Positions 1 to 64,000 of a DNA stretch of 64,000 bases are shown here, in pieces; within the stretch, counting starts at the first letter, position 1; every line of letters begins with the position of its first letter. The stretch is taken from IMG/VR virus record IMGVR_UViG_3300037780_000034, positions 96,001 through 160,000 of that record. One strand, written 5' to 3'. The notes beneath the pieces are model-generated. The model searched no databases. It was given only the letters and a program-made list of their open reading frames with translations, and had not been told where the DNA came from. Position numbers and translations under genes: made by a program. This stretch comes from a virus (Duplodnaviria > Caudoviricetes).

Positions 1-224
1 CAGATGCGTGGACTACTTGGTTAAGTGTATTTGCACAAATTCTAATGATCCGCAAATACTGGGAATCGTGGTCATTATGGATAATTATGGATGTCGCTGC
101 GATTGGTATCTATTTTGCCAAAGGATTGTATGTAGTTTCAGGACTATATTTTATATTTCTTATCATTGCTACCATCGGACTATTTAAATGGTATCGTGAT
201 TGGAAATCCCAACAAATTAATTAA
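1..224 (+). CDS. pnuC: PnuC nicotinamide riboside transporter, C-terminal part (5' truncated by window)
   Basis: Frame from nt 3 reads DAWTTWLSVFAQILMIRKYWESWSLWIIMDVAAIGIYFAKGLY..., the PnuC C-terminal signature; upstream of nadR. Confidence 0.85.
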   Translation, partial: DAWTTWLSVFAQILMIRKYWESWSLWIIMDVAAIGIYFAKGLYVVSGLYFIFLIIATIGLFKWYRDWKSQQIN

Positions 225-229
225 AACCT

Positions 230-253
230 AAGAGAGGGGTATACCCCTCTCTT
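230..253. terminator. Perfect 24-bp palindrome, likely terminator hairpin
   Basis: AAGAGAGGGGTA/TACCCCTCTCTT directly after the pnuC stop. Confidence 0.6.
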
Positions 254-276
254 TGATATATAAAGAGAAAGTTGAA

Positions 277-879
277 ATGTCTAAAAAAAGAAATAACTTG
301 ACTAAAGAAGAATGTCAAGAAAAGGCACTGCTTTGCAAAACCAGAAGTGAATTTGAAAAAACATATAATTCACATTATAAAAAAGCAAAACGGGAAAATT
401 GGTTAGATGACATATGTCCACATATGGAAATTTTATTAAATAACTGGACCAAAGAAGAATGTCAAGAGAAGGCACTTCTCTGCGAAAGCAGAAGTGAATT
501 TAAAAAAACATATAATTCACATTATAACAAAGCATTACGAGAAAATTGGTTAGATGACATATGTCCACATATGACTACAATCGTATTAGTAGACACTGTA
601 TATATTTGGAATACGCTTGAAAATCCACAATTGTGGAAAATTGGAATAAGTAATCACTATACTGTAGAAAACCGAATTAATAAAGTTGGTAAAGAAGGTA
701 ACATAACTCCACATTCCAAATATTGGAAAGTATTTGAAGATGACAATGTTTATAGTATTGAAAAAGAATTGTTAAAATTAGGAGAACCATATCAATTTAC
801 TACTCCGTTTGATGGACATACTGAATTTCGTCTATTGACTGCCGAAGAAGAACAGTATATGAAGTCACTGATTGCATAA
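277..879 (+). CDS. Putative GIY-YIG/T5orf172-type homing endonuclease with two N-terminal repeats
   Basis: Two ~42-aa repeats (TKEECQEKALLC...WLDDICPHM; nt ~301-426 and ~448-573), then VYIW...WKIGISN; lies between pnuC and nadR. Confidence 0.6.
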   Translation: MSKKRNNLTKEECQEKALLCKTRSEFEKTYNSHYKKAKRENWLDDICPHMEILLNNWTKEECQEKALLCESRSEFKKTYNSHYNKALRENWLDDICPHMTTIVLVDTVYIWNTLENPQLWKIGISNHYTVENRINKVGKEGNITPHSKYWKVFEDDNVYSIEKELLKLGEPYQFTTPFDGHTEFRLLTAEEEQYMKSLIA

Positions 880-893
880 GGGGATGCTTAACA

Positions 894-1928
894 ATGGTTA
901 AAATTGGAATCACTATCGGAAAATTCATGCCGCTTCATCGTGGGCATGAACTATTGATTGATTTTGGGTCTTCAATGGTAGACCTTCTTTATGTTCTTGT
1001 ATCAGGTAAAGAAACTGATACTATTCCCCTAACTACACGGTATAACTGGGTATGGGATTATGTCAATAAAAATAATCTACAAAATGTAGAAGTAATTTAT
1101 CACGTTGATAATTCACCTACACCAATTAATGTAGATGAACACGGAACTGTTCTTGATCCAGAATTCCAAGAATATTGGAAAACAGAATTCAATCGCGTCA
1201 CCAACGCAACGCATTTTATTTCTAGTGATATGTATGGAAAAACTATGGCAGACCTTCTTGGTATCAAGTGGTTGCCAGTTGATCCAACACGTGAAATGAT
1301 CAATATCAGTGCAACACTCATTCGTAATGATCCTGTGACACATTTTGAAATGATTTCTGATGTTGCAAAACCGCATTATGTTAAAAAAATTGCTATAGTT
1401 GGTCCTGAAAGCAGTGGTAAATCCACTATGGTTAGTGATCTTGCTGATTTCTTTGGAAGTGAAATTGTCAATGAATATGGTCGCACATTGTGTGAAGTAA
1501 AAAACAATAATCTTACAAAAGAAGATTTTTTAGATATTATGCGGGGCCAACAGGCACTTATTGATAGTGTTACAAAAAAAGCAACCTCACCTTTTGTATT
1601 CATTGATACAGAAGCATATACCACTTATCTGTTTTCCAAAATTTATCTTGGAGAATATGTAGAAGAAATTCTTGATTTTGCACACAAACAAGAAATTGAT
1701 CATTATATTGTTTTATCTCCTGACATAGATTGGGTAGATGATGGAACACGTATTATGTCAAGATACAAGGATAGAGAAACATTTTATAAAGAAACAATAA
1801 AACTACTTGATTCGCAAAATAAATCTTTTGATGTAGTAAATGACGAAGATTATCGTAAGCGGTTTTGGAATGGGGTTGATGCAGTTCGTTATGTTAAATC
1901 GTTTTTGACTCATCCATTGACAACCTAA
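894..1928 (+). CDS. nadR: NadR-like NMN adenylyltransferase / ribosylnicotinamide kinase
   Basis: GKFMPLHRGH (HxGH) plus P-loop GPESSGKST, EYGR and DTEA. Confidence 0.9.
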   Translation: MVKIGITIGKFMPLHRGHELLIDFGSSMVDLLYVLVSGKETDTIPLTTRYNWVWDYVNKNNLQNVEVIYHVDNSPTPINVDEHGTVLDPEFQEYWKTEFNRVTNATHFISSDMYGKTMADLLGIKWLPVDPTREMINISATLIRNDPVTHFEMISDVAKPHYVKKIAIVGPESSGKSTMVSDLADFFGSEIVNEYGRTLCEVKNNNLTKEDFLDIMRGQQALIDSVTKKATSPFVFIDTEAYTTYLFSKIYLGEYVEEILDFAHKQEIDHYIVLSPDIDWVDDGTRIMSRYKDRETFYKETIKLLDSQNKSFDVVNDEDYRKRFWNGVDAVRYVKSFLTHPLTT

Positions 1929-1978
1929 AACGAATCGTATACGCTAAATTAGACAACATATGTAGAAGGAAGTATAGA

Positions 1979-2971
1979 ATGGGTTGTTGGAACGGAACTT
2001 GCGGGCTTAGTGGTCTGCCAATTATTCACGGTGAAGAAATGTATGTTTTTCCGATTTTGGAATCATATCGGGATAGCTTCTGTTACGCTACTGCACTGTA
2101 TCGCCCTAGCGTAGTGCCATTTCGCGCAGAATACAATGACTATGGTGCTGGTGAAAACTGCAGTGGTCCTGCACTAGAATTTCTTATTGCAGGAATTCGT
2201 GAAAATTTAATAGAAATGGAAGTTGGCGAAAATAAATATCACGACATTGCGGTAAAACGTGAAGGTTTTGATGTTGATATGTTTTTTGAAACATGCCACG
2301 AAAAGCGGCTTCGTATGAACAATCCTTTAAAATCATATCCTGGTCAGAAAGAATATCGTGAAATGTTCTTCACGATGATTCGTAAAGATGTTGTTGATCG
2401 TCTGTGGAATGAGTGGTCATTTGATATGTGGAAGGGTTCGGATGGTGATGTTCCAGAAGGATTTGAAGGCGACAAATACTATATTAAAAACGTCACTTAT
2501 GCGAAACTTGCTGAATTGATTCCACACTACATGGAACAAATGGCTGGAAAAGATAGCCCATATAAAAAAGCATTGGAAGGCATTGATGATGAATCAAAAT
2601 TACTAATGAAAGAATATTTCGGACGATATGCTTTCTTTGAAGGTTATCGTGAACACATTCTTTCTGGTTACTTTGGTCATGCATTTGGTAGTAGTTATGC
2701 TAGTGGTGGCTTCACTTCTATTGGAAATATTAAAGATAAAATTCTCGATGAATACTTTGACGGTGACAAAGAAGTAGCATATGAACTAATGCGTGAAGCA
2801 CTAGTTGGTATCATGATTAACAGTTTTATGGAATCAACCCGTAAAATCTGGTTGCCTTCTATGCATCAAGGTTCTCAAAGCGAATGCTATGATGAATATC
2901 GTTTGATGAATAAAATCACTACTGATATTATGAATGCACGCGAAAAACAATACGATTGTGATGAAGAGTAA
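1979..2971 (+). CDS. Hypothetical phage protein
   Basis: 330-aa ORF with RBS; no motif recognised. Confidence 0.7.
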   Translation: MGCWNGTCGLSGLPIIHGEEMYVFPILESYRDSFCYATALYRPSVVPFRAEYNDYGAGENCSGPALEFLIAGIRENLIEMEVGENKYHDIAVKREGFDVDMFFETCHEKRLRMNNPLKSYPGQKEYREMFFTMIRKDVVDRLWNEWSFDMWKGSDGDVPEGFEGDKYYIKNVTYAKLAELIPHYMEQMAGKDSPYKKALEGIDDESKLLMKEYFGRYAFFEGYREHILSGYFGHAFGSSYASGGFTSIGNIKDKILDEYFDGDKEVAYELMREALVGIMINSFMESTRKIWLPSMHQGSQSECYDEYRLMNKITTDIMNAREKQYDCDEE

Positions 2972-2988
2972 AAAAGGAAATTCATATT

Positions 2989-3474
2989 ATGAAACTTTAT
3001 ATTCCTGAAATTGGAGATCAATTTAAGTTAATAAATGATTGGACATTTGATCTATATAACGAGCAAAGAAATAAAAGTTTGTGGGATTTATATGAATGCG
3101 AAAATTCTCATAGCGTTTCGCTTCAACGTGTGGAAGAAAAAAATGCTAATGAAGAAATTAATAAAATTGCAAACAAGTATTATATATCAAATGGTTATAG
3201 GTATACCAGATATACTGAATGGGATCAGAATGATATAGATAGATATAATGAGCTTGATGACATTCGTAGAAAATTTACTTCATGTTTAGTTAAAATTCCA
3301 AAAGATTCCATTTTAAAGTTGGATCGTATTTTTATCCGAAAAGGAATGGATGATTGGAGTTCATTGACATTTTATCTAACTCATCATCCGGATATTTCTT
3401 TTAAAAAGAAGCCTAGATTTTGGGCAAAACTGCATGATTGTAACAATATAGAATTTGACCAAGTTTCTACTTGA
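2989..3474 (+). CDS. Hypothetical phage protein
   Basis: ORF with RBS; MKLYIPEIGD start and KKPRFWAKL C-terminus. Confidence 0.65.
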   Translation: MKLYIPEIGDQFKLINDWTFDLYNEQRNKSLWDLYECENSHSVSLQRVEEKNANEEINKIANKYYISNGYRYTRYTEWDQNDIDRYNELDDIRRKFTSCLVKIPKDSILKLDRIFIRKGMDDWSSLTFYLTHHPDISFKKKPRFWAKLHDCNNIEFDQVST

Positions 3475-3501
3475 CATTGTTATATGAATCCTGTATAAAT
3501 A
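3471..3501 (+). promoter_or_regulatory. sigma70-type promoter with GAATC in the spacer, overlapping a TATAAATA late-promoter motif
   Basis: TTGACA(3471)-17 nt-TATAAA(3494); GAATC at 3486. Confidence 0.7.
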
Positions 3502-3548
3502 TAAACACAGAACAAGAGTTCTTGTAATAGCAAAAGGAGTTTTTGCAA

Positions 3549-4580
3549 ATGAATAAAAAATTTAATACATTGGTATTTTGTGGTAGATTTTCTCCATTTC
3601 ATCTTGGACATAAGGCTGTAGTTGATCGTGCACTAGAATTGGCAGATGAAGTCGTCATCGTAGTGGGGTCCAGCTTTCAAGCACGAAGCACAAAAAATCC
3701 CTTCACATTTGAAGAACGTAAAGATATGATCAAAGCATTGTATCCAAACGATAATGTTAAAATTGTAGGGGTGCAAGATTATCCATACGACGACAATGCT
3801 TGGGTCAGTGCAGTTCAACGAGCAGTTAACAGCGTAAAAACTGGAACAAATACTGGTCTTATTGGTCATTCTAAAGATCACAGTTCATATTATCTTAAAA
3901 TTTTTCCAGATTGGAGAAATCACGTTGAAGTTGGCAATGTGGATGGAATAAATGCAACAGATATCAGAGCAATGATTTTTGGCAAAAATGTTAATCCAAA
4001 AAATATTTCTAAAATGATGCCAGACAAATCATATGATGTTATGTCATTGAATCTTATCAAAAATGGAAAAATTGGAGGATGGTATGACCATATTTGTCAA
4101 GAATATTCAGAAATAATTAAATATCACGAGGATTGGGAAAATGCTCCATATCCGCCAACATTTGTTACAACTGATGCGGTTCTTACACAAAGTGGTTACA
4201 TTCTGCTTATCAAGCGTGGGAAATTTCCATTTAAAGGGTGTTGGGCACTTCCAGGCGGATACCTTGCAAAAGGACAATTCATTGTTGATAATATGATCAA
4301 GGAACTTCGTGAAGAAACTTGTGTAAAAGTTCCTTCAAAAGTGTTGAAAGGGTCTGTTAAAGATGTTCAAATTTTTGATCATCCTGACCGTGATCCACGT
4401 GGACGAACTATTACTCACGGATTTTTCATTGATCTTGGATACCCAGATGAAAAACTGCCAAAGGTAAAAAACGGGGATGATGCCGCACATGCAGAATGGG
4501 TTCATCTAAGTGAACTAAAAAGTGATATGTTTGCATTTGATCATTTTCATATAATAAATCGCTTTATTCCAGTATATTAA
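3549..4580 (+). CDS. nadM: Bifunctional NMN adenylyltransferase / Nudix ADP-ribose pyrophosphatase (NadM-Nudix, NatV-like)
   Basis: GRFSPFHLGH; C-terminal Nudix box WALPGG...MIKELREET; HPDRDPRGRTIT. Confidence 0.9.
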   Translation: MNKKFNTLVFCGRFSPFHLGHKAVVDRALELADEVVIVVGSSFQARSTKNPFTFEERKDMIKALYPNDNVKIVGVQDYPYDDNAWVSAVQRAVNSVKTGTNTGLIGHSKDHSSYYLKIFPDWRNHVEVGNVDGINATDIRAMIFGKNVNPKNISKMMPDKSYDVMSLNLIKNGKIGGWYDHICQEYSEIIKYHEDWENAPYPPTFVTTDAVLTQSGYILLIKRGKFPFKGCWALPGGYLAKGQFIVDNMIKELREETCVKVPSKVLKGSVKDVQIFDHPDRDPRGRTITHGFFIDLGYPDEKLPKVKNGDDAAHAEWVHLSELKSDMFAFDHFHIINRFIPVY

Positions 4581-4590
4581 GGAAAGTCAG

Positions 4591-4734
4591 ATGAATTATA
4601 AGCTATGTCATATAGAACAACGCGCTGATGGTCTATGGTATATTGTGAATCCAGATTGCAATAAATCGTGGAGACAAGGATACAAAACAAAAGGATGGGC
4701 TACCAGAACATTAAACTGGTTGGTAAAAAAATGA
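4591..4734 (+). CDS. Small hypothetical protein (not in ORF track)
   Basis: MNYKLCHIEQRADGLW...; RBS upstream; ATGA overlap with next gene. Confidence 0.5.
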   Translation: MNYKLCHIEQRADGLWYIVNPDCNKSWRQGYKTKGWATRTLNWLVKK

Positions 4735-4913
4735 CAATCACTATAATACAAATAGGCGAAAAAGAAATCAAGTGTGGCAAATGTTTGTCACACTTGAAAT
4801 ACAATCAGTTGGATGTCAAAGAATATGAAATAAACCACGATTATCTTGGAGACTTTGATACGATATATGGTATCAAGTGTCCTGTTTGCAGTAATATCGT
4901 AAAGGATAAATAA
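4731..4913 (+). CDS. Small Zn-ribbon protein
   Basis: CGKC...CPVC; likely ATG at 4731. Confidence 0.55.
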   Translation: MTITIIQIGEKEIKCGKCLSHLKYNQLDVKEYEINHDYLGDFDTIYGIKCPVCSNIVKDK

Positions 4914-4914
4914 G

Positions 4915-5124
4915 ATGGAACTACAGCGTATCTATTTTAAAGCAGAAAGCATTGTTGAAAGCGATATGTCTTGGGAAGAAAAATATGATCTGATTTTCAG
5001 TTCAGAGATTTCTCAAAAGGTGTGCAAACTTGCCCGTGGGTTTGATTACTATGATCCTGATACCACATACGAGGAAGATGTGATGGCATTCTTCAACAGT
5101 TTCAAAGAATATTTGTGGGGCTGA
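4915..5124 (+). CDS. Hypothetical protein
   Basis: ORF in operon packing. Confidence 0.6.
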   Translation: MELQRIYFKAESIVESDMSWEEKYDLIFSSEISQKVCKLARGFDYYDPDTTYEEDVMAFFNSFKEYLWG

Positions 5125-5125
5125 T

Positions 5126-5293
5126 ATGACTGTTAACGAATTAATTAAACAACTGAGTGATCACGATCCAAACATGGAAGTCTATGTGACCACGAAAAAA
5201 GAAAACTGCAATGATATTGTCAATGTAGATTATGAATTGTTTTCATGTCATGGTCGGTATCGTGGTGTTTATATTGAAATTAGGGAAGAATAA
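5126..5293 (+). CDS. Small hypothetical protein (MTVNELIKQL family)
   Basis: N-terminus resembles ORFs at 19267 and ~37725. Confidence 0.5.
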   Translation: MTVNELIKQLSDHDPNMEVYVTTKKENCNDIVNVDYELFSCHGRYRGVYIEIREE

Positions 5294-5646
5294 TGAAAAT
5301 TCTATTATTTGCAGCAATAATCCTAGCCATTCCTAGTGTAGCACAAGCTGAATATAAATGTATGATTGAATCATCACATGGTCGTTCTCAGGTGCGGACT
5401 ATGGAATCGTTTGTTACATTAAAACAAGCAGAAAACACTGTAAAAAATTACGTGATTGAAAACCCACAACTTATAAATCGGAATAGTAATAGACGAACTG
5501 ATACTGCAAGCAGCCAGGAAGCATATTTGATATGCTTTGATGATGCAGGTGAAACAGTGTTATCAAAGTATTACAGGTCTGTTCCGAATTGCGAAGTGAG
5601 CAAATGGGATGGTAGTTTTGAATGTGAAGATTTTGTGATTGAATAA
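5293..5646 (+). CDS. Hypothetical exported protein
   Basis: Signal-peptide-like MKILLFAAIILAIPSVAQA. Confidence 0.6.
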   Translation: MKILLFAAIILAIPSVAQAEYKCMIESSHGRSQVRTMESFVTLKQAENTVKNYVIENPQLINRNSNRRTDTASSQEAYLICFDDAGETVLSKYYRSVPNCEVSKWDGSFECEDFVIE

Positions 5647-5750
5647 AAAATGATAAATTTATATCAAACTTGGAAAGATGATAAAGAAACCGAACCCAAG
5701 AAAAACAAAAATCATACAGAGCATAAGTGTATTTTTTTAGGTAATAACTA

Positions 5751-6014
5751 ATGCCAACAATGATTGATAAAAAATGTAAACACTGTAGCAGTAATATCAC
5801 TGTTCGTCTTGCTGATCACAATCGTGGTTGGGGAAACTTTTGTAACAAAAGTTGTAAAGCAAAATATCAAGAAAAACGCAATGGACAACATGCTGCATAT
5901 CGGAATGGTCGTGGGGTTAGCAACTTGCATCCTGAGCGTTTGAAAGATTACACAGATAATTACGATGATAGTCATCCATTTTCTCCAGATGGATTAGGAC
6001 AATGGTTAGATTGA
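5751..6014 (+). CDS. Cys-rich hypothetical protein
   Basis: CKHC...FCNKSC. Confidence 0.55.
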   Translation: MPTMIDKKCKHCSSNITVRLADHNRGWGNFCNKSCKAKYQEKRNGQHAAYRNGRGVSNLHPERLKDYTDNYDDSHPFSPDGLGQWLD

Positions 6015-6044
6015 CATAATATCAATTTATTATAAGGATAAAAA

Positions 6045-6596
6045 ATGATTGAAAATGAAGTAAAATATGTATTATCATTAAATTCTTTTGATCATACCAG
6101 TATTATTAATAATTCTAAAATATTAGAAATAAAACAAGGTTATGATAAAAATGGTGCACGGTTCAGAAAACAAAACAACGAATACTTTTTTAATTATAAA
6201 ACTATTACAAAAGCAGGGGTTGACGAGTTTGAACTAAAAATTTCAAAAGAAGAGTTTGATCGTTGTTATGATACGTGTATAGAAAAGTTACACAAGAAAA
6301 GATACACACTAAAAGATCATTTTGGAAATACTTGGGATATAGATTTTTTTCTAAATGACGACAAATTATATTTTGCAATGGCAGAATGTGAAATGTTAAA
6401 TGAAAATCAAGAATTTCCAGAAAAAATAATAGATTTTGTTGATAAATTTTGTGTGTATGTTGTTCCAAGAAAACATACAAAAAAATATTCAAGCAGAAAA
6501 CTTTCAAATGTGGAATATGCAAAAACTGTGTTTGAAAAAATAGATGGATTAAATAAGGTTTTGGAAAACTCTTACAAATCTGCTAATGCTGCTTGA
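6045..6596 (+). CDS. CYTH (triphosphate tunnel metalloenzyme) domain protein
   Basis: ENEVKY (ExExK), IKQGY, RFRK, KKRY, WDIDFF, AECE. Confidence 0.8.
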   Translation: MIENEVKYVLSLNSFDHTSIINNSKILEIKQGYDKNGARFRKQNNEYFFNYKTITKAGVDEFELKISKEEFDRCYDTCIEKLHKKRYTLKDHFGNTWDIDFFLNDDKLYFAMAECEMLNENQEFPEKIIDFVDKFCVYVVPRKHTKKYSSRKLSNVEYAKTVFEKIDGLNKVLENSYKSANAA

Positions 6597-6654
6597 CAAT
6601 CACTATGAAGTAACGTATAGTGACGTATAAGAACCACAAAGCAAGGACAACACA

Positions 6655-6957
6655 ATGACTACTACAATTGTAAAAGAAGTATTTTCAGTATCTGAACAAG
6701 TAGAAAATGCTCGTTCTTTACAAGATGTTTTAACTCATTTAGTTACAGAAGTCGGTGAACTTGCACTTGAAATACAAATTTCAGAAGGAAAATCATATAA
6801 AAATAGTGGTTCAGATGGAATAGTAGGGGAAGCAATTGATGTAATCGTTTGTGCATTAGACATAATTAAATTACATAATCCAAAAATAAAAGAAGATTAT
6901 GATTTATATCCTACTGTGTTAAGAAAACTAAATAAATGGAAAGAAACGTGCAAATGA
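6655..6957 (+). CDS. MazG-like nucleotide pyrophosphohydrolase
   Basis: LVTEVGELA...GEAIDVIVCALD. Confidence 0.75.
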   Translation: MTTTIVKEVFSVSEQVENARSLQDVLTHLVTEVGELALEIQISEGKSYKNSGSDGIVGEAIDVIVCALDIIKLHNPKIKEDYDLYPTVLRKLNKWKETCK

Positions 6958-7096
6958 CCCACATTTATAAAGTTTTATGTTTTTTTGGATATCACAAAAT
7001 GTTATTTGGGTATGTTCATCCAACTTATCCAAATGGATGGTATGACAAATGTAAACATTGTGGATATAAAAGTGAACCATATGAGATAGAAGACCA

Positions 7097-7396
7097 ATGT
7101 TGACAACAGCCCAACTATATGATATGATGTCAAGAGAAATCACAAAACAAAGGATGAATAACATGTTCCCTGAATACGTAAATTATAAAACAGAAAATTC
7201 TGATAACAAACAAAATAAAAAATTCTGGATGATTACTGGCGATAGAAATTCACCAAAAGTTCGTCATTATAACTATGAAGATGCTCTTAGAGAAGCAAAT
7301 CGTCTTTCAAGAAATAATCCAGGAACTGAATATTTTATTTTGGAAGCTGTTGAAAAAATTACACTTCCTACTGGTGTAATTCGTGAAAAATTATAG
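7097..7396 (+). CDS. Hypothetical phage protein
   Basis: ORF; RHYNYEDALREANRL motif. Confidence 0.6.
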   Translation: MLTTAQLYDMMSREITKQRMNNMFPEYVNYKTENSDNKQNKKFWMITGDRNSPKVRHYNYEDALREANRLSRNNPGTEYFILEAVEKITLPTGVIREKL

Positions 7397-7404
7397 GAAA
7401 TAAA

Positions 7405-7653
7405 ATGAGTTATCGTAAAATTACAGTAGACGGAAAAGAATACGAATACAGTATTGGTCGCACACACGTAAAAATAAAAGGTGTTGGAGTTTGGCTAAAA
7501 GAAGAAGTAGGTGAAAACTTTGCTAAAATATGCGGTTGTGGTTGTGGTGAACCAGTAGATACAATTTATTCACAAGAAAAACTTACAGAACATGATTATA
7601 CAATACGTGTACATCCTAAACATATTGCAGAAAAAATTAGGAAAGAAGTATAA
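7405..7653 (+). CDS. Hypothetical protein
   Basis: ORF with RBS. Confidence 0.6.
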   Translation: MSYRKITVDGKEYEYSIGRTHVKIKGVGVWLKEEVGENFAKICGCGCGEPVDTIYSQEKLTEHDYTIRVHPKHIAEKIRKEV

Positions 7654-7874
7654 TGGAAGCCGATGCAGACAATGAAGAATATAGTGAAGGTTCAGAAGCA
7701 CTTGAATTGCTAAAAGAACTATCACCAAATTATAAAGTCAAAGAAGTAACCCCAGATGAACTAAATAAAGAAGTAGCTGATGCTATCAAGCTACTTGGAG
7801 ATAATGAAATACTATGGGTAGAGCCTAACGGAAGTATTAATATCGAAAGCATAGATAAAAAACTACCCAACTAA
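7653..7874 (+). CDS. Hypothetical protein
   Basis: ORF with TAATG coupling. Confidence 0.55.
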   Translation: MEADADNEEYSEGSEALELLKELSPNYKVKEVTPDELNKEVADAIKLLGDNEILWVEPNGSINIESIDKKLPN

Positions 7875-7903
7875 AACAAATCATCAATTATAGGAGTTAT
7901 AAG

Positions 7904-9349
7904 ATGAAAAATATACTACAACTACTAACGGCAATTACCCGCACCGACAGCTACAAGATGTCTCAGTGGGTCCAATATCCAAAAGATACTACTCATATCA
8001 GTTCATACATTGAAGCACGTGGTGGAGAACCAGAAAGTGTCTTTTTTGGTCTACAGGCTTTCATCAAAGAATATATGATGAATCCTATCACTATGGCAGA
8101 TATTGATTTTGCAGAACGTGTGATTACTGCTCACGGAGAACCTTTCAACCGCAAAGGTTGGGAAATCATTGTGAAAGAATACGGCGGAATGCTTCCAGTT
8201 GAAATTGAAGCAGTGCCAGAAGGCACCATTATGCCTACCAGCAACGTTCAAGTCCAACTTGTTAATACCGATCCACGACTATACTGGTTAACTTCCTACT
8301 TGGAAACCGCTATATTACGTGGTGTGTGGTATCCTTCAACGGTTGCAACAATGTCACGCAAGATGAAGAAAGTAATTGCAGAAGCACTTTATAAAACGAG
8401 TGATATTCCTGTAATGGATCAACTTTTTTTCAAACTACATGACTTTGGTGCACGTGGTGCAAGTTCTACTGAGACCGCAGTTCTTGGCGGTATGAGCCAC
8501 CTTGTAAACTTCATGGGAACGGATACCTTTGAAGGAATTATGGGAGCAATGACTTATTACAACAGTGATGTTTGTGGTTTTTCTATTCCAGCAAGTGAAC
8601 ATTCAACTATTACTAGTTGGGGCAGTGAAGGTGAAATTGAAGCGTTCAAGAACATGATTGAACAATTTGCTGGTGAAGGTAAAATCTTTGCGTGTGTAAG
8701 TGACAGTTATGACATTTATGCAGCAGCAGGGGAAAAATGGCCATCACTAAAAGAAGAACTTGTTGCAAAAGGTGGAACTCTTGTAGTTCGTCCTGACAGC
8801 GGTGATCCTTTGACTATGCCTATTGAAATCGTTAAGATTTTAATGGATAAGTTTGGTTACACTATTAACAGTAAGGGATACAAAGTTCTTCCGCCTTACA
8901 TTCGTGTTATCCAAGGTGACGGCATTGATCACACCAGTCTTCCTGTCATTGTTGAAAATATGATTGCAGAAGGTCTAAGCCTTGATAACCTTGCATTCGG
9001 TATGGGCGGTGGACTACTCCAAAAAGTTGACCGTGATACACTGAAATATGCTATGAAAGCAAGCGCGCGGCGCGATGCAAATGGTGTATGGCATGATGTA
9101 TTTAAAGACCCTATCACTGACAAAGGCAAAACTTCTAAGAAAGGCCGTTTGGGGTTGATTTACAATTGTGGATTAGGAAATTGTGGGTATCACACTGTTC
9201 CAAAAGAAGTTGCAGATGAAAAAGGAAATGTTCTACGTCCAATTTTCCGTAATGGTGAATTGCTTGTAGAAGATGACTTTGAAACCATTAGACAACGTGC
9301 GCAATTACGTGAGGAAGAATACATTCTTCAAGAAGTTGAACGGTATTAA
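7904..9349 (+). CDS. nadV: Nicotinamide phosphoribosyltransferase (Nampt)
   Basis: TDSYK, LHDFGARG, SIPASEHS, VSDSYD, VVRPDSGDP, IQGDGI, AFGMGGGLLQ. Confidence 0.95.
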   Translation: MKNILQLLTAITRTDSYKMSQWVQYPKDTTHISSYIEARGGEPESVFFGLQAFIKEYMMNPITMADIDFAERVITAHGEPFNRKGWEIIVKEYGGMLPVEIEAVPEGTIMPTSNVQVQLVNTDPRLYWLTSYLETAILRGVWYPSTVATMSRKMKKVIAEALYKTSDIPVMDQLFFKLHDFGARGASSTETAVLGGMSHLVNFMGTDTFEGIMGAMTYYNSDVCGFSIPASEHSTITSWGSEGEIEAFKNMIEQFAGEGKIFACVSDSYDIYAAAGEKWPSLKEELVAKGGTLVVRPDSGDPLTMPIEIVKILMDKFGYTINSKGYKVLPPYIRVIQGDGIDHTSLPVIVENMIAEGLSLDNLAFGMGGGLLQKVDRDTLKYAMKASARRDANGVWHDVFKDPITDKGKTSKKGRLGLIYNCGLGNCGYHTVPKEVADEKGNVLRPIFRNGELLVEDDFETIRQRAQLREEEYILQEVERY

Positions 9350-9359
9350 AATGAAGTAA

Positions 9360-9390
9360 GTGGGGCAGGGAAACTTGCCCCACATTTTAT
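9360..9390 (+). terminator. Intrinsic terminator after nadV
   Basis: GTGGGGCAGG-GAAA-CTTGCCCCAC followed by ATTTTAT. Confidence 0.6.
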
Positions 9391-9422
9391 ACCAAAATAA
9401 CAAAATATTGGATAAAATAATT

Positions 9423-9611
9423 ATGAAAATTGAAACTAAAGATTATTATTGGGAATGTGGTGACGGTTGTTGTAGTGAATACGCAACCATTCTTTTTATT
9501 GATGGAAAAGAAATAGAAGATCGTCGCTTTGGTGATACTCGTGACGCATATCGCTATGTGCTTGAAGAAATGTTAGGACACGAAATAGATTACATTTATG
9601 AGGATGAATAA
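9423..9611 (+). CDS. Hypothetical protein
   Basis: Likely ATG at 9423 (track start lies in the terminator). Confidence 0.55.
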   Translation: MKIETKDYYWECGDGCCSEYATILFIDGKEIEDRRFGDTRDAYRYVLEEMLGHEIDYIYEDE

Positions 9612-9613
9612 TA

Positions 9614-9997
9614 GTGGATTTAGAATTAGATAAAAAATTATGTGAAAAGTATCCAGAAATATTTGCGAATCGTCACAATAAAAATGAACCAATTGTTTGG
9701 GGATTCGAATGTCGTGATGGTTGGTTTATTCTTATAGATCGTTTATGTGGAATTATTCAAAACAGAATAAAATATAATCCAGAAACGCCTCAAGTAGTTG
9801 CTATACAAGTAAAAGAAAAGTTTGGAAGACTTCGTTTTTATTATAGTGGTGGTGATGATTACATAAGGGGAGCAGTAGATTTAGCAGAATATTGCAGTGG
9901 AAACATTTGTGAAAGCTGTGGAACAAAATCTATTGTGAAAGACAGAGAAGGATGGTATACTAGCATATGTGATGAATGCATTAAGGATATAAAATGA
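9614..9997 (+). CDS. Hypothetical phage protein
   Basis: GFECRDGW...QVKEKFGRLRFY motif. Confidence 0.65.
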   Translation: MDLELDKKLCEKYPEIFANRHNKNEPIVWGFECRDGWFILIDRLCGIIQNRIKYNPETPQVVAIQVKEKFGRLRFYYSGGDDYIRGAVDLAEYCSGNICESCGTKSIVKDREGWYTSICDECIKDIK

Positions 9998-10287
9998 ACA
10001 AAAATTTAAAAGCAGAAACTACTATTATGCTTCCTAAATGGATTGATAAAATTTTATGGAAATTTGGGGCAAATAAACGTAAGCGTATTCTGAAATTTTT
10101 TGGGTTTTGGACAGTTGAAGATGAACTTTTTGAAATTCTTTCAGAAGAAATTCGTCACGAGATTGATAATGAAATTTTAGAAAATATTTTACTATCAAAA
10201 AATACACAAGGAGATCATAATTCAGAAGATTATGTAAAATGGATGGCAGAAGTATGGAAAGCCAATGATGAACGAAATAAATTGTAA
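9994..10287 (+). CDS. Hypothetical protein
   Basis: ORF with ATGA coupling. Confidence 0.55.
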   Translation: MNKNLKAETTIMLPKWIDKILWKFGANKRKRILKFFGFWTVEDELFEILSEEIRHEIDNEILENILLSKNTQGDHNSEDYVKWMAEVWKANDERNKL

Positions 10288-10446
10288 TCATTGTGGAACA
10301 AAAATTAAGTTTATTGGGTATACTGGATATCCCATATATTATTTAGGTTCTGGTCCAGATAATCCTCAAGATGCAGAAGTATTTTTCTGTGGTCCTTACT
10401 GCTCCACGCATTACGTTATAAATAAAAAAGAAAAAAAGGAATAACA

Positions 10447-10710
10447 TTGTTTGAAGTTGTGCATATACCAGAACAAAATTATATAAGTTTTTGGGAAATA
10501 AATTATAAATGTAAAGATTATATTCGCAAAGATAATAAAGGAAATATAAAATTATCCAAAGAAATGTATAGTTGGTTAAACGAAAATGTATCAAAATGGT
10601 CTGTTCATTTTGAATTTTATCACGAATACGATATATCAAAAATAATTATAAAATTTTCAAATGAAGAAGAAATGAACAGTTTTGTAGAAAAATGGAATTT
10701 AAATGACTAA
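10447..10710 (+). CDS. Hypothetical protein
   Basis: ORF in operon packing. Confidence 0.5.
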   Translation: MFEVVHIPEQNYISFWEINYKCKDYIRKDNKGNIKLSKEMYSWLNENVSKWSVHFEFYHEYDISKIIIKFSNEEEMNSFVEKWNLND

Positions 10711-10978
10711 ACATATAATACACGTAAATCGTCAACATATCGCTATGAATGCAAAAGATGGAAAAAATCGTCCAGTATATACTATAAAATCTGGAAACAA
10801 AATAAGATATGCTCGTGAAGTTTTCATTGACGGGCCATCAAAACTGGTATATAATGGTAGTCAATTAAGTTGTGGTGCACGTGCTTGGATTACAACAGAT
10901 TCAGAAATCATTTTGATTGATGAAATGACATTTAAGGAAGCGAGAAATATTGATGAAATGGAATCCACAACAGGATAA
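10703..10978 (+). CDS. Hypothetical protein, paralog of 22426..22677
   Basis: Shared IH..R..IA.N..D...RPVY.IK...YAR.V.I.GPS.L.Y...GARA. Confidence 0.65.
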   Translation: MTKHIIHVNRQHIAMNAKDGKNRPVYTIKSGNKIRYAREVFIDGPSKLVYNGSQLSCGARAWITTDSEIILIDEMTFKEARNIDEMESTTG

Positions 10979-12047
10979 TGCTTTAAAAGAAGTAGAAAAA
11001 TGGTTTAAAACAGAAAGTAAAGTAAAACCTATATTTAGAATTTTCGGATTTGCGGGGTCAGGTAAGTCAACTTTAGCCCGTCATTTTGCAGAACATATAA
11101 ATGGAACAGTGTGCTATGCCGCATATACTGGAAAAGCTGCTCTTGTAATGAGGAAAAATGGATGCGTTGGTGCATCTACCATACACAGATTAATTTATAA
11201 AGTAAATCAAGATTCAAAAGGTAATATATCTTTTTCATTAAATAGAGCAAGTGCATTAACGAAAGCATCATTGTTAATTATAGACGAATGCTCTATGGTA
11301 GATGAAAAAATTGCAAAAGACTTGCTTTCATTTAAAGTGCCAATACTTGTATTAGGAGACCCCGCACAGTTACCTCCCGTGAAAGGAGAAGGATATTTTA
11401 CTAACGAAGTTCCAGATGTTATGTTAACTGAAATTCATAGACAAGCTTCTGACAATCCTATTATTTTTCTTGCAAACAAAGTTCGCAATGGTGAAAAACT
11501 AAATTACGGTGACTATGGTGAAAGTAGAATCGTGTCTGAACTTGCAGATGAAATGATTTTTGAAGCTGATCAAGTGTTAGTAGGTAGAAATAATACAAGA
11601 GAAACTTTTAATTCATATGTAAGAAATACTTGTGGAATAAAAGACCTTTATCCCATAGAAAATGAAAAATTAATTTGTTTAAAGAATGATCATAACATTG
11701 GCATATACAATGGAGGCATGTTTACTGTAACGCAGAAATATAATAAAAATTATGATAGTGATTATTGTGTTTTAGGGGTATTAAATGATGATGAAGAATC
11801 ACATCCTTTATATGTAAATGTTCATAATAGTTTTTTTAATCCACTTTATAAAAAACCACATTGGGGTAAACTAAAAGATACACAGCAATTTACGTTTGGA
11901 TATACTATTACAGTAAACAAATCTCAAGGATCGCAATGGGAAAATTGCACAATTATAGATGAATCTTGGTGTTTTCGTGAAGATTGGAACAAATGGTTAT
12001 ATACTGCTATTACACGAGCATCCGAAAAGGTAACAATAATAAAATGA
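10953..12047 (+). CDS. Dda/RecD-like SF1B ATP-dependent DNA helicase
   Basis: GFAGSGKST, IIDECSM, LGDPAQLPPV, LTEIHRQ, TVNKSQGSQW, LYTAITRA. Confidence 0.9.
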   Translation: MKWNPQQDNALKEVEKWFKTESKVKPIFRIFGFAGSGKSTLARHFAEHINGTVCYAAYTGKAALVMRKNGCVGASTIHRLIYKVNQDSKGNISFSLNRASALTKASLLIIDECSMVDEKIAKDLLSFKVPILVLGDPAQLPPVKGEGYFTNEVPDVMLTEIHRQASDNPIIFLANKVRNGEKLNYGDYGESRIVSELADEMIFEADQVLVGRNNTRETFNSYVRNTCGIKDLYPIENEKLICLKNDHNIGIYNGGMFTVTQKYNKNYDSDYCVLGVLNDDEESHPLYVNVHNSFFNPLYKKPHWGKLKDTQQFTFGYTITVNKSQGSQWENCTIIDESWCFREDWNKWLYTAITRASEKVTIIK

Positions 12048-12319
12048 ATGAAACTGATATACAAAATATGGCAGATACTGTTAATACGTGGTTGCAAGAA
12101 GCACCAGAACGTGATAAAATGCTTTTTGTAAAATCTACTAAAAAAGAATTAATAGTATATCATAATACGCTTGGAAGAAAAATTAGAAATTATTTTGAAT
12201 TGTGGAAAAATGAATATACTCCAATTATAGAAAACGGGATAGATATCTCTGAAAATCATCCAGATCAAATAAGTATGAAAGTAATAGAAAAAGTATGGGA
12301 AATGAATAAAAATGAATAA
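12044..12319 (+). CDS. Hypothetical protein
   Basis: ATGA-coupled start at 12044. Confidence 0.55.
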   Translation: MNETDIQNMADTVNTWLQEAPERDKMLFVKSTKKELIVYHNTLGRKIRNYFELWKNEYTPIIENGIDISENHPDQISMKVIEKVWEMNKNE

Positions 12320-12821
12320 TGCAATTATTATGGCAGGAATTCCAGGTAGTGGTAAAAGCACCATTCGTGAAAAGTTTATTAAAAAACTTGATGATTTTGT
12401 TTTTATATACAGCACGGATGATTATATTGAAGATATAGCAAATATACAAGGATCATCTTATAATGATGTCTGGGATACTTATATTCGTGAAGCAACAGAA
12501 ATTCAAAATCAACGACTTGCTGATGAAATATCAAAAGGAACAGATGTTCTTTGGGATCAAACAAATGTTTCTGTTAAAAAAAGAAAATGGGCTATCTCTA
12601 AATTTCCAAAATATTACTCAATAAAATGTGTATGTATTGTTCCTCCACGTAATAAAGATGAAGAAAACGAGTTGTTTACCAGACTAGAAAATAGAAAAGG
12701 AAAACACATACCAAATCATATTATTGCAAATATGATTAATAGCTTTGCAATTCCTGAAAAAATTGAAGGTTTTGATGAAGTTATATTATATAATATATAC
12801 GGAGATAAGATAAATGAGTAG
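12312..12821 (+). CDS. P-loop kinase (AAA_33 / polynucleotide kinase-like)
   Basis: GIPGSGKST, STDDYIE, WDQTN. Confidence 0.75.
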   Translation: MNNAIIMAGIPGSGKSTIREKFIKKLDDFVFIYSTDDYIEDIANIQGSSYNDVWDTYIREATEIQNQRLADEISKGTDVLWDQTNVSVKKRKWAISKFPKYYSIKCVCIVPPRNKDEENELFTRLENRKGKHIPNHIIANMINSFAIPEKIEGFDEVILYNIYGDKINE

Positions 12822-13383
12822 AGATATATGGGTTAGTAGTGATTTGCACTTGTTTCACAGTAATATTTTAACTTTTACAGATTCGGAAGGAAAAAAAGTT
12901 CGTCCAGAATTTTCTAATGTAAAAGAAATGAATGAACATATATTGGAAATGCATAATTCTGTTGTAAAGAAAGGAGATATTCATTATTGTTTAGGCGATG
13001 TATTCATCGGTGATCGTGAAGAATTTAAAAAGTTTTGGCCAAAGTTTAATGGCAGTAAACGTTTGATCGTGGGGAATCATGATCACATAAAATTTTTATC
13101 TACTGGTGGATTTTTTAATAAAATTCAAATGTGGCGTATGTTTCCTGAATTTGGGTTAATGTTTAGTCACGTTCCTTTGCATACTAGTTCTATGATGAGA
13201 CACGTAGACAAAACAAAAAGTTATGCAGAAGGATGCAAGGTTCTATACGGAATCCACGGACATATACATCAAAATAAAAGTCCAGAAGGCCCATATCGTA
13301 ATGTATCAATGGAGGTTATAAATTATACACCAGTTCACATTGAAGATTTAATACAAGAAGCAAAAAATTATTTTAAGGATTAA
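12814..13383 (+). CDS. Calcineurin-like metallophosphoesterase
   Basis: SDLH, LGD, GNHD, HVP, HGHIH. Confidence 0.85.
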   Translation: MSRDIWVSSDLHLFHSNILTFTDSEGKKVRPEFSNVKEMNEHILEMHNSVVKKGDIHYCLGDVFIGDREEFKKFWPKFNGSKRLIVGNHDHIKFLSTGGFFNKIQMWRMFPEFGLMFSHVPLHTSSMMRHVDKTKSYAEGCKVLYGIHGHIHQNKSPEGPYRNVSMEVINYTPVHIEDLIQEAKNYFKD

Positions 13384-13387
13384 TAAT

Positions 13388-13570
13388 ATGGAAATTATTT
13401 TACACTACGTGCTACCAAATATTTTATTATTTACCAGTATATACGCAATAGCTAAATTATGCGAATTCATTATGTGGGAAATGATTTTGTTTATTTCTGA
13501 TCCGTGTGATGATCATAAAATAGGAAGGTTCTTAGACAAAATAGGGGTTGACAACAGCACACAGCAGTGA
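13388..13570 (+). CDS. Small membrane protein
   Basis: Hydrophobic 60-aa ORF. Confidence 0.45.
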   Translation: MEIILHYVLPNILLFTSIYAIAKLCEFIMWEMILFISDPCDDHKIGRFLDKIGVDNSTQQ

Positions 13571-13626
13571 TACTTGTTTGGTAGTCAAGCAGACGTATCT
13601 ACCAACCCATCCTGAAAGGAAAACCA

Positions 13627-13815
13627 ATGGAAACTTTTGCAATCATCACAGTAGCAGTTATCGCCACGTTTTTTGTATTTGGTGCTTACAAAATGTTTAT
13701 GTTCTTCAAAAATGACAACTCGTATAATCGTTATGAATACAAGATTGTTGATGTAGACGGAAATCTGGTTGAAAAGGTGATTGATACCCACGACCCAGAA
13801 TACAAAGACAACTAA
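13627..13815 (+). CDS. Small membrane-anchored protein
   Basis: N-terminal hydrophobic helix; promoter-like TTGACA at ~13548. Confidence 0.55.
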   Translation: METFAIITVAVIATFFVFGAYKMFMFFKNDNSYNRYEYKIVDVDGNLVEKVIDTHDPEYKDN

Positions 13816-13824
13816 ATATGTCAA

Positions 13825-13852
13825 AAATAAGGGGCAGTATTGCCCCTTATTT
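13825..13852. terminator. Hairpin terminator
   Basis: AAATAAGGGGCA-GTAT-TGCCCCTTATTT. Confidence 0.65.
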
Positions 13853-13872
13853 AATTATGAAAGAAGCTCTAT

Positions 13873-14766
13873 ATGACAGATAGAAAATTAACTGATATTT
13901 TTGTTGTGCCACCAATAAGCGTATTAGATGTAAAGCAAAAATATTGGAAAGATAGAAGAAAAAAATGGTTAGAATTAGGAATTCAAAGTGAGTTGGGCAG
14001 AAATGAAAATTTGCTAAAACTTTCAGATTTAATGAGTAAAAAACAAAAATCAACATCTATTTTTGATCCCGTTCTTTGCGAAATAATGTATCTATGGTTT
14101 ACAACCGAAAATGATTATGTAATAGACCCATTCTGCGGTGGTTCTGTTAGAGGAATAATTGCTTCACAACTAAAAAGAAATTATGTAGGAATTGATATAC
14201 GCAAAGAACAGTTGGCGCATAATGAAGAACAAAGTAAAAAGTTATGTATCGGTCATATGCCACGATGGATAGAAGCAGATGGCATTACAAAAGAATTAGA
14301 TGAAAAATTTGATTTCTTTTTTACTTGTCCTCCATATTATGATTTAGAAAAATATTCAGATCAAGAAAATGATCTTTCAAATATGAATCCAAAAACATTT
14401 GAACGTCTATATGAAGATATAATAAGATACCATCTTTCAAATTTAAATGACAACAGATTTGCTGCAATTGTAGTAGGTGACGTTCGTGATAAAAACGGAT
14501 TTTATTTAAAATTTCCTCACAAAACTGTTGAAATATTTGAACGTGCAGGATTAAAACTTTATAACGATATGGTTATATTGCAAGAACCTGCTACTGCAGC
14601 AATGAGGTCATTTAACTATATGAACAGTAGTAGAAAAATTGCAAAATGTCATCAAAATGTTTTAATATTTGTAAAAGGTGACTCTATACAAGCAACGAGT
14701 CGCTTGCCGATTTTCAAAGAACATAAAGAAAATACAGTTTTCAATAATTTGTTTACTACATTGTAA
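13873..14766 (+). CDS. Amino-DNA methyltransferase (N6A/N4C type)
   Basis: SAM-binding DPFCGG and catalytic-like TCPPY. Confidence 0.75.
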   Translation: MTDRKLTDIFVVPPISVLDVKQKYWKDRRKKWLELGIQSELGRNENLLKLSDLMSKKQKSTSIFDPVLCEIMYLWFTTENDYVIDPFCGGSVRGIIASQLKRNYVGIDIRKEQLAHNEEQSKKLCIGHMPRWIEADGITKELDEKFDFFFTCPPYYDLEKYSDQENDLSNMNPKTFERLYEDIIRYHLSNLNDNRFAAIVVGDVRDKNGFYLKFPHKTVEIFERAGLKLYNDMVILQEPATAAMRSFNYMNSSRKIAKCHQNVLIFVKGDSIQATSRLPIFKEHKENTVFNNLFTTL

Positions 14767-14802
14767 ATATCTTAGTGTGTATTAAACACGTAGGAGTGAG
14801 CA

Positions 14803-16020
14803 ATGATAGATAAAAAGTATTTTAAAAATATTATTGATGAATATAAAAAAGATGGCAGATATCGTGTATTCAATAATGTAGTTCGTGAACAAGGTAATTT
14901 TCCCAAAAATATATGGTATGGCAGATATAATATAACTGAAATTGTAAATTGGTGTAGTAATGACTATTTGGGTATGGGTCAAAACAAATTTGTTATAGAT
15001 TCAATGCATACTGCACTCAATAAAACAGGAGCAGGGAGCGGAGGAACAAGAAACATTAGTGGAACTTCGCATTATCATATAACATTAGAAAAAGAACTTG
15101 CTTCATTACATAGAAAACAAAGTGCTTTACTTTTTTCTAGTGCATATGTTGCAAATGAATGGACCCTGATAACACTTGGAAATATAATACCAAATATAGT
15201 TTTTATAAGTGATAGTAAAAATCACGCAAGCTTAATACAAGGAATTCGCCATAGCAGATGCGAAAAACATATTTGGAAACACAATGATTTAACTCACTTA
15301 GAAGAATTACTACAAAAGACACAATCAGAGGGAAAAACCCCTTGCATAGTGTTTGAAAGTGTGTATAGTATGGATGGAGACATATCACCAATTGAATCCA
15401 TATGCGATCTTGCAGACAAATACGAAGCAATAACGTATATAGACGAAGTTCATGCTGTTGGATTATATGGTGATACCGGAGCGGGATACTTAGAAAAACT
15501 AAAGCTACAAGATAGAATTGATATAATAAATGGAACACTTGGGAAAGCATTTGGAGTCATAGGAGGATATATAGCAGGAGACGAAGAAATATTAGATGCA
15601 ATAAGATTAAAGTCAAGCGGATTTATATTTACAACAAGTTTACCTCCTGTTATATGTGCTGGTGCAATAGCTAGTATAAAATATTTAAAAGATCACAATG
15701 AATTAAGATTGGACCATCAAAGTAAGGTAAAACATTTTAAAAATATGCTACAAGATCAAAACATAGAAATACATAAAACAACAAGCACACATATAATACC
15801 AGTTATGATAAAAGATGCAAAACTATGTAAAGATATAAGTGACAGATTGTTAGAAAAACACGGAATTTACTCACAAGCAATACAATATCCAACAGTTTCA
15901 GTAGGACAAGAAAGATTAAGATTTATACCGACGCCATTACATACTGATACAATGTTGTTACAGTGCATAGAGGCTTTGGATGAATGTTTTCGGAATTTTA
16001 ACATAAACAGGAATGCGTAG
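14803..16020 (+). CDS. hemA: 5-aminolevulinate synthase (PLP-dependent, Shemin pathway)
   Basis: [65 protein letters not shown]. Confidence 0.88.
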
Positions 16021-16155
16021 TATGAACGATTATGAACCAAATGACCAATTTCCACCTATAGAAGGAAATAATACAAGAATTGCAGGACCACTCATTTTTA
16101 TCTTCTCAATTGTAATTTTTGTTTTAGTTTTGATATTTTAGTAAAGGATTGGTAA

Positions 16156-16512
16156 ATGAAATTTACTACAACTGAAAACAAATCGTATAGACATAAAATC
16201 GGATATGTCCCAAAACCTTGGATTGAGTATACTTTCAAACCTTATGAAGAATATGAAGATATTTATAAAAGTTCAATCATAAAGTATTTTTACGATAATA
16301 TTAAGTTGTATGATTGGGATATATGTGGTGATGAAACTCACGATTTTGTATTTGAAGATGGAAAAGCATTTCGTCTTGAATATAGTTGGTGGAGTGAATG
16401 GTATCACGAAGATGATGAAAAAAATGGTCTGAAAGATGAATACAACATAACAGAAATATCAATAGAAGAAGCAACCGTTCCAGAAAAAAAGGTAGGAAGA
16501 AATTGGATATAA
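16156..16512 (+). CDS. Hypothetical protein
   Basis: ORF with RBS. Confidence 0.55.
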   Translation: MKFTTTENKSYRHKIGYVPKPWIEYTFKPYEEYEDIYKSSIIKYFYDNIKLYDWDICGDETHDFVFEDGKAFRLEYSWWSEWYHEDDEKNGLKDEYNITEISIEEATVPEKKVGRNWI

Positions 16513-16709
16513 AATATGAGCCAACAGAAGGTTTAATTGTATCAATAGAAAATCTAAAAAAAGATTTTTTAAATGCAGAAACTACATATGATAAATACAA
16601 AGCTTTTGAAAAAGCAATAGAATGGATTAAATCAAGTGACGAAATAAAATGGTATTTGTCAGAAAAATACAAAGAAACACTAGTAAAGTTAGATAGATAT
16701 GAAAAATAG
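16503..16709 (+). CDS. Hypothetical protein
   Basis: ORF in operon packing. Confidence 0.45.
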   Translation: MDIKYEPTEGLIVSIENLKKDFLNAETTYDKYKAFEKAIEWIKSSDEIKWYLSEKYKETLVKLDRYEK

Positions 16710-17181
16710 AATATTTCTAGACCTTGATGGGGTAATGGCAGACTTTGAAGGTCATTTTCAAAGTTATTTTGGAACACGTCACGATTCATTTTCAGATTTT
16801 GAAATGTGGAGAAAGATAGAATCATATAAAACTTTTTTTCTTGATCTTCCTGTTATGGATGGTGCTTTAGAGTTTTTCGATAGTATCAAGCATCTTAATC
16901 CTATTATTCTTACAGCTTGTCCCAAAACAAGCTATAATGTGAGTGCAATACAAAAGAAACAATGGGTTAAAATGAATTTATCTAAAGATATTTTAATTCT
17001 TCCTGTTCTTGGTGGAAAAAATAAAGCATTATTTATGCAAAATCAAGGTGATATTCTGATTGATGATTTCAAAAAGAATTGCGATTCTTGGACGAATTAT
17101 GGAGGAAACGCAATCCTTCATAGTAATTTCGTTGATACAACAAAACAACTTACTAATTTAATGGAAAATAACGATGGGTAG
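16699..17181 (+). CDS. HAD-family 5'(3')-nucleotidase
   Basis: DLDGVMADF, ILTA, LIDD. Confidence 0.8.
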   Translation: MKNRIFLDLDGVMADFEGHFQSYFGTRHDSFSDFEMWRKIESYKTFFLDLPVMDGALEFFDSIKHLNPIILTACPKTSYNVSAIQKKQWVKMNLSKDILILPVLGGKNKALFMQNQGDILIDDFKKNCDSWTNYGGNAILHSNFVDTTKQLTNLMENNDG

Positions 17182-18067
17182 AAATATTTTTGATGTAATA
17201 CAAGATAGAACATTGTGTCAACCGCCAAAATGGTTGCCACAAAATTTGCACTATTGTGTAATAACTGGATCGGTATCATATGCTGTTTCCAGCGATACAA
17301 GTGATATGGATGTCGTTGGATTTTGCATTCCTCCAAAAGAAATGATATTTCCGCATCTTCGTGGAGAAATTTTAGGATTTGGAACTCAAATTTCACGATT
17401 TGAAAATTGGCAGCAACATCATATTATTGATAAGTCTTCAAAACAAGAATATGATTTTAGTATATATTCTATTGTTAAATTCTTTCATCTTGCAATGGAA
17501 AATAATCCAAATATGGTTGATATTATTTTTACTCCGCAAAGGTGTGTATTATACTGTTCTCCGGTTGGACAGCTTGTTCGTGATAATAGAAAAATGTTTC
17601 TACATAAAGGTTCTTATCACAAGATGCGTGGATACTCCTATTCGCAATTACATAAAATAGGAACAAAAGCTAATTCTTCAAATCCAAAACGTCAAGAAAG
17701 CATTGAAAAATATGGGTATGATGTTAAATTTGGATACCACATTGTAAGACTTCTATTAGAAGCAGAACAAATTCTTATAGAACACGATCTGGATATAGAA
17801 AGAAATAGCGAAATATTAAAATCTATTCGTCGGGGAGAATGGTCTGAACAAAAACTTCGTAGTTGGTTTGACGAAAAAGAAAAACATCTTGAAGAACTTT
17901 ACATTAAAAGTGATTTAAGATCGTATCCAAATGAAGAAGAAATAAAACAATTATTATTGACTTGTTTGGAACAACATTACGGATCATTAGATAATGCAAT
18001 CAAACGAGAAGTTCCGGTAGAAAAACTAATTAACGAATTAAAATTAATTGTTGAAAAATACTCATAA
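17174..18067 (+). CDS. Pol-beta superfamily nucleotidyltransferase
   Basis: GSVSY...SDMDVVG; NNPNMVD; YHIVRLL. Confidence 0.8.
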   Translation: MGRNIFDVIQDRTLCQPPKWLPQNLHYCVITGSVSYAVSSDTSDMDVVGFCIPPKEMIFPHLRGEILGFGTQISRFENWQQHHIIDKSSKQEYDFSIYSIVKFFHLAMENNPNMVDIIFTPQRCVLYCSPVGQLVRDNRKMFLHKGSYHKMRGYSYSQLHKIGTKANSSNPKRQESIEKYGYDVKFGYHIVRLLLEAEQILIEHDLDIERNSEILKSIRRGEWSEQKLRSWFDEKEKHLEELYIKSDLRSYPNEEEIKQLLLTCLEQHYGSLDNAIKREVPVEKLINELKLIVEKYS

Positions 18068-18134
18068 CTACGTATTGACATTGTGACACTATGTGTTATA
18101 GTGTCAATACACCAATTAGAAAAGAGATTTCATC

Positions 18135-18572
18135 ATGATAGAAAATATTTATGATTTTAAATATGACAAAAAATCAATATCAGCAATTATAAGTTCTATC
18201 AAAGTATTAGAACGAGAACTTGGTCCTATCGGTAAAGAAAAACTGATTAATATGTTGGATGCTTTTGATCCTGAATTGAAATTAGATATTTTGACGTTTT
18301 ACGTTATTGGTGAAAGCAGTTGTAAAATGGTTTTCAATATCGGCAAAAAAGCAAATACAAAAAGAGAAGATCGTAAAATCATCAATGCAATCAAAGAAGT
18401 TCGGTCAATTAGTGGACTTGGATTACGAGAAGCAAAAGATATTATTGATGAAGTTGAAAATAAAAATGGATTTGTAGAATTAAGAATAAATCGTGATTTT
18501 GATCATGATTATTCAATCGTTCACGATAATTTTATTAACTCAATGTATAAATGGGGTTATGAAGTTGTCTAA
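18135..18572 (+). CDS. Protein with ribosomal protein bL12 C-terminal-like motif
   Basis: KIINAIKEVRSISGLGLREAKDIID resembles bL12 KIxVIKxVRxITGLGLKEAKDLVE. Confidence 0.6.
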   Translation: MIENIYDFKYDKKSISAIISSIKVLERELGPIGKEKLINMLDAFDPELKLDILTFYVIGESSCKMVFNIGKKANTKREDRKIINAIKEVRSISGLGLREAKDIIDEVENKNGFVELRINRDFDHDYSIVHDNFINSMYKWGYEVV

Positions 18573-18811
18573 AAAAATATTTTCAATAAAAACAAAAAAG
18601 AAAATTATTTATTTTCTTTTATCAGATGACTGGAAAACAAAAACTCCTTGGGTCCATAAAGGAAATAATATTAGATATATAGATTTTCGCATTGAAATAT
18701 CAAAAAAACATAATTATAGTGACATTAAACTAAAATATTATTATATTGGACCTTTTGCTATATTGTCTGGAAAAAGACTTGAAAATTTAAACAAGGTAAG
18801 GAAAGATATAC

Positions 18812-19270
18812 ATGAGTCTTATTAACAAGCTAAAAGAAACTATGGAAGAACTTGAAAAAGCTAAAATAGTTGGTTTAGAAAATCAACATAATGCGTCAGT
18901 AGACGCAATTAAAAGAGAACGTCAACAAACTAAACAATGGTTAGATTCAATTAAAGATACGTTGATTTCACAAATTAACGAAGGAAAAATTCCTTTAAAG
19001 AAAATAAAAAGTTATGAAAAGAAATCTTGGGTTAAGAAGTGTTTCTTAGGAAATGCTGAACATCAAGATATTTGGAATGATTTTCAAAGTTTCTGGAAAA
19101 GTGAGGGATTGTATGTTATATATGAAGAAGGTCATGATGGTATGGGAATGGAAGAGTGGATCAACTTATCTTTAAAAGTATCACCGCCAAGAATGCGTTC
19201 TCCGGAATTTAACAAAACTACCAGATATGGTTTAAAAGGCGATTTAAGCGTAGGAGATTATAGAGGATGA
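18812..19270 (+). CDS. Hypothetical protein
   Basis: ORF; EGHDGMGMEEWI motif. Confidence 0.6.
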   Translation: MSLINKLKETMEELEKAKIVGLENQHNASVDAIKRERQQTKQWLDSIKDTLISQINEGKIPLKKIKSYEKKSWVKKCFLGNAEHQDIWNDFQSFWKSEGLYVIYEEGHDGMGMEEWINLSLKVSPPRMRSPEFNKTTRYGLKGDLSVGDYRG

Positions 19271-19518
19271 AAGTAAAAGAACTTATTGAACAATTGAATT
19301 CACTTGATCCAGAAATGGATATTTATATTCAAAAAGATAGTGAAGGAAATGGATTTGAAAAATTGAGTGGTGCTGATCCAGATGGTGTATTAATTCAATT
19401 TGATAAATATGAATTTGAAATTTATGATGCAAGTTGGGATGCAACAGAAGCCGATATGGACGAAGATGAATGGGAAGAATATAAAGCTAATCCTCGTGTA
19501 TTAGTATTATATCCTTAA
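19267..19518 (+). CDS. Hypothetical protein
   Basis: MKVKELIEQL...DSEGNG. Confidence 0.6.
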   Translation: MKVKELIEQLNSLDPEMDIYIQKDSEGNGFEKLSGADPDGVLIQFDKYEFEIYDASWDATEADMDEDEWEEYKANPRVLVLYP

Positions 19519-19523
19519 TAAAA

Positions 19524-19754
19524 ATGATAGAAGTAAATAGTTTGGCATCACTGTTTGAACCTTGCACGTGTGAGCCAAGATACACGATTGAGCTACACGG
19601 TAACGGATACGCTCTATATTATGGTCGCTGTATGCATCGTCACGGTTATAACCTTGTATACTTAAATGACCCCGCACTTAACTGTGATTTAAAAAAAATT
19701 GAAGCACTATTAAATCTTGGTAATACAGAATATAAAAAGTTAAAAAATGAGTGA
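19524..19754 (+). CDS. Hypothetical protein
   Basis: ORF in operon packing. Confidence 0.5.
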   Translation: MIEVNSLASLFEPCTCEPRYTIELHGNGYALYYGRCMHRHGYNLVYLNDPALNCDLKKIEALLNLGNTEYKKLKNE

Positions 19755-19992
19755 TGCAATTAAAAAAGCGAGACTTTCAGTTTCTGCACTTGGCATAAGT
19801 GAAATAAGTGCTGTTGCAAATGACGAAACATTACAAGAATTATTTGCACAAAAACAAGAACTTATTGCAGAAATGAACAAACAAAAAAGAAAAGCTGCTG
19901 ACGAAGCTGCTAAACCATATATGGAAGCAATAGAAGAAATTGACAAAATGTATGCTTTTATTTTAATATTATTAGGAAATAACGAAGATTAA
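19747..19992 (+). CDS. Coiled-coil hypothetical protein
   Basis: ORF in operon packing. Confidence 0.55.
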   Translation: MSDAIKKARLSVSALGISEISAVANDETLQELFAQKQELIAEMNKQKRKAADEAAKPYMEAIEEIDKMYAFILILLGNNED

Positions 19993-20008
19993 TTAAAAGG
20001 AAGTTTTA

Positions 20009-21223
20009 ATGTATAAAAGTAATATAAAGATTCCAGAAAAACACTATGTTGGTATGGTTAAAAGAAATAATGAAAAAATTCCATTAGGGTTTATAACTCC
20101 TTGGGGAGAAGATTCTTCTGCAAAAAAACGTATGTCAACTGTGGATAGTTGGGCAAACCGATCTTCCAGAAACACAAAATCACTGCCTACTATGATTATT
20201 AACAATATTCCGATGAGTGGGTTCAAAATGACCACTGATATTCGTAGCAGCAGCTATGGTGGAAGTGACAAATGGCGTATAGAAGACCCTAGAGGATTTG
20301 AATTGGAAATCACTAGTCATAATCTTGCTCAATTGCTTTCCGTAGGTATGATTGATCGTGGAGAAATTTCAGATACGTGTGTATGGGCGCGTGATGGACA
20401 AGTCAACGTTTTACTTAGCACTTCAACCAAAGAATACAAAGAAGCAGTAGAAAATACAAAAGTGTCAGAAATGTCTGCCAGTTGGAAAGACGTTAAAATA
20501 GGAAATAAAATTCTATTAAAAAATAACATATCTGGAATCTGGCTTGGTAAAATGTTTTTGACTGGAATTAGTTATTATTATAATAATAGCAATGCTAATA
20601 AAATAAAAGTGTCAGAAAAATCTATTCATATAATTTATATTAATACAGATAACAAAAAGAAATTATTAGTTATTAATAATCCAAAACTTGCTTCTATATT
20701 ATCAGACGAAACTATATTAGACTCAGATGCAGAAATTCTTGCAAACAACTTGTTAAATGACAAAAATTGTAGTATAGAATATAGTGGATATAGTAACTTT
20801 TTTGCGTTAACCATCGGTGCACCTAAATTTGGAAAAAATACTACTTTATCATTAGAACCTGTCTCGGTTGATACTCAAGATCAATTAGATGTATTAGTAA
20901 ACAATTACAACGAACGTGGAAGTATATATACAAAAGCAAGTAACTTTTTATATAAAATAGAAAAAAATAGAGATTATTCTATTCATAAAAGTATGAAAGT
21001 AGAATACGTATGTAAATATTTTTGTCTAGATTCATTTAAAAATAATGAAATTATTCAACTATACAATTCCGTTACTAATCTTAATACCTATAATTGGGGA
21101 AAAAATAATACATATTTAGAAGAACGTAAACACGATTATTTCTTTAATAATAAGGATGAGTTTTATCATATGGTTGTTACATTTGATACTAAATCTGGAA
21201 ATAAATTAAAAGCATATGTGTGA
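20009..21223 (+). CDS. Hypothetical phage protein
   Basis: 404 aa; WRIEDPRGFELEI...CVWAR motif. Confidence 0.7.
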   Translation: MYKSNIKIPEKHYVGMVKRNNEKIPLGFITPWGEDSSAKKRMSTVDSWANRSSRNTKSLPTMIINNIPMSGFKMTTDIRSSSYGGSDKWRIEDPRGFELEITSHNLAQLLSVGMIDRGEISDTCVWARDGQVNVLLSTSTKEYKEAVENTKVSEMSASWKDVKIGNKILLKNNISGIWLGKMFLTGISYYYNNSNANKIKVSEKSIHIIYINTDNKKKLLVINNPKLASILSDETILDSDAEILANNLLNDKNCSIEYSGYSNFFALTIGAPKFGKNTTLSLEPVSVDTQDQLDVLVNNYNERGSIYTKASNFLYKIEKNRDYSIHKSMKVEYVCKYFCLDSFKNNEIIQLYNSVTNLNTYNWGKNNTYLEERKHDYFFNNKDEFYHMVVTFDTKSGNKLKAYV

Positions 21224-21228
21224 GATAA

Positions 21229-21429
21229 ATGAAACATACTATATATTTACCTTGTAATAGTCGTGCACACTTTGATGGAGATTTTTCATATCGTTGTGAA
21301 AATTGTTTTGCCGTTGTTGGAAGTATAGGACAACCAAAACGATGTTCAGACTTAGCAAAAGAATTTAAAATGTATGAAACTCTAGGTCATCAAGGATGGG
21401 ACTATGAAAAGGAAAATCAAGAATCGTGA
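21229..21429 (+). CDS. Small Cys-rich protein
   Basis: YRCENC...GSIGQP..C. Confidence 0.55.
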   Translation: MKHTIYLPCNSRAHFDGDFSYRCENCFAVVGSIGQPKRCSDLAKEFKMYETLGHQGWDYEKENQES

Positions 21430-21671
21430 CGGAAAAAGAAAGAGAAATGAGTAATAAAACAGTTTTTAAAGAAGAAGACATACATAAAATATACTTAGAA
21501 TGGATGAACGAAACAGAATCTGGATCATATCGTAAAGATAGATTTGTAAATTTATTGAAAGGAATTCCATTAGAAACTCAATACGAAATAGAACAATGGT
21601 TAGTATCTTCTCTTGCAATCGGATTAGAAGAAGGATACAATACAGAAAAAAGGAACAATCAAAATGAATAA
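21426..21671 (+). CDS. Hypothetical protein
   Basis: ORF in operon packing. Confidence 0.5.
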   Translation: MTEKEREMSNKTVFKEEDIHKIYLEWMNETESGSYRKDRFVNLLKGIPLETQYEIEQWLVSSLAIGLEEGYNTEKRNNQNE

Positions 21672-21972
21672 TACTCCTGATTATGAACAGTTATATTTTC
21701 AATTAGTAGAAGCATTGGGATATGAAAAAGAACATGTTCTTTCTAATGAATTACAAGATAAGTCCATAGAAGCAGCAAAAATACTTCGCAGAGTTGCAGT
21801 AGCAATGCAAACCAGTTCTCCTGAAACTAGCGGAGCATTGTTTATATGTGGTATTGGTGGTGAAAAGGATGATCTAGGACTTCCTGAAAGATTAAGTGTA
21901 TGTCCAACATATGGAATGCAGGGAAGTGCTACATATACAAAAACACGAGAATATAGCGAACCAGGATGGTAA
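21664..21972 (+). CDS. Hypothetical protein
   Basis: ORF; FICGIGGEKD..GLPE motif. Confidence 0.6.
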   Translation: MNNTPDYEQLYFQLVEALGYEKEHVLSNELQDKSIEAAKILRRVAVAMQTSSPETSGALFICGIGGEKDDLGLPERLSVCPTYGMQGSATYTKTREYSEPGW

Positions 21973-21976
21973 TATT

Positions 21977-22429
21977 ATGAAAACAAAATTGGTTGAAACA
22001 ATGTCAATGCCTATAAATGCTGATATGTGCGAAATATCAGTATTAAAAGACAATTCTATATTTAATTACCGTGTTGTTGAAATTAAAACAACCAATTTTT
22101 TAAATAAAATTTTTATATCTTGTGTAGAATCAAAAAAACTTAAAACTACTAACAAGAAATTACAAGAAGGGTTTTTGATTTATTCTTCTCAAATCATAAC
22201 TTGTATAGGAATAGAATTAACAAAAGATGATTATATAGAATGGGTATTGTCTTGTAAACCAATTAAAGAAATAATAAATACACAAAACACATTATATAGA
22301 ATTAAATATGATGATGAATTTAAAAGTATATCTAAATTAGAAAACATTGATGTGTGTGAAAATACTTCTGAAAGTAAAAAATACAATTTTCACATAATTA
22401 ATCATTTAATGGGATTAATTAAACAATGA
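21977..22429 (+). CDS. Hypothetical protein
   Basis: Likely ATG at 21977. Confidence 0.5.
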   Translation: MKTKLVETMSMPINADMCEISVLKDNSIFNYRVVEIKTTNFLNKIFISCVESKKLKTTNKKLQEGFLIYSSQIITCIGIELTKDDYIEWVLSCKPIKEIINTQNTLYRIKYDDEFKSISKLENIDVCENTSESKKYNFHIINHLMGLIKQ

Positions 22430-22677
22430 CAACTAAAATACATATAGATAGATCAATTATTGCATTAAACTATCGTGATAACGGAAAAAGACCTGTTTAT
22501 ATTATTAAAACAGAAAATACTATTTCTTATGCAAGAGGGGTCAAGATACTTGGTCCCTCTGAATTAATTTATGATGATAGTAAAAACAACTTTGGTGCAA
22601 GAGCATATATACTTACAGAAAGTGAAGTTGTTCTTATTGATGAAATGAGTTATGAAGAAGCAGTTTTGTCAAAATAA
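22426..22677 (+). CDS. Hypothetical protein, paralog of 10703..10978
   Basis: Shared motifs with 10703. Confidence 0.6.
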   Translation: MTTKIHIDRSIIALNYRDNGKRPVYIIKTENTISYARGVKILGPSELIYDDSKNNFGARAYILTESEVVLIDEMSYEEAVLSK

Positions 22678-22709
22678 AATAAATATGTATTATATAATTG
22701 GAGATTATT

Positions 22710-23330
22710 ATGACACAAACTACTGGTCAAGAAATAAGAAAAATATTAAATGTATTAGAAGCGAGAACTCCTAATAATGAAATTTCATATACTGATGAGA
22801 AAGATAAATTAACTATTGACATTAAAGGTAAAAAATCTGCTGAAATAACAAAATTAGCAAAGCAGTTTATGGAAGTTAAAAAATTAGAAAAAGAGTTAAA
22901 AGAAACTAAAGACTCTATGACTGATAATATTAAAAGAGTAACGGAAGCACTGTTTGATGCAGAAGATGCATTAAAAACAAAATATATCAAAACAGTTTCA
23001 ACTGTTATGACAATAACAAAAGATATAAGCCCATCACAAAAAGAAGAATTTGATGTAGATGGGTTTTTTAAAGAACTACACGATTTATTGGATAAAGACA
23101 TAGTTTCAAAGCTATTAGATTTAAAAGAAAAATATACAAACATTAAAGAGATTTCTGGAAGAAAAGGTTCTTTGCGTGATGTTAAAATAAAAGAAGAAGT
23201 TATTTCTGAAAGTTTTATGAGTAGCTTAAAAGAATGGACTTTGGACTTTGCTAATAAAATAATGAAACGATTACCTTTGTTTGATAAAAAGTTGCAAAAG
23301 CTAATGAAAAAATACGGGATCAGTTCCTAA
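22710..23330 (+). CDS. Putative virion head protein with LxE-type leader
   Basis: N-terminal IRKILNVLEA; GGAG RBS. Confidence 0.6.
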   Translation: MTQTTGQEIRKILNVLEARTPNNEISYTDEKDKLTIDIKGKKSAEITKLAKQFMEVKKLEKELKETKDSMTDNIKRVTEALFDAEDALKTKYIKTVSTVMTITKDISPSQKEEFDVDGFFKELHDLLDKDIVSKLLDLKEKYTNIKEISGRKGSLRDVKIKEEVISESFMSSLKEWTLDFANKIMKRLPLFDKKLQKLMKKYGISS

Positions 23331-23558
23331 AAAGATTGTCTATTGACACAACACTCTGGGCGAGTTATGTAAGAAGTGTGCGAAGAAGAATCGCACGCTT
23401 AACCTTATGGAGTGACAAGAAATGAAAATAGTATTCAGCGAAATGGAAACTGAAATCCTTAAAGAACTTCGTAAGTGGGCAGAATCAAAATATAAAACAC
23501 ATTTTGAAATGTTGAATTATGAAGAAGTGTTGGCAGAATTCTGGAAAGAAAAACTTAA

Positions 23559-23828
23559 ATGATAAAATATTTTGATCCAAACGATTTGATAATTGTTGAT
23601 CCTGAAGCAGGTATGCATTTTTATAAACAAGCGGTTTATGAATATGGAGACAACTATGAACTTAGTATTATCACAAACGATGATATTACTTATGAATATG
23701 AATTGCGGTTTAATACATTACCAACAAAGCTTAGATACTTCTTCAAAGATGGATTATCTTGCGATGATGTAGAAAATTTAATGAGTTACGTAGTAGGACT
23801 AACTGGGCACAAACCAATTCAGATATGA
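23559..23828 (+). CDS. Hypothetical protein
   Basis: ORF. Confidence 0.5.
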   Translation: MIKYFDPNDLIIVDPEAGMHFYKQAVYEYGDNYELSIITNDDITYEYELRFNTLPTKLRYFFKDGLSCDDVENLMSYVVGLTGHKPIQI

Positions 23829-23836
23829 GATAATCA

Positions 23837-24148
23837 ATGTCTAAAAAACGTTTTAACATTACTGCTATTATCTATGATAAACGTGGCAGGGTTCTTTCTA
23901 TTGGAAAAAACTCCTATACCAAAACGCATCCAGTTCAAGCAGCATATTCTGAAAAAGCTGGATTGCCTCATAAAATATATCTACACGCTGAAATTCACGC
24001 AATAGTAAAATGTAAAAATCTTGAAAAAGCACATAGAATTGTAGTTTTTCGCTATGATAATGAGGGAAATCCTCGTTCTGCAAAACCTTGTCCAATATGT
24101 GAAAGTGCCATAAAAGAAACTTCTATAAAAGTTATAGAACATACTTGA
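23837..24148 (+). CDS. Zn-dependent cytidine/CMP deaminase-fold protein
   Basis: HAE...PCPIC. Confidence 0.75.
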   Translation: MSKKRFNITAIIYDKRGRVLSIGKNSYTKTHPVQAAYSEKAGLPHKIYLHAEIHAIVKCKNLEKAHRIVVFRYDNEGNPRSAKPCPICESAIKETSIKVIEHT

Positions 24149-24760
24149 CATAGACGCAAATATGTTGTATAAATATAAAGTCTGATTCGTTCAGTCATAT
24201 GGTATTAAAACACATAGCACAGAAAATGAAAATGTTTTTTTTCTTCTACGTTTTCACTTTTTATTAAGTTAGATAGTGAATAGATATAGTAGAAATGTGC
24301 ACTTATATATTTTACCAATATATGAGTTGGTTTACGTCAGGGATGACCACCCTAAAAAGAGTAGGCAATCGTGAACACCTAATCTAGTTGGATTACGGAA
24401 CCTACAGGGAGCAAAAAGCTATCTACACGGCTAATGCTCTTGCGTCATAACGAAGATAGTAAGTAAAATGGTACAGCGTGACCGCCATTTCCTAACGATA
24501 TAGGTTTTATTGTGTAGAGTGTCTTGATACGGAAATGCAAATTTTCTAAGGACATGCTTTGCCCACGGAAGGGCAAAGTGTGTCCATTCCTCGGAAATAT
24601 ATCTTAAGATTATATAATAATAATTATAATTAATAAATCAATTAAAAATAAAAAAAAGAAAATATATACAAATTCTGAGTGATTAACGAAGAATTGTATA
24701 TATTTTATGATTATTAAGTAATGAAACGTAGTGAAATTACTTAATATCTCATTTAATCTT
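24146..24760 (+). ncRNA. Promoter-led structured non-coding region (ncRNA or replication origin candidate)
   Basis: TTGACA at 24146; ~600 nt without a credible ORF; hairpins at 24550-24585, 24659-24706 and 24713-24745. Confidence 0.45.
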
Positions 24761-24833
24761 ATTATCTTACCTATTGACTCTCATTGAACACATGTGTAAA
24801 CAGATTGTAGTCATTTGATTTACGGGGATAGTT

Positions 24834-25106
24834 ATGTCTAACAAACAAGAATTGGATTCAGATGTATTGATTGGAAAAGTAATATATTTAATGTCAGATA
24901 TAACAGAAATAATGGCAAATGAAAAATTTACATTAGAAGAAAGAAAATACATACATATGTTATATAGAAACTATATTGTATATTCTGCTCTAACTGATAC
25001 GTTACCTTCAAACGAATCATATGTAGTAACAAACAAAGTATTGCCTAATAACCCGTGTTATATTTCAAAAGATATAGATGTAATTAAGAAATGGAAAGAT
25101 GAATGA
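24834..25106 (+). CDS. Hypothetical protein
   Basis: ORF with RBS. Confidence 0.5.
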
Positions 25107-25450
25107 AAATATTTATGGTAGGTGGTTCAATTCGTGATAAACTAATGCATCGTCCTTGTGAGGATTATGATTGGTTAGTTGTTGGTTCATCACACGATGA
25201 AATGATAGAAAATGGATTTGTTCAAGTAGGTGCAGATTTTCCTGTATATTTGCATCCTGAATCAAAACAAGAATATGCTCTTGCTCGTGTAGAAAAGAAA
25301 ACAGGCAGTGGTTATCTTGGGTTTGATACAATACATCAAAGTGGAAATCTTAATCCAAAATTATTGCAAAAGTTTGTTGATCTTGGGTATGATCCAGAAA
25401 AAGAATATAATATTAATGAGTTAATGACAGTTTTCAAAAATATGAAATAA
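25103..25450 (+). CDS. cca: CCA-adding tRNA nucleotidyltransferase, N-terminal catalytic-head fragment
   Basis: [37 protein letters not shown]. Confidence 0.85.
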
Positions 25451-25460
25451 TTTGTTTATG

Positions 25461-25489
25461 TTGACAGCATAGACAAATAGTCATATAGT
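25461..25489 (+). promoter_or_regulatory. sigma70-type promoter between the two cca fragments
   Basis: TTGACA-17-TATAGT. Confidence 0.7.
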
Positions 25490-25513
25490 GTGATTCAGAT
25501 TGGAGTGAGTATA

Positions 25514-26542
25514 ATGATAAAATTAAAAGACTTTGTTGATTTGATTTCGGATTTACAACGCAGGGATTTATCAATTAACAGTATTGCAGTTGGTCCAACT
25601 GATGAATTTTGCACTATGGTTGATCCTTTTGATGGTGAAACTGATATAAAAAATAAAGTTTTACGTCATACAAGTGATGCATTTATGGATGATCCTGTTC
25701 GTGTATTACGAATTGCAAGATTCCGTGCACGATTTGGAAGTGATTGGAAGATTGCAGAAGATACAAAAACATTAATTCATAAGATGGGAAAGTCTGGGGT
25801 TCTTGATGAACTTCAACCCGATAGAATTTGGAAAGAACTAAGTCGGGCACTTATGGAAAAACATCCTCGTTTGTTTTTTGACACTCTATTAGAGTGTGAT
25901 GTCTTGCATATTATTTTCCCAGAAATATATGCACTTTGTAGTGCATTGGAAAGTCATAGGTGGCATCCAGAAGGGAATGCATATGAGCATACTATGCTTG
26001 TATTGACACAAACAACTCGTTACGAATTTGGAGAAGAATTTGGTCTATTATTGCGTCTTGCTGCATTAGTTCACGATTTTGGAAAAGGATTGACACCAAA
26101 GGATAAATTACCAAAACATTATGGACACGATGTTAATGGTGTATCAGTGGTTGAAAGTTTTTGTAAAAGGCTTCGTGTTCCTACAGTTATGTGCAATCGT
26201 GTAAAAAAAGCAACACGATATCATATGTATATGCATAAATTAACTGAGTTGAATTCAAAAACTTATGTTAAAATGTTTAGCGATATGAATTCGTGGAATG
26301 ATGAAACCACAGTTGACTTATTGTATTGGGTAGGGATCGTTGATAGTCGTGGCAGGTTGGGAAGTGAACATTGTTCTATTGATGAACTACAGTTACTTCC
26401 AAAAATTTGGAATAATGTTAGAAGTGTAAAGTTTGTTGATGTATTTCCAAATGGTGAGACTGATGTTAATAAGATTAAAAAAGGATTGGAAAACGCTAGG
26501 ATTAATGCAGTAACAGAAGCAAAGAAAGAATTTCAAATATGA
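25514..26542 (+). CDS. cca: CCA-adding enzyme, C-terminal part with HD phosphohydrolase domain
   Basis: DLQRRDLSINSIA, DPFDG, DDPVRVLRIARF, ERIW-like DRIWKEL, HDFGKG. Confidence 0.85.
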   Translation: MIKLKDFVDLISDLQRRDLSINSIAVGPTDEFCTMVDPFDGETDIKNKVLRHTSDAFMDDPVRVLRIARFRARFGSDWKIAEDTKTLIHKMGKSGVLDELQPDRIWKELSRALMEKHPRLFFDTLLECDVLHIIFPEIYALCSALESHRWHPEGNAYEHTMLVLTQTTRYEFGEEFGLLLRLAALVHDFGKGLTPKDKLPKHYGHDVNGVSVVESFCKRLRVPTVMCNRVKKATRYHMYMHKLTELNSKTYVKMFSDMNSWNDETTVDLLYWVGIVDSRGRLGSEHCSIDELQLLPKIWNNVRSVKFVDVFPNGETDVNKIKKGLENARINAVTEAKKEFQI

Positions 26543-27036
26543 CTACAAAAAGTGAAATTATGAAAGAATATTATAGTTTATCAGTAGCACAACGTAGATA
26601 TATATTTGATGATACTTATTATGCTGTAAATCCTAAAACAGAAGAAGTTCTGGTTAGGAAAGGTTATGTATTTTCATATCGTGAACGCAGTAGAACTATG
26701 AATAATGGTATATTAAAACTGGGATCAAAATTTACTGAAAAAGCACATAAATTTGTTGAAAGTTATTTAAATATTAAATTTAAATCTAATATTGCATATC
26801 AAGATGGTATTGTTGTAAATGATATTAATTTTTTACGTTCGTTAATAACAGAAGGAAAACTAGTAGATGAAGAATTCTATTTTGATGTATATAGTGGAAT
26901 CGGAACTACAATTTTGAATGATGTTAAATATATCTTGCATCCACATTTAAAATGGAAGTTAGAAGTTGATACAAGTGAAATATATTGTTATAAATCTAAA
27001 TTTAACAATAAACAATATTATTTAAAATTCTCATAG
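26539..27036 (+). CDS. Hypothetical protein
   Basis: ORF. Confidence 0.55.
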   Translation: MTTKSEIMKEYYSLSVAQRRYIFDDTYYAVNPKTEEVLVRKGYVFSYRERSRTMNNGILKLGSKFTEKAHKFVESYLNIKFKSNIAYQDGIVVNDINFLRSLITEGKLVDEEFYFDVYSGIGTTILNDVKYILHPHLKWKLEVDTSEIYCYKSKFNNKQYYLKFS

Positions 27037-27069
27037 TAATAAATAATTAATATAATTAGGAGAATTTTT

Positions 27070-28266
27070 ATGAGGATTGGTCAAATACTAAAAGAAGCTA
27101 CCAGACCATATATTGAAAAAGTAGTTGATCCAGCATTGATGACATTTTCAGAATATTATAATTTGGTTAATCCACAAGATAAATTTCATCCATCTGATGC
27201 ATATGATGTAGATTTAAAAAAATTAAACGCATATGAATCTGTAGATGATTATCAGAACCTAATTAACACAATAACAATTAATAATATTGTTTTTGAAATA
27301 CGAGAAAAAGCAGATGATCGTTGGGACAAAAAATATGTAAAAACTGACCAAGATAATAATATAGTTCGTGATGAAAACGGATTAGCTACATATTTGAATG
27401 ATGAAGAAATAAAGATGATTATTCCTGCTGAAAAGCGATATGATTATGAATATGCTGCAATAAGAAAAGATACCAATGAAATTGTTGGTAAAACTGAAAA
27501 TGAGTGGGGAACTTTACTTATAATGGTTGCCCAAGAATACAGAAATTTTGGATTTGGAACATTATTGGTAAAATTAAAACGTCAGAGAAATCCTGAAAAA
27601 AGTAGTGGTGGGTTCACCCGGTCTGGTCTTAAGAATTTCAGAAGAGTTCATTCTCAAATGGTTCGGGATTATATGGAAAGCGGATTTTATTCTTATTTGG
27701 TAAAAAACGATGTTATAACTTCTGCTCGTGTAAAAGCCATTGTTGGTTCTATTTTGTCAAGACCATCAAAACAAAAGCAAAAAAACTTGGATACTACAAA
27801 TACAAGCGATTGGATAATAATGACTGATGAAGGAAGTTCATACGTCATTGTTTATGACAAAAAGCTTTATCAGTTTACAAAAGATGATATAGACTATAAT
27901 GATTATTGGATAGAAAAATTTATAATCGGTATGGTAGGCATAGGTGGAAGTGATAAATTTACTTATATTGATAGAAAATATGGTCCTGACAATGTAATTT
28001 CAAAGTCAATAGAAATTTTGATTAATGGAGAATATCCTAAACCAGTATACTTAGAAGAATCTGAATACAACTTAATACGAAACAAAAATATAAAATCTGA
28101 AAAAATAAATAAAAATAATAATGTTATGTATAAATGTTGGGTAAATTCTCCAACTGTAAATATAAAACAAATTTCTAATAAAGAAAAGAAAATAAGACAG
28201 AAATATGATGAATATGATGAATTAAGGTATCGTATTCACGAAATTGCAGAATCTCTTGCAAAGTAG
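27070..28266 (+). CDS. Putative virion head protein with LxE leader and GNAT-like segment
   Basis: MRIGQILKEA; MVAQEYRNFGFGTLL resembles the acetyl-CoA-binding motif. Confidence 0.55.
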   Translation: MRIGQILKEATRPYIEKVVDPALMTFSEYYNLVNPQDKFHPSDAYDVDLKKLNAYESVDDYQNLINTITINNIVFEIREKADDRWDKKYVKTDQDNNIVRDENGLATYLNDEEIKMIIPAEKRYDYEYAAIRKDTNEIVGKTENEWGTLLIMVAQEYRNFGFGTLLVKLKRQRNPEKSSGGFTRSGLKNFRRVHSQMVRDYMESGFYSYLVKNDVITSARVKAIVGSILSRPSKQKQKNLDTTNTSDWIIMTDEGSSYVIVYDKKLYQFTKDDIDYNDYWIEKFIIGMVGIGGSDKFTYIDRKYGPDNVISKSIEILINGEYPKPVYLEESEYNLIRNKNIKSEKINKNNNVMYKCWVNSPTVNIKQISNKEKKIRQKYDEYDELRYRIHEIAESLAK

Positions 28267-28325
28267 TTGACACTCATTTAACTGTTTGATACCAAAGCAA
28301 TCATTGCACAATGAAGGAGAAATAA

Positions 28326-28538
28326 TTGAATACTGATGAAATAATTAGTTCATCTTTACAAACATATATTGATGAAATTTATGATGGAGATATATATGAA
28401 CTTTTTGAAAATTACGAAGATATAGAGATAGCATATGAACTATGGGAAAATACCCAATCTGGTGAACTGAATCTAGTTGACATTGAAACAGAGATTCGCT
28501 ATCTTCGTAAGAACCAGATGCTTCACATAATAGAATGA
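28326..28538 (+). CDS. Hypothetical acidic protein
   Basis: GAAGGAG RBS, TTG start. Confidence 0.55.
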   Translation: MNTDEIISSSLQTYIDEIYDGDIYELFENYEDIEIAYELWENTQSGELNLVDIETEIRYLRKNQMLHIIE

Positions 28539-28748
28539 CGACAACGTAGCAAGGAGAAACTAAAATGTATATGATTTTTGCTGAAAACTACAATGGAGAT
28601 ATCATTCGTGCTATCACTTGGAATAAAGGAAAGATTGAAGGAATTCTTCATATGAAACTTGCTCTTAAAGAGAGCAAAAAGACTGCTTCAAAAATTTGGG
28701 CAGAAAAAATCAACAAACAAGAAACCACTGTTTAAGAAAGAAACATAA

Positions 28749-28985
28749 ATGAACGGATACAGTTATACCTATTATTATGACACTGAAGAAGATGTTCGTA
28801 AAATTTTTCATACTGTGATTCACCCAGATGGAAGTCATCATAACATTCCTTGGAGTTCATATGAACATATGGATAGTGAAGATTTTAAATTGTGGGTTCA
28901 CTTGGGTATGCCACAAAGTCCACTAACCGGAAGCAATTTTAATAAGAAAAGTCTTATTGAATATCTAAACCAAGCAATGTCGTAA
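28749..28985 (+). CDS. Hypothetical protein
   Basis: ORF. Confidence 0.55.
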   Translation: MNGYSYTYYYDTEEDVRKIFHTVIHPDGSHHNIPWSSYEHMDSEDFKLWVHLGMPQSPLTGSNFNKKSLIEYLNQAMS

Positions 28986-28999
28986 AGAGGGTTATCAAA

Positions 29000-30118
29000 A
29001 TGGGATACTATACTTTTTTGTTTTTTATTCCTGTAGTTGTGTGGATTTTGTTTTCAAAATTATATTTTAAAAATGAGTTCACATATAAAGAAATGATTGC
29101 ACAAAGTATAGTATCTCTTTTTGTAATTTTTTCTATATTTTCTTTTGGAAGCTATTCCCAAACATATGACACAAAACTTGTTAATGGCTTAGTAACTGAA
29201 CTTAACCAAAGAAAAGAAAATTGTCCTATGGGATGGAACGACTGGACTGACAATTTTTGCACAGAATATAGAACACGTACAGTTCCAGATGGACAAACTT
29301 GCACTACATCATCTAATGGAATTCGTAGTTGCACCACAAACTATAAAACACAGTATAATTACATATATAGTTGGGAACAACGTTATTTTGTAAAAACAGA
29401 TATCAATGATGGATATGAAATTAGCAGAATTGATCGTCAGGGTAAAGATATTCCTCCAAGATTTTCTGAAATAAATATAGGAGACCCAGTAACACATAGT
29501 ATTGCTTATACAAATTATATTCGTGGAGCGTATGATAGCTTATTTAATGAAAAATTGCCAAGTGATGTGTTACCACCACTTTCTTACCCAAAAGTTCGTG
29601 ATTACTATAAAGTAAATCGTCTTGTAGTATATGGAGTTGAATTTAGTCCTGCGGTTTTTAACGAATGGAATAATCAACTTTCTGCAATGAATTCTAACAT
29701 TAGAGAAACAAACGCAAACGTGATTATAGCAATTACTGGCGAAACACAGGAATTTGCCAATAGGTTGTCACAGGCGTGGGAAGCGCATAATATTAATGAT
29801 GTAATAGTATCAATAGGTATCAACAATAATCAAATAATTTGGGCAGATGTTCGTAGTTGGAGTTCTAATGAATTAGTAAATGTTTCAATTCGTGATGAAA
29901 TACTGAACCTAAATGAGTTAGATTATGTAAAAATAAACAAAATTATAAGTGAAAATATAGTTGCTCATTATAATCAAAAAGATATGAGCGAATTTGAATA
30001 TCTTGCTGATGATATTCCGCCTCCTACTTGGGCTATGATATTAGCATTTATCTTCTTGATGATTGCATCACCTATAATAACTATACTTCTATCTAAAAAT
30101 CAGATCAAATCTAAATAA
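29000..30118 (+). CDS. Membrane protein with a large extracytoplasmic domain
   Basis: Two N-terminal and one C-terminal hydrophobic helices; Cys-rich loop. Confidence 0.7.
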   Translation: MGYYTFLFFIPVVVWILFSKLYFKNEFTYKEMIAQSIVSLFVIFSIFSFGSYSQTYDTKLVNGLVTELNQRKENCPMGWNDWTDNFCTEYRTRTVPDGQTCTTSSNGIRSCTTNYKTQYNYIYSWEQRYFVKTDINDGYEISRIDRQGKDIPPRFSEINIGDPVTHSIAYTNYIRGAYDSLFNEKLPSDVLPPLSYPKVRDYYKVNRLVVYGVEFSPAVFNEWNNQLSAMNSNIRETNANVIIAITGETQEFANRLSQAWEAHNINDVIVSIGINNNQIIWADVRSWSSNELVNVSIRDEILNLNELDYVKINKIISENIVAHYNQKDMSEFEYLADDIPPPTWAMILAFIFLMIASPIITILLSKNQIKSK

Positions 30119-30130
30119 AAGGAATTAAAA

Positions 30131-30688
30131 ATGAAAACTAAAAGTATTTTAGCAATTTCAAGTGCAATCGTTATCTTTGGAGCAGTTGCATTTTCGGCAG
30201 TAAGTTATATTTCTGCATATAATTTGGGAAATCGTCTTGAACAAAATATTGTAGCAACATACGAAAATAATCGTAACGTGCTTGCACAATATGGAAATCG
30301 TGTTTCTGAGGCTGCTCAAATCCCTGCAATGCAGCGTGATGATTTAACACAAGTTGTCACTGCTGCGCTGGAAGGACGTTATGGAGAAGATGGTTCACAA
30401 GCTGTATTTCAATGGATTCAAGAACAAAATCCACAAATAGATTCAACTGTATATGTTCAATTACAGAGAATTATTGAAGCTGGAAGGATTGAATTTGCCA
30501 ATGAACAAACTAAATTGGTAGATCAAAAACGAGTATATGAAACCGCACTTGGCTCATTTTGGAAAGGAACTTGGCTGAATATTTCTGGATATCCATCAAT
30601 AAACCTTGACGACTTTCAAATTGTATCCACCTCTCGTGCAAATGAAGCATTTGAATTTGGAATTGAAGAACCAATTCAGCTAAGGTAA
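30131..30688 (+). CDS. Membrane-anchored protein, possibly LemA-like
   Basis: N-terminal TM helix plus helical domain; family call tentative. Confidence 0.55.
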   Translation: MKTKSILAISSAIVIFGAVAFSAVSYISAYNLGNRLEQNIVATYENNRNVLAQYGNRVSEAAQIPAMQRDDLTQVVTAALEGRYGEDGSQAVFQWIQEQNPQIDSTVYVQLQRIIEAGRIEFANEQTKLVDQKRVYETALGSFWKGTWLNISGYPSINLDDFQIVSTSRANEAFEFGIEEPIQLR

Positions 30689-30715
30689 TCCCATCTTCAA
30701 CAGAAAGGATTTTTT

Positions 30716-30931
30716 ATGCTGTTTGAAAAACAATATAATTTAATTGGTGGGCAGTATGTTACTGCCCACCCTGATTCAAATATGTCACTGAATAGTTTGT
30801 ATCCTTATTATAATGGTTATGATCTAATTGCAATAAAACCAAATGGAATATTGGTATATAAACGTAGAAATTTTGTCGTTAGATTGTTTCGCTATGTCAA
30901 ATTTATTATAAAAGGTAAAAGATATGCGTAA
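30716..30931 (+). CDS. Hypothetical protein
   Basis: ORF. Confidence 0.45.
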   Translation: MLFEKQYNLIGGQYVTAHPDSNMSLNSLYPYYNGYDLIAIKPNGILVYKRRNFVVRLFRYVKFIIKGKRYA

Positions 30932-31271
30932 TGGACTCATTGAAGATTCAGATGGAACAAAATGGTGGTATATAAATGACAAACTTCATCGGAGTGATGG
31001 CCCTGCAGTTGAATATTCAGATGGAACAAAAAGTTGGTATATAAATGGCAAATGTCATCGGAGTGATGGCCCTGCTATTGAATATGCAGATGGAAGAAAA
31101 AGTTGGTGGATAAATGGCCAACGTCATCGGAGTGATGGCCCTGCCGTTGAATTTCCAGATGGAAGAAAAAGGTGGTATATAAATAATAAAGAATATTCTT
31201 TTACTGATTATTGCATTGAATTAAAATTATCAAAAGAACAAATATGTGAATTGGTATTACATTATGCGTAA
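30924..31271 (+). CDS. MORN-variant-like repeat protein A
   Basis: 23-aa repeats WYING..HR.DGPA.EY.DG.K. Confidence 0.8.
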   Translation: MRNGLIEDSDGTKWWYINDKLHRSDGPAVEYSDGTKSWYINGKCHRSDGPAIEYADGRKSWWINGQRHRSDGPAVEFPDGRKRWYINNKEYSFTDYCIELKLSKEQICELVLHYA

Positions 31272-31611
31272 TGGACTTGTTGAATATCCAAGTGGAACAA
31301 AGGAGTGGTATATAAATGACAAACGTCATCGTATTGATGGCCCTGCTGTTGAACGAGCAAATGGAACAAAGGAGTGGTATCAAAATGACAAACGTCATCG
31401 GAGTGATGGACCCGCTATTGAAGATTCAGATGGAATAAAAATGTGGTATATAAATGGCAAACGTCATCGGAGGGATGGACCCGCTATTGAAGATTCAGAT
31501 GGAATAAAAATGTGGTTTATAAATGGTAAAGAATATTCTTTTACTGATTATTGTATTAAATTAAATTTATCAAAAGAACAAATATGTGAATTGGTATTAC
31601 ATTATGCGTAA
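31264..31611 (+). CDS. MORN-variant-like repeat protein B
   Basis: Starts at ATGCGTAA overlap with the stop of A. Confidence 0.8.
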   Translation: MRNGLVEYPSGTKEWYINDKRHRIDGPAVERANGTKEWYQNDKRHRSDGPAIEDSDGIKMWYINGKRHRRDGPAIEDSDGIKMWFINGKEYSFTDYCIKLNLSKEQICELVLHYA

Positions 31612-32020
31612 TGGACTTGTTGAATTTCCAAGTGGAACCAAAATGTGGTATCATAATGACAAACTTCATCGGAGTGATGGCCCTGCCATTGAACAAACAG
31701 ATGGAAGAAAAAGGTGGTATCATAATGACAAACTTCATCGCATTGATGGCCCTGCTGTTGAATATGCAGATGGAACAAAAATGTGGTTTATAAATGACAA
31801 ACGTCATCGGAGTGATGGCCCTGCAGTTGAATATTCAGATGGAACAAAAAGTTGGTATATAAATGGCAAATGTCATCGGAGTGATGGCCCTGCTATTGAA
31901 TATGCAGATGGAAGAAAAAGTTGGTGGATAAATGGTGAAAAATATTCCTTTACTGACTATTGTATTGAATTAAAATTATCAAAAGAACAAATATGTGAAT
32001 TGGTATTACATTATGCTTAA
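31604..32020 (+). CDS. MORN-variant-like repeat protein C
   Basis: Same architecture with one more repeat. Confidence 0.8.
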   Translation: MRNGLVEFPSGTKMWYHNDKLHRSDGPAIEQTDGRKRWYHNDKLHRIDGPAVEYADGTKMWFINDKRHRSDGPAVEYSDGTKSWYINGKCHRSDGPAIEYADGRKSWWINGEKYSFTDYCIELKLSKEQICELVLHYA

Positions 32021-32222
32021 TGGACTTGTTGAATTTCCAAGTGGAACCAAAATTTGGCATCAAAATGACAAACTTCATCGCATTGATGGCCCTGCTGTTG
32101 AACGAGCAAATGGAACAAAGGAGTGGTATATAAATGGTAAAGAATATTCTTTTACTAATTATTGTATTGAATTAAAATTATCAAAAGAACAAATATGCGA
32201 ATTGGCATTGACCTATGCGTAA
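32013..32222 (+). CDS. MORN-variant-like repeat protein D
   Basis: Shortest paralog; same C-terminal cap YSFT.YCIELKLSKEQICEL. Confidence 0.75.
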   Translation: MLNGLVEFPSGTKIWHQNDKLHRIDGPAVERANGTKEWYINGKEYSFTNYCIELKLSKEQICELALTYA

Positions 32223-32243
32223 CAAAATTATTAAGGAATTAAA

Positions 32244-32462
32244 ATGACAAATCAAAGACCAGCAAAAACATACAATAGAACCGAAAATAATGGAGATATT
32301 AATATTAAAACACTAATTGAATTTACTAAGAAAGCAGAAATTTTGTTGTTAGACAATAATCAAGAAGATGCATCTTTTTATTTTTCGCAGGTTCACGATT
32401 GGTTAATAAAAAATCCACATATCGGATTAAATGAAAATTGTAGTAAAATTTTAGGATTATAA
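32244..32462 (+). CDS. Hypothetical protein
   Basis: ORF with RBS. Confidence 0.55.
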   Translation: MTNQRPAKTYNRTENNGDINIKTLIEFTKKAEILLLDNNQEDASFYFSQVHDWLIKNPHIGLNENCSKILGL

Positions 32463-32464
32463 TT

Positions 32465-32932
32465 ATGATATCTAAAGAAATGGAAGACAAAATAAATAAA
32501 TTTTTTTCGTTTGGTAGGTGTGAATATAGAGAAAACTTTAAAATAAGTTTATGTGCAAAATGCGATGGATTGGGATTTTATACAACAGAAACATTAGTTG
32601 ATTATCACCGAAATGATTATGAATACAATACACATAATTGTAATGTATGCAATGGTGACGGAAGAATCATAGTGATAGAAAAAAGTGTTGTTTTAAATAC
32701 AAGCCAAGAAAAAGAAATTGTTCCATATATTGGAAATGAAAATCTATTAAAACAAAACAAATGCACACATATTCATTTAAAAGTAGATAATAGAAATCCT
32801 TTTTTGGAAAATAGACATCCAGAATTAAAGGAGTTGACATACACCAACTATGATGCTATGGTAAGAAACATCTTAATAGAAGAAGCGTTGGTAACAGATG
32901 ACAAAAACAGAAAAAACACCTTCCCGTTCTAA
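32465..32932 (+). CDS. Protein with DnaJ-type Zn finger
   Basis: CAKCDGLG...CNVCNGDG. Confidence 0.6.
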   Translation: MISKEMEDKINKFFSFGRCEYRENFKISLCAKCDGLGFYTTETLVDYHRNDYEYNTHNCNVCNGDGRIIVIEKSVVLNTSQEKEIVPYIGNENLLKQNKCTHIHLKVDNRNPFLENRHPELKELTYTNYDAMVRNILIEEALVTDDKNRKNTFPF

Positions 32933-33206
32933 ACCGCTTAAAGTAGTTGATGAACACGAACAAAAAGTAAGAGACAATGCAGTGTATTATAATGTTTCTT
33001 TTTTTCAACCTGGCTTTGGAACAAAAGTATATCAATCTTTTGAAGATTTTAAACACGCAAAGGCATATTGTCAGGTAGTTTTAAAGGAACCTAATCGCTT
33101 GCGTTCTGGACTTATCTATGCTATAGATAATAATGGAAATCACGCATTAGTAGGAACTATGGATCGTAATTTAACTTGGAAAGAAGTAATTCCACAAACT
33201 GTATAA
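32898..33206 (+). CDS. Hypothetical protein
   Basis: ORF. Confidence 0.5.
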   Translation: MTKTEKTPSRSKPLKVVDEHEQKVRDNAVYYNVSFFQPGFGTKVYQSFEDFKHAKAYCQVVLKEPNRLRSGLIYAIDNNGNHALVGTMDRNLTWKEVIPQTV

Positions 33207-33220
33207 ATAAAGGAACTATT

Positions 33221-35392
33221 ATGAAAATTAATACTAAACCAGAAAACGTAGCAGAATATAAAAATATAACTTCTGTAAACGAATTTAAAATCAAGTCAAA
33301 TTTTCACAGTTTTCAGATTCTTAGTTCTGGATTGTATGCAAACAAGATTCGTGCTATTATTCGTGAACTTTCTTGTAATGCGTGGGATAGTCACGTAGCA
33401 GCAAATAATGTAAACACTCCGTTTGATTTGCACCTTCCAACTAGTATTGAACCATATTTTTCTATTCGTGACTATGGAACTGGTCTTACACACGAAGAAG
33501 TTGTTAATATTTATACGACTTATTTTGAATCTACTAAATCAGATTCAAATGATTTCATTGGTGCACTTGGTCTCGGTTCTAAGTCTCCATTTTCTTATAC
33601 AGAAAACTTTACAGTAACCGCTATCAAAGATGGCGTGAAAAGTATTTATACTGCATTTGTCAGTGAACAAGGTGTTCCTTCTGTTGCACGTATGGCAGAT
33701 TTAACAACTGATGAACCAAATGGTGTTGAGGTTAAATTTGCTGTAGAAAATACTTATGATTTTTCAAAGTTTGAAAATGAAGCAAAATATGTTTTGACTT
33801 ACTTTAAAGTGAAGCCAAACTTTACAGGAAGAACTTGCAGCGTATTTACTCCTGAATATGAAGAAGTAAACATCGTTGACAATATCAACGTTATGAAATA
33901 TAGCGTTAATAATAGTTCAAGTGTTGCAATTATGGGAAATATCGCATATCCAATTGATGTTCCTAATAAAGAAAACAACTTGGGAAATCTTGCAGAATTA
34001 TTGAGGCACAATCTTGAAATTACATTCAACATCGGTGATGTTGAATTTCAAGCAAGCCGTGAAGGTCTTTCATACACTGCTAAAACAATCAATTCTATCA
34101 AAGAAAAATTGCAATCTTTACAAAATCGCTTGGATTACTCTCTTGAAAAAGAAGTAGCACATATTACAAACGAATGGGAACTTTGTTTCTTTTTGTTTGA
34201 TAAATATCAAACAAACATATGGAAAAATTCTGTTATTAATTATATTAAAAATAATGTAAAATCTCCATTGATTAAAAATAATGTAAATTATTTTTCGTTA
34301 GAAGATATTTATCTATTGTCAACAGAAATAGAAAATAAGTATAATGTATCTGTTCGTCATATCAAGTATGATTCATATTCACAGAATTTTAGAAATATGA
34401 CAGAACACACTGTTTATGATAATAAAACTGGTTCTTATGTAAAAAAGTTATCTATTGAAGTTGATACCGATACCGTATTTGTAAAATACGATAAAAAACA
34501 CGGAGCATTACAGCACGTAAAACACCATTTTAAACATAATAGACCAAAACATTATACACATATTTATATTCTTTATCCAGCAACCAAGGACAAAGAAGCT
34601 GACTATGATGGGTTTTTTAAAGCTATACACAATCCTCCAAACTCACATATTGTGGAAATGTCTAATCTAATTGAAAAGCCAAAAGTAGTTAGAAATACTG
34701 TTGCAAAAAACAAAGACATTTCTATTCTACGGTTAGAAAAAGATTCTTATCGTAACTCATATACTTGGAAACAAGGAAGCTTGCTGTCTCACTATGATAC
34801 TAAAACAACACATTTTTATATTCCCCTGTCTGGATATAGTGGTATATGGAAAGACGGATACGAAGAAACGGATATAAAAAGTTTTGTAGATGACCTCAAT
34901 ACATCTGGTATTGATCATTTGTTGGGAATTAAAACAGTATATGGAATACGTAAATCAGATATAGAAAAAGTGATTGCTATGAAAAATTGGGTTAACATTC
35001 AAGAATATCTAATAGATAAACTTGAAAGTATTGATAAACCAATGCTAATTCCATATGTTTTCTCAAAAAATAACAACTATGGAAAATCTCTTATAAAAGA
35101 CATTTTGCCGTCTGTTCCAGATACTGATTTTGCAAAATATTTTGATAATGCTGATTTAAGTAGTTTTCCTACAAGCTTTTCAAAGTTATCAGAACTCTAT
35201 AAAAGGTATACTAATAAAACTAATATTAAAGAAATGTTTACAGAATCAGTAAAAGAGTTTAACGCTTTTATGGAAAAGTATCCACTGATACTGTATGCAG
35301 ATTATGGAAGATACTATACACAACAACAAATTCGCAAAGATTGTATTAACTTAATTAACTTAATTGAAAACAAAACCCAAGGAGAAAATTAA
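33221..35392 (+). CDS. rIIA: rIIA protein (GHKL/HSP90-like ATPase N-terminus)
   Basis: IIRELSCNAWDSH, IRDYGTGL, FESTK, IGALGLGSKSPFSY; paired with rIIB. Confidence 0.88.
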   Translation: MKINTKPENVAEYKNITSVNEFKIKSNFHSFQILSSGLYANKIRAIIRELSCNAWDSHVAANNVNTPFDLHLPTSIEPYFSIRDYGTGLTHEEVVNIYTTYFESTKSDSNDFIGALGLGSKSPFSYTENFTVTAIKDGVKSIYTAFVSEQGVPSVARMADLTTDEPNGVEVKFAVENTYDFSKFENEAKYVLTYFKVKPNFTGRTCSVFTPEYEEVNIVDNINVMKYSVNNSSSVAIMGNIAYPIDVPNKENNLGNLAELLRHNLEITFNIGDVEFQASREGLSYTAKTINSIKEKLQSLQNRLDYSLEKEVAHITNEWELCFFLFDKYQTNIWKNSVINYIKNNVKSPLIKNNVNYFSLEDIYLLSTEIENKYNVSVRHIKYDSYSQNFRNMTEHTVYDNKTGSYVKKLSIEVDTDTVFVKYDKKHGALQHVKHHFKHNRPKHYTHIYILYPATKDKEADYDGFFKAIHNPPNSHIVEMSNLIEKPKVVRNTVAKNKDISILRLEKDSYRNSYTWKQGSLLSHYDTKTTHFYIPLSGYSGIWKDGYEETDIKSFVDDLNTSGIDHLLGIKTVYGIRKSDIEKVIAMKNWVNIQEYLIDKLESIDKPMLIPYVFSKNNNYGKSLIKDILPSVPDTDFAKYFDNADLSSFPTSFSKLSELYKRYTNKTNIKEMFTESVKEFNAFMEKYPLILYADYGRYYTQQQIRKDCINLINLIENKTQGEN

Positions 35393-35393
35393 A

Positions 35394-36224
35394 ATGAACT
35401 CATACCCTTATCTAATTCAAGGAACTAATATCGTTATTTTTATTAATAACGAAACCTACACTATTACAAAATCACATATCTCATATGAAAAAGTATTGGA
35501 ATCAATTCGTTCCAATGATTGGGAAACTGTAAAAAACATTGTTGATCCTAAAAAAGTAATCATCAATTATGGAAAAGGAAATGTTTCCATTCAAGGTGAA
35601 ACACTTTATTGGAAAGATAAAGAATTCCATAATTCATTAAGCTCACGAATGATTAAAATGTTTCAAGATGGTTTCTCTATTGAACCAATGATCAATTTTA
35701 TGGAAAATCTTATGGAAAATCCAAGTTATCGTGCAGTAAATGAACTATACGAATTCTTGGAAAAAAATAACCTTCCTATTACACCAGATGGTCATTTTCT
35801 TGCTTATAAAAAAGTAAAAAACGATTATATGGACGTTCATAGCAGAACTGTTCCAAATAAACTTGCAAAAATGTTTACTGATGAAGAAATTCAAAGTATG
35901 CCTATCGTTGGTGGACTTAATGGCGAAGTAACAGTAAAAATCAATTCTGACAATGTTACTGTTGTCAAAATGCCGCGAAATCAGGTTAACGATGATAAAA
36001 CTCAAACTTGCAGCGAAGGTCTTCATTTTTGTTCAAAAGAATATCTTTCAAGCTTTGGTGGTGAAAGGATTATGGTTCTTAAAATCAATCCACGAGATGT
36101 AGTATCAATTCCTGTTGACTACAATCGTAGTAAAGGTCGTTGCAATAGGTATCAAATCATTGCTGAACTTGGTGTCAAAGAAGAAGTGTTTGACGAAGTT
36201 GTGATGGAAAACGCTAACGTATAA
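35394..36224 (+). CDS. rIIB: rIIB protein
   Basis: LPITPDGHFLAYKKV, MPRNQVNDD...CSEGLH, INPRDVVSIP.DY. Confidence 0.88.
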   Translation: MNSYPYLIQGTNIVIFINNETYTITKSHISYEKVLESIRSNDWETVKNIVDPKKVIINYGKGNVSIQGETLYWKDKEFHNSLSSRMIKMFQDGFSIEPMINFMENLMENPSYRAVNELYEFLEKNNLPITPDGHFLAYKKVKNDYMDVHSRTVPNKLAKMFTDEEIQSMPIVGGLNGEVTVKINSDNVTVVKMPRNQVNDDKTQTCSEGLHFCSKEYLSSFGGERIMVLKINPRDVVSIPVDYNRSKGRCNRYQIIAELGVKEEVFDEVVMENANV

Positions 36225-36233
36225 CTTTTGTAA

Positions 36234-36261
36234 AATACACGGGAACTAGTTCCCGTGTATT
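36234..36261. terminator. Perfect 28-bp palindrome after rIIB
   Basis: AATACACGGGAACT/AGTTCCCGTGTATT. Confidence 0.65.
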
Positions 36262-36517
36262 CCTCTTTTAGGAATGTGAATATGGAACTTATTGAAAAGA
36301 AATTAAAGTTTTTACAAGATAGTGACAGTATGCAAAAAGATGATGCCTTTCAACAATTAAATGTTGAAGTATTAGATAGTGGCGCCGGAGCATATGTAGT
36401 TATTTCAACTAAAAGATGGTCGTTTGATGAGTCAGACATTGATAACTTTGCAAAAATGTTAAAAAAAGAAATTAAAAATGTAGGACACAGTATAAAATAT
36501 AATGCAGAAAATTAAAG

Positions 36518-36832
36518 ATGATAATATCAATAGACTATGATAATACATATACCGTTGATCCGGTATTATGGGATCAATTTATAAAAAATGCTATTTCAAA
36601 AGGACATACTGTCTATTGCATTTCTGCAAGGTCAGAACCTATGATGGAAGATGCAAAGAATACGATAGGTAAAATAATCGGTCCAGCAAATTGCTTTGGA
36701 ACAAACTTTGAACCAAAAAAAAGTTTTATGTGGAAAAACCATAAAATAAAAATAGATGTATGGATTGATGACACGCCAGAGTATATAACAGATATTACTT
36801 ATGGTGGATTAATTATGCCATATTCTCCATAG
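36518..36832 (+). CDS. Small HAD-superfamily protein
   Basis: SIDYDNT, ISAR, VWIDD. Confidence 0.7.
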   Translation: MIISIDYDNTYTVDPVLWDQFIKNAISKGHTVYCISARSEPMMEDAKNTIGKIIGPANCFGTNFEPKKSFMWKNHKIKIDVWIDDTPEYITDITYGGLIMPYSP

Positions 36833-36843
36833 GATATTTTAAA

Positions 36844-37146
36844 ATGACAAATATAGTTTCAACAAATTATGACTTTGTAAATCATTTCTTAAATTCAACA
36901 AAACAAATATTTCGTGATCATCTTGTATTAAAAGATGGTTCTATTTTATCTATTCAAGCAAGCGAACTTCATTATTGTTTTCCAAGGAATAACAATGCTG
37001 ACCATTATGAAACTGTTGAAATTTGGCTATACCCAAAAAACGAAACTTTTTTTGCTGAATGGGGCGGCGATGATACTACACCAGCAGCATTTGTGCCAGT
37101 TGAAAAAGTTAATGAATATATATTAAAACGTGGTGGAATATTATAA
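36844..37146 (+). CDS. Hypothetical protein
   Basis: SIQASELHYCFPR...YETVEI motif. Confidence 0.6.
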   Translation: MTNIVSTNYDFVNHFLNSTKQIFRDHLVLKDGSILSIQASELHYCFPRNNNADHYETVEIWLYPKNETFFAEWGGDDTTPAAFVPVEKVNEYILKRGGIL

Positions 37147-37172
37147 ATATTATAATATAAAGGAATATTATA

Positions 37173-37649
37173 ATGGATATAAGAACGTTAATTAATAAAA
37201 TAAATTCGTTTGATGAAGAAACTTCTTTAGTAGAAAGTGTATTAAAAGAATATAGCATAAATGATTTATTCACATTTGATAATTCTTATCTTAACGAAGA
37301 TTTAAACAATTTAAAACCATACCAAACCCAAAATTGGGATATAGATTATTCAAACGCATTTAAAAAAGGTGTTAAGAAATATAGAAATAATCCAAAAGTT
37401 TTAAAAGAATTAAAAGAATTAGAAAATTTTATTATTTCACACTCTGAAAAACCAGAAAAATCTACATTTCCACCACAGTATAATGTTCATATAATAAAAA
37501 CTGATCCAAAATTTTCAGGTGCATACGATGCTCATATATTAGGCAGTAAAATAATAACACTATTTTACATAGAAACTGATTCTGAAAAATTGAAACTACG
37601 TTGGATATATCTTGGAACACACGAAGGTGCAAAGAGCCATCTTGCTTGA
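37173..37649 (+). CDS. RelE/YafQ-like mRNase domain with N-terminal LxE-type leader
   Basis: YSNAFKKGVKK...YDAHI...WIYLGTH; TATAAATA at 37142. Confidence 0.6.
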   Translation: MDIRTLINKINSFDEETSLVESVLKEYSINDLFTFDNSYLNEDLNNLKPYQTQNWDIDYSNAFKKGVKKYRNNPKVLKELKELENFIISHSEKPEKSTFPPQYNVHIIKTDPKFSGAYDAHILGSKIITLFYIETDSEKLKLRWIYLGTHEGAKSHLA

Positions 37650-37883
37650 CAACTAACTCTTAGTGTGATATATGATTCGGTAACGATCAATAATCGTAAT
37701 CACACTATTATGAATGACACCAAATGACAGTTTTTGAATTAATTAGCATACTTCAACAATTTCCACAGGATTACAAAGTATATTGTGAAGGTGGAGATTA
37801 TAAAGACGATTATCGTGAAGTCTACAAAGTTGAAGTATCACACAGATCAACACTCGGAACACCAGTAGGGATTTTTATTAAAA

Positions 37884-38189
37884 ATGAATGATCGTATTAC
37901 AGAGATTATCAAATCTATGGGAATTATCTCAGAATCAGAACATTATGAAATTGCTGAAAAAGTAATTCGTGAATGTGCGATTCTATCACGAAATTTGTCT
38001 CCACACGGAGAACTTACAGAAAAAGCAATATTGGATCACTTTGGAATTTCAAATTCACAAGAAACAGTTTCTGATTTTTTGGATGAAGATGAAGATTATT
38101 CTGTAGAAGACCTTTTTACTTTTTCAAATGGATATGATCCAATTTATAAAAAATATCAAAATGAGGAAAATAACGATGATCACTCTTGA
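37884..38189 (+). CDS. Hypothetical protein
   Basis: ORF; AEKVIRECA motif. Confidence 0.55.
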   Translation: MNDRITEIIKSMGIISESEHYEIAEKVIRECAILSRNLSPHGELTEKAILDHFGISNSQETVSDFLDEDEDYSVEDLFTFSNGYDPIYKKYQNEENNDDHS

Positions 38190-38670
38190 ACAAGCAATTA
38201 AACTCGCAAACTACCAAATAACTGGGGGAAGCCAGTATCTTTGGAAATGTTTTGGCCCAAATGCACGGTATCTTGATTTCGTGGACAACGAAAAGATTTC
38301 GTATTCTGTAATTTTTGATACAGAAACACAAGTTGTATATCAGGCAACCATAAGTGATTATACTCGGGAAAATCATTATCTTCTGCTAAACAAAGAGTAT
38401 CGTGAAGACTATATTGCAGAATCAGATTCAAGAGGTTCAAGATATAATCAAGTATATGACGATGTAAACTATGTAGAACTTGAAGAAGTAAATGATTTTG
38501 TTGAAAAAGCAGATGCCATCATAAACGGTAAAGAATATGATGATCGTGTATCAATTCCTCTTGATTTTGACGATGCACTTCTTTTTAAAATTATGATTGC
38601 TGCTCATAAAGAAGACCTTACACTAAATCAGTTCATTGAAAAAAGTATTAATTCCTTTATAAATAAATAA
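38176..38670 (+). CDS. Hypothetical phage protein
   Basis: ITGGSQYLWKCFGPNAR; C-terminal AAH..DLTLNQF. Confidence 0.65.
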   Translation: MITLEQAIKLANYQITGGSQYLWKCFGPNARYLDFVDNEKISYSVIFDTETQVVYQATISDYTRENHYLLLNKEYREDYIAESDSRGSRYNQVYDDVNYVELEEVNDFVEKADAIINGKEYDDRVSIPLDFDDALLFKIMIAAHKEDLTLNQFIEKSINSFINK

Positions 38671-38689
38671 AAATAAAGGATTAAACATT

Positions 38690-39109
38690 ATGAGAAAATA
38701 TTTAAATATTGTAGAAGCTTCAAACAAAGGATGTCCACCAGCTACACAAGATATTGATTTAAATCTAAAAAATCGTCAAAAAGCAATTGACGAATATCAT
38801 TATGGTCCAGCTAACCCAGACAATCCAGAAAATTATTGGAAAGATGCAGCAAAAAGATGGAATATCACTGAAAAAACTGCAAAAACAATGACTTGTTCAA
38901 ATTGTGCTGCATTTGACGTTAGCGATAAAATGTGGGATTGTATCACAAAAGGAATTGAAGGCGATAATAAAGATGTAGACTCTCTTGCTACTATTCATAA
39001 AGCCGACTTGGGATATTGTAACTTTTTACATTTTAAATGTGCAGGAACAAGAAGCTGCACAGCTTGGGTAACTGGTGGAGCAATAGACGACAAAGATAGA
39101 ACTAAATGA
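38690..39109 (+). CDS. Cys-rich late protein with LxE-type leader
   Basis: MRKYLNIVEA; CSNCAAF...GYC...FKC...RSC..W; TATAAATA at 38658. Confidence 0.7.
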   Translation: MRKYLNIVEASNKGCPPATQDIDLNLKNRQKAIDEYHYGPANPDNPENYWKDAAKRWNITEKTAKTMTCSNCAAFDVSDKMWDCITKGIEGDNKDVDSLATIHKADLGYCNFLHFKCAGTRSCTAWVTGGAIDDKDRTK

Positions 39110-39750
39110 AACTAATAAAAACAAATGAACAATTTAATCCAAATCCATATTTGTCAACTCCTATAGATTTAGAATTAGTTAAGAATTTAAAATTAACTGA
39201 TTTTGACAAAGATGGATATGAAGTTCCTTCTCCACTGGAACAACTTCATTATGAAGCACAAGGTGTAGAATTAAATAAAGAAATACAATATCATATAGCA
39301 CCAGTTCAACCTTGGTATTATGATGAAGAATCCAGTGAAAAAGAATTAGTGTTGGATCATTGTATGATATTGACACGTTGGGAATTTTCAGGTGAAGCAA
39401 GAAAACAATTAGAATATGTAGCAAAGCAAAGACCAATACTAAATAAATTGCTCGGCATTAAACACAAATGGGGCATAGACTTTAGTTTAGATTGGATAGA
39501 CGATACATACTGTATGGAAATAATTCATATAGAACAAGACTTTTTCAATATTGATGAAGCAAATGATGCAAAACAAAAACTTGAAAATATAATAGAAACA
39601 ACTGATTGGAAACAAGGCGCAAAAGACCTTATCACTATAAAATCTAAATGGATAGATTTAAATTCTGATGACCAAAGCGATTTTAAAGCAAAGTTTTTTG
39701 GTTGGGACAGAGCATTTAACAATAAAAAAGTTTTTTCATTTTTTTCATAA
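39106..39750 (+). CDS. Hypothetical protein
   Basis: 214-aa ORF. Confidence 0.65.
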   Translation: MKLIKTNEQFNPNPYLSTPIDLELVKNLKLTDFDKDGYEVPSPLEQLHYEAQGVELNKEIQYHIAPVQPWYYDEESSEKELVLDHCMILTRWEFSGEARKQLEYVAKQRPILNKLLGIKHKWGIDFSLDWIDDTYCMEIIHIEQDFFNIDEANDAKQKLENIIETTDWKQGAKDLITIKSKWIDLNSDDQSDFKAKFFGWDRAFNNKKVFSFFS

Positions 39751-39821
39751 AAAATGCACTATTTTGTATATTTTTCTGTTTTAAAAACATAAATACAATT
39801 ACAAAAACAGAAAGAACATAA

Positions 39822-39917
39822 ATGAGTTTACGTAATAGAAATATATCATCTAACCAGATAATCCCCGCAAGAGGATTAGGTTGTGGTGTCTTTCAATTGG
39901 AGGGGTATATAGACTAG
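39822..39917 (+). CDS. Possible 31-aa leader peptide upstream of the tRNA island
   Basis: MSLRNRNISSNQIIPARGLGCGVFQLEGYID*, followed by a terminator. Confidence 0.35.
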   Translation: MSLRNRNISSNQIIPARGLGCGVFQLEGYID

Positions 39918-39947
39918 ATTAAAAGAAATTTTAAGAAAAGTTTATAA

Positions 39948-39980
39948 AACCCTCTGAATAAAATCAGGGGGTTCTTTTTT
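39948..39980 (+). terminator. Intrinsic terminator
   Basis: AACCCTCTGA/TCAGGGGGTT stem plus T-run. Confidence 0.75.
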
Positions 39981-39997
39981 TAAACTACGAAAAGGTG

Positions 39998-40026
39998 TTG
40001 ACAACGATAAGCGAATCACTTATAGT
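39998..40026 (+). promoter_or_regulatory. Promoter P1 of the tRNA island
   Basis: TTGACA-17-TATAGT; GAATC at 40013; imperfect direct repeat with P2. Confidence 0.85.
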
Positions 40027-40084
40027 TAGTTCATCAAGAAACGGACAGCAGATAAAAAAATCTGCAAGATGTTGAAAAAAGGTG

Positions 40085-40113
40085 TTGACAACCATAACCG
40101 AATCAGTTATAGT
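40085..40113 (+). promoter_or_regulatory. Promoter P2 of the tRNA island
   Basis: TTGACA-17-TATAGT; GAATC at 40100. Confidence 0.85.
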
Positions 40114-40134
40114 TACAACATCAAGAAACAAAAC

Positions 40135-40162
40135 AGAACGAAAGTTCTACGCTCTTTGAAAA
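40135..40162 (+). promoter_or_regulatory. rrn-like boxB hairpin plus boxA antitermination signal
   Basis: AGAAC-GAAA-GTTCT then GCTCTTTGAAAA. Confidence 0.6.
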
Positions 40163-40307
40163 TTTGGTATTCGTCTTAGGGAAAACCCGATAATAGACTG
40201 AAAACAGTGAAACGATGCTGGCGAATATGCCTGTAAGTTCTCTGTTAATGATTGATAATGAATGACTACTTTTGTGCAAACAACTGTTATGAAACATTAT
40301 CAAGAAT

Positions 40308-40388
40308 TCTGTTTTCAAATACACAGATATACTAACAGAAGGCTATCCGGAAGTCATTATGCTAAGTTTCTGTGTATCTGAAAACAGA
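40308..40388 (+). ncRNA. Long-stem hairpin ncRNA candidate
   Basis: TCTGTTTTCA/TGAAAACAGA and ATACACAGA/TCTGTGTAT. Confidence 0.45.
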
Positions 40389-40488
40389 TTAGGTCGTCAG
40401 TATAGACTCCATATGCAAGGCCGTTTAAGGGAATCAGGAGTGTCGGCAGCACAAACTTGTTTGTGACGGACTATTCCCTATTAGAATA

Positions 40489-40566
40489 AACTATGAAAGT
40501 AACTGAAATAGTATCATAGTCGCTCTATGATCTTGGTGCAAATCCAAGCATAGTGAAATCATAGTT
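40489..40566 (+). ncRNA. tRNA-like ncRNA candidate with T-arm
   Basis: AACTATGA/TCATAGTT stem; CTTGG-TGCAAAT-CCAAG. Confidence 0.45.
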
Positions 40567-40683
40567 TCCAACTTACTAACTTTACGCCTCCTTCAATAGT
40601 AAGTTGGGTTATTTTTCTGCCACTGTAAATGCAATACTTTACAGTGATGGGCTGGATAAAAGGTGAGCAGACATCTTCCAGCA

Positions 40684-40806
40684 CTTTTCTTACAGAACAG
40701 GTGATCCTAGTGTGGAACGGTATATAAATCCCTATCTTATACCAAGGAAAAAAGATTTTAGGGAATCTGGTGCAAATCCTTTCATCACCTTTTCTGTAAG
40801 AAAAAG
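40684..40806 (+). ncRNA. Long-stem ncRNA candidate with T-loop-like GGTGCAAATCC (Y-RNA-like layout)
   Basis: TTTTCTTACAGAA/TTCTGTAAGAAAA and AGGTGA/TCACCT. Confidence 0.45.
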
Positions 40807-40811
40807 TTTAT

Positions 40812-40933
40812 TGCATCGTAGCTCAGAGGTAGAGCAGGTGACTGTGGATGCTAAAGGTCATAGGGTCAGTTCGATTCTGACAGCATCAACCGTAATCACT
40901 TGGTCGCAGGTTCGATCCCTGCCGATGCAGCCA
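40812..40933 (+). tRNA. tRNA-Asn(GTT) interrupted in the anticodon loop by a 47-nt tRNA-minihelix insert (40846-40892)
   Basis: Removing the insert gives GGTGA-CTGTTAA-TCACT; G73 and CCA present. Confidence 0.75.
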
Positions 40934-41014
40934 ATATTTTGTGTAATTTATTGATACAGTTACACAACTTAAAACCCAATCAAATGCGCAGTTTTGGGTC
41001 TGCGCGATATTTAA

Positions 41015-41106
41015 GGAACATTGGCTGAGTGGTCTAAAGCATCGGTTTGCTAAACCGACGAAGGCAAATATGTCTTCCATTGGTTCGAATCCAATATGTT
41101 CCGCCA
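41015..41106 (+). tRNA. tRNA-Ser(GCT)
   Basis: Cloverleaf, long variable arm, CCA. Confidence 0.92.
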
Positions 41107-41125
41107 ATAACGAATATGAAGAATA

Positions 41126-41202
41126 CAGGGTATGGGATAGTCTGGTTAATCTAACGCCCTTGGACGGCGTTGACGGTGGTTCAAATCCACCTACCCTGAC
41201 CA
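41126..41202 (+). tRNA. tRNA-Pro(TGG)
   Basis: ACGCC-CTTGGAC-GGCGT; C1-G72, A73. Confidence 0.92.
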
Positions 41203-41344
41203 TAAATTTCAGAGGGTTAAAACAGCGGATTATGTATGTTTCGTAAAATGAAAACAAAAGTAGTTTAAAATGTAAAGTTTATCTGTAGATAAACCTCTTG
41301 CATTTTTCTACAGAAACCGAAAAAGTCCCTCACTTTAATAACTT

Positions 41345-41420
41345 GCGGGTATAACTCAGTTGGTAGAGTATCTGACTTCCAATCAGAATGTCGTCGGTTC
41401 GAATCCGATTGCCCGCTCCA
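41345..41420 (+). tRNA. tRNA-Gly(TCC)
   Basis: TCTGA-CTTCCAA-TCAGA; U73. Confidence 0.95.
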
Positions 41421-41516
41421 AAATATGTCGGTTCCATTCAGTTGGTTTATTGAAGAACGATACTTCAATTTAGTCTAGTCGTTTAGACAATCGGCTCCAT
41501 TTTTAAACTTTTTTTT

Positions 41517-41645
41517 AGGATCATTTCCGCAATATTTTACTTTGCATCAGAAGCACGTGTTTGCAGGTTCAAGTCCTGCCTCCCCAACCATAATAATTGA
41601 CGGGGAGTAGGCAAATGGTAAAGCCGCGTTAAGTAATATGATCCT
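41517..41645 (+). tRNA. Circularly permuted tRNA (anticodon CAG) in WCMGCAA scaffold
   Basis: 3' part 41544-41590 (ends CCA) precedes 5' part 41601-41629; rejoined stem CGTGC/GCACG. Confidence 0.7.
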
Positions 41646-41756
41646 GTTATATACTACAGGCTAACTTTTGGGGGTTAGCTTGGTGTTACAGAAGTATAGG
41701 AAATCATTCGGAACCAAATAATGCCTATACCATTTTACGGTTCCAGCAAAACACAG

Positions 41757-41785
41757 TTGACAACCGATAGAGAATCAGCTACATT
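41757..41785 (+). promoter_or_regulatory. sigma70-type promoter with GAATC
   Basis: TTGACA-17-TACATT; GAATC at 41772. Confidence 0.7.
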
Positions 41786-41827
41786 ACAGACACTGAAAAT
41801 GAAACCACTAACAAAAGGTGAAACACT

Positions 41828-42280
41828 ATGAAGGGCATTGAAGCCAAATATACTGCTAAAGTAATTGCAAAAATGATCAAACATAATCGTTCAATTGAAC
41901 GCAAACATCAGCGTAAAAGTGAACGTGATTTCTTTGATGATGAAAGCTATGTTATTGCAAACTTTACACATAAAGAAGGAAAGAAACTTTCTTCACAATT
42001 TCGTGCATTTATGATCCATAATGCTTTTAAGAAAAATCGTGGATTTACAAGTGCAGAAGTTGCTTATTTTAACCTTGGTGAAAATTCACTGTCTACTATC
42101 AAAGAGAATAAAGAACTATATTCACGATATATGGATAGGTTTAAACGCCAGCAAAAAGCAATTAACATTGTTCGTCATAAACTTCTTGATCATAATGAAC
42201 GTGAAAGTTTTGAAAACTGGCTTAACACAAATGCAATGAATGAAACTTACTTTGACGAAAATTTCCTTCAACCTGCATAA
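41828..42280 (+). CDS. Hypothetical protein
   Basis: 150-aa ORF behind a promoter. Confidence 0.7.
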   Translation: MKGIEAKYTAKVIAKMIKHNRSIERKHQRKSERDFFDDESYVIANFTHKEGKKLSSQFRAFMIHNAFKKNRGFTSAEVAYFNLGENSLSTIKENKELYSRYMDRFKRQQKAINIVRHKLLDHNERESFENWLNTNAMNETYFDENFLQPA

Positions 42281-42286
42281 TACTGG

Positions 42287-42344
42287 TTGACACTGTTGAA
42301 AATCATTGATATAGTGTCAACAACAACAAAACGCTCTTTGACAA
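42287..42344 (+). promoter_or_regulatory. Internal promoter with second boxA
   Basis: TTGACA-17-TATAGT then CGCTCTTTGACAA at 42332. Confidence 0.65.
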
Positions 42345-42432
42345 TTTAACCATCTTCCCTATGCGAAAGCTATGATGGGATAAAAACAGACTTATTGTGT
42401 AAGATGAAGAATCTGTAAATCGCAATTGGTTG

Positions 42433-42538
42433 TCTGTTTTGAATATGATAGCACCACTTCCGAGTAATCAGATAATAACTGATTATTTCGAGTTAATTAA
42501 TAGTTTGAGCAAACGGATGCTATCATATTCAAAACAGA
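42433..42538 (+). ncRNA. Long-stem ncRNA candidate
   Basis: Perfect 21-bp inverted repeat TCTGTTTTGAATATGATAGCA. Confidence 0.5.
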
Positions 42539-42543
42539 TATAA

Positions 42544-42617
42544 GGCTCTATTGCATTGTGGAATGCAGCGGCTTCTAACCCCGTTTCAAGCAGGTTCGAC
42601 TCCTGTTAGGGCCACCA
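42544..42617 (+). tRNA. Arg-type tRNA body with ambiguous anticodon (CTA in canonical register, TCT in shifted register)
   Basis: GCGGC-TTCTAAC-CCCGT; A20; CCA. Confidence 0.7.
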
Positions 42618-42727
42618 AATAAAACCAAATGGAGAGAAAAATGTTCTAGATTTATATACCACCATAACTTCTATTGATTTAAAGTTTAAAGAAAGACCTT
42701 TACTCAAATATCAATAGGAGAAACAAA

Positions 42728-43108
42728 ATGAGTATTCAATTAAAAATTAAAAATAAACATCTTAGTGAAGAAGCACGAATCATACGTTTTGAAGAAAACA
42801 AAATCAAAAAACACGCTCGTAACGTAAGAGAACGTCAAGGGCACCAAACTGCCGATGATATAATGAAAACTTTTCAGTCACTTAGACATCATCGCAGATG
42901 GGACGTTCGTAACGAAAATCGTGCTACTTTTATTGCCAGAGCCTTCATAGAAGGAAAATCATATAAACAAGTTGAAACCAAACGTAATCCAGAGAATGAA
43001 TATACATTTATAGCGTTTGTGTTGCCAAGAGTGTTGACAATGGTAAACAAGTATGGCAATGTCCAGATAACAAAAGAAGAATTACTCAAATGGTGTAATC
43101 AAGAATAA
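42728..43108 (+). CDS. Hypothetical phage protein
   Basis: LKIKNKHLSEEARIIR...HRRWDVR.E.RA motif. Confidence 0.7.
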   Translation: MSIQLKIKNKHLSEEARIIRFEENKIKKHARNVRERQGHQTADDIMKTFQSLRHHRRWDVRNENRATFIARAFIEGKSYKQVETKRNPENEYTFIAFVLPRVLTMVNKYGNVQITKEELLKWCNQE

Positions 43109-43115
43109 CTAAAAC

Positions 43116-43192
43116 GGAAGCATAGCATAATTGGTTAATGCCCACGTCTCATAAACGTGTTTATCTTGGTTCAAGTCCAAGTGCTTCCACCA
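43116..43192 (+). tRNA. tRNA-Met/Ile2(CAT)
   Basis: CACGT-CTCATAA-ACGTG. Confidence 0.9.
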
Positions 43193-43337
43193 ATATGTTG
43201 AAACTTAATTGTCAGTCTGACGTTTCAATATTAATTAATTAATGACTGGCCAAAGGCTTGATGTGTTAAAAACCTTGTGGTGATGTAATCAAGATAAACC
43301 ACATAAACTCCTTTGTATGAAATGAAATTTCCTCTTT

Positions 43338-43394
43338 AGGATGATTACCGCAAAATTAATAAACTTTTTTTTGGTAAAAGCAGAACATCATCCT
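43338..43394 (+). ncRNA. WCMGCAA-scaffold RNA carrying a bare Gln(TTG)-type anticodon stem-loop
   Basis: AGGATGA/TCATCCT; CTTTT-TTTTGGT-AAAAG. Confidence 0.6.
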
Positions 43395-43407
43395 GATTGT
43401 GTATTGT

Positions 43408-43487
43408 GGGCGAGTGGGCAAATTGGTAAAGTCGGTTCACTCAAAATGAGAGTCATTTTGTCGGTTCGAGTCCGACCTCGCCTACCA
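43408..43487 (+). tRNA. tRNA-Leu(CAA)
   Basis: Loop CTCAAAA, variable arm, CCA. Confidence 0.85.
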
Positions 43488-43572
43488 ATTTTATCTTATG
43501 AGTTAAGATTTGTTTTAATCATTGAAGTCCCTCTACGGGCACCAACAACTATAAACACTAAAATAGAATAAT

Positions 43573-43647
43573 GCGGACATCGTATAAGGTTATTACGCTT
43601 GGCGACCAGCTAAGAAATACAGGTTAGAATCCTGTTGTCCTGCTCCA
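43573..43647 (+). tRNA. Atypical tRNA-Gly-like gene (anticodon ACC, G33, bulged acceptor)
   Basis: CTTGG-CGACCAG-CTAAG; T-loop TTAGAAT. Confidence 0.55.
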
Positions 43648-43655
43648 AATAACTG

Positions 43656-43684
43656 TTGACACTCACCAGAGAATCAACTATAGT
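43656..43684 (+). promoter_or_regulatory. sigma70-type promoter with GAATC
   Basis: TTGACA-17-TATAGT; GAATC at 43671. Confidence 0.75.
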
Positions 43685-43708
43685 AACAGTGTAAGAACTA
43701 ATACTTGT

Positions 43709-43785
43709 GGGCCTGTAGCATAATTGGTTAATGCCCAGTGCTCATAACACTGTCAATCGCGGTTCAAGTCCGTGCGGGCCTACCA
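43709..43785 (+). tRNA. tRNA-Met/Ile2(CAT)
   Basis: CAGTG-CTCATAA-CACTG. Confidence 0.9.
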
Positions 43786-43805
43786 GTATTAGTTTTTGAT
43801 TTTTT

Positions 43806-43863
43806 AGGATGACTTCCGCAAAATTATGCATTTGACCGTTAATCAAAAAAGCAAAATCATCCT
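43806..43863 (+). ncRNA. WCMGCAA-scaffold RNA carrying a bare Asn(GTT) anticodon stem-loop
   Basis: AGGATGA/TCATCCT; TTTGA-CCGTTAA-TCAAA. Confidence 0.6.
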
Positions 43864-43873
43864 GTAATAGAAT

Positions 43874-43967
43874 GGGCGCGTGGCGAAATTGGTTGAAACG
43901 CAAGGCACTTAAAATGCCTCACAGATTAGTGATCACACTGTGGGTTCGAGTCCCACCGCGCCTACCA
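43874..43967 (+). tRNA. tRNA-Leu(TAA)
   Basis: AGGCA-CTTAAAA-TGCCT; long variable arm. Confidence 0.92.
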
Positions 43968-44026
43968 AAATGTAGTAAACACAAAGAAATTTACTTCTAC
44001 TCATAAATAAGTAGAAGGAGAATTAA

Positions 44027-44467
44027 ATGAGTGATTACTTCAAAAATTATATGAACTTAACAAAAGAAAACAGACAAAGACACTTAGATATATCTTCACC
44101 TTGTGAAGAACGTGGTGGGAATAGCACAATATATAGAGGAGTCCTTGCTCAATATTTAAACACTCCTATCCCGATGGGTAGGATAGCAGTTCTGGCTCAC
44201 GCATGTAACAATAATAAATGTTCTAATCCACAGCATTTATATTGGGCGACAGACAGAGAGAATATAGTAGAAGATGGAAAAAAGTTTGGAACTTTTAAGA
44301 GTGTTTGGGAACGAATGGTAGACAAGCACGGTTATGAAGAAGCTTGTAGGCTACAAGCCAACGGTGCCCAATCAAAGGCAGGACAAGGAAACAAAGGTAA
44401 ACGAAAGTCTGAAGAACATAAGCGCAAAATATCCGAATCTTTAAAAATAAAAAATAGAAAAGAATAA
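44027..44467 (+). CDS. HNH homing endonuclease with NUMOD3-like tail
   Basis: HACNNNKCSNPQHLYWAT.REN; KSEEHKRKISES. Confidence 0.75.
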   Translation: MSDYFKNYMNLTKENRQRHLDISSPCEERGGNSTIYRGVLAQYLNTPIPMGRIAVLAHACNNNKCSNPQHLYWATDRENIVEDGKKFGTFKSVWERMVDKHGYEEACRLQANGAQSKAGQGNKGKRKSEEHKRKISESLKIKNRKE

Positions 44468-44538
44468 ATCTTCTAATAATATAAATAATTATAGAAATTT
44501 GCAACCATTATACAACTACCAAAAAGGATTAAAATGTT

Positions 44539-44661
44539 AGGATCATTACCGCAATTTTATTTGCATTTCCAGCCGTAGATGCAGGTGCAATTCCTGCTCA
44601 CCCTACCAATATAAATTATGGGGTGATCGTCTAATAGTAGGACAACGTATAATATGATCCT
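44539..44661 (+). tRNA. Circularly permuted tRNA-Glu(TTC) in WCMGCAA scaffold
   Basis: 3' part 44563-44608, 5' part 44620-44647; rejoined stem ACGGC/GCCGT; Glu-type D arm. Confidence 0.72.
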
Positions 44662-44697
44662 GTTCTTTAAAAAAAAGAAAGTTAATTTAAGTTTTTT

Positions 44698-44815
44698 AGA
44701 TTATGTTCAGCAAACCATATAAATTATATGAAAGCCTATCAACGTTGCCGGAAGGCCCGTATGGCAAACCCAGTTTTCGATTTTCTGGTTCTATAAAAAA
44801 GTAGACACATAATCT
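44698..44815 (+). ncRNA. WCMGCAA-scaffold RNA with long-variable-arm-like and T-arm-like hairpins
   Basis: AGATTATGT/ACATAATCT; TTCAGCAA. Confidence 0.5.
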
Positions 44816-44823
44816 GTAATAAT

Positions 44824-44900
44824 TGCGGGGTAGACTGGAGAGGTACCCAGCACGGTCTCATAAGCCGATCACGGCGGTTCGAATCCGCCCCCCGCAACCA
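44824..44900 (+). tRNA. Initiator-like tRNA-Met(CAT)
   Basis: TGCGGGG/CCCCGCA acceptor; loop CTCATAA. Confidence 0.85.
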
Positions 44901-44985
44901 TTTTTATAAAATGATAATTCCCTTTATTTTTACGAGTTTCCTTTCCGAGTAAAAATATCAAGGTTGAGTTATCATTTTATAAAAA
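44901..44985 (+). ncRNA. Long-stem hairpin ncRNA candidate
   Basis: TTTTTATAAAATGATAATT/AGTTATCATTTTATAAAAA. Confidence 0.45.
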
Positions 44986-45164
44986 TGAGGATATAAATTA
45001 TGGATAAAGAAATACAAGATTTTATAGATTTTTGGAAAGAAAAAGATGTAAAATTACCAAATCCACAAAATTATCCAAAATCTTTTGAATGGTATGTTAC
45101 AATGTGGAAATATCACACAAAATAATATTATAAATACCTATGTAAGTTAACATAGGAGATAATA

Positions 45165-45809
45165 ATGTCATTAATAAGAATTCAACAAATACTAAAAGAT
45201 ATGAACCACGATCCAGGTCCAATTGATGGATTATGGGGAAGCAGAACAAAAGCTGCATTAGAAAGTTTAATACAATGGGAAGGAAAACCAGTAACGGTTA
45301 CTTCCAATTCATCTGATGATGATTTACCTTGGATGATAGAAGGAAAAAAAGTATTTGGGTTTCACGAAGTTAGAAATAATAGTGAATTAAGAAAATGGTT
45401 AAGAAGTGATGGTGCTACTCTTGGTGATCCAAAAGCACTTCCCTGGTGTGGTGATTTTACCGAGACTGCTATAAAAAACTCATTACCAACTGAACCTTTT
45501 ACTGGTAGAATGCTTGAAAATCCATATTGGGCAAGAAATTGGCTTGAATTTGGTCGTGCATCGCCTGCTATATATGGATGCATAGGCGTTTTTAGTAGAG
45601 GCACAGGAGGTCACGTTGGTTTCTTGGTAGGTGAAGATGCAACAGACTATTATGTTTTTGGTGGAAATCAAAGCGATAGTGTTAATATAGTAAGAATAGA
45701 TAAAAAACGTTTACTGGGAACAAGATGGCCATTGACTTACAATATTGTTAATACACCATTACCTAAAAGAGACCCAAAAACTGTAATCAAATCAGTTAAT
45801 GAAATATAA
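45165..45809 (+). CDS. Endolysin-like protein: PG-binding domain plus TIGR02594/NlpC-CHAP-like amidase
   Basis: PGPIDGLWGSRT; PWCG, ARNW, GHVGF, GGNQ; TATAAATA at 45129. Confidence 0.8.
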   Translation: MSLIRIQQILKDMNHDPGPIDGLWGSRTKAALESLIQWEGKPVTVTSNSSDDDLPWMIEGKKVFGFHEVRNNSELRKWLRSDGATLGDPKALPWCGDFTETAIKNSLPTEPFTGRMLENPYWARNWLEFGRASPAIYGCIGVFSRGTGGHVGFLVGEDATDYYVFGGNQSDSVNIVRIDKKRLLGTRWPLTYNIVNTPLPKRDPKTVIKSVNEI

Positions 45810-45818
45810 GGAAAAGTT

Positions 45819-46055
45819 ATGAAAATAGTATTTGCCCAAGGTGCATTTGATGATTTTGATGGAACACAAGAAGAACTTGATAACCTTCTTTCGGAATTAA
45901 AAGAAATGATTGAAAGTGGTTCACTTATGGAAAAAAGTGAACCAGTGGATTTAGACTTATTGCAAGAAGAAAATCCAGAAATATATGAAAAAATTATGAA
46001 GTTTGATAGTTTAGATCAAGATACGTTTGAAAATACTAAAAATAAACTCCATTAA
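45819..46055 (+). CDS. Hypothetical acidic protein
   Basis: FAQGAFDDFDGTQEELD motif. Confidence 0.6.
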   Translation: MKIVFAQGAFDDFDGTQEELDNLLSELKEMIESGSLMEKSEPVDLDLLQEENPEIYEKIMKFDSLDQDTFENTKNKLH

Positions 46056-46059
46056 TTTT

Positions 46060-46138
46060 GGCCCCATCGTCTACGCTGGTGTTAGGATACTCGGCTTTCA
46101 TCCGAGAGAAGTCGGTTCAATTCCGTCTGGGGCTACCA
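46060..46138 (+). tRNA. tRNA-Glu(TTC)
   Basis: CTCGG-CTTTCAT-CCGAG. Confidence 0.9.
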
Positions 46139-46145
46139 AAATAAT

Positions 46146-46231
46146 GTGTCGGTGGGTGAGCGGTTTAAACCACCTGACTGTAAATCAGGCGCTGAAAAGC
46201 AACGCTAGTTCGAATCTAGCCCGACACACCA
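46146..46231 (+). tRNA. tRNA-Tyr(GTA)
   Basis: CCTGA-CTGTAAA-TCAGG; variable arm. Confidence 0.92.
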
Positions 46232-46273
46232 AATATTATGAGTGCAAAGTTACAAGCACTCAAAACAAATCTT

Positions 46274-46350
46274 GTGCGTGTGTAGCTGAATGGTTAAGCG
46301 CAGGATTGCAAATCCTGATTATGTTGGTTCGAGTCCAATCACGCACTCCA
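46274..46350 (+). tRNA. tRNA-Cys(GCA)
   Basis: CAGGA-TTGCAAA-TCCTG; U73. Confidence 0.88.
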
Positions 46351-46389
46351 ATATAGTCTACTCTAATAAATAATAAAAAAGGTAAAAAA

Positions 46390-46560
46390 ATGGAAATATC
46401 TGATAGGATTGAATCTTTAAAAGCAAAACATCGTGAACTTGATAGTAGGATTGAAGTTCTGTATGCTGAAAGAGTAGACGAAAAGTATATAACTTCTCTA
46501 AAAAAAGAAAAGTTAAAGATAAAAGAAGAAATTACTAAGTTACAAAATAGCTTAGTATAA
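46390..46560 (+). CDS. DUF465/YdcH-like small coiled-coil protein (not in ORF track)
   Basis: MEISDRIESLKAKHRELD...LKKEKLKIKEEI. Confidence 0.65.
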   Translation: MEISDRIESLKAKHRELDSRIEVLYAERVDEKYITSLKKEKLKIKEEITKLQNSLV

Positions 46561-46568
46561 AATAATTT

Positions 46569-46652
46569 AGGAATATTTCAGCAAATTTATCTTGGATAAA
46601 ACATTGTTCTCAAAAACAAAGTGAAGTGGTTCAAATCCACATCAATATTCCT
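46569..46652 (+). ncRNA. WCMGCAA-scaffold tRNA mimic (D-like, anticodon-like and T arms; no CCA)
   Basis: AGGAATAT/ATATTCCT; TTGTT-CTCAAA-AACAA; GTGG-TTCAAAT-CCAC. Confidence 0.55.
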
Positions 46653-46663
46653 GACTAATATCT

Positions 46664-46773
46664 TGGAACATTACCGCAACTATAACATAAACAATGGGTT
46701 ACAGGTTCAAATCCTGTCTTTTACAGTTTGTAAAAGTAGTTCAATGGTAGAACAATTGTCAAAAAATGTTCCA
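46664..46773 (+). tRNA. Degenerate circularly permuted tRNA (anticodon CAT) in WCMGCAA scaffold
   Basis: 3' part ~46684-46725, 5-nt linker, 5' part 46730-46759; GTAAAAG/CTTTTAC acceptor; no encoded CCA. Confidence 0.6.
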
Positions 46774-46782
46774 GTATTTTAT

Positions 46783-46856
46783 GGGGGATTAGTTCAATGG
46801 TAGAACAGGTGCTTTACGCGCATCATACAGCAGTTCGATTCTGTTATCCCCTACCA
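46783..46856 (+). tRNA. tRNA-Val(TAC)
   Basis: GGTGC-TTTACGC-GCATC. Confidence 0.9.
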
Positions 46857-46871
46857 ATATTAGGAAAAAAT

Positions 46872-47309
46872 ATGAATAATAAATGGGATTTAAGATTTTT
46901 AGAATTAGCAAAACATATTGCAGAATGGTCAAAAGACCCAAGCACAAAAGTTGGGTGTGTAATAGTAAGACCAGATAAAACTATTGCGTCTGTTGGTTAC
47001 AATGGATTTCCACGTGGTGTTAATGATGAACCAGAAAGATATAATAATCGTGAGATAAAATATCTTATGGTAAAACACGCAGAAGAGAATGCAGTATACA
47101 GTTCAAAAGAATCATTGACTGGATATACGGCGTATGTTACACACTATCCGTGTTCTAGTTGCACAGGAACACTAATACAAAATGGAATAAAAAGAATTGT
47201 AACACAAAAACCAGATGATAGTTTTGCTTCAAGGTTTCGTGATAGTTTTGAATCATCAAAAATAATGATTAATGAAACTGGTATAGAATTAGTTTTAATA
47301 GAAGATTAA
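46872..47309 (+). CDS. dCMP deaminase
   Basis: SKDPSTKVG, GYNGFPRG, HAEEN, PCSSC. Confidence 0.9.
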   Translation: MNNKWDLRFLELAKHIAEWSKDPSTKVGCVIVRPDKTIASVGYNGFPRGVNDEPERYNNREIKYLMVKHAEENAVYSSKESLTGYTAYVTHYPCSSCTGTLIQNGIKRIVTQKPDDSFASRFRDSFESSKIMINETGIELVLIED

Positions 47310-47311
47310 AT

Positions 47312-47396
47312 GGGCTAGTGTTGAAATAGGTAGACAATGCGCACTTAGAATGCGTTGCCGAAAGGCGTGGGGGTTCAAGTCCCTCCTAGCCTACCA
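47312..47396 (+). tRNA. tRNA-Leu(TAG)
   Basis: GCGCA-CTTAGAA-TGCGT; variable arm. Confidence 0.92.
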
Positions 47397-47415
47397 TTAT
47401 TGAAAGGATACAAAA

Positions 47416-47588
47416 TGAAAAACAAAATAAAAACACCTAAACCACGAAATGAATATGCAATTTCTGCAAGGTTTAGAACAGGTGCTGGTCCTATGCAAAA
47501 ATCTAAGAAAGCACAGAGACAACAAGATAAAATTGCTTTAAAGAAAAAAGGTAAAGACTACTTTAACAATAGAGAAACTATTCTTTAA
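47416..47588 (+). CDS. Small basic hypothetical protein
   Basis: KPRN.YA...GAG motif; start after the tRNA. Confidence 0.55.
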
Positions 47589-47735
47589 GTAGTCTTGTTT
47601 TATAATATATGAAAGGATATAATATGTTTACATTAATAGTAGGAATAGTAATTGGTGCTTTCATTGGTTGGAATTTTCCACAACCAGAGTTTGCTAGAAA
47701 TATTCAAAATAAGATAAAAAATATTCTAAAATAAT

Positions 47736-48509
47736 GCCACGGTAGCTCAGTCCGGTAGAGCATACAGGTTTGTAAAATAGTAAATATCTAAAAAGGATAT
47801 TTACTATGATTAGAAATAAAATAGAATGTAAAAAATGTGAAAGATTGATAAGTTTATCAAATCATAAAAGACATACACAATCCTGTAATGGCAAAAAAGT
47901 ATCTTCAAACAAAACTATTGAAGAAAATCATATTGATTGGAAAACAATACAAGAAGATTATGACAATGGATTAACATACCGTGGAATAACAGAAAAATAC
48001 AAAATATGTCAACAATCAATATCAAATGCGAGAAAAAAAGGTCTGTTAAAAACACGTTCTAAATCAGAAGCCTCTAAACTTTATTATAAAAATAATACAC
48101 CAAACATAATGAGCGATGAGGCCAGAAAAAGAATTTCTGAAAAAATGTCCGAACATAATCACGGCGGAAGAAGTAAATGGTTTGAGATAGATGGGAAGAA
48201 AGTCCAAGGAACTTGGGAGCTTAACTTTGCCAAATTTTGCAAAGAGAACAACATAGAATGGCAAAGATGCAAACCTTGGAAATATAAAATGGATAAAAAA
48301 ATAAGAAGCTATACACCAGACTTTTATATTCCAAGCAAAAAATTATTTATAGAAATAAAAGGTCATTGGTGGGGAGATGATAGAAGAAAAATGAACTGTG
48401 TAATAGAACAACATCCTGATAAAAACATTCTTATAATAGAAAAAGAGATATACGAACAGATGCTAGATGGAAAATTAGAATGGTGATTCGAATTCACATC
48501 GTGGCACCA
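47736..48509 (+). pseudogene. tRNA-Thr(TGT)-like gene split by an endonuclease gene
   Basis: 5' part GCCACGG...TTTGTAA (47736-47775); 3' part GTGA-TTCGAAT-TCAC-A-TCGTGGC-A-CCA (~48483-48509). Confidence 0.65.
47806..48486 (+). CDS. PD-(D/E)xK-type (TnsA/DUF559-like) putative homing endonuclease
   Basis: QGTWEL, YTPDFY, IEIKG; N-terminal Zn/HTH region. Confidence 0.7.
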   Translation: MIRNKIECKKCERLISLSNHKRHTQSCNGKKVSSNKTIEENHIDWKTIQEDYDNGLTYRGITEKYKICQQSISNARKKGLLKTRSKSEASKLYYKNNTPNIMSDEARKRISEKMSEHNHGGRSKWFEIDGKKVQGTWELNFAKFCKENNIEWQRCKPWKYKMDKKIRSYTPDFYIPSKKLFIEIKGHWWGDDRRKMNCVIEQHPDKNILIIEKEIYEQMLDGKLEW

Positions 48510-48512
48510 TAG

Positions 48513-48605
48513 TTTTATGATACACTGTCCGCAACAGGTCTTGATGGGGTAGCTTACGAGCAAGCCAAAGTGTAGGTGTAAGTCCTACCGCAGTGTATCA
48601 TAAAA
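48513..48605 (+). ncRNA. WCMGCAA-scaffold RNA with 15-bp stem and T-arm
   Basis: TTTTATGATACACTG/CAGTGTATCATAAAA; TCCGCAA; GTAGG-TGTAAGT-CCTAC. Confidence 0.55.
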
Positions 48606-48615
48606 ATATAAATAT

Positions 48616-48692
48616 TGTTCTGTAGCACAATTGGTTTAGTGCAGGCGACTGATAATCGTCAGATTCAAGTTCAAATCTTGACAGAACAACCA
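48616..48692 (+). tRNA. tRNA-Ile(GAT)
   Basis: GGCGA-CTGATAA-TCGTC. Confidence 0.92.
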
Positions 48693-48701
48693 ACAAATTT
48701 A

Positions 48702-48777
48702 TGGTAGAAGGGAAATTGGCGACCGACCGCACTTTGAATGCGTGTTATTGTAAGTTCGAATCTTACTCTACCAACCA
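48702..48777 (+). tRNA. tRNA-Gln(TTG)
   Basis: CGCA-CTTTGAA-TGCG; U1-A72. Confidence 0.85.
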
Positions 48778-48799
48778 ATATAAAGTAAAAATGAAATAC

Positions 48800-48884
48800 G
48801 GACAAGTGCCCGAGAGGACAAAGGGAACTGACTTTTAATCAGTCGCTATATGCTACGTGGGTTCGAATCCCACCTTGTTCACCA
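48800..48884 (+). tRNA. tRNA with Lys(TTT) anticodon on a Tyr-like type II body
   Basis: ACTGA-CTTTTAA-TCAGT; D arm CCCGAGAGGACAAAGGG; long variable arm. Confidence 0.85.
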
Positions 48885-48962
48885 AAATATGGTCGAATCA
48901 GATTGACATATACAGTCAACTATGCTATTGTATAGTATATTCAATGAAAGAAAGATATTACT

Positions 48963-49409
48963 ATGAAAATTGAATACCGTCAAGGCGATCTATTTAAAAC
49001 AGAGATTAAAACAATTGTTCACGGATGCAATGCGCAAGGTGTTATGGGGTCTGGGGTTGCGAATATAATTCGTGAACAATATCCAGAAGCATATGAGCGT
49101 TATCGTAATGAGTATGAAAAACATAATTATCTAAAGCTTGGTGATATCATATCAGTTCCTTGTAATTACAAGTTTATTGTAAACGCTATTACACAAGAGT
49201 ATTTTGGGCGTGACAATAAACGATATGTTAGCTATGATGCAGTAGATGACGTTATGGTAAAGTTAAATAAATTTTACGATATATACGGTATTTCAGAAAT
49301 TGCTATGCCAAAAATTGGTGCTGGTTTAGGAAATGGTTCTTGGGAAGTGATAGAAGCAATCATAGAGAATCGTCTTGACACCGTGAAACCAGTAGTGTAT
49401 ACTATGTGA
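48963..49409 (+). CDS. Macro domain ADP-ribosylhydrolase-like protein
   Basis: GDLF, HGCNAQGVMGSGVA, MPKIGAGLGNG.W. Confidence 0.88.
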   Translation: MKIEYRQGDLFKTEIKTIVHGCNAQGVMGSGVANIIREQYPEAYERYRNEYEKHNYLKLGDIISVPCNYKFIVNAITQEYFGRDNKRYVSYDAVDDVMVKLNKFYDIYGISEIAMPKIGAGLGNGSWEVIEAIIENRLDTVKPVVYTM

Positions 49410-49420
49410 TATGAAATAAT

Positions 49421-49497
49421 CTCCACGTAGCTCAACTGGACAGAGCGAGTGACTTCTAATCACTAGGTTGAGGGTTCGATTCCTTCCGTGGAGGCCA
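49421..49497 (+). tRNA. tRNA-Arg(TCT)
   Basis: AGTGA-CTTCTAA-TCACT. Confidence 0.93.
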
Positions 49498-49561
49498 TTT
49501 CTTATACTACCTTATACCCTACTAACAGGTATAAATACCTATGAACTAGGAGAATACTATA

Positions 49562-49957
49562 ATGAGCATTTCAAACCAAAAAGGTGATATAGGGGAAGCA
49601 CATTTTGTTTTAAGGGCTACTGAAAAGGGATATTGGACTGGAAAAATGCCACAAGACTGCCCTTATGATTTTGTATTGGATAGAGGAAAAGGATTAGAGC
49701 GTGTTCAGGTAAAATACAGGTCTAGTGCAAAAAAAGGTTCAATACAAATTAATTCCTTTAATTCAAGTCCGCAATCAAATAGAACATATAACGGTTTCGT
49801 TGATCAATTTGCAGTATATAACCCAGAAACATCAGAAGTATATCTTATTCCAGCTAATTTAGTAATGGAATCTGGTGCTTCTATTTTTAGAGTAGAATAT
49901 CCTAAAAATAATCAACTAAAAGGTGTAACTTTTCTTTCTGAATTCAAAGAATGGTAG
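49562..49957 (+). CDS. PD-(D/E)xK endonuclease (intron-associated PDDEXK_5-like)
   Basis: KGDIGE, YDFVLD, RVQVKY; TATAAATA at 49530. Confidence 0.75.
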   Translation: MSISNQKGDIGEAHFVLRATEKGYWTGKMPQDCPYDFVLDRGKGLERVQVKYRSSAKKGSIQINSFNSSPQSNRTYNGFVDQFAVYNPETSEVYLIPANLVMESGASIFRVEYPKNNQLKGVTFLSEFKEW

Positions 49958-49980
49958 TTCGAATCTTACTTGCAGCACCA
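49953..49980 (+). pseudogene. Orphan tRNA 3' fragment (T arm, acceptor strand, CCA) overlapping the endonuclease stop
   Basis: GTAG-TTCGAAT-CTTAC-TTGCAGC-A-CCA. Confidence 0.55.
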
Positions 49981-50096
49981 ATAAAAATATTGTATTGAAC
50001 CCCACTATTCATATGCTGAGTGTTTTAGACCTGACACTGTGAAGCGAATATGCGTTCAATACCTGCTAGGGGAATTGGTCCCTCCTAGTCAGTTTT

Positions 50097-50170
50097 GGCC
50101 CCTTGGTATATGGATATTACGCTCGGCTGTCTACCGGGAAAAACGGGTTTGAGTCCCGTAGGGGTCGCCA
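50097..50170 (+). tRNA. tRNA-Asp(GTC)
   Basis: CTCGG-CTGTCTA-CCGGG; G73. Confidence 0.9.
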
Positions 50171-50171
50171 A

Positions 50172-50575
50172 TATAGACTGTGACGTAATCGGCCCTTGTG
50201 AGGAACGCTCCCGTAACCAGTCGGGTTAAAGTTGCAAACAACCCAGTCTATAAAATAAAGTCCTATGTCCGACTTACCGATTTTGGTATTTTGGCTTAGG
50301 CACCAGTTTGATCTAGATACTTTTATTTTTGGAGCAAGAGTAGTCGTGTGTGATGATAAAAATGAAAGTCGTTTCAATGCTAGACAACATTCGGTTCAAG
50401 GACGTGCGAACCAGTATTATGACACCTGCACGTTGACCCTGAAACCAGTGTGCAGCATTATACGATGGGTAACAGTCTGGAGAGTGACAGACATATATGC
50501 GAAAAGGGTTTTTAGTAGTATGTGGTAATTCTTAAACCCTGAAATATCCATTAAGATCGTCGGTAGGCCACATAT
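50172..50575 (+). ncRNA. ~400-nt structured ncRNA region
   Basis: Several stems (ATAGACTG/CAGTCTAT, GGTTC/GAACC, CTGCAC/GTGCAG, AGGGTTT/AAACCCT) and a possible pseudoknot TATGTGG/CCACATA. Confidence 0.45.
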
Positions 50576-50577
50576 TT

Positions 50578-50652
50578 GGGGGATTGGTGAAATCAGGATC
50601 ACGTAGGTGTTGCATACCTAAATTATCGGGGCAGGTCCGATATCCTCCACCA
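50578..50652 (+). tRNA. tRNA-Ala(TGC) with atypical T-loop
   Basis: G3-U70, A73; TAGGT-GTTGCAT-ACCTA; T-loop GGCAGGT. Confidence 0.8.
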
Positions 50653-50812
50653 TATAAATAAAGGATATGTTATGATTGGTTTAATATTTTTATCATTTAG
50701 TCCATTGTTTTTGATAGCATCAAATGACTATTTTGGTAAAATTTCTTCTATAATTTGTGCTGTTATTGGCATAACCATAATAACTATATCTCTGTTAATG
50801 TAAGGAATAAAA

Positions 50813-51142
50813 ATGTCATATGAAAAACCACTTCCTAAACCATTATATCCGCCAGTTGACCAAGGTTCACTAAAAGCTTTTGAATATTACAAAGAATTTA
50901 TAGAATATCTTGGAGCAAAGCCGGTAAATCATACTGAAATAGAAAATGGTGATACCACAAGTTTAGAACATTTGTTATGGATGTGTAATCATTGTATACC
51001 AAGAATTCGTGATGATGGATTAGGATTTAATGTTTCTAAGTATTCACGATGGTTAGGATACATACAAGGTTGTTTAATTTGTAAAGGTTACACAAGTGTA
51101 GCACAAGAAAGAGACAGAACAAGAAACTTTTTTAATGAATAA
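50813..51142 (+). CDS. Hypothetical phage protein
   Basis: HLLWMC...KYSRWLGYIQG. Confidence 0.65.
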   Translation: MSYEKPLPKPLYPPVDQGSLKAFEYYKEFIEYLGAKPVNHTEIENGDTTSLEHLLWMCNHCIPRIRDDGLGFNVSKYSRWLGYIQGCLICKGYTSVAQERDRTRNFFNE

Positions 51143-51148
51143 TCTTTT

Positions 51149-51367
51149 TGGATCAGTTCAGCAAACAATATTTCCGTGAAAAGGACCGTGACGGTGGTGC
51201 AAATCCGCCCTTCCCCGCCACAGATACACTATGACAACATAGACGGGTTAATCGCCGTAGGAACGAAGCAGTTTCCAAACCAACGATAGGAAGAGTTTGT
51301 CGTCTTCTGTAGTGTATCTTTGACGGGGAAGTAGCTCAGTTAGTAGAGCAGGTAAAAAGTTGATCCA
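51149..51367 (+). tRNA. Circularly permuted tRNA-Phe(GAA) in WCMGCAA scaffold; linker holds another hairpin RNA
   Basis: 3' part 51174-51220, 5' part 51325-51353; rejoined 76 nt with stem GGTCC/GGACC. Confidence 0.75.
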
Positions 51368-51368
51368 G

Positions 51369-51656
51369 TTAATATAATAAAGAATCGTCTAGCCATCTTA
51401 TTACAGCGTGATCCAAAACAAGTTTAGCATCTTCAACTGATATATTAAACCATTCTCCACTTATTCTTTTGTAAGATATCTCACTATGTATTTTACTTTC
51501 CATAATTCTTGTTTTTTCATCTGGAATTTCAACATAATAATGAAGATAAAGTTTATCTGGATTTCCAGTTTGTAGGTTCTTTAGCCTACGATGTGGGTCT
51601 TTTGCAAACCCAATCTTTTGACGATTTTCATTGTTACCTATAATATAAATATACAT
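51369..51656 (-). CDS. GIY-YIG/T5orf172-family protein
   Basis: YIYII...KIGFAKDP.RRLK.LQTGNP...GEWF. Confidence 0.8.
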   Translation of the reverse strand: MYIYIIGNNENRQKIGFAKDPHRRLKNLQTGNPDKLYLHYYVEIPDEKTRIMESKIHSEISYKRISGEWFNISVEDAKLVLDHAVIRWLDDSLLY

Positions 51657-51680
51657 ATAACTATTTATGGAGATTAAAAA

Positions 51681-51854
51681 ATGGACTCACCGTTTAAAAC
51701 ACAATTTGACTTACCGCGTGCTGGATTAATTAGACAAGAATTAATTACATATGAAGATCGTGGTGGGGTAATATTTAAAATCACTACTATAAGAAATTTT
51801 CATAACGGCGACTATATAGATTCACAAACTATTGTCCCTATCGTAGAAAAATAA
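51681..51854 (+). CDS. Small hypothetical protein (not in ORF track)
   Basis: MDSPFKTQFDLPRAGLIRQELITYE...; GGAG RBS. Confidence 0.6.
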   Translation: MDSPFKTQFDLPRAGLIRQELITYEDRGGVIFKITTIRNFHNGDYIDSQTIVPIVEK

Positions 51855-51858
51855 CATT

Positions 51859-51944
51859 GCTGAAGTCCCATAGCGGCGATTGGAAAGGTTTTGTAATCCT
51901 TCGGTTAACACCCATCGTGAGTTCGAGTCTCACCTTCAGCACCA
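51859..51944 (+). tRNA. tRNA-Thr(TGT) with long variable arm
   Basis: GCTGAAG/CTTCAGC; loop TTTGTAA. Confidence 0.8.
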
Positions 51945-51967
51945 ATATACAATACAAAAATTATTTT

Positions 51968-52044
51968 CCCGACTTAGTGTTTAGCGGTTAGCACGGATGA
52001 TTGTGGATCATCAAGGCCAGATTCGAATTCTGGGGTCGGGACCA
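51968..52044 (+). tRNA. tRNA-His(GTG) lacking G-1, with A73
   Basis: GATGA-TTGTGGA-TCATC; T precedes C1. Confidence 0.9.
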
Positions 52045-52052
52045 AATATTAC

Positions 52053-52144
52053 GGAAGTATGGCAGAGTCTGGTTTATTGCATCTGCTTTGAACGCAGAAG
52101 AACGTGAAAGCGTTCCGTGGGTTCGAATCCTACTGCTTCCGCCA
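52053..52144 (+). tRNA. tRNA-Ser(TGA)
   Basis: TCTGC-TTTGAAC-GCAGA; long variable arm; G73. Confidence 0.92.
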
Positions 52145-52152
52145 AAATTTAT

Positions 52153-52241
52153 AGGGGTGCGCCAACGTTGGAGTGTTGGGCTGGTCTCCAAAACCAGTGT
52201 TTGAAAAAACTTAGTGAGTTCGAATCTCATCACCTTTGCCA
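52153..52241 (+). tRNA. tRNA-Trp(CCA) with long variable arm
   Basis: CTGGT-CTCCAAA-ACCAG; G73. Confidence 0.85.
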
Positions 52242-52261
52242 ATATAAAACTCAGGAAAATT

Positions 52262-52486
52262 ATGAAACAAAGATTACCATATGCAACAAGAAATCTTAAA
52301 AACTTTATAACCGCAGTATATCCACTTCTATTAGATGATAGATATATTGATATGACTGAAAGTCAATTTGTTAGTGAAGTTATGAAAAATAGTGGAGGAT
52401 CACTAAATCCAAAAACTATAATCTCAGTATATAATTCACTTATGAGTGATGCAGGGTTGGAGCCATTATATGAAAATCATAAATAA
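52262..52486 (+). CDS. Hypothetical protein
   Basis: MKNSGGSLNP motif; start after the tRNA. Confidence 0.55.
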   Translation: MKQRLPYATRNLKNFITAVYPLLLDDRYIDMTESQFVSEVMKNSGGSLNPKTIISVYNSLMSDAGLEPLYENHK

Positions 52487-52587
52487 TAAAAGATGGAAAA
52501 TACAATCTAAACAACAATTTGGCAATAAGATAACTTATATAATCAAATGTGTAGAATTTCCATCTGATATAAGAAGGATTTCTATTA

Positions 52588-52845
52588 ATGGATGGGAAAA
52601 ATACCCAGATGCCGACAGTTGACCAATTAGCAGAAATTGCTATGGAAAGTGAAATTACTGATCCAATAGATTGGGGAATGTTAGTTGTATCTGAAAAACA
52701 CGCATACAAAATGATGGCTTCATATGTGTTGGAAATGGCAGAAACACAAAAAAATAACAAACATTTTGATACTATATTGATGGCAACTATAACCAAGTTG
52801 CTTGTTGAAAATTTTGTATTAAATTTAAAAGTTAATAATAAATAA
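52588..52845 (+). CDS. Hypothetical phage protein
   Basis: AMESEITDPIDWGML motif. Confidence 0.65.
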   Translation: MDGKNTQMPTVDQLAEIAMESEITDPIDWGMLVVSEKHAYKMMASYVLEMAETQKNNKHFDTILMATITKLLVENFVLNLKVNNK

Positions 52846-52864
52846 TCTCTAAGGAGATTATAAT

Positions 52865-53143
52865 ATGAAATTAAAAGATTTTGCTATAATAAAAACCAGT
52901 TTTTCAGATGCAGATTTTTGGTTAGTCAGGCGTGGAAGTATTGATATGGTTGGAAAACCTGTTAAAAATTATGATCCAGAATACATCGGTGTTAAAGTAA
53001 CTAGTGATAAAATACTTCCAAATTTTTTATTTTATTGGTTTATGAATTTTCATAATACAGGATATTGGAAAACTGTTGCAACTGGAGCAACAAACCTTGT
53101 TAATATAAAAACAGAAGATGTTAAAAATATACCAGTAGGATAA
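52865..53143 (+). CDS. Small protein resembling a type I R-M HsdS target-recognition fragment
   Basis: ILPNFLFYWF...ATGATNLVNIK.EDV..IP. Confidence 0.5.
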   Translation: MKLKDFAIIKTSFSDADFWLVRRGSIDMVGKPVKNYDPEYIGVKVTSDKILPNFLFYWFMNFHNTGYWKTVATGATNLVNIKTEDVKNIPVG

Positions 53144-53148
53144 TTATA

Positions 53149-53574
53149 ATGAAAGAGTTAGATTTACTATATGATAGTGTAAGAATAAAATTAGGTCAAA
53201 AACAGAGAGACCCAGATTTAGATGATTTTATGGAAGAATACTATGAAATTACAAGTCCTCATCCTTTTGATAATGTAACACGTATTTTGGGTAATACTGC
53301 TGTTCATATTTCTCCTACAAGTGATAATGAAATTCATATTCACGATATACTGTCTTTGCTACCAAGAAGTGGTGCAGGAACAGATGCAATGAAAGAATTA
53401 ATTAACTTAAGTGATAAGTATGGAATTCCTCTTTCTGGGTTTGCAAAAGCATATCATAAAGATAAAAAATTTATAACTGATACTGATAAATTGTTAAACT
53501 GGTATAAAAAACTAGGATTTACTGTTGTAAACAAACACGAAGATGGTTATGAAATAAGGTATAGCAAATATTAA
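53149..53574 (+). CDS. GNAT-like acetyltransferase
   Basis: RSGAGTDAMKEL...WYKKLGF. Confidence 0.65.
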   Translation: MKELDLLYDSVRIKLGQKQRDPDLDDFMEEYYEITSPHPFDNVTRILGNTAVHISPTSDNEIHIHDILSLLPRSGAGTDAMKELINLSDKYGIPLSGFAKAYHKDKKFITDTDKLLNWYKKLGFTVVNKHEDGYEIRYSKY

Positions 53575-53607
53575 TTATTTCACTCACGTATCCCCCTTGA
53601 TTACGAA

Positions 53608-54276
53608 TCAAGACAAAGGTAACTGGATGGAAATATAAATTTGTGATATTTCTAATTCAATTATTTTTTTTTGTTCTTCTAATTTTTTAATTTTTTTATT
53701 TATATTATCCAACTTTTTTTCTAATAATAATTTTTCTTTTTTTTTATTTTCGTTTATCTTTTTATCATATGATTTCCAAGAAACAATTCTTTTTTTAATA
53801 TATCCATTTTCAAGGTATGTTTCAATTTCTTCTGGTTTTACCTTGCAGCAGTGGCGTTCTTTTATATTGCTCATCCAAATTGTCCCATATTGACTATTGC
53901 CTTTTCCTGTTTGCGATTCGGACATTATGATACCTATATTTTTTCTTGCTCTTTCATATAGTCTTGTATTGACATATCTTTTTTGTGAGGATGATGAAGA
54001 ATACATACAAGTGAATGCTCTTACAACCTTTTTCCATCCATAACTTCCTTCATTAAGCATTTTGCAAAGCAAGTAATGACATAAAAAATGTTCACGAGCA
54101 GTGAGAAGAACAAGATTATTATTTTCGTCGGAGCCTCCGAGAGATTTTGGAATTATATGATGATTTTCGTAATAAACGTATGATTTATGCGTTGACCTTC
54201 TTTTTATTCTTCCGTTGATTTTTGCATTTTGTATTATTTTATAATATAATTTTGTATACTTATTAGTTAAAAACAT
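53608..54276 (-). CDS. HNH homing endonuclease
   Basis: ENHHIIPKSLGGSD...LVLLTAREHFLCH; likely ATG at 54276. Confidence 0.8.
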   Translation of the reverse strand: MFLTNKYTKLYYKIIQNAKINGRIKRRSTHKSYVYYENHHIIPKSLGGSDENNNLVLLTAREHFLCHYLLCKMLNEGSYGWKKVVRAFTCMYSSSSSQKRYVNTRLYERARKNIGIIMSESQTGKGNSQYGTIWMSNIKERHCCKVKPEEIETYLENGYIKKRIVSWKSYDKKINENKKKEKLLLEKKLDNINKKIKKLEEQKKIIELEISQIYISIQLPLS

Positions 54277-54384
54277 ATTTACGAACCTCTTTTTTATTTT
54301 ATTTATAAAATTTATGGGTTCGCAGAATCCTTGAACACTATTGAATAGTTTGGTAATTTGGATGACGATAGAGGAACCAATAAA

Positions 54385-54476
54385 GGTCATATGACAGAGT
54401 GGTTGATTGTGCCTGATTGGAAATCAGGTGAACGTATAATAGCGTTCCATAGGTTCGAATCCTATTGTGACCGCCA
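54385..54476 (+). tRNA. tRNA-Ser(GGA)
   Basis: CCTGA-TTGGAAA-TCAGG; long variable arm. Confidence 0.92.
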
Positions 54477-54479
54477 TTA

Positions 54480-54878
54480 TTAGAATATTTGCTTTTCTAT
54501 TTTAAGTGATATTATTTTTTCGTTTGGAACATATCTCCAATAGTATTTTCCACAGTCTTTTGTTATTCCAAATACAGTATACGTAATTCCTATTTTTACT
54601 ATTATTGCGTCTTCTCCATCTAATAAAACTTTATCACCTTCTCGGAAGGTTCCTGACATTTTAAACATAGCCCCTTTTGCTATTTTGGTTAAAAAGTCTT
54701 TTATCCAAAGAGTAATTAAAAAAGAAAACAACACCAATATTATTGGAGTCATTATTTCAGAAATTGTCATTGATATATCACCTATTGAAATCATCGTAAT
54801 ATTACTCCATTTATAAATATTATTTAATATAACTAACAAAAATATAATATATGGAGAGATTTTTATGTCAAATGACAA
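54480..54878 (-). CDS. Small membrane protein with MscS-like beta domain
   Basis: TM helix, then F.EGD.V.LDG...IVKIG; start uncertain. Confidence 0.5.
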   Translation of the reverse strand: MSFDIKISPYIIFLLVILNNIYKWSNITMISIGDISMTISEIMTPIILVLFSFLITLWIKDFLTKIAKGAMFKMSGTFREGDKVLLDGEDAIIVKIGITYTVFGITKDCGKYYWRYVPNEKIISLKIEKQIF

Positions 54879-55125
54879 AAAAACATTAATACACTATGAT
54901 TTATTTGGTGATCAATTATGTGACGAAGACGTAGTTATTGCTGCAGATGGGATTCGTGGTCAACTAAAAGTGTGTAAAATAATCAAACAAACTGAAAAAA
55001 TGATACGTGTAGAACCTATAAATAAAGATACTTACAGAGTAAGAAGCTTTTTACGATATCCAAGACATTTGATAAAAGTAGATAAAGAAAAAGCAATAGA
55101 ATATATTTTAACATTGGAATTATAA
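54865..55125 (+). CDS. Hypothetical protein
   Basis: ORF with GGAG RBS. Confidence 0.6.
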   Translation: MSNDKKTLIHYDLFGDQLCDEDVVIAADGIRGQLKVCKIIKQTEKMIRVEPINKDTYRVRSFLRYPRHLIKVDKEKAIEYILTLEL

Positions 55126-55126
55126 T

Positions 55127-55492
55127 ATGCTTCAACACAAACACTTAATTATAAGAGCAGAAGTAACCAAACCATTAATAGATGAAACTGTAGCAGAAGA
55201 ATGGATAAAAGATATAATATCTCATATAGGTATGAAAATATTAATAGGACCATTTTCAAAATATTTAGATATTGCTGGAAATCGTGGATTAACCGTAGGT
55301 GCAATAATAGAAACAAGTCACGTTATATTACATAGTTGGGATGAATGTAGTCCTGCAATAATACAATTAGATTTGTATAGTTGTGGTCCATTAGACCCAT
55401 TAAAAGTATTTGAAAAATTACAAGTGTTTGATCCAATAAAAGTAGAATATAAATTTTTAGATAGAGATAAACAATTACAAATTATAGAATAA
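55127..55492 (+). CDS. speD: S-adenosylmethionine decarboxylase proenzyme
   Basis: HKHLII, GLT, IETSH...HSW.E, QLDLYSCG. Confidence 0.8.
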   Translation: MLQHKHLIIRAEVTKPLIDETVAEEWIKDIISHIGMKILIGPFSKYLDIAGNRGLTVGAIIETSHVILHSWDECSPAIIQLDLYSCGPLDPLKVFEKLQVFDPIKVEYKFLDRDKQLQIIE

Positions 55493-55523
55493 AAGGGGGG
55501 AACATATGTTCCCCCCTTTTTTT
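55491..55523 (+). terminator. Perfect 30-bp palindrome plus T-run
   Basis: AAAAGGGGGGAACAT/ATGTTCCCCCCTTTT. Confidence 0.75.
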
Positions 55524-55568
55524 GTTTGTTGAATAAATAGTATAATATAAAGTTAAAGGATATATTAA

Positions 55569-57479
55569 ATGTTAATATCTGAAATGATAACCCTATTGGA
55601 AGCAACAAAATACGATTCTATGTTTGATGTTATTACTGGCAATAAATTAAAAACAATTCCAGATAATGTAAAACAATCGTTTAAAGATGCTATAGATACT
55701 CAGATAAATTGGGCTAGAAAATATTTAAAAAAAGAAGATAGAATTATATGGTTTTTACGAGTCTGTAAAATTCATTATTTGGAAGTAATGTTAGGAAGAT
55801 TTCCATCTGATGAAAATATGAAAAATATCAGCAATGAAAGTGACAGATTAAAATTAACAAATGAAAAAAATATCATAATAAAAGAAATAAATAAAACTTC
55901 AAACAAAGCGGGTGGATTGCAGGCAGTTAGAGATATAGGCACTGTTAGAAGAAATTTAATACATTATATTGGACAAGATCAAATTACCAGTATTCAAAAT
56001 TATGTTTTTAAAAATGAGCATCCAAACGAATTATATCAAAAATTTGAAGAATTTGAAGAAGAATGGAAAGAAAAAGTAGGAAGGGATAGTGTTACCATCA
56101 AAGAAGGTGACAAACTTATACTGGGATTTGATGGAGGCACAAAAGGATGGTGGTTGTTAGACCGTGGTGCATGTCGTGAAGAAGGTGATGCAATGGGTCA
56201 TTGCGGTAATGTTCCAAGTATCAAATCTGGTGATAGAATACTTAGCTTTAGAACCCAAATAGAAGGAAAATATTGGAAACCTCATTTAACTTTTATATTA
56301 CACGGTGATGGAACGCTTGGCGAAATGAAGGGTAGAAATAATGATAAACCTAATGAAAAATATCATCCTTATATAATAGAACTATTAAAACAATCTGATT
56401 TAATCAAAGGTATAAAAGGTGGCGGATATCGCCCAGAAAATAATTTTAGTTTAAGTGATTTGGATAAATCTGATCAAGATGATTTAATTGAAATAAATTC
56501 AAACTTAATGAATGTTTTTCAAAGATATAGAAAAAATGGATTTTCAAAAGAAATATTAGCAGAAATAAAAGATAAAAATTATGAATCAAGTTTGCCAAGT
56601 GTTGAAAGTTTTGATTATCCAACAGTTACATTAGAAGAGTGGTCCAATTTAGAAGAATTTGCAAGAAATTTTGATAATGAAGTTTTAAATTCATTAATGG
56701 CAAAAATTGATATAGAAGAAGAATTGGAAAATGATAGATTAGATGATGATGAACTACAAGAAATTGCAGATGAAATCAAAGTAGATTCAAACGATTATTA
56801 TGATATATTAGAACGATTACCACAACAAATACTTCAAACTATGGCAAATGATTTAAATCTTAATGTAGATGTTACCAATTTTAAAGGAATAGATTCTTTA
56901 TCTGAAAATATTGACAAATCAAAATATGGAGACATAATAAGACGTGCCATTGTAAAAACAAAAAACCTAAATAGTCAGCCTATTAAAGATGATCCTCAAA
57001 CAGTTGAATTTATTAATTTTTTTATGAATTCTGTAATATTAAGATCAAGTAAAATTTATAGTGCATATTTAGAATACGATGAAAATAATATTTTTGAAAC
57101 AACATTTTCTTATAAGATTAGTTTTGATGATTTTGTTAATATATTAGAAGAATCTTTTAGTAGTGGTGATGCTACCGAAGATGAAGAAGCTTTTTATATG
57201 GCACAAGATGCAATCAATGAAGGACAATGGTTATCCGTTGATAGTTATGATATATATCAAACATTAAAAAATTTAAAAAAACAAAATAGTCAATTTTCTG
57301 ATTATGACGAAGATGACAGAGAGTTGTATAATTCGTTTATAAAAAGAATAAACACTACAAACGTTGATTTATCTAATTTAAATCCAATAGAAGTTGCACG
57401 AGAAGTAGTAAGAATGATAAATTTTAATGAAAATGCAGAATTAAAAAGATTAAACATTTTAGCAGGTATTAAAAAATGA
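55569..57479 (+). CDS. Putative head protein with PcfJ-like domain, LxE leader
   Basis: MLISEMITLLEA; EGDAMGHCG...LSFR...EMKGR.N; ends LKRLNILAGIKK. Confidence 0.65.
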   Translation: MLISEMITLLEATKYDSMFDVITGNKLKTIPDNVKQSFKDAIDTQINWARKYLKKEDRIIWFLRVCKIHYLEVMLGRFPSDENMKNISNESDRLKLTNEKNIIIKEINKTSNKAGGLQAVRDIGTVRRNLIHYIGQDQITSIQNYVFKNEHPNELYQKFEEFEEEWKEKVGRDSVTIKEGDKLILGFDGGTKGWWLLDRGACREEGDAMGHCGNVPSIKSGDRILSFRTQIEGKYWKPHLTFILHGDGTLGEMKGRNNDKPNEKYHPYIIELLKQSDLIKGIKGGGYRPENNFSLSDLDKSDQDDLIEINSNLMNVFQRYRKNGFSKEILAEIKDKNYESSLPSVESFDYPTVTLEEWSNLEEFARNFDNEVLNSLMAKIDIEEELENDRLDDDELQEIADEIKVDSNDYYDILERLPQQILQTMANDLNLNVDVTNFKGIDSLSENIDKSKYGDIIRRAIVKTKNLNSQPIKDDPQTVEFINFFMNSVILRSSKIYSAYLEYDENNIFETTFSYKISFDDFVNILEESFSSGDATEDEEAFYMAQDAINEGQWLSVDSYDIYQTLKNLKKQNSQFSDYDEDDRELYNSFIKRINTTNVDLSNLNPIEVAREVVRMINFNENAELKRLNILAGIKK

Positions 57480-59179
57480 AATTAATTGAAGTAGTAGAGT
57501 TATTTGAAGCACAAAATTATGAAGAAATGTTTAATAGTGTTTATGCAATAGCACAAAAATTACCAGAAGAAAATTCTATAAAACATGTTAAAGATATGAT
57601 AATGGAAGATATCAAGTGGGCAAAGCAACAATTAAAAAAAAGTGACCGAATAGTGTGGTATCTTAGAATAATAAAATACCGATGGTTAAAACAATTAGAA
57701 CGCACAAGGTTTCCACATCTTTCAACTGAAGAAATAACTTTATTATCACAACAAATTGATAAAGAATTAAGTAAGTTAACACAAAAATATAATTATGTTA
57801 TACAAAGTAGTGACTATATAAATAGAACATTTCGTGCAACGATAGAACATTTTTTAAGTTTACCAGTTGCAAAGATTTCAAATTATGTATGGACAACGCA
57901 ACCATCAAATAAAATTATAAAAGATTTTGAAGAATTTGAAGAAGAATGGAAAGAAGCAAGTGGAGAACGTGCAGTTGATATTCAAGAAGGTGACAAACTT
58001 ATACTAGAGTTTGATGGCGGAACAAAAGGATGGTGGTTACTAGCACGTGGTGCGTGTCGTGAAGAAGGCGGGGCTATGGGACACTGCGGAAATGTCCCAA
58101 GTGTAAGAACTGGCGACAGAATACTTAGTTTTCGTGTAAAAAATCAAAATAACAAATGGACACCTAATTTAACTTTTATCTTGGATAAAGATGGTTATCT
58201 TGGAGAAATGAAAGGTCGCGGAAATGAAAAACCAGCAGCAAGATATCATCCTTATATAATAGAACTATTAAAACAAACAAAATTGATCAAAGGTATAAAA
58301 GGCGGTGGGTATGCACCAGAAAATAATTTTAGATTAAGTGATTTAAGCGAAACCCAAAGAGAAGAACTAATAAAAATAAATCCTGAATATATGGATTTCT
58401 TAGATATGGTAAAACGATTTGGTCCAGATAACAAATCAGTTATAAAAAAAGCTATTGGTATAATGGACGAATTTATATCTTATGAAAGTTATGATAGTGA
58501 AAAAAATTGGTTTGTAATAGAGTCGTGGAAAGATGCAAGTGACCTTGTATCTGATTATGGAAATGATACTGCAAAATCTATATCTGATTATATGTCAGGA
58601 GATAGATTTTACGATTTATATTATGATGTTGATGATTCGCAAATATCAACATTTCTAAATGATTTAGATAGAATAGAACGTAAAAGTGGAAAAAATGATA
58701 CAACAAAACAGCGTATAGTAGAATGGTTAAAAAACTTTGACCCTGAATTTGATCCAAATGAACAAGATTGGGTAGATTATATAATTGAAAATGATATAGA
58801 TGATATCAAAGACCCAGTTTCAAGTGCTATATTAGATGGAGAAAGAGCAGGAGCAGAATCGCAAATGTATGATTCATATAAGGATGCTGTTTTTGAATTT
58901 TCTTCACCATTAGGTGTTGGTGAATTTATTTTTGAAGAAACAGATGAAGGTGATAAAAAAATTTACGAACCTATAAAGTTTGTAATAAGAATACCAGATA
59001 TTGTGCAACTTATAAAAGATGCTAATGGTGATGAACAAGATTTAGAAGATCATATGTATGATGGTTTCTTTTATGATTCAGAAATAAAAGTAGAACAACC
59101 ATACTACGGTTGGCAAGACTATGATGAGTCTGCTGCTATAGAAAGATTTTATGAACTATTAGATGAAAGTATTGGATAA
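57476..59179 (+). CDS. Paralogous putative head protein with PcfJ-like domain
   Basis: MKLIEVVELFEA; near-identical central domain; divergent acidic C-terminus. Confidence 0.65.
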   Translation: MKLIEVVELFEAQNYEEMFNSVYAIAQKLPEENSIKHVKDMIMEDIKWAKQQLKKSDRIVWYLRIIKYRWLKQLERTRFPHLSTEEITLLSQQIDKELSKLTQKYNYVIQSSDYINRTFRATIEHFLSLPVAKISNYVWTTQPSNKIIKDFEEFEEEWKEASGERAVDIQEGDKLILEFDGGTKGWWLLARGACREEGGAMGHCGNVPSVRTGDRILSFRVKNQNNKWTPNLTFILDKDGYLGEMKGRGNEKPAARYHPYIIELLKQTKLIKGIKGGGYAPENNFRLSDLSETQREELIKINPEYMDFLDMVKRFGPDNKSVIKKAIGIMDEFISYESYDSEKNWFVIESWKDASDLVSDYGNDTAKSISDYMSGDRFYDLYYDVDDSQISTFLNDLDRIERKSGKNDTTKQRIVEWLKNFDPEFDPNEQDWVDYIIENDIDDIKDPVSSAILDGERAGAESQMYDSYKDAVFEFSSPLGVGEFIFEETDEGDKKIYEPIKFVIRIPDIVQLIKDANGDEQDLEDHMYDGFFYDSEIKVEQPYYGWQDYDESAAIERFYELLDESIG

Positions 59180-59255
59180 TACAATTAGCACTTGACACTG
59201 ACAGAATCTTATGGTATATTATCGTTATATAACAAACATATAAGGAGATAAGTAT

Positions 59256-59507
59256 ATGGGTAAGAAAAAAGGTGGAAAGAGTAAAGGATTTATTTCACAA
59301 GGTATTCACAGTAACGTTGCAAGTTCTACGCTAAATGCAATGCGCAGTGATTATCTTCAAAGTGGTGAACGTGTTATGAACCAGCTTAAAGCATTTCGTG
59401 CTGGAAAAAACGTAGTAGTTACTATTGAAAATCCTAATAAAAATGAAACAAATAAACGTTTAATTCGTGTAAATGCACGCGACATTTGGAAAAAGTTAGA
59501 GAAATAA
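59256..59507 (+). CDS. Small basic hypothetical protein
   Basis: MGKKKGGKSKG...; promoter at 59192. Confidence 0.65.
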   Translation: MGKKKGGKSKGFISQGIHSNVASSTLNAMRSDYLQSGERVMNQLKAFRAGKNVVVTIENPNKNETNKRLIRVNARDIWKKLEK

Positions 59508-60400
59508 TGAATGTTCTTGGCCTTTTCAGTGGAATAGGCGGGTTTGAATTAGGATTACAAAGAGCAGGATTTAATATTTCTGCTCTTTGTGAAATAGAAG
59601 AACCTTGTATTCGTGTTTTAAATAAAAATTTTCCAGATGTTCCAATTCTAAAAGATATATACAAAGTTAATTTAACAGAAAATGAATATGATGTATTATG
59701 TGGAGGATTTACCTGTTCAGATATATCTATATCTAGTAAAACTGGAACTGGTATAAATGGAAGTCGTTCAGGTATTTGGAAAGAATATTATAGATTAATT
59801 TGTGAAGGTAAGCCTAAATATGCGATCATTGAAAACGTCAGTGGATTGCTTGGAAGAGGACTTGAAGTCATTTTACACGACCTTGCCAAAATCGGGTATG
59901 ATGCGTGTTGGACAACGTTCGATTCAAAGTTTTTTGGAACTCCCCAACGACGCCGTAGAGTTTATATTGTGGGAATCCGTGACGGAATCCCCAACGGAAC
60001 CGATTTATTCAGGTTTAGAGAACGTAATACAGAAGAACACAGACAAACGTTGGATTCTTTCAACAACCGCTTTGAATGGGATTTTACGAAGAAGCAAGGA
60101 ATCACAAATTCCTTTGCCTACTTTACTAGACAACGCAGTGACGAATTTGCTTGTTTAGGTGTAAGTTCCACTCTTACAAAACGTGATTATAAAGACTTTA
60201 CCGATTTAGTTTATCAAGATGGAACCTTACGTAGGGTCACGCCAGAAGAAAGATTATTATTACAAACTTTTCCTATTGATTGGTTTGATGATTGTAATTT
60301 ATCAATGTCTGATAAATTTAAATTCAACGGAATGACAGTTAATGTTATAGAACATATAGGTAAGTGTATTATGGAATTTGAAAATGAAAGAAAAGTTTGA
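59507..60400 (+). CDS. DNA cytosine-5 methyltransferase
   Basis: LFSGIGG, GGFTC (motif IV variant), ENV, QRRRRVY. Confidence 0.88.
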   Translation: MNVLGLFSGIGGFELGLQRAGFNISALCEIEEPCIRVLNKNFPDVPILKDIYKVNLTENEYDVLCGGFTCSDISISSKTGTGINGSRSGIWKEYYRLICEGKPKYAIIENVSGLLGRGLEVILHDLAKIGYDACWTTFDSKFFGTPQRRRRVYIVGIRDGIPNGTDLFRFRERNTEEHRQTLDSFNNRFEWDFTKKQGITNSFAYFTRQRSDEFACLGVSSTLTKRDYKDFTDLVYQDGTLRRVTPEERLLLQTFPIDWFDDCNLSMSDKFKFNGMTVNVIEHIGKCIMEFENERKV

Positions 60401-61025
60401 TTTTAACAATATAAAAGAGTTTGATAACCATATAAGTCTTTCTATTCCTAATTATGATGGGTTATTTGATATTTTTCAAGCAATAGCGTTAGAATATATG
60501 CCAGAAGATGGAAAGTGCATTGATATAGGGTGTAGCACTGGAAAGTTTCTTAACGATTTATCTTTGCAAACAAAAGGAGATTATTACGGAGTAGATGTGG
60601 TAGATATGAAATCACCATATTACGAAAATATTACTTATGTAAATGCAGATGCTTATGATATTTTAAAACAATTTACTAATGTAGATTTAATAATATGTAT
60701 GTTTACTTTGCAATTTCTTGGAAAAACAAAAAGAAAACTTGTTGTAAATGAACTGAAAAGATTAGTAGAAAATGGTTCAAAACTTTTAATAGCAGAAAAG
60801 GTTTTTATAGGTGACGCAAAGCTTTCTTCTGTAATATACAAAGAACATATCAATCAAAAAAGAAAACATTTTTCTGACACAGATATATTAGATAAAGATT
60901 ATGCACTTCTTGGAAAAATGCAATGTCTTTCTGATTTTGATATTAATAAAGAACTTGAACATATAGGATTTCAAAGTCAAGTATGGCAAAGTTACAATTT
61001 CAAAGGATGGTTCGTAGAACACTGA
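60384..61025 (+). CDS. CmoA-like SAM-dependent methyltransferase
   Basis: FDNHI..SIPNY, DIGCSTG, FTLQFL, LLIAEK. Confidence 0.7.
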   Translation: MKEKFDFNNIKEFDNHISLSIPNYDGLFDIFQAIALEYMPEDGKCIDIGCSTGKFLNDLSLQTKGDYYGVDVVDMKSPYYENITYVNADAYDILKQFTNVDLIICMFTLQFLGKTKRKLVVNELKRLVENGSKLLIAEKVFIGDAKLSSVIYKEHINQKRKHFSDTDILDKDYALLGKMQCLSDFDINKELEHIGFQSQVWQSYNFKGWFVEH

Positions 61026-61081
61026 TAAATAGGTATTGACAGCAACTGCGATATAGTATATAGTTACTACTATGTGTTATT

Positions 61082-61408
61082 ATGCCTGAACATTGTTCAG
61101 GTATAATCTTTATAAGGAATCTAAAAATGTCAAACAGAAACACAACAAACGATATTAAATTTATTGATCCAATAACTTATGAAGTTGTATGCACCTATAA
61201 TGGGTGTTCAGAAAAATTTGAAATACATAAAACGGAAATAAAAGAAAGACACAAACCAAACAAAAAACAAGAGAGAGACATTGTTTATTTTCAACACTAT
61301 AGAAAATGCAATGAATGTGGCAAAACCATAAGACTTAATATTGATGAAAGGGCTACACGTTCAAGTAAAGCTGTAGCCATAAAAAAATCTTTAAAAGAAA
61401 AAGACTGA
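61082..61408 (+). CDS. Hypothetical Cys-containing protein
   Basis: C...C...CNEC; start uncertain. Confidence 0.5.
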   Translation: MPEHCSGIIFIRNLKMSNRNTTNDIKFIDPITYEVVCTYNGCSEKFEIHKTEIKERHKPNKKQERDIVYFQHYRKCNECGKTIRLNIDERATRSSKAVAIKKSLKEKD

Positions 61409-61473
61409 TTATATAAAAATATTTTAAATCTTTAAAGTAGGATTATAAAATGTAGAAATTAAATGAGGAAAAA

Positions 61474-61977
61474 ATGTTTACGGATACCCAAGTAGAAGAA
61501 TTAGTTGAATTACTGTTAACTTTAAATAAAAATACAAAAATATATATAGGGTGTGATTCCTATAGATTTATGAAAAAAGAAAAAAAATATGCAAAGTTTG
61601 CAACCGTGTGTATCGTTCATATGAATGGAAATAATGGTTGTAGAGTTTTTTCACATACGTCTATAGAACCGGACTTTGATTTAAAGGCTAATAGACCAAA
61701 GATGCGTATGCTTAATGAAGCAAAGAAAATTTGTGAAGCATATAATCAATTAATTCCTTTTGTAGATGAATATGATGTATCAGTTCATTTAGATATAAAT
61801 CTTGATGAACAGCATGGTTCAAACTGTGCTGCAAAAGAAGCAGCCGGATTTGTGCTTGGTATGACTGGATTGCCAGAAGAAAAAATCATATTTAAACCAG
61901 ATGCTTGGGCATCTTCGCACGGAGCAGACGGTTCTGTTCACGGTAGAACATCATCAACAAATAACTATATTATATAA
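61474..61977 (+). CDS. RNase H-like YkuK (DUF458) family protein
   Basis: YIGCDS, RML.EA, HLDIN, KPDAWASS..AD. Confidence 0.8.
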   Translation: MFTDTQVEELVELLLTLNKNTKIYIGCDSYRFMKKEKKYAKFATVCIVHMNGNNGCRVFSHTSIEPDFDLKANRPKMRMLNEAKKICEAYNQLIPFVDEYDVSVHLDINLDEQHGSNCAAKEAAGFVLGMTGLPEEKIIFKPDAWASSHGADGSVHGRTSSTNNYII

Positions 61978-62003
61978 ATATGTTTGTATAGGAACTTTGC
62001 AAA

Positions 62004-63107
62004 TTGAAAAAATATGATTTCATATTAACTGAACGTGTTAAACCCAGAATTGACCATCCTGAAGACCTTGTATGGCAGTATGGTAGTTCTGGGTTTAAAA
62101 ACGCAGTAAATGCATTAAAATATACTCAAGAAAATGAAGATTCCATCACCTTAAAATGGGATGGAACTCCTAGTCTTATATTTGGAAGAGACCCAAATAC
62201 TGGAAAATTTACACTAACTGATAAAACTGGATTCGGCGCAACCACCTATAAAGGTAGACCAGATGATGCACAAGAATTATACAATATGTTATATTCAAGA
62301 TTGCCTAATCAACCAAATAGAAGTGAATATGCAAAAAAGATTGCCATATTATGGAATTACTTTGAAAAAATTACTCCACCTACATTAAGAGGATTTTATC
62401 AGGGAGATTTATTATATGTTGGAACTCCTACTGTAGAAAATAACAATTATGTAATAAAACCAAATAAAATAACATATTCTATACCTGTAAATAGTAAATT
62501 CGGAAAAGCAATTTCTTTAAGTGTTATAGGAATAGCAGTTCATAGTTTTTTTAAAAATTATGGAATAAGTGTTCCAGAACCTGTTAATGATGTGTCTGAT
62601 TTACAAACTACAAATGAAGTATTAGTAATACCTCCGAGAATATCAACTTTAAAAGTATTTGATGTTTCTTCTCCAAAAATTTCAAATATTGATTTGATTG
62701 ATTCTTTGCTTGACCAAGTTGTATTAAAATCTAAAAAAATTAGTGATTTTAATACTTATATTGGAAAATATGTAAATCATATGGCAAGGATGGGAGATAA
62801 CAATTATGAAAATGCTCCGACAGAATTTATAAAATGGTTTGAAACTTATAAAAATGTAAGTGAAACTAAAAGAAATAAAATAAAACTTCACATAAAAGAA
62901 AATGTTGATGCATACAATAAATTGTGGGAAGCAATATCAAAAATTAATGAAATGAAAACACTAATAAAAAAGCAACTTGATAATCAAGAAAACAATATCA
63001 TTAAAGCATCTATAAGTGGAAAAAATAACCACGAAGGATATGTAGTATCGACCCCTTATGGCAAGATAAAATTGGTTGATAGATACATATTTATGAGAAA
63101 GGATTAA
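62004..63107 (+). CDS. DUF6267-like protein with ATP-dependent ligase/nucleotidyltransferase motifs
   Basis: TLKWDG (motif I), YQGDL, EGYVV, IKLVDR; TATAAATA at 61973. Confidence 0.6.
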   Translation: MKKYDFILTERVKPRIDHPEDLVWQYGSSGFKNAVNALKYTQENEDSITLKWDGTPSLIFGRDPNTGKFTLTDKTGFGATTYKGRPDDAQELYNMLYSRLPNQPNRSEYAKKIAILWNYFEKITPPTLRGFYQGDLLYVGTPTVENNNYVIKPNKITYSIPVNSKFGKAISLSVIGIAVHSFFKNYGISVPEPVNDVSDLQTTNEVLVIPPRISTLKVFDVSSPKISNIDLIDSLLDQVVLKSKKISDFNTYIGKYVNHMARMGDNNYENAPTEFIKWFETYKNVSETKRNKIKLHIKENVDAYNKLWEAISKINEMKTLIKKQLDNQENNIIKASISGKNNHEGYVVSTPYGKIKLVDRYIFMRKD

Positions 63108-63110
63108 AAG

Positions 63111-64000
63111 ATGAAAACCGAAGAATTTGAAAACAAAGAAATTATAGTCATTTATCCTGGCAGATTTCAACCATTTCATAAAGGACACCTGAAGATATAT
63201 AACTGGTTAAAATCAAAGTTTGATAATGTTTTTATCACAACCAGTAATACAACTGAATTAGATCGTAGTCCTTTTTCATTTGATGAAAAAAGAAAAATTA
63301 TGTTATTTTCTGGTGTTGGAGAAAATAGTATAATACAAGCAAGTAAACCATATAGTCCTGATGAATTATTAGAAAATTATGATCCGACTAAAACCATTTT
63401 AGTTATGGCTGTAAGTCAAAAAGATATGAGTGGTGAAAATCCAAGGTTTAGTTTTAATGATAAAAAAGATGGATCAAAAAGTTACTTTCAAAAATTTGAT
63501 ACTAATAATATGCAACCAATGGACAAACACGGTTATGTTATTGTTGTTCCAACTGTTGAATTTTCAATATTAGGAAAATCTGTTAATAGTGCAACTGAAA
63601 TACGCGATATGTTTAAAAATTCTACACCAAATATTCAAAGAAAAATCGTAAAAGATTTATATGGAAAATATTCTGACGAAATTCACGAACTATTAAGAAA
63701 AAAATTAAATATTCTTACTTCTTCATTCGTTAACGAAGCATTGGAATATCATTTAACAACAAAAACCCCTATACGTGAAAGTATTCTTAGAAGTGGAAGT
63801 AGATCGTTTTTTGATATGATAAACCATATTAAAGAAAATATAAGCAATTATTATCTTGATGAAATTGATAGAGAATTATTGAAAACTGACATTGGAGAAA
63901 TAGTTACACTAAAAGATGGCACACAGGTTCCTCTTGATCTTCCGTTTACAAGAACAGATGAAGAAATGATGGAAGCAGAATATAGAGGTAAAGATGTAAC
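63111..64000 (+). CDS. Cytidylyltransferase-family (HxGH) protein, 3' truncated (not in ORF track)
   Basis: YPGRFQPFHKGH...SPFSF..K...SAT.IR; open to the window end. Confidence 0.8.
   Translation, partial: MKTEEFENKEIIVIYPGRFQPFHKGHLKIYNWLKSKFDNVFITTSNTTELDRSPFSFDEKRKIMLFSGVGENSIIQASKPYSPDELLENYDPTKTILVMAVSQKDMSGENPRFSFNDKKDGSKSYFQKFDTNNMQPMDKHGYVIVVPTVEFSILGKSVNSATEIRDMFKNSTPNIQRKIVKDLYGKYSDEIHELLRKKLNILTSSFVNEALEYHLTTKTPIRESILRSGSRSFFDMINHIKENISNYYLDEIDRELLKTDIGEIVTLKDGTQVPLDLPFTRTDEEMMEAEYRGKDV

What the first reader, a model, noticed from the sequence alone, without database searches (positions are those of the whole stretch)
43338..43863. Armless mini-RNAs that display single anticodon stem-loops (Gln-UUG and Asn-GUU)
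Seen: two ~57-nt scaffold copies contain only an anticodon-type hairpin, CTTTT-TTTTGGT-AAAAG (43364-43380) and TTTGA-CCGTTAA-TCAAA (43831-43847), each followed by GCAGAACA or GCAAAA before the closing stem. The loops match real Gln and Asn anticodon loops. Established: anticodon nucleases such as PrrC, colicin E5/D and VapC recognise anticodon stem-loops. Inference: these could be competitive decoys, donors for anticodon repair, or armless tRNA-like RNAs.
Basis: partly seen in the sequence, partly recalled or inferred. Interest (0 to 1): 0.8.

Follow-up and report, generated by a model that had tools for sequence, protein, structure and literature searches.

The report
Phage Ro60-partner small RNAs (Y-like)
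The two 57-nt hairpin RNAs are real; they are the smallest of eight "handle" RNAs in this jumbo phage's tRNA cluster and belong to a widespread, uncatalogued family that is most likely the RNA partner of a phage Ro60-like ring protein.

Summary
Both elements exist exactly as described: A at 43338-43394 and B at 43806-43863. They are not a pair. They are two of eight same-strand units in the tRNA cluster that share one handle: a covarying 7-8 bp terminal stem, the 5' motif UWCMGCAA and a 3' CUG.

The handle is widespread. The two variable stem positions pair in 117 of 135 distinct copies, against 25 expected.

The handle tracks one protein, DUF2828+DUF7788. Its AlphaFold model (pLDDT 93.6) matches only Ro60/TROVE structures over its full length. 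Handles flank this gene on its own strand in 65 of 80 protein-selected loci, against 4 on the opposite strand. This phage encodes the protein, and a bare handle sits in that gene's leader. The same pairing occurs in Felix O1-type phages and a mycobacteriophage.

B belongs to a subclass whose hairpins carry anticodon-type loops of the form C-U-N-N-U-A-A. B itself has C33 where real tRNAs have U33. A belongs to a conserved "GG-loop" subclass, so the Gln reading fails.

Best reading: these are Y-RNA-like partners of a phage Ro60-like protein. What the variable hairpins are for is still open. This scan has reached the same conclusion before on other genomes.

The parts
43338..43394 (+). Unit A, 57 nt: terminal stem 43338-43345/43387-43394, handle motif TACCGCAA 43346-43353, GG-loop hairpin CTTTT-TTTTGGT-AAAAG 43364-43380
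   Evidence: relatives of the hairpin type
43806..43863 (+). Unit B, 58 nt: terminal stem 43806-43812/43857-43863, handle motif TTCCGCAA 43814-43821, anticodon-arm look-alike TTTGA-CCGTTAA-TCAAA 43831-43847 (Asn-type, with C33)
   Evidence: anticodon-loop class statistics; own tRNA-Asn
41517..41646 (+). Unit U1: same handle (AGGATCAT/ATGATCCT, TTCCGCAA) carrying a circularly permuted tRNA body. Order: anticodon loop AUCAGAA, T arm, CCA, spacer, acceptor 5' strand, D arm
   Evidence: weak YrlA hit of 21.4 bits; first-reader note seen
44539..44661 (+). Unit U2: handle plus permuted tRNA body (loop AUUUCCA, CCA end, break after position 29)
44698..44815 (+). Unit U6: handle with a different stem (AGATTATG/CATAATCT) and TTCAGCAA, carrying three unrelated hairpins
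   Evidence: RF01414 hit of 21.2 bits
46569..46652 (+). Unit U3: handle (AGGAATAT/ATATTCCT, TTCAGCAA) carrying an anticodon-like hairpin and a T-arm-like hairpin
46664..46773 (+). Unit U4: handle (GGAACAT/ATGTTCC, TACCGCAA) carrying a permuted tRNA-like body whose acceptor stem is closed by a 3-nt loop, as in YrlA
   Evidence: full-length but sub-threshold YrlA alignment of 31.5 bits
51149..51367 (+). Unit U5: handle (GGATCA/TGATCC, TTCAGCAA) carrying a permuted tRNA body (loop GUGAAAA, CCA, spacer of about 100 nt)

Best explanation
A and B are small non-coding RNAs of a 'CAGCAA-handle' family, built like Y RNAs. The constant part is a 7-8 bp helix joining the two ends, the single-stranded motif UWCMGCAA beside its 5' strand, and a 3' CUG. 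This part is the docking site for the phage's own Ro60-like ring protein (DUF2828+DUF7788, encoded 51 kb upstream). The variable part is the working module. In B it is an anticodon-arm look-alike of the type found in tRNAs that read ANN codons (here Asn-type). In A it is a conserved GG-loop hairpin. In four sister units it is a whole permuted tRNA body. By analogy with Ro60/Y-RNA particles, the module would tether the ring protein to proteins or RNAs that recognise tRNA parts, or shield them from it. Candidates include anticodon nucleases and RNA repair or decay enzymes, which would serve phage tRNA maintenance or counter-defence. Shown: the RNA family, its covariation, its genomic link to the protein, and the protein's fold. 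Inferred: binding, expression and the role of the modules.
For: Family and structure. There are eight units in the cluster with compensatory stem changes. The two free stem positions pair in 117 of 135 distinct copies against 25 expected, in 15 pair combinations. Half of the copies start within 12 nt of a tRNA CCA end.

Link to the protein, from the RNA side. The commonest neighbouring gene is a ~470-aa DUF2828+DUF7788 protein, found in 26 of 110 loci, always on the same strand and often 20-53 nt away. Seven of nine further unit-bearing contigs carry it elsewhere, including both contigs that are at least 90% complete.

Link to the protein, from the protein side. In 80 loci chosen by protein alone, 65 have handles in the gene's flanks on its strand (81 units), against 4 on the opposite strand.

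Own genome. The protein is P0001 at G000:85209-86636. A bare handle, GAATGAT-AACAGCAA-12 nt-ATCATTC, lies between its promoter and its ribosome-binding site.

Fold. The AF2 model has pLDDT 93.6. The top 13 Foldseek PDB hits are all Ro60/TROVE, led by the phiLo phage Ro60 9kop (E 5.6e-11, TM 0.60) and Xenopus Ro 1yvr (TM 0.64); the next hits cover the vWA domain only.

Breadth. The protein occurs in 710 phage records. Felix O1-type phage C600M2 has it just ahead of its tRNA cluster, followed by 4 units, and that region is conserved in 233 records including FelixO1. Mycobacteriophage GuuelaD has 3 units after its gene annotated 'Ro-like RNA binding protein'.

Precedent. YrlA/YrlB lie beside rsr (PMC4201824). 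The phiLo Ro60 binds two upstream Y-like RNAs (PMC12135203). Bas63 gp130, described as Ro60-like and upstream of the tRNAs, counters the ppl defence (PMC11482910).

Context. An Rnl1-type RNA ligase lies 1 kb upstream of the Ro-like gene and an Acb1-like gene lies downstream.
Against: There are no expression or binding data for any member. The handle motif differs from the known Ro60-binding motifs (GGUCCGA, GNCGAAN0-1G, CGAA). Pfam TROVE does not detect the protein, so the Ro60 link rests on a predicted fold with TM about 0.6. In this phage the gene lies 51 kb from the RNAs. Gene adjacency could also reflect a shared tRNA-cluster neighbourhood. Two of nine extra contigs lacked the gene, although both are incomplete.
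Confidence: 0.65

Rival explanations
1. Free-standing decoys. The hairpins soak up anticodon nucleases by themselves, and the handle only stabilises the RNA and defines its ends.
For: Anticodon-type loops are strongly enriched: 45 of 120 units against 2.2 in shuffles. They follow the C-U-N-N-U-A-A form of ANN decoders, which include Lys-UUU, a known nuclease target (my own knowledge of PrrC and PARIS). Different triplets sit on one constant stem.
Against: This does not explain why an unpaired 8-nt motif is conserved from mycobacteriophages to jumbo phages, why a bare handle sits in the Ro-like gene's leader, or why many units carry no anticodon-like loop at all (A, U6, the GG-loop class and the GCUAA..UAGCG class). 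B has C33.
Confidence: 0.12
2. Punctuation of the tRNA precursor. The units are cis-acting processing or stability elements (RNase E, RNase P or exonuclease stops) between tRNAs and have no function in trans.
For: The units lie between tRNA genes on the same strand, often 5 nt after a CCA end, and have U-rich flanks.
Against: Units also occur beside the Ro-like gene away from any tRNA (GuuelaD; leader copies). The variable modules are themselves conserved across distant phages. Most tRNA junctions in this cluster have no unit.
Confidence: 0.1
3. tRNA-gene parts. On this view A and B are armless mini-tRNAs or anticodon-arm donors, and the handle is an intron-like splice or ligation site, as in permuted or split tRNA genes.
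For: Sister units U1, U2 and U5 hold complete permuted tRNAs with CCA ends and a break after position 29. The phage encodes Rnl1- and Rnl2-type RNA ligases.
Against: A and B have no acceptor end, no CCA and no T arm. The genome has no RtcB. The same handle carries modules unrelated to tRNA (U6). The handle stem stays the same whatever the anticodon.
Confidence: 0.06
4. Decayed tRNA fragments or chance hairpins in AT-rich spacer DNA.
For: The sequence is AT-rich and of low complexity, and MFE folds are unstable.
Against: Covariation, recurrence in hundreds of contigs and strict strand bias all argue against it.
Confidence: 0.02

Closest known systems
Bacterial and phage Ro60 (Rsr) with Y RNAs: YrlA/YrlB (Chen et al. 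2014, PMC4201824; Rfam RF02553) and phiLo Ro60 with Yrl1/Yrl2 (PMC12135203)
   Same: Small RNAs whose ends pair, with a conserved unpaired motif on the 5' side of the stem and a variable module that in some members is a permuted tRNA-like domain (T arm, acceptor hairpin, D arm). They are encoded on the same strand beside a ring-plus-vWA protein, and several paralogous RNAs serve one protein.
   Different: The motif is UWCMGCAA, not GNCGAA or CGAA. The protein is a divergent clade that Pfam TROVE misses. Copies are scattered through tRNA clusters, up to 8 per phage. Many modules are bare anticodon-arm look-alikes or GG-loop hairpins. RF02553 does not reach its threshold on any unit.
Handle RNAs beside the Ro60-like gene of Felix O1-type phages (Bas63 gp130, PhageMaP preprint PMC11482910, where the RNAs were only guessed at)
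   Same: Same protein family (41% identity to P0001), same CAGCAA motif, same mix of mini and permuted-tRNA units, and an A-type hairpin CUUUU-UGCGGAU-AAAAG.
   Different: The terminal stem is AGACCnn/nnGGUCU rather than AGGAUnn/nnAUCCU. There the gene sits directly ahead of the tRNA cluster; here it is 51 kb away.
Class I RNAs of Dictyostelium (Rfam RF01414; Kjellin et al. 2021, PMC7919456)
   Same: Length 42-65 nt, a 6-bp stem joining the ends with compensatory changes, and an 11-nt motif beside the 5' strand that is near-invariant at U3, C6, C9, A10 and A11. A's GAUUACCGCAA fits all five positions. They start with AAG and end with CUGU, and the rest is variable. RF01414 is the only non-tRNA family that aligns end to end with units.
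   Different: All scores fall below the gathering score of 41.5 bits (A scores 14 bits, the best relatives 25-29 bits). Class I RNAs are eukaryotic and Pol II/III-transcribed, and their known binder is an RRM protein. No link to a DUF2828 protein was tested here.
Anticodon stem-loops of ANN-decoding tRNAs (Lys, Asn, Thr, Ile, Arg-UCU, Ser-GCU)
   Same: A 5-bp stem and a 7-nt loop C-U-N-N-U-A-A in B's subclass.
   Different: B itself has C33. There is no tRNA body. One constant stem carries different triplets.

Membership tests
CAGCAA-handle RNAs linked to phage Ro60-like (DUF2828/DUF7788) genes (uncatalogued) | Terminal helix of 6-8 bp joining the 5' and 3' ends, kept by compensatory changes | tested here: met
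   A has 8 bp and B has 7 bp. 117 of 135 homologues pair at the free positions against 25 expected.
CAGCAA-handle RNAs linked to phage Ro60-like (DUF2828/DUF7788) genes (uncatalogued) | Unpaired motif WWCNGCAA directly 3' of the 5' stem strand | tested here: met
   A has TACCGCAA and B has TTCCGCAA. Variants of the same motif lie beside the protein gene.
CAGCAA-handle RNAs linked to phage Ro60-like (DUF2828/DUF7788) genes (uncatalogued) | The genome encodes the DUF2828+DUF7788 protein | tested here: met
   P0001 at G000:85209-86636; Ro60 fold.
CAGCAA-handle RNAs linked to phage Ro60-like (DUF2828/DUF7788) genes (uncatalogued) | The RNA accumulates and is bound by the protein | not testable with these tools
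   No RNA run holds the stretch. Protein-RNA complexes cannot be predicted with these tools.
YrlA / Y RNA (Rfam RF02553) | Reaches the Rfam gathering score (69 bits) | tested here: not met
   No hit on A or B. The best sister unit, U4, scores 31.5 bits.
YrlA / Y RNA (Rfam RF02553) | Ro60-binding motif GNCGAAN0-1G near the 5' end | tested here: not met
   The motif here is UWCMGCAA (definition).
YrlA / Y RNA (Rfam RF02553) | tRNA-like domain (T arm, acceptor hairpin, D arm) | tested here: not met
   Absent from A and B. Present in sister units U1, U2, U4 and U5.
YrlA / Y RNA (Rfam RF02553) | Partner protein with a Ro60 ring plus vWA | tested here: inconclusive
   Pfam TROVE is negative, but the predicted fold matches Ro60 over its full length.
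Dictyostelium Class I RNA (Rfam RF01414) | Reaches the Rfam gathering score (41.5 bits) | tested here: not met
   A scores 14 bits with E = 2, and B has no hit. Relatives score 25-29 bits.
Dictyostelium Class I RNA (Rfam RF01414) | 11-nt motif with U3, C6, C9, A10 and A11 beside the 5' stem; 42-65 nt; short end-joining stem | tested here: met
   A fits 5 of 5 positions and B fits 4 of 5. Lengths are 57 and 58 nt (definition).
tRNA (including armless tRNA) | Acceptor end with discriminator and CCA (encoded in all tRNAs of this cluster), and detection by tRNA models | tested here: not met
   The stem is followed by TGA or TGT. Neither ARAGORN nor RF00005 calls the units.
Anticodon stem-loop mimic | 7-nt loop with U33 and a purine at 37, conserved as such in homologues | tested here: inconclusive
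   B's class is met in homologues, but B itself has C33. A passes formally (U33, G37), but its homologues keep only a GG.

The most novel reading that the evidence does not exclude
The handle RNAs form a modular bait library. Each copy docks on the phage Ro60-like ring and presents one tRNA part, most often the anticodon arm of an ANN-decoding tRNA such as Lys, Arg-UCU, Thr or Asn. In this way the particle captures, blocks or hands over to decay or repair enzymes the host factors that attack those anticodon loops. That would be an RNA-programmed counter-defence whose specificity changes simply by swapping the loop triplet. The same handle in Dictyostelium Class I RNAs would then point to an ancient Ro60-like RNP shared by viruses and eukaryotes.
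Probability: 0.25. Interest if true: 0.9.

Novelty: new variant of a known kind. Interest (0 to 1): 0.78.

Why it matters
Ro60/Y-RNA particles are known from animals, about 5% of bacteria and a few phages. If this reading holds, they extend to a protein clade found in 710 isolated phage genomes, among them Felix O1, Listeria, Staphylococcus and Campylobacter phages. They also extend to an RNA family that annotation pipelines currently leave blank or label 'tRNA-OTHER'. It would give a concrete, testable identity to the Y RNAs that were only guessed at for the anti-defence gene gp130 of phage Bas63. It would show that phage tRNA clusters hold more than tRNAs. It would also offer a candidate protein partner for the orphan Class I RNAs of social amoebae. 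The anticodon-arm modules make one question directly testable in culturable phages: whether phages use RNA mimics, and not only spare tRNAs, against tRNA-targeting immunity.

Tried and rejected
Self-cleaving ribozymes, C/D-box RNAs and other known families: cmscan at E up to 10 gave nothing convincing on A or B. The snoRNA, nuoG and STnc540 hits are weak and partial.

MITE-like terminal inverted repeats: rejected, because the stems covary and there are no target-site duplications.

Promoter or terminator reading of the 3' flank: rejected, because the spacing to the next tRNA is too short and there is no U-tract.

Archaeal-type BHB splicing: no supporting features were found; the splicing-endonuclease families were not searched. 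RtcB is absent.

Pfam TROVE in the genome: negative.

The single-sequence AF2 model of P0001 was unusable (pLDDT 35.6).

phmmer and a small HMM against PDB sequences gave only E = 0.1 to phage Ro60.

Megablast and blastn of the region against isolated phages found no relative of this phage.

My first loose regex scan was swamped by chance matches.

MFE folding of the AU-rich mini-units was too noisy to classify hairpins.

Sequencing runs: no RNA holder is listed, only pond or estuary metagenome DNA contigs.

The PARIS paper was checked for cleavage of Asn or Thr tRNAs, and nothing was found.

The supplement of Chen et al. 2014 that lists phages is not held.

No complex-prediction job was sent, because that tool scores proteins only.

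Full report
WHAT IS THERE. The window is part of a 317.7-kb IMG/VR virus record (85% complete). Its best DNA holders are pond metagenome runs. Positions 40.8-54.5 kb hold a tRNA cluster: 22 tRNAs by ARAGORN and 24 Rfam tRNA hits. Unit A spans 43338-43394 and unit B spans 43806-43863. Each has a terminal helix (AGGATGA(T) with (A)TCATCCT), then TACCGCAA or TTCCGCAA, then an A-rich linker, one hairpin, another A-rich linker, the 3' stem strand and TG. The pattern is far above chance (3 matches against 0.08 expected).

NOT A PAIR BUT EIGHT. Repeat finding and a stem-plus-motif scan show eight units, all on the + strand and all inside the cluster: 41517-41646, A, B, 44539-44661, 44698-44815, 46569-46652, 46664-46773 and 51149-51367. 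The stems differ but stay paired: GGATCAT/ATGATCC, GGATGAT/ATCATCC, GGAATAT/ATATTCC, GGAACAT/ATGTTCC, GGATCA/TGATCC and AGATTATG/CATAATCT.

Four units carry a circularly permuted tRNA body in the order T arm, acceptor strand with CCA and spacer (or a closed acceptor hairpin), then D arm. A note from the first stage corrected my reading of three of them. The break lies after position 29 of the anticodon stem, so a complete anticodon loop (AUCAGAA, AUUUCCA, GUGAAAA) follows the handle motif directly. I checked this against the sequences. The common layout is therefore a handle plus a hairpin, with or without the rest of a tRNA. This architecture is that of YrlA. Rfam RF02553 aligns end to end with 46673-46778, but at only 31.5 bits against a threshold of 69.

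A LARGE FAMILY. Among 135 distinct copies, the two stem positions the pattern left free are both paired in 117, against 25 expected when partners are shuffled, and they use 15 pair combinations. Half of the copies begin within 12 nt of a tRNA CCA end. No Rfam family reaches its threshold on any unit.

THE PROTEIN LINK. I clustered all ORFs in the 110 unit-bearing loci. The commonest neighbour is a ~470-aa protein with Pfam DUF2828 and DUF7788, present in 26 loci, always on the unit's strand and often only 20-53 nt away. Seven of nine further unit-bearing contigs carry it elsewhere, including both contigs that are at least 90% complete.

The reverse test gave the same answer. I chose 80 loci by the protein alone. 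Handles lie in the gene's flanks on its own strand in 65 of them (81 units), and on the opposite strand in 4. Where the strict scan had found nothing, the sequences showed variant stems with the same motif, a permuted tRNA-like unit just upstream of the gene, or a tiny handle in the leader.

This phage encodes the protein (P0001, G000:85209-86636). Between its sigma70-like promoter and its Shine-Dalgarno sequence sits a bare handle, GAATGAT-AACAGCAA-12 nt-ATCATTC. That placement suggests the handle alone is the protein's binding site and may feed back on its translation; this is an inference.

THE PROTEIN HAS THE RO60 FOLD. Pfam TROVE misses it, and sequence searches of the PDB give only E = 0.1 to a phage TROVE protein. 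With 115 homologues the AlphaFold2 model reaches pLDDT 93.6. Its 13 best Foldseek matches in the PDB are all Ro60 proteins aligned over the whole length: phage phiLo Ro60 (E 5.6e-11, TM 0.60/0.61), Xenopus and human Ro60 (TM up to 0.64) and Deinococcus Rsr. The next hits cover only the vWA domain.

The clade occurs in 710 isolated phage genomes. In mycobacteriophages it is already annotated 'Ro-like RNA binding protein'.

In Felix O1-type phage C600M2 the gene sits directly ahead of the tRNA cluster, and four units follow it, one of them a permuted tRNA-like body. That stretch is conserved in 233 records including Felix O1 itself, where it is unannotated or labelled tRNA-OTHER. Mycobacteriophage GuuelaD has three units right after the gene.

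A 2024 preprint found that the Felix O1-type Bas63 gp130 looks like Ro60, lies upstream of the tRNAs and counters the ppl defence. It guessed that some 'tRNAs' might be Y RNAs but did not identify them (PMC11482910). I did not check the Bas63 sequence itself. Chen et al. 2014 searched only genomes annotated with TROVE proteins. In the papers I could search, I found no description of this RNA family.

WHAT A AND B DISPLAY. B's hairpin belongs to a clear subclass. Of 120 distinct mini-units, 45 have a stem of at least 4 bp closing a 7-nt loop of the form Y-U-NNN-R-N, against 2.2 in shuffles. The 32 distinct hairpins have C32 in 26, U or G at 34 in 29, U36 in 24 (binomial p = 1.5e-7 against composition), A37 in 31 and A38 in 27. 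That is the loop of tRNAs reading ANN codons (my own knowledge of tRNA loops). The commonest triplets are UUU, UCU and UGU.

One constant stem carries different triplets. UUUGA/UCAAA, which B also uses, occurs with UCU, UUU and GCU. B's own loop, CCGUUAA, is one change (U33 to C) from the Asn loop of this phage's own tRNA-Asn.

A is different. Its relatives share the U-rich/A-rich stem and a GG in a loop of 5-9 nt: CUUUU-UGCGGAU-AAAAG in Felix O1-type phages, CUGUU-UGCGGAU-AACAAG in a mycobacteriophage, and AUUGGA or AUUUGG in metagenomic copies.

MECHANISM. The best-supported reading is a Y-RNA-like particle in which the handle docks on the Ro60-like ring and the module engages something that recognises tRNA parts. 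In known systems Y RNAs tether Ro60 to PNPase or gate its cavity (PMC4201824, PMC12135203). The Ro-like gene here lies 1 kb downstream of an Rnl1-type RNA ligase, which appears as two overlapping ORFs, and 1.6 kb upstream of an Acb1-like gene. That is a repair and counter-defence neighbourhood. Whether the modules act as decoys for anticodon nucleases, as adaptors for repair or decay, or as something else is inference only.

RELATION TO KNOWN FAMILIES. The units work like Y RNAs but fail the membership tests for RF02553 on score and on motif. The published description fits closely: 42-65 nt, a short covarying end stem, an 11-nt motif with invariant U3, C6, C9, A10 and A11, an AAG start and a CUGU end. 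RF01414 is the only non-tRNA model that aligns end to end with units, but always below its threshold: A at 14 bits and relatives at 25-29 bits against 41.5. This is a resemblance, not membership.

STATUS. Earlier follow-ups of this scan reached the same Ro60-like/handle-RNA conclusion on other genomes. My evidence here was gathered independently up to that look-up. Expression and binding remain untested.

Noticed in passing
window 40812-40930: tRNA-Asn(GUU) whose anticodon loop is interrupted after GT by a 47-nt insert. The insert folds like an acceptor/T-arm minihelix (GGATGCT...GTCAG-TTCGATT-CTGAC-AGCATC). Rfam calls it a tRNA with a long insertion; ARAGORN misses it.
   Followed up: partly
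outside the window: G000:C1:85155-85188 (55-22 nt upstream of the Ro60-like gene at 85209-86636): A bare handle (7-bp stem, AACAGCAA, 12-nt loop, no module) lies between a sigma70-like promoter and the Shine-Dalgarno sequence of the Ro60-like gene. It may be an autoregulatory site.
   Followed up: partly
outside the window: G000:C1:83092-84232: An Rnl1-type RNA ligase (PF09511) appears as two overlapping ORFs of 196 and 198 aa, 1 kb upstream of the Ro60-like gene. This could be a frameshift, a sequencing error or a split gene. An Rnl2-type ligase lies at 36.7 kb, and an Acb1-like gene lies downstream of the Ro-like gene.
   Followed up: partly
window 42544-42617: A tRNA with anticodon CUA (ARAGORN labels it 'Pyl'), that is an amber-suppressor-type tRNA in the cluster. 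Its best DNA match is a tRNA annotated Pyl in phage DSS3_MAL1.
   Followed up: no
window 43575-43640, 48702-48774, 52153-52237: tRNA-like sequences found by Rfam only (33.4, 36.5 and 35.7 bits; the last as tRNA-Sec below threshold) and not by ARAGORN. Gln, Phe, Trp and Ala tRNAs are missing from the ARAGORN list. The permuted unit at 51149-51367 carries a GAA (Phe) loop.
   Followed up: partly
window 56201-56215 (- strand): An exact copy of the handle start GGAACATTACCGCAA lies on the opposite strand inside the 636-aa ORF at 55569-57479. It is probably chance.
   Followed up: no
IMG/VR loci L139, L152, L159, L172, L188, L191, L203, L212, L219, L227: A third module subclass in the mini-units: GCUAA(C)...GUCUAGCGAC, in which GCUA can pair with the UAGC loop of a GUC/GAC hairpin. 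This may be a pseudoknot.
   Followed up: no
loci L120-L239 (neighbours of units): Other genes recur near units: a 189-aa calcineurin-like phosphoesterase (24 loci), a dual-specificity phosphatase (12), an RNaseH-like PF04308 protein (11), a dCMP deaminase (15, also in the window at 46797-47309) and homing endonucleases.
   Followed up: partly
window 40075-40114, 41747-41786, 43646-43685: Three copies of a sigma70-like promoter (GTTGACA...TATAGT or TACATT) inside the tRNA cluster. The one at 43646 lies between units A and B.
   Followed up: no

What the first reader, a model, noticed from the sequence alone, without database searches (positions are those of the whole stretch)
44539..44661. Circularly permuted tRNA-Glu(TTC) with an unambiguous 29|30 break
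Seen: the 3' part (44563-44608, ending ACCA), an 11-nt AT linker and the 5' part (44620-44647). Rejoined, the stem is a perfect ACGGC/GCCGT around ATTTCCA. The flanking bases allow no register shift, so the junction is fixed between 29 and 30. The D arm ATCGTCTAATAGTAGGAC matches the colinear tRNA-Glu at 46060. A32, C37 and T-loop TGCAATT are non-canonical. Established: UGC in place of TPsiC occurs in non-proteinogenic staphylococcal tRNA-Gly. Inference: a non-ribosomal role is possible.
Basis: partly seen in the sequence, partly recalled or inferred. Interest (0 to 1): 0.8.

Follow-up and report, generated by a model that had tools for sequence, protein, structure and literature searches.

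The report
Phage Y-like RNA with permuted tRNA-Glu
The flagged 121 bases are a real small-RNA gene of a giant pond phage: a complete glutamate tRNA with its two halves in swapped order. It is mounted on a conserved stem-plus-ACCGCAA "handle" that marks an uncatalogued family of phage RNAs found next to a Ro60-like ring protein gene, so it is more likely a tRNA mimic of the Y-RNA type than a working tRNA.

Summary
Joining 44620-44647 to 44563-44608 gives a 74-nt cloverleaf that ARAGORN calls tRNA-Glu(TTC). The break is fixed at 29|30. None of six shuffled windows gave such a locus.

It is not a lone oddity. It is one of nine same-strand elements (41518-51367) that share a covarying terminal stem and a 5'-side WCMGCAA motif. 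Four of them carry permuted tRNA bodies (anticodons CAG, TTC, CAT, GAA).

A covariance model built only from 13 such RNAs of other phages, including Felix O1 and mycobacteriophage GuuelaD, finds this locus at 59.6 bits (E 8e-12).

The phage encodes a DUF2828/DUF7788 protein whose model matches only Ro60/TROVE structures. A bare handle hairpin lies in that gene's 5' leader. Handle RNAs flank homologous genes in all seven cultured phages I checked.

My best reading (0.6): a Y-RNA-like partner of that protein, closest to YrlA, probably opened by RNase P at its 7-bp acceptor stem with encoded ACCA. Binding, processing and expression are inferred, not shown.

A truly matured permuted tRNA is not excluded (about 0.1).

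The T loop TGCAATT is a recurrent phage tRNA variant that covaries with the D loop. It is not a sign of a non-ribosomal role.

The scan found this RNA family before on other DNA.

The parts
44538..44546 (+). 5' strand of the terminal 'handle' stem (TA + GGATCAT)
   Evidence: Pairs with 44654-44662 (9 bp, the outermost a U.G). The helix covaries across 16 family members (6 of 7 pairs have changes on both sides).
44547..44554 (+). Handle motif T-ACCGCAA (family consensus WCMGCAA), unpaired, next to the 5' strand of the stem
   Evidence: Present in all 9 window copies and in handle RNAs of other phages. C10, G12, C13, A14 and A15 are invariant in alignment A3.
44555..44562 (+). Leader spacer. TTAT (44557-44560) can pair with ATAA (44649-44652) of the trailer.
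   Evidence: Read from the sequence. The equivalent leader/trailer helix of sister element E1 covaries with its relative L165 (TTACTT/AAGTAA against ATTTGC/GCAAAT).
44563..44576 (+). tRNA positions 30-43: G30 C31, anticodon loop ATTTCCA (anticodon TTC at 44567-44569), 3' strand GCCGT
   Evidence: ARAGORN cloverleaf of the rejoined sequence
44577..44580 (+). 4-nt variable loop AGAT (A46 present, no residue 47, as in tRNA-Glu)
   Evidence: Glu identity set from PMC9976931.
44581..44597 (+). T arm GCAGG-TGCAATT-CCTGC (G at position 55)
   Evidence: The TGC T loop covaries with an AG D loop in colinear phage tRNAs.
44598..44608 (+). Acceptor 3' strand TCACCCT, then discriminator A and encoded CCA
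44609..44619 (+). 11-nt A/T linker closing the acceptor stem as a loop. RNase P would be expected to cut at its 3' end.
   Evidence: Sequence. The cut is inferred from M. smegmatis YrlA (PMC4201824).
44620..44647 (+). tRNA positions 1-29: acceptor 5' strand GGGGTGA, T8 C9, D arm GTCT-AATAGTA-GGAC (U11-A24, U13.G22), A26, ACG (27-29)
44648..44653 (+). Trailer spacer TATAAT
44654..44662 (+). 3' strand of the handle stem (ATGATCC + TG). The family ends in CCTG(T/A).
41518..41644 (+). Sister element E1: same handle, permuted tRNA with anticodon CAG, C1xA72, encoded ACCA, break 29|30
   Evidence: Model R1 gives 67.4 bits. Relatives L171, L173 and L165 carry compensatory changes.
46665..46772 (+). 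Sister element E7: same handle, permuted tRNA-like body (CAT, A33) with a closed 5-nt acceptor loop and no CCA
   Evidence: Rfam YrlA 31.5 bits, below its threshold. R1 gives 78.9 bits.
51149..51367 (+). Sister element E9: same handle, permuted tRNA-Phe(GAA), encoded GCCA, 104-nt structured linker, T loop TGCAAAT
   Evidence: R1 gives 55 bits.
43339..43393 (+). Sister element E2: short handle RNA (55 nt)
   Evidence: R1 gives 28.5 bits.
43806..43863 (+). Sister element E3: short handle RNA showing a hairpin with a 7-nt anticodon-like loop CCGTTAA
   Evidence: R1 gives 19.4 bits.
44699..44814 (+). Sister element E5, 38 nt downstream of the finding: handle GATTATG/CATAATC + TCAGCAA, other cargo
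   Evidence: Weak Rfam Dicty_Class_I_RNA match, 21.2 bits.
46570..46651 (+). Sister element E6: handle + TCAGCAA, cargo with a T-arm-like hairpin
48521..48597 (+). Sister element E8: handle TACACTG/CAGTGTA + TCCGCAA, cargo with a T-arm-like hairpin

Best explanation
The locus encodes a roughly 121-125-nt non-coding RNA. It is cut out of the polycistronic tRNA-array transcript, and its two ends pair into a 9-bp stem followed by the unpaired motif ACCGCAA. This 'handle' is the shared module of a widespread phage RNA family. It is most likely the docking site for the phage's Ro60-like ring protein (DUF2828 + DUF7788, 475 aa, about 52 kb upstream in the same genome). The RNA would then be the counterpart of a Y RNA, closest to YrlA. 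The cargo held out by the handle is a whole tRNA-Glu in rotated order: the handle enters the anticodon stem between 29 and 30, and the acceptor stem is closed by an 11-nt loop. Because that stem has 7 bp and is followed by an encoded ACCA, RNase P and 3' trimming probably open it, as shown for Mycobacterium smegmatis YrlA. That would give a two-piece, tRNA-shaped RNA with an intact anticodon loop. Its likely job is to act as a tRNA look-alike for the ribonucleoprotein, for example to bring a tRNA-binding enzyme or a host tRNA-directed nuclease to the Ro60-like protein, or to bait it. It is unlikely to decode GAA in translation. Shown here: the structure, family membership, the Ro60-like fold of the protein, and the gene-RNA co-occurrence. 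Inferred: binding, processing, expression and biological role.
For: Family. There are nine same-strand copies of stem + WCMGCAA within 10 kb of the tRNA array, against about 5 weak hits in the other 308 kb on both strands. The same module occurs in tRNA arrays of unrelated IMG/VR phages and in metagenome contigs.

Membership. Model R1, built only from 13 tRNA-like handle RNAs of other phages, hits 44540-44660 end to end at 59.6 bits, E 8e-12. No colinear tRNA scores above 17.4 bits.

Structure. In a 16-sequence alignment, 94.5% of cells pair, against 40-48% when the partners are slid. 21 of 23 pairs have changes on both sides, and 0 of 500 shuffles reach the observed values.

Protein.
- P0001 matches Pfam DUF2828 + DUF7788.
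- Its AlphaFold2 model has pLDDT 82.5.
- The 13 best Foldseek PDB hits are all Ro60/TROVE (9kop, 9l5y phage phiLo Ro60, 1yvr, 2nvo Rsr), with E from 4e-8 to 4e-4 and TM from 0.41 to 0.60.
- Homologues in mycobacteriophages are annotated 'Ro-like RNA binding protein'.

Linkage.
- A bare handle hairpin lies 20 nt upstream of the P0001 start codon. The same is seen in G004, and about 170 nt upstream in G001.
- All 4 handle-bearing records that are at least 22% complete, the window's own genome among them, encode the protein.
- Handle RNAs flank the gene on the same strand in 7 of 7 cultured phages checked: Felix O1, GuuelaD, Vibrio R11Z, Campylobacter F355, phiM12, Staphylococcus S-CoN_Ph9 and Listeria LP-125.

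Precedent. YrlA has the same order of T arm, closed acceptor and D arm inside an end-to-end stem with a short 5' motif. M. smegmatis YrlA is cut by RNase P and receives CCA (PMC4201824). The preprint PMC11482910 reports Bas63 gp130 as Ro60-like and suspected Y RNAs among the neighbouring tRNA genes. I did not align P0001 to gp130 itself; its Felix O1 homologue ORF86 is 41% identical.

Against a decoding role. C37 replaces the strong GluRS determinant A37. A canonical colinear tRNA-Glu(TTC) lies at 46060. Most tRNA-like relatives have closed acceptor hairpins without CCA.
Against: No binding, processing or expression data exist for this RNA. The Ro60-like gene is about 52 kb from the array in this genome, not adjacent. 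Pfam TROVE does not match the protein. The motif ACCGCAA differs from YrlA's GNCGAAN0-1G, and Rfam YrlA does not hit this locus. The locus keeps features that a mere mimic would not obviously need: a 7-bp acceptor stem, encoded ACCA, a perfect anticodon arm with U33, and most Glu identity elements (U34 U35 C36, U11-A24, U13.G22, A46, no residue 47). In the sister element E1, the ACCA and a Leu anticodon (CAG or TAG) are kept in relatives whose helices have diverged. No relative of the Glu element itself was found, so its own conservation is untested. According to the preprint, Bas63 gp130 counters the ppl defence when expressed alone, so the protein may not need these RNAs for that activity.
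Confidence: 0.6

Rival explanations
1. A genuine circularly permuted tRNA gene. The handle is a processing cassette. RNase P and 3' trimming free the acceptor ends. An endonuclease removes leader and trailer exactly at 29|30, and a phage RNA ligase seals the nick in the anticodon stem, giving a working tRNA-Glu(UUC).
For: The rejoined sequence is a full cloverleaf with encoded ACCA, U33 and a matching Glu-type body. The break lies at 29|30, or within a base of it, in E1, E4, E9 and in L147 (Thr) and L161 (Lys) from metagenomes. E9 would supply Phe, for which the genome has no colinear tRNA. The phage encodes an Rnl2-like and a T4 Rnl1-like RNA ligase. Rnl2 enzymes seal nicks in duplex RNA (established knowledge). 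The elbow variant A18/G55 is the one used by colinear phage tRNAs.
Against: There is no bulge-helix-bulge at the junction: it is a 4-bp helix with 2-nt and 1-nt bulges and a 10/1 internal loop. The phage has no splicing endonuclease or RtcB gene. The same handle carries cargo that can never become a tRNA, such as 50-60-nt hairpins and tRNA bodies with closed acceptor loops. C37 is non-canonical. A normal tRNA-Glu(TTC) lies 1.4 kb away. The handle is linked to a Ro60-like gene, not to a nuclease.
Confidence: 0.12
2. A stand-alone tRNA decoy or bait that works without the Ro60-like protein. The handle only gives nuclease resistance or defines the ends. The displayed tRNA or anticodon arm soaks up a host anticodon nuclease, a tRNA-modifying enzyme or a synthetase.
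For: Short family members display anticodon-like stem-loops, such as Lys-like CTTTTAA-type loops, Thr CTTGTAA and Tyr CTGTAAA. Anticodons match the tRNA body in the long members. Anticodon loop and CCA are conserved in E1 relatives. Phages are known to answer tRNA-cleaving defences with their own tRNAs (established knowledge).
Against: It does not explain why a bare handle sits in the 5' leader of the Ro60-like gene in several phages, nor why handle RNAs flank that gene in 7 of 7 cultured phages. I know of no defence that targets tRNA-Glu(UUC) in bacteria.
Confidence: 0.15
3. A non-functional by-product of recombination between tRNA genes and mobile handle elements (a pseudogene).
For: The region is rich in homing-endonuclease-like ORFs and in odd tRNA chimeras, such as the tRNA-Asn with a nested minihelix. 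No relative of the Glu element itself was found.
Against: All 21 cloverleaf pairs and the 9 handle pairs are intact. The elbow pair covaries correctly. The sequence is identical in a second pond metagenome contig. Sister elements are conserved with compensatory changes. The score to an independent family model is high.
Confidence: 0.05

Closest known systems
YrlA (Y RNA-like A; Rfam RF02553) with Ro60/Rsr, in Salmonella, Mycobacterium smegmatis and mycobacteriophages (Chen et al. 2014, PMC4201824)
   Same: The ends pair into a stem, with a short conserved motif next to its 5' strand. The cargo is a tRNA-like domain in the order T arm, closed acceptor stem, D arm. The partner is a Ro60-type ring protein. 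M. smegmatis YrlA, which has a 7-bp acceptor stem, is cut by RNase P and gets CCA.
   Different: The motif is WCMGCAA, not GNCGAAN0-1G. Rfam YrlA gives no hit on this locus. The partner protein is DUF2828/DUF7788, not Pfam TROVE, and lies about 52 kb away. The cargo includes a complete anticodon arm with a sense anticodon and an encoded ACCA. There are many copies per genome, interleaved with tRNAs.
Circularly permuted tRNA genes of Cyanidioschyzon merolae, other algae and Thermofilum (from my own knowledge: Soma et al. 2007; Chan et al. 2011)
   Same: The 3' half lies upstream of the 5' half, joined by a short linker after CCA or the acceptor end. Leader and trailer pair. The rejoined sequence is a standard cloverleaf.
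   Different: Those use a bulge-helix-bulge motif, the splicing endonuclease and a circular intermediate. None of these is seen here. None is known from bacteria or phages.
Bas63 gp130 (Felixounavirus), a Ro60-like counter-defence protein against ppl (PhageMaP preprint PMC11482910)
   Same: Probably the same protein family as P0001: Felix O1 ORF86, from the same genus, is 41% identical over the full length. I did not align gp130 itself. The gene sits beside a tRNA array, and the authors guessed that some of the 'tRNAs' are Y RNAs.
   Different: The partner RNAs were not identified there. gp130 worked when expressed alone.
Two-piece (permuted) tmRNA of alpha-proteobacteria and cyanobacteria (Rfam RF04321)
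   Same: A permuted gene in which the T arm and CCA end precede the acceptor 5' strand. The mature RNA stays in two base-paired pieces.
   Different: There is no tag reading frame and no pseudoknots. The Rfam score is 14.1 bits against a threshold of 47.
Dictyostelium Class I RNAs (Rfam RF01414; Kjellin et al. 2021, PMC7919456)
   Same: A short covarying stem joins the ends, an 11-nt motif lies next to the 5' strand, the interior is variable, and the 3' end is CUGU. The phage handles end in CCUGU/CCUGA.
   Different: They are eukaryotic and 42-65 nt long, without tRNA cargo. The Rfam model does not reach its threshold on any copy here (best 21.2 bits on 44699-44816).

Membership tests
Phage 'CAGCAA-handle' RNAs that accompany DUF2828 Ro60-like genes (not in Rfam) | Terminal stem joining the 5' and 3' ends, with structure conserved rather than sequence | tested here: met
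   9 bp, 44538-44546 with 44654-44662. Across 16 members, 6 of 7 stem pairs have changes on both sides.
Phage 'CAGCAA-handle' RNAs that accompany DUF2828 Ro60-like genes (not in Rfam) | Unpaired motif WCMGCAA directly 3' of the stem's 5' strand | tested here: met
   T-ACCGCAA at 44547-44554
Phage 'CAGCAA-handle' RNAs that accompany DUF2828 Ro60-like genes (not in Rfam) | Recognised by a covariance model built from members of other phages | tested here: met
   R1: 59.6 bits, E 8e-12, model positions 1-117
Phage 'CAGCAA-handle' RNAs that accompany DUF2828 Ro60-like genes (not in Rfam) | A DUF2828/DUF7788 Ro60-like gene in the same genome | tested here: met
   P0001 at genome 85209-86636, Ro60 fold, with a handle hairpin in its leader
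Phage 'CAGCAA-handle' RNAs that accompany DUF2828 Ro60-like genes (not in Rfam) | Physical binding of the handle by the Ro60-like protein | not testable with these tools
   Inferred only from co-occurrence and from the Ro60/Y RNA analogy
YrlA (Rfam RF02553) | Score at or above the Rfam gathering threshold (69 bits) | tested here: not met
   No YrlA hit at E up to 10 on 44480-44720. The sister element E7 reaches 31.5 bits.
YrlA (Rfam RF02553) | GNCGAAN0-1G motif near the 5' end (Ro60 contact) | tested here: not met
   The motif here is ACCGCAA. The YrlA definition is from PMC4201824.
YrlA (Rfam RF02553) | tRNA-like domain: T arm, acceptor-like stem-loop and D arm inside the end-to-end stem | tested here: met
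YrlA (Rfam RF02553) | Encoded within about 4 kb of a TROVE-domain Ro60 gene, on the same strand | tested here: not met
   No Pfam TROVE match in the genome. The Ro60-like DUF2828 gene is on the same strand but about 52 kb upstream.
Circularly permuted tRNA genes (algal/archaeal type) | 3' half upstream of 5' half, and the rejoined sequence is a canonical cloverleaf | tested here: met
   ARAGORN tRNA-Glu(ttc), 74 nt
Circularly permuted tRNA genes (algal/archaeal type) | Bulge-helix-bulge motif formed by leader and trailer at the junction | tested here: not met
   Leader and trailer form only TTAT/ATAA with 2-nt and 1-nt bulges, then a 10/1 internal loop
Circularly permuted tRNA genes (algal/archaeal type) | A splicing endonuclease and a ligase are available | tested here: inconclusive
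   No tRNA_int_endo and no RtcB gene in the phage. Rnl1-like and Rnl2-like ligases are present. The host is unknown.
Circularly permuted tRNA genes (algal/archaeal type) | A circular intermediate or a mature RNA with 29 joined to 30 | not testable with these tools
   No RNA run is listed for this phage
Functional tRNA-Glu (E. coli identity set, PMC9976931) | U34, U35, C36, A37; U11-A24; U13-G22:A46; no residue 47; G1-C72; U2-A71 | tested here: inconclusive
   Present: U34, U35, C36, U11-A24, U13.G22, A46, 4-nt variable loop. Absent: A37 (C here), G1-C72 (G.U here), U2-A71 (G-C here)..
Dictyostelium Class I RNA (RF01414) | Score at or above the Rfam threshold (41.5 bits) | tested here: not met
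   No hit on this locus. The neighbouring element E5 scores 21.2 bits.

The most novel reading that the evidence does not exclude
The three handle RNAs of this phage that keep a 7-bp acceptor stem and an encoded NCCA (anticodons CAG, TTC, GAA) are true permuted tRNA genes. After RNase P and 3' trimming, the handle is excised at 29|30 and the nick in the anticodon stem is sealed by the phage's own Rnl2/Rnl1-type ligase, giving working tRNAs. These would be the first permuted tRNA genes outside eukaryotes and archaea, and they would use a maturation route without a bulge-helix-bulge motif.
Probability: 0.1. Interest if true: 0.92.

Novelty: new variant of a known kind. Interest (0 to 1): 0.68.

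Why it matters
Y RNAs and Ro60 are well studied in animals and in a few bacteria. What the tRNA-like half of bacterial Y RNAs is for remains open.

This phage, and many others, carry a whole set of such RNAs on one conserved handle. The cargo ranges from bare anticodon arms to complete, correctly folded tRNAs of defined identity. That makes the question testable: which tRNA-binding factor is being recruited or baited? It also gives the published Ro60-like anti-defence proteins of Felix O1-type phages candidate RNA partners.

These elements are invisible to tRNA finders and to Rfam, so phage tRNA arrays are currently under-annotated.

If the minority reading were right, it would add a new way of making tRNAs in the bacterial world.

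Tried and rejected
Expression. No RNA holder is listed for this phage. Laying four DNA runs gave no variant inside 44540-44660 and no informative joint.

Relatives of the Glu element.
- The pattern GGATCATTWCMGCAA...ATGATCC in viral contigs and metagenome contigs found relatives of E1 and other cargo, but not of this one.
- A T-arm pattern found only colinear tRNAs.
- Neighbour-protein loci were distant phages without handles.
- The genome search cannot reach metagenome records.

The first degenerate pattern scan returned almost only chance matches; 1 of 122 loci was real.

Rfam. No family reaches its threshold on the locus. The weak hits (tmRNA_permuted 14.1 bits, IsrR, RAGATH-26) were rejected.

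Genes looked for in the phage genome and not found: TROVE, RtcB, VWA_2 and tRNA splicing endonuclease. TROVE was also absent from five other handle-bearing records.

Readings considered and dropped.
- A box C/D-like reading of GGATGAT...CTGA was dropped because the stem is fully Watson-Crick paired.
- A MITE or attC-type DNA repeat was dropped because of the strand-specific motif and the covariation.
- I recognised no small self-cleaving ribozyme motif, and Rfam reported none.

No promoter-like site lies directly upstream; the nearest strong one is at 43656-43684. phmmer of P0001 against PDB sequences gave nothing; only the fold search did. I did not use complex prediction, because it does not take RNA.
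Full report
**What is there.** On the + strand, 44563-44608 holds tRNA positions 30-76 and ends in ACCA. An 11-nt A/T linker follows, and 44620-44647 holds positions 1-29. Joined in tRNA order, the 74 nt are called tRNA-Glu(ttc) by ARAGORN. The cloverleaf has a 7-bp acceptor stem (G1.U72), a 4-bp D stem, a perfect ACGGC/GCCGT anticodon stem around ATTTCCA, and a 5-bp T stem. The junction cannot shift, because the next base on either side would give a T.C mismatch.

**Is it chance?** I wrote a scan for a T arm, a 3' acceptor strand, a linker of up to 120 nt, a complementary 5' acceptor strand and a D arm. It completes the anticodon arm across every possible break and passes the candidates to ARAGORN.
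- After discarding chimeras with colinear tRNAs, the real window gives four loci, all on the + strand. Their T arms start at 41563, 44581, 46701 and 51193.
- Six dinucleotide-preserving shuffles of the whole window, about 130,000 candidates each, give none.
- The 127-nt precursor folds with z = -3.46.

**The context that changes the reading.** All four loci share flanks: a terminal stem (GGATCAT/ATGATCC, GGAACAT/ATGTTCC or GGATCA/TGATCC) and, right after its 5' strand, T-WCMGCAA.
- Searching for that module finds nine copies between 41518 and 51367. All are on the tRNA strand and their stem sequences differ but stay complementary. The remaining 308 kb of the 317.7-kb phage genome gives about five weak hits on both strands.
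- The cargo varies. Four copies hold permuted tRNA bodies with anticodons CAG, TTC, CAT and GAA. Two are short RNAs of 55-58 nt, one with an anticodon-like loop. Three hold other structures, two of them with T-arm-like hairpins.

**The same module elsewhere.** It occurs in tRNA arrays of unrelated IMG/VR phages and in metagenome contigs.
- Short members often show anticodon-like 7-nt loops, of Lys UUU, Thr UGU and Tyr GUA type.
- Long members are permuted tRNA-like bodies. Most of them have a closed acceptor hairpin without CCA.
- A 16-sequence alignment of tRNA-like members gives a consensus of handle stem, T arm, acceptor hairpin and D arm. In it 94.5% of cells pair, against 40-48% for slid partners, and 21 of 23 pairs show changes on both sides. 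One caveat applies: the handle stems, and partly the acceptor stems, were selected for pairing by my search. The T and D arms were not.
- A covariance model built from 13 members of other phages only retrieves, in this window, exactly E7 (78.9 bits), E1 (67.4), the finding (59.6 bits, E 8e-12, full length) and E9 (55). Next come the short E2 (28.5 bits), an unrelated 27.0-bit match at 40873-40981 inside the tRNA-Asn minihelix region, and the short E3 (19.4 bits). Colinear tRNAs stay at or below 17.4 bits.

**The partner.** The topology is that of YrlA (PMC4201824), so I looked for a Ro60 gene.
- Pfam TROVE, RtcB and VWA_2 are absent.
- Following a lead from earlier notes of this scan, I searched for DUF2828 and found a 475-aa protein at genome position 85209-86636 with DUF2828 + DUF7788.
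- Its AlphaFold2 model has mean pLDDT 82.5. The 13 best PDB matches are all Ro60/TROVE structures, with E from 4e-8 to 4e-4 and TM from 0.41 to 0.60 over the whole length. Only vWA domains follow.
- Homologues occur in 710 GenBank phage records, including Felix O1 ORF86 (41% identity) and mycobacteriophage proteins annotated 'Ro-like RNA binding protein'.

**Linkage of handle and gene.**
- In this genome, a bare 34-nt handle hairpin lies 20 nt upstream of the start codon of the Ro60-like gene, behind a TTGACA promoter-like box.
- An equivalent hairpin precedes the gene in G004. A handle RNA lies about 170 nt upstream in the complete 424-kb phage G001, where the handle and tRNA array runs straight into the gene.
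- Of the five other handle-bearing records, the three that are at least 22% complete encode the protein; the window's own genome makes four. The two records without it are 7-10% fragments.
- In seven cultured phages from Salmonella, Mycobacterium, Vibrio, Campylobacter, Sinorhizobium, Staphylococcus and Listeria hosts, one to four handle RNAs sit directly beside the gene on its strand. There were 0-1 hits on the other strand. In Vibrio R11Z the hairpin encloses the ribosome-binding site and start codon.
- This pattern is what one expects of a protein and its RNA ligands, including feedback on its own messenger. It does not show binding.

**What the tRNA part says.** The body is of Glu type.
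- It has U11-A24, U13.G22, A46, a 4-nt variable loop and U34 U35 C36.
- It has C37 where A37 is a strong GluRS determinant, and G1.U72 / G2-C71 in place of the weak determinants G1-C72 / U2-A71.
- The T loop TGCAATT is not aberrant in this setting. In 324 distinct colinear tRNAs from the phage loci fetched here, a TGC T loop always goes with an AG (no GG) D loop (24 of 24), and TTC goes with GG (208 of 211). The TGC set is enriched by my search pattern, but the D-loop association is independent of it. The finding and E9 both have the matched pair, so the elbow is intact.
- A canonical colinear tRNA-Glu(TTC) lies at 46060.

**Conservation.**
- The Glu element is identical in a contig of a second pond metagenome run.
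- I found no diverged relative of it.
- For its sister E1, three relatives exist. They keep ACCA and a Leu anticodon (CAG or TAG). They show compensatory changes in the acceptor stem, at anticodon-stem pair 30:40 (G-C to C-G) and in the leader/trailer helix (TTACTT/AAGTAA to ATTTGC/GCAAAT). Pair 1:72 switches between C.A and U.G.
- The break at 29|30 recurs in E1 and the finding, in E9 (28|29 or 29|30), and in permuted Thr and Lys elements of other contigs.
- So the whole architecture is under selection, including the anticodon arm and, in this subgroup, the CCA end.

**How it most likely works.** The element has no promoter of its own. The nearest strong + strand promoter-like site is at 43656-43684, so it would be cut from a polycistronic transcript.
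- I propose that the ends are defined by the handle stem, and that the Ro60-like protein binds the stem and the adjacent unpaired ACCGCAA, as Ro60 binds the conserved helix and 5' strand of Y RNAs.
- The tRNA body projects from a three-way junction in the anticodon stem.
- RNase P then cuts before G44620 and the 3' side is trimmed to CCA at 44608, as documented for M. smegmatis YrlA. The result is a two-piece tRNA look-alike.
- A helix leaving the anticodon stem at 29/30 should be incompatible with the ribosomal decoding sites. That is an inference from tRNA-ribosome structures.
- Together with C37 and the redundant colinear gene, this makes a decoding role unlikely unless the handle is removed.
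- The cargo more plausibly recruits or baits a tRNA-recognising factor for the ribonucleoprotein. The neighbouring T4 Rnl1-like ligase gene, the published anti-defence role of the Felix O1-type Ro60-like protein Bas63 gp130 and the anticodon-arm cargo of short members point to tRNA damage or tRNA-directed host defence as the arena. This last step is speculation.

**Rivals.**
- True permuted tRNA maturation is not excluded, since ligases are present. It lacks a bulge-helix-bulge motif and an endonuclease, and it does not explain the non-tRNA cargo on the same handle.
- A protein-independent decoy does not explain the handle in the Ro60-like gene's leader.
- A pseudogene is contradicted by the intact and covarying structure.

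**Novelty.** Rfam 15 has no family for these RNAs. I found no paper that describes them. The PhageMaP preprint only guessed that Y RNAs hide among Bas63 tRNA genes. The kind (Ro60-type protein plus a tRNA-like Y RNA) is known, while the handle, the protein branch, the multi-copy cargo display and the complete permuted tRNA with encoded CCA are new variants. Earlier follow-ups of this scan reached similar conclusions on other genomes. Here I re-derived the main points independently: family, Ro60-like fold and gene linkage.

Noticed in passing
L133:952-985 (genome C1:85155-85188, outside the window): A bare 34-nt handle hairpin (GAATGAT-A-ACAGCAA-12 nt-ATCATTC) sits between a TTGACA promoter-like box and the ribosome-binding site of the Ro60-like DUF2828 gene. 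Equivalent hairpins precede the gene in G004. In Vibrio phage R11Z the hairpin encloses the start codon. This suggests autoregulation.
   Followed up: partly
window 44586-44592 with 44633-44639; 51198-51204; colinear tRNAs in L179-L203: An alternative tRNA elbow in phage tRNAs. A T loop TGC (G55) always co-occurs with a D loop that has AG instead of GG (24 of 24), while TTC goes with GG (208 of 211). TTT T loops tend to go with GA-type D loops. This looks like covariation of the 18:55 and 19:56 tertiary pairs.
   Followed up: partly
window 40812-40933: A tRNA-Asn(GTT) whose anticodon loop carries a 47-nt insert that folds as an acceptor-like stem plus a T arm (a minihelix). Rfam tRNA gives 54.5 bits across the insert, and ARAGORN misses it without intron mode.
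   Followed up: partly
window 42544-42617: A suppressor tRNA with anticodon CTA (ARAGORN labels it 'Pyl'). The same kind occurs in several related arrays (L123, L126, L128, L142). TAG may be read as a sense codon in late genes.
   Followed up: no
window 41518-41644 against L171, L173, L165: The permuted CAG element has C1xA72 here but U1.G72 in two relatives and U1-A72 in a third. One relative has anticodon TAG instead of CAG. The body has a short variable loop although the anticodons are those of Leu.
   Followed up: partly
L130:9300-9472 and L130:9694-9823 (complete 424-kb phage G001): In these handle RNAs the tRNA body is opened in the anticodon loop rather than at 29|30. One is a class II Leu(TAG)-like body. 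The other is a Glu-like body (CTC) on the same GGATCAT stem with a closed acceptor hairpin. The entry point of the handle varies between lineages.
   Followed up: partly
window 43575-43640 and 52153-52240: Two further odd tRNA-like genes that ARAGORN's default run misses. One has a 5-nt 'anticodon' loop (Rfam tRNA 33.4 bits). The other is a Trp(CCA)-like tRNA with an extra arm and no encoded CCA (Rfam tRNA-Sec 35.7 bits, below threshold).
   Followed up: no
genome C1:83269-83679 (+) and C1:36694-37191 (-): A T4 Rnl1-like RNA ligase gene lies 1.5 kb upstream of the Ro60-like gene, and an Rnl2-like ligase lies elsewhere. No RtcB was found. This may be an RNA-repair neighbourhood.
   Followed up: no
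all handle copies, e.g. window 44660-44664 and 43391-43397: Handle RNAs end in CCUGU/CCUGA and start near (U)UAGG/AAGG. Like the stem plus the motif next to its 5' strand, this recalls Dictyostelium Class I RNAs (start AAG, end CUGU). The literature search on DUF2828 returned mainly plant papers. Whether amoebae pair Class I RNAs with such a protein was not tested.
   Followed up: no
window 44027-44467, 47806-48486, 49562-49957, 53608-54390: The tRNA and handle array is interleaved with weak HNH, endonuclease I-like and PD-(D/E)XK nuclease ORFs, plus a dCMP deaminase (46797-47309) and a macro-domain protein (48963-49409).
   Followed up: partly

What the first reader, a model, noticed from the sequence alone, without database searches (positions are those of the whole stretch)
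46664..46773. Fourth permuted tRNA (CAT) with a minimal linker and no CCA
Seen: T arm ACAGG-TTCAAAT-CCTGT and acceptor CTTTTAC, a 5-nt linker AGTTT, then GTAAAAG, D arm GTTC/GAAC and ATTGT pairing with ACAAT around AACATAA. The break fits 31|32 better than 29|30, A33 is abnormal and CCA is not encoded. Inference: either a degenerate copy or an RNA whose acceptor end stays closed as a hairpin, i.e. an uncharged mimic.
Basis: partly seen in the sequence, partly recalled or inferred. Interest (0 to 1): 0.6.

Follow-up and report, generated by a model that had tools for sequence, protein, structure and literature searches.

The report
Phage Y-RNA-like back-to-front tRNA mimic
This 112-base stretch in a giant phage's tRNA cluster is a conserved, tRNA-shaped non-coding RNA written back to front on a short "handle", with no usable anticodon or CCA end. 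It is most likely a partner RNA of the phage's Ro60-like ring protein and not a tRNA gene.

Summary
Window 46663-46774 (+) holds a T arm, a 7-bp acceptor stem closed by a 5-nt loop, a D arm, and an anticodon-type stem formed across the two ends. A 10-bp outer stem frames all of this.

It is not a degenerate copy. An orthologue in a related phage keeps every helix through 5 double compensatory changes, and the tertiary 15-48 pair also covaries. It is also not a tRNA(CAT): in the orthologue the CAU triplet is not conserved, neither copy has U33, and neither encodes CCA.

The outer stem plus ACCGCAA is a conserved "handle". At least 8 sibling RNAs in this tRNA island share it, and so do RNAs in many other phages, including Felix O1 and a mycobacteriophage.

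Viral records picked by the handle alone carry a DUF2828-DUF7788 gene in 7 of 8 cases, against 0 of 5 controls. The copy in this phage is predicted to fold as a Ro60/TROVE ring.

Best reading (about 0.6): a YrlA-like Y RNA variant whose handle docks on the Ro60-like protein and whose tRNA-shaped body acts as tether or bait. Binding and expression were not tested.

This scan has noted the handle family before on other DNA. I found no paper describing it.

The parts
46663..46672 (+). 5' strand of the outer (handle) stem, UUGGAACAUU
   Evidence: It pairs with 46765-46774 over 10 bp, the terminal pair being U.G. The stem is identical in the orthologue. Across the 8-member alignment 7 of the 9 modelled pairs covary.
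46673..46679 (+). Handle motif A-CCGCAA, a family-wide (A/U)C(A/C)GCA(A/U) placed 0-3 nt after the stem
   Evidence: The motif is shared by sibling RNAs in the window and by elements in other phages.
46680..46690 (+).
   Evidence: It is not closed into a loop. It has A at position 33, and the CAU triplet is not conserved in the orthologue.
46691..46695 (+). 3' strand of the anticodon-type stem (tRNA positions 39-43)
   Evidence: It pairs with 46755-46759. Compared with the orthologue there is one double compensatory change and one mismatch.
46696..46700 (+). Variable loop GGGUU, ending in U48
   Evidence: Position 48 covaries with position 15 in 8 of 8 family members.
46701..46717 (+). T arm: 5-bp stem with loop UUCAAAU
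   Evidence: There are two double compensatory changes against the orthologue. Across the family 100% of cells in this helix are paired.
46718..46736 (+). Acceptor stem of 7 bp closed by the loop AGUUU (46725-46729); no CCA
   Evidence: There are two double changes and one G.U change against the orthologue, whose loop is 8 nt and unrelated in sequence. All 7 pairs covary in the family.
46737..46754 (+). U8 A9, the D arm (GUUC / AAUGGUA / GAAC) and A26
   Evidence: U8, A14, G18 and G19 are all present, and A15 pairs with U48.
46755..46759 (+). 5' strand of the anticodon-type stem (tRNA positions 27-31)
   Evidence: It pairs with 46691-46695.
46760..46764 (+). A-rich trailer CAAAA
   Evidence: It is conserved in the orthologue (CAAAAAU). 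A-rich trailers are found throughout the family.
46765..46774 (+). 3' strand of the outer (handle) stem, AAUGUUCCAG
   Evidence: It pairs with 46663-46672.
46567..46654 (+). Sibling handle RNA 8 nt upstream, with a T-arm-like hairpin and an anticodon-arm-like hairpin
   Evidence: It has an 11-bp outer stem followed by U-CAGCAA. Model R1 scores it at 26.7 bits.
46783..46856 (+). tRNA-Val(UAC), 8 nt downstream on the same strand
   Evidence: Called by ARAGORN and Rfam. The same order, mimic before tRNA-Val before dCMP deaminase, is seen in the related phage.
41516..41646 (+). Sibling: handle plus a permuted full tRNA body with ACCA encoded
   Evidence: R1 scores it at 101.4 bits; sequence.
44538..44662 (+). 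Sibling: handle plus a permuted tRNA body with ACCA encoded
   Evidence: R1 scores it at 110.3 bits; sequence.
43337..43395 (+). Sibling: 59-nt mini handle RNA
   Evidence: R1 scores it at 35.9 bits; sequence.
43805..43864 (+). Sibling: 60-nt mini handle RNA that displays an anticodon-arm-like hairpin
   Evidence: Seen. Near-identical designs occur in other phages.
44697..44816 (+). Sibling: 120-nt handle RNA with a different body
   Evidence: Seen. Rfam gives a weak match to Dictyostelium Class I RNA.
51148..51368 (+). Sibling: handle plus a permuted tRNA-Phe-like body with a long linker
   Evidence: Seen.

Best explanation
The element is a non-coding RNA of about 112 nt, made as part of the phage's tRNA operon. 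It has two modules.

The first module is a 'handle': a 10-bp terminal stem followed by ACCGCAA on the 5' side and an A-rich stretch on the 3' side.

The second module is a tRNA-shaped body written 3' half first. The order is the 3' strand of the anticodon-type stem, variable loop, T arm, acceptor stem closed by a short loop, D arm, then the 5' strand of the anticodon-type stem. The body keeps the nucleotides that build the tRNA elbow, but it has no closed anticodon loop, no conserved anticodon and no CCA.

It most likely works like a YrlA-type Y RNA. The handle would dock on the phage's Ro60-like ring protein (DUF2828-DUF7788, encoded about 50 kb upstream next to an Rnl1-type RNA ligase). The stable tRNA-like body would act as tether or bait for a factor that recognises tRNA shape, for example an exoribonuclease as in Ro60-Y RNA-PNPase particles, or RNA-repair enzymes.

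Shown here: the structure and its covariation, membership of the handle family, co-occurrence of the handle with the protein gene, and the predicted Ro60-like fold of the protein.

Inferred: transcription and processing, physical binding, and the identity of the tethered partner.
For: Structure:
- All helices are present, and Rfam YrlA matches the element end to end at 31.5 bits.
- The orthologue L064:1983-2098 lies in a related phage whose dCMP deaminase is 72% identical, with the same gene order. It differs by 5 double compensatory changes, one G.U change and one mismatch, and its 15-48 pair changes from A-U to G-C.
- On 8 family members 90.8% of cells are paired, against 70.1% in shuffles and 39-46% when partners are slid. 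23 pairs carry double changes.
- The 15-48 pair covaries in 8 of 8 members.
- The body is not a recent copy of any tRNA in the window; the best match is 47 of 72 bases.

Not a decoding tRNA:
- The CAU triplet and the acceptor loop are not conserved, there is no U33 and no CCA.
- The genome has no RtcB and no splicing endonuclease.

Family and partner:
- The handle is shared by sibling RNAs in the window.
- It also occurs in tRNA islands of other viral contigs.
- 7 of 8 other records chosen by the RNA pattern alone carry DUF2828, although they are only 5-32% complete. 0 of 5 control records do.
- The own genome carries the gene.
- Handle RNAs lie directly beside the gene in G005, in L110-L112, in mycobacteriophage GuuelaD and in Felix O1.
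- The AlphaFold model (pLDDT 79, pTM 0.76) has Ro60/TROVE rings as its top 12 PDB matches, over its full length.

Precedent:
- YrlA RNAs with the same T-acceptor-D order bind Rsr (PMC4201824).
- Thermus phage phiLo Ro60 binds phage Y-like RNAs and host PNPase (PMC12135203).
Against:
- In this genome the protein gene lies about 50 kb from the RNA, so the link rests on co-occurrence across phages.
- The handle motif (CCGCAA) is not the GNCGAA motif of known Y RNAs. Pfam's TROVE model does not match the protein. The Rfam YrlA score is far below the gathering score of 69.
- The proposed fold is not the computed minimum-energy fold (-21.1 against -25.7 kcal/mol).
- Sibling RNAs that encode ACCA or GCCA, and have discriminator bases suited to their anticodons, show that some family members could be real tRNA precursors.
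Confidence: 0.6

Rival explanations
1. It is a true circularly permuted tRNA gene. Leader and trailer, brought together by the outer stem, would be cut off and the ends ligated, for example by the phage Rnl1-type ligase. RNase P and 3' trimming would then open the acceptor loop, and the phage CCA-adding enzyme would complete a working tRNA.
For: - The phage encodes an Rnl1-type RNA ligase and a CCA-adding enzyme.
- The acceptor stem has the 7 bp that RNase P prefers, and M. smegmatis YrlA is cut by RNase P and gains CCA (PMC4201824).
- Sibling elements encode ACCA and closed anticodon loops. Two elements in another phage have discriminator bases that suit their anticodons: Asp GUC with G73 and Phe GAA with A73.
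- This phage has no ordinary tRNA-Phe gene.
Against: - For this element the would-be anticodon is not conserved between orthologues, and both have A, not U, at position 33.
- No CCA is encoded, whereas every ordinary tRNA gene here whose 3' end I read encodes it.
- There is no bulge-helix-bulge motif, no splicing endonuclease and no RtcB.
- The phage already has three ordinary CAU tRNAs.
- The same handle frames bodies that cannot become tRNAs, namely mini hairpins of about 60 nt.
Confidence: 0.07
2. It is a tRNA-shaped decoy or stabilising and processing module that acts without the Ro60-like protein. It could soak up a host tRNA-targeting nuclease or modification enzyme. Alternatively it could simply provide RNase P and exonuclease stop sites in the polycistronic tRNA transcript.
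For: - It sits 8 nt from its neighbours in a tRNA operon.
- The tRNA elbow nucleotides are under selection.
- Sibling RNAs display anticodon-arm mimics with different triplets, which suggests sequence-specific baits.
Against: This reading does not explain the conserved handle or its strong co-occurrence with DUF2828 genes (7 of 8 against 0 of 5). It also does not explain the direct adjacency of handle RNAs to that gene in Felix O1, GuuelaD and several metagenomic phages.
Confidence: 0.18
3. It is a decaying remnant of a tandem tRNA duplication and has no function.
For: - A33, no CCA and a minimal linker all look defective for a tRNA.
- Its 18-nt D-arm segment is identical to that of the neighbouring tRNA-Val.
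Against: - Pairing is kept by compensatory changes in the orthologue, and the tertiary 15-48 pair covaries.
- Closed-acceptor versions recur in independent phage lineages.
- The body is only about 65% identical to any tRNA in the window.
Confidence: 0.04

Closest known systems
YrlA-type bacterial and phage Y RNAs with Ro60/Rsr (Rfam RF02553; Chen et al. 2014, PMC4201824)
   Same: The ends pair to form a protein-binding stem. The inside holds a tRNA-like module in the same order: variable region, T arm, acceptor-like stem-loop, D arm. The Levitt pair covaries. Several different Y-like RNAs occur per genome. The system is linked to a Ro60-fold ring protein and to RNA ligase genes. M. smegmatis YrlA, which also has a 7-bp acceptor stem, is cut by RNase P and gains CCA.
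   Different: The handle carries (A/U)C(A/C)GCAA, not GNCGAAN0-1G. The stem is perfect, with no middle helix. The Rfam score is 31.5 against a gathering score of 69. The partner protein is DUF2828-DUF7788, which Pfam's TROVE model does not detect. In this genome the RNA sits in the tRNA island, not beside the protein gene.
Thermus phage phiLo Ro60 with Yrl1/Yrl2 (PMC12135203; PDB 9KOP, 9L5Y)
   Same: It is a phage-encoded Ro60 ring with phage-encoded partner RNAs. The ring forms a ternary complex with host PNPase. It is among the best structural matches of this phage's protein.
   Different: The phiLo RNAs carry the CGAA motif and are described there as stem-bulge-stem RNAs, with no tRNA-like body mentioned in what I read. 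Sequence identity of the proteins in the structural alignment is about 15%.
Circularly permuted tRNA genes of the red alga Cyanidioschyzon merolae and some archaea
   Same: The 3' half precedes the 5' half, the acceptor ends are joined by a short linker, and leader and trailer pair with each other.
   Different: Those genes form a bulge-helix-bulge motif cut by the tRNA-splicing endonuclease, and they yield decoding tRNAs. Here there is no such motif or enzyme, no conserved anticodon and no CCA. My two searches of the open-access library found no paper on permuted tRNA genes in bacteriophages.
Class I RNAs of dictyostelid amoebae (Rfam RF01414; PMC7919456)
   Same: A short terminal stem is followed on the 5' side by a conserved motif, and the rest is variable. 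Sibling mini handle RNAs give sub-threshold Rfam matches: 33.1 bits against a gathering score of 41.5 in L043, and 21.2 bits at window 44699-44816.
   Different: This element itself gives no match at E up to 1. Class I RNAs are about 60 nt, eukaryotic, and bound by an RRM protein. The likeness is a lead only.

Membership tests
YrlA (Rfam RF02553) | tRNA-like module in the order T arm, acceptor-like stem-loop, D arm, enclosed by paired 5' and 3' ends | tested here: met
   The cmscan alignment covers model positions 1-114. The helices covary and the Levitt pair covaries.
YrlA (Rfam RF02553) | GNCGAAN0-1G motif on the 5' strand of the Ro-binding module (PMC4201824) | tested here: not met
   The sequence at that place is ACCGCAAC, and the model's stem pairs there are non-canonical.
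YrlA (Rfam RF02553) | Score at or above the curated gathering score (69 bits) | tested here: not met
   The element scores 31.5 bits. The orthologue scores 30.9 bits and two relatives score 35-44 bits.
YrlA (Rfam RF02553) | Encoded next to an rsr/TROVE (PF05731) gene | tested here: not met
   PF05731 has no match in the 318-kb record. A Ro60-fold DUF2828 protein is encoded about 50 kb away.
Handle RNAs of phages with DUF2828 proteins (uncatalogued; noted repeatedly by this scan) | Terminal stem of 7-11 bp with covariation, followed within 0-3 nt by (A/U)C(A/C)GCA(A/U) | tested here: met
   The element has a 10-bp stem followed by A-CCGCAA. The stem covaries across the family.
Handle RNAs of phages with DUF2828 proteins (uncatalogued; noted repeatedly by this scan) | Co-occurrence with a DUF2828-DUF7788 gene in the same phage | tested here: met
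   The own genome has the gene. 7 of 8 other handle-bearing records have it, against 0 of 5 controls. Handle RNAs are adjacent to the gene in Felix O1, GuuelaD and L110-L112.
Circularly permuted tRNA genes (algal and archaeal type) | 3' half upstream of 5' half, with the acceptor ends linked | tested here: met
Circularly permuted tRNA genes (algal and archaeal type) | Bulge-helix-bulge motif at the leader-trailer junction, and a splicing endonuclease to cut it | tested here: not met
   The junction is a perfect 10-bp stem beside an asymmetric 18/5-nt internal loop. PF01974 and RtcB have no match in the genome. The host's enzymes are unknown.
Circularly permuted tRNA genes (algal and archaeal type) | A functional, conserved anticodon loop after joining | tested here: not met
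   A is at position 33 in both orthologues, and the CAU triplet is replaced.
Ro60/TROVE proteins (the proposed partner) | HEAT-repeat ring plus vWA domain | tested here: met
   The top 12 Foldseek PDB matches are Ro60/Rsr/phiLo Ro60 over the full length (TM 0.49-0.60, E 1e-8 to 2e-5); vWA domains follow. This rests on a predicted model with pLDDT 79.
Ro60/TROVE proteins (the proposed partner) | Binds the RNA's terminal stem | not testable with these tools
   No RNA-protein modelling or binding assay was available.

The most novel reading that the evidence does not exclude
The Ro60-like ring, with its panel of handle RNAs (back-to-front tRNA bodies such as this one, plus anticodon-arm mimics carrying different triplets), could be a phage counter-defence particle. 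It would bait host tRNA-cleaving nucleases or recruit the neighbouring Rnl1 ligase to damaged tRNAs. A related possibility is that RNase P opens closed-acceptor members such as this one and CCA is added, giving a two-piece RNA that can be charged while staying bound to the ring.
Probability: 0.2. Interest if true: 0.85.

Novelty: new variant of a known kind. Interest (0 to 1): 0.62.

Why it matters
Y RNAs with tRNA-like modules are known from bacteria and a few phages with canonical Ro60. This element belongs to a much wider phage family that I did not find described. The family has a different handle and a divergent Ro60-like protein, and that protein has matches in 710 cultured-phage records, including Felix O1, mycobacteriophages, and Listeria, Staphylococcus, Campylobacter and Vibrio phages.

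This has three consequences:
- Some 'odd' or 'permuted' tRNA-like sequences in phage tRNA clusters may be parts of ribonucleoprotein particles, not tRNA genes.
- The family gives a tractable system (Felix O1 on Salmonella or E. coli) for asking what Ro60-type rings do during infection.
- Genome annotation should not count such elements as decoding tRNAs.

Tried and rejected
- DNA similarity search of the locus against cultured phages found only tRNA and deaminase fragments, and no relative of the element.
- Pfam's TROVE model (PF05731) on the own genome gave nothing. The partner was found only with PF11443, after a lead from earlier notes.
- RtcB and the tRNA-splicing endonuclease are absent from the record.
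- A fixed 17-mer handle pattern in viral contigs gave mostly chance hits; about 4 of 26 were real. Patterns that also required the 3' strand worked better.
- A metagenome-wide pattern search for more orthologues with this element's own stem gave 9 hits, none with a tRNA body. They are chance matches or other cargo. I therefore have only one true orthologue.
- The position just upstream of tRNA-Val in the two nearest relatives holds a protein gene. The orthologue lies about 900 bp further upstream.
- The promoter and terminator scan was uninformative.
- MAFFT misaligned the acceptor stem and the anticodon-type stem of the sub-types, so I used the model-based alignment A5 instead. Helix 2 in A5 remains misaligned for the ACCA-bearing sub-type (63% paired).
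- A mobile-element reading, with the outer stem as terminal inverted repeats, was considered and dropped. The stems covary and do not keep one sequence, and the elements sit in conserved order within tRNA operons.

Full report
**Setting.** The window is part of a 317,722-bp uncultured virus record, estimated 85% complete. Between about 41 and 54.5 kb of the window lies a tRNA island. It has 22 tRNA genes called by ARAGORN, all on the + strand. The finding sits 8 nt upstream of tRNA-Val(UAC) and 8 nt downstream of another small structured element.

**Checking the observation.**
- the 3' strand of an anticodon-type stem (46691-46695);
- a five-base variable loop;
- a canonical T arm (46701-46717);
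- a 7-bp acceptor stem whose strands are joined by the five bases AGUUU (46718-46736);
- U8 and A9, then a D arm (46739-46753);
- the 5' strand of the anticodon-type stem (46755-46759).

No CCA follows the acceptor. The seven bases before the stem, AACAUAA, have A where tRNAs have U33.

ARAGORN recognises a cloverleaf when the halves are re-ordered. Rfam's YrlA (Y RNA-like) model aligns end to end at 31.5 bits. That is E 2.5e-5 for the region and 8.3e-6 for the genome, but well below the curated cut-off of 69. The proposed fold is not the computed minimum-energy fold (-21.1 against -25.7 kcal/mol). The whole region folds only moderately better than shuffles (z = -2.55). The case therefore rests on comparative evidence.

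**A family, not a single oddity.** A scan of the genome for stems followed by C-N-GCAA showed a cluster of elements, all in the tRNA island and all on the + strand. They share a terminal stem (typically UAGGAUNAU paired with AUNAUCCUG, and covarying in some copies), followed on the 5' side by (A/U)C(A/C)GCAA. I call this module the handle. The siblings carry three kinds of cargo:
- Mini RNAs of about 60 nt, some showing a hairpin shaped like an anticodon arm (43337-43395, 43805-43864).
- Back-to-front full tRNA bodies that encode ACCA plus a linker (41516-41646, 44538-44662, and a Phe-like one at 51148-51368).
- Back-to-front bodies with a closed acceptor and no CCA. This element is one of these.

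Pattern searches found the same handle, often in tandem arrays inside tRNA islands, in other viral contigs.

I built a covariance model from five back-to-front members. It recovered further full-length members that were not in the model:
- L064:1983-2098 at 90.4 bits;
- two in record G001 at 78.1 and 61.5 bits;
- one in Salmonella phage Felix O1 at 37.3 bits;
- one in Mycobacterium phage GuuelaD at 33.6 bits.

**The orthologue decides between 'degenerate' and 'selected'.** L064:1983-2098 comes from a phage whose dCMP deaminase is 72% identical to the one here. It has the same gene order: mimic, then tRNA-Val, then deaminase. It sits 10 nt after a tRNA-Ser. Compared with the element here, the differences are as follows:
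- The outer stem is identical.
- Five base pairs have changed on both sides and still pair: tRNA positions 28-42, 49-65, 50-64, 1-72 and 6-67.
- One pair became G.U, and one (29-41) became a mismatch.
- The tertiary Levitt pair 15-48 changed from A-U to G-C.

Across the eight aligned family members the 15-48 pair is A-U four times and G-C four times, with no exception. On that alignment 90.8% of cells are paired, against 70.1% in shuffles and 39-46% when partners are slid. Twenty-three of 30 pairs show double changes. U8, A14, G18, G19, the U54-U55-C56 run of the T loop and A58 are all present. The body is only about 65% identical to any tRNA in the window, so it is not a fresh duplicate. The RNA is under selection to keep a tRNA-like L shape.

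**Why it is not a decoding tRNA.**
The CAU triplet is not kept, and neither copy has U33.
- The acceptor loop is AGUUU here and an unrelated eight bases there. Neither contains CCA, whereas the ordinary tRNA genes of this phage whose 3' ends I read encode CCA.
- The junction between the outer stem and the anticodon-type stem is an asymmetric 18/5-nt internal loop, not a bulge-helix-bulge.
- The record has no tRNA-splicing endonuclease and no RtcB.
- The phage already has three ordinary CAU tRNAs.
- Closed-acceptor, CCA-less bodies recur in independent lineages: L043:3645-3762 (4-nt loop), a G001 element (7-nt loop) and Felix O1.

I cannot exclude that RNase P opens the loop. The stem has the 7 bp that made M. 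smegmatis YrlA an RNase P substrate, after which CCA was added (PMC4201824). The phage also encodes a CCA-adding enzyme.

**The likely protein partner.** A search with Pfam's TROVE model found nothing. Earlier notes of this scan pointed to DUF2828, and I tested that lead.
- The own genome encodes a 475-residue DUF2828-DUF7788 protein at G000:85,209-86,636. It lies about 1.5 kb downstream of a T4 Rnl1-type RNA ligase domain.
- An AlphaFold model built on 74 sequences (pLDDT 79, pTM 0.76) has solved Ro60/TROVE rings as its 12 best PDB matches, over the full length: Thermus phage phiLo Ro60, Xenopus and human Ro60, and Deinococcus Rsr (TM 0.49-0.60). vWA domains follow.
- Of eight other viral records chosen only by the RNA handle, seven carry a DUF2828 gene although they are just 5-32% complete.
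- Five control records that matched only a chance 17-mer carry none. My own hand calculation of a Fisher exact test on these counts gives p of about 0.005.
- Handle RNAs lie directly beside the gene in record G005 and in three metagenomic loci taken from distant homologues.
- In GuuelaD three handle RNAs sit in the gap after the gene annotated 'Ro-like RNA binding protein'. In Felix O1 four sit in the tRNA cluster right after ORF86.
- The protein family has matches in 710 cultured-phage records.

**Mechanism proposed.** By analogy with Ro60-Y RNA particles, the handle would dock on the ring and the tRNA-shaped body would be the effector module. In bacteria and in Thermus phage phiLo, Y RNAs tether Ro60 to PNPase (PMC4201824, PMC12135203). 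Bacterial rsr-yrlA loci sit in RNA-repair operons, and here the ring gene sits next to an Rnl1-type ligase (the same arrangement appears in a close relative). The structure, the covariation, the co-occurrence and the predicted fold are shown. Transcription, binding and the identity of the tethered factor are inferred. I put this reading at about 0.6. The rivals are:
- a decoy or processing module that acts without the ring (about 0.18);
- a true permuted tRNA precursor (about 0.07 for this element, higher for its ACCA-bearing siblings);
- a dead remnant (about 0.04).

**Comparison with what is known.** The element works like a YrlA-type Y RNA but fails three of that family's defining tests: the GNCGAA motif, the Rfam cut-off and a neighbouring TROVE gene. 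I therefore file it as a new variant and not as a member. It has the gene order of algal and archaeal permuted tRNA genes, but it lacks their splicing motif and a usable anticodon. Sibling mini RNAs give sub-threshold matches to Dictyostelium Class I RNAs. This element itself does not.

Literature searches found no description of permuted tRNA-like RNAs in bacteriophages, nor of DUF2828 as an RNA partner. A jumbo-phage survey mentions TROVE proteins in a few phages, without naming the RNAs (PMC7824862). A mycobacteriophage screen found the 'Ro-like' protein mildly toxic when overproduced (PMC13148394).

This scan has noted the same handle family many times on other genomes. I re-tested the main claims independently here.

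Noticed in passing
window 40812-40930: A tRNA gene (Rfam 54.5 bits, missed by ARAGORN) carries an insert of about 46 nt in its anticodon loop. The insert itself folds into a stem closed by a T-arm-like hairpin (GTCAG/TTCGATT/CTGAC). It is far too short for a group I intron.
   Followed up: partly
window 42544-42617: A tRNA with anticodon CUA (ARAGORN labels it 'Pyl') is an amber-suppressor-type tRNA. The phage may read UAG as sense in some genes.
   Followed up: no
window 41516-41646 and 44538-44662; L090:1501-1623(-) and L091:1501-1626(-): These sibling and foreign handle RNAs hold complete back-to-front tRNA bodies. They have closed anticodon loops, encode ACCA or GCCA, and (in the two foreign ones) have discriminator bases that suit the anticodon: Asp GUC with G73 and Phe GAA with A73. 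The last 2-3 bases after the D arm complete a perfect 5-bp anticodon stem across the break. These could be genuine two-piece or re-joined tRNAs.
   Followed up: partly
window 43805-43864; L011, L029, L036, L042, L043: Mini handle RNAs of about 60 nt display a single 5-bp hairpin with a 7-nt loop of the form C-U-NNN-A-A. The triplets differ between copies (UGU, UUU, GUA, GUU). They look like a set of anticodon-arm mimics.
   Followed up: partly
window 48513-48605: A 93-nt element has a 16-bp terminal stem directly followed by CCGCAA, plus a T-arm-like hairpin (GTAGG/TGTAAGT/CCTAC). It may be a divergent handle RNA.
   Followed up: no
window 46739-46754 and 46792-46807: The D-arm segment of the mimic (18 nt, TAGTTCAATGGTAGAACA) is identical to that of the adjacent tRNA-Val. 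The rest of the two RNAs differs.
   Followed up: partly
G000:83269-83679 and 85209-86636 (outside the window); L085, L086: The Ro60-like gene lies near a T4 Rnl1-type RNA ligase domain and a DNA ligase. In relatives it also lies near an Acb1-type (anti-CBASS) gene and a PP-loop ATPase of the TilS type. A conserved 190-residue gene with no Pfam match follows it.
   Followed up: no
window 48702-48774, 43575-43640, 52153-52237: Rfam finds further tRNA-like matches that ARAGORN does not call: 36.5 and 33.4 bits to the tRNA model, and 35.7 bits to tRNA-Sec, which is below that model's cut-off.
   Followed up: no
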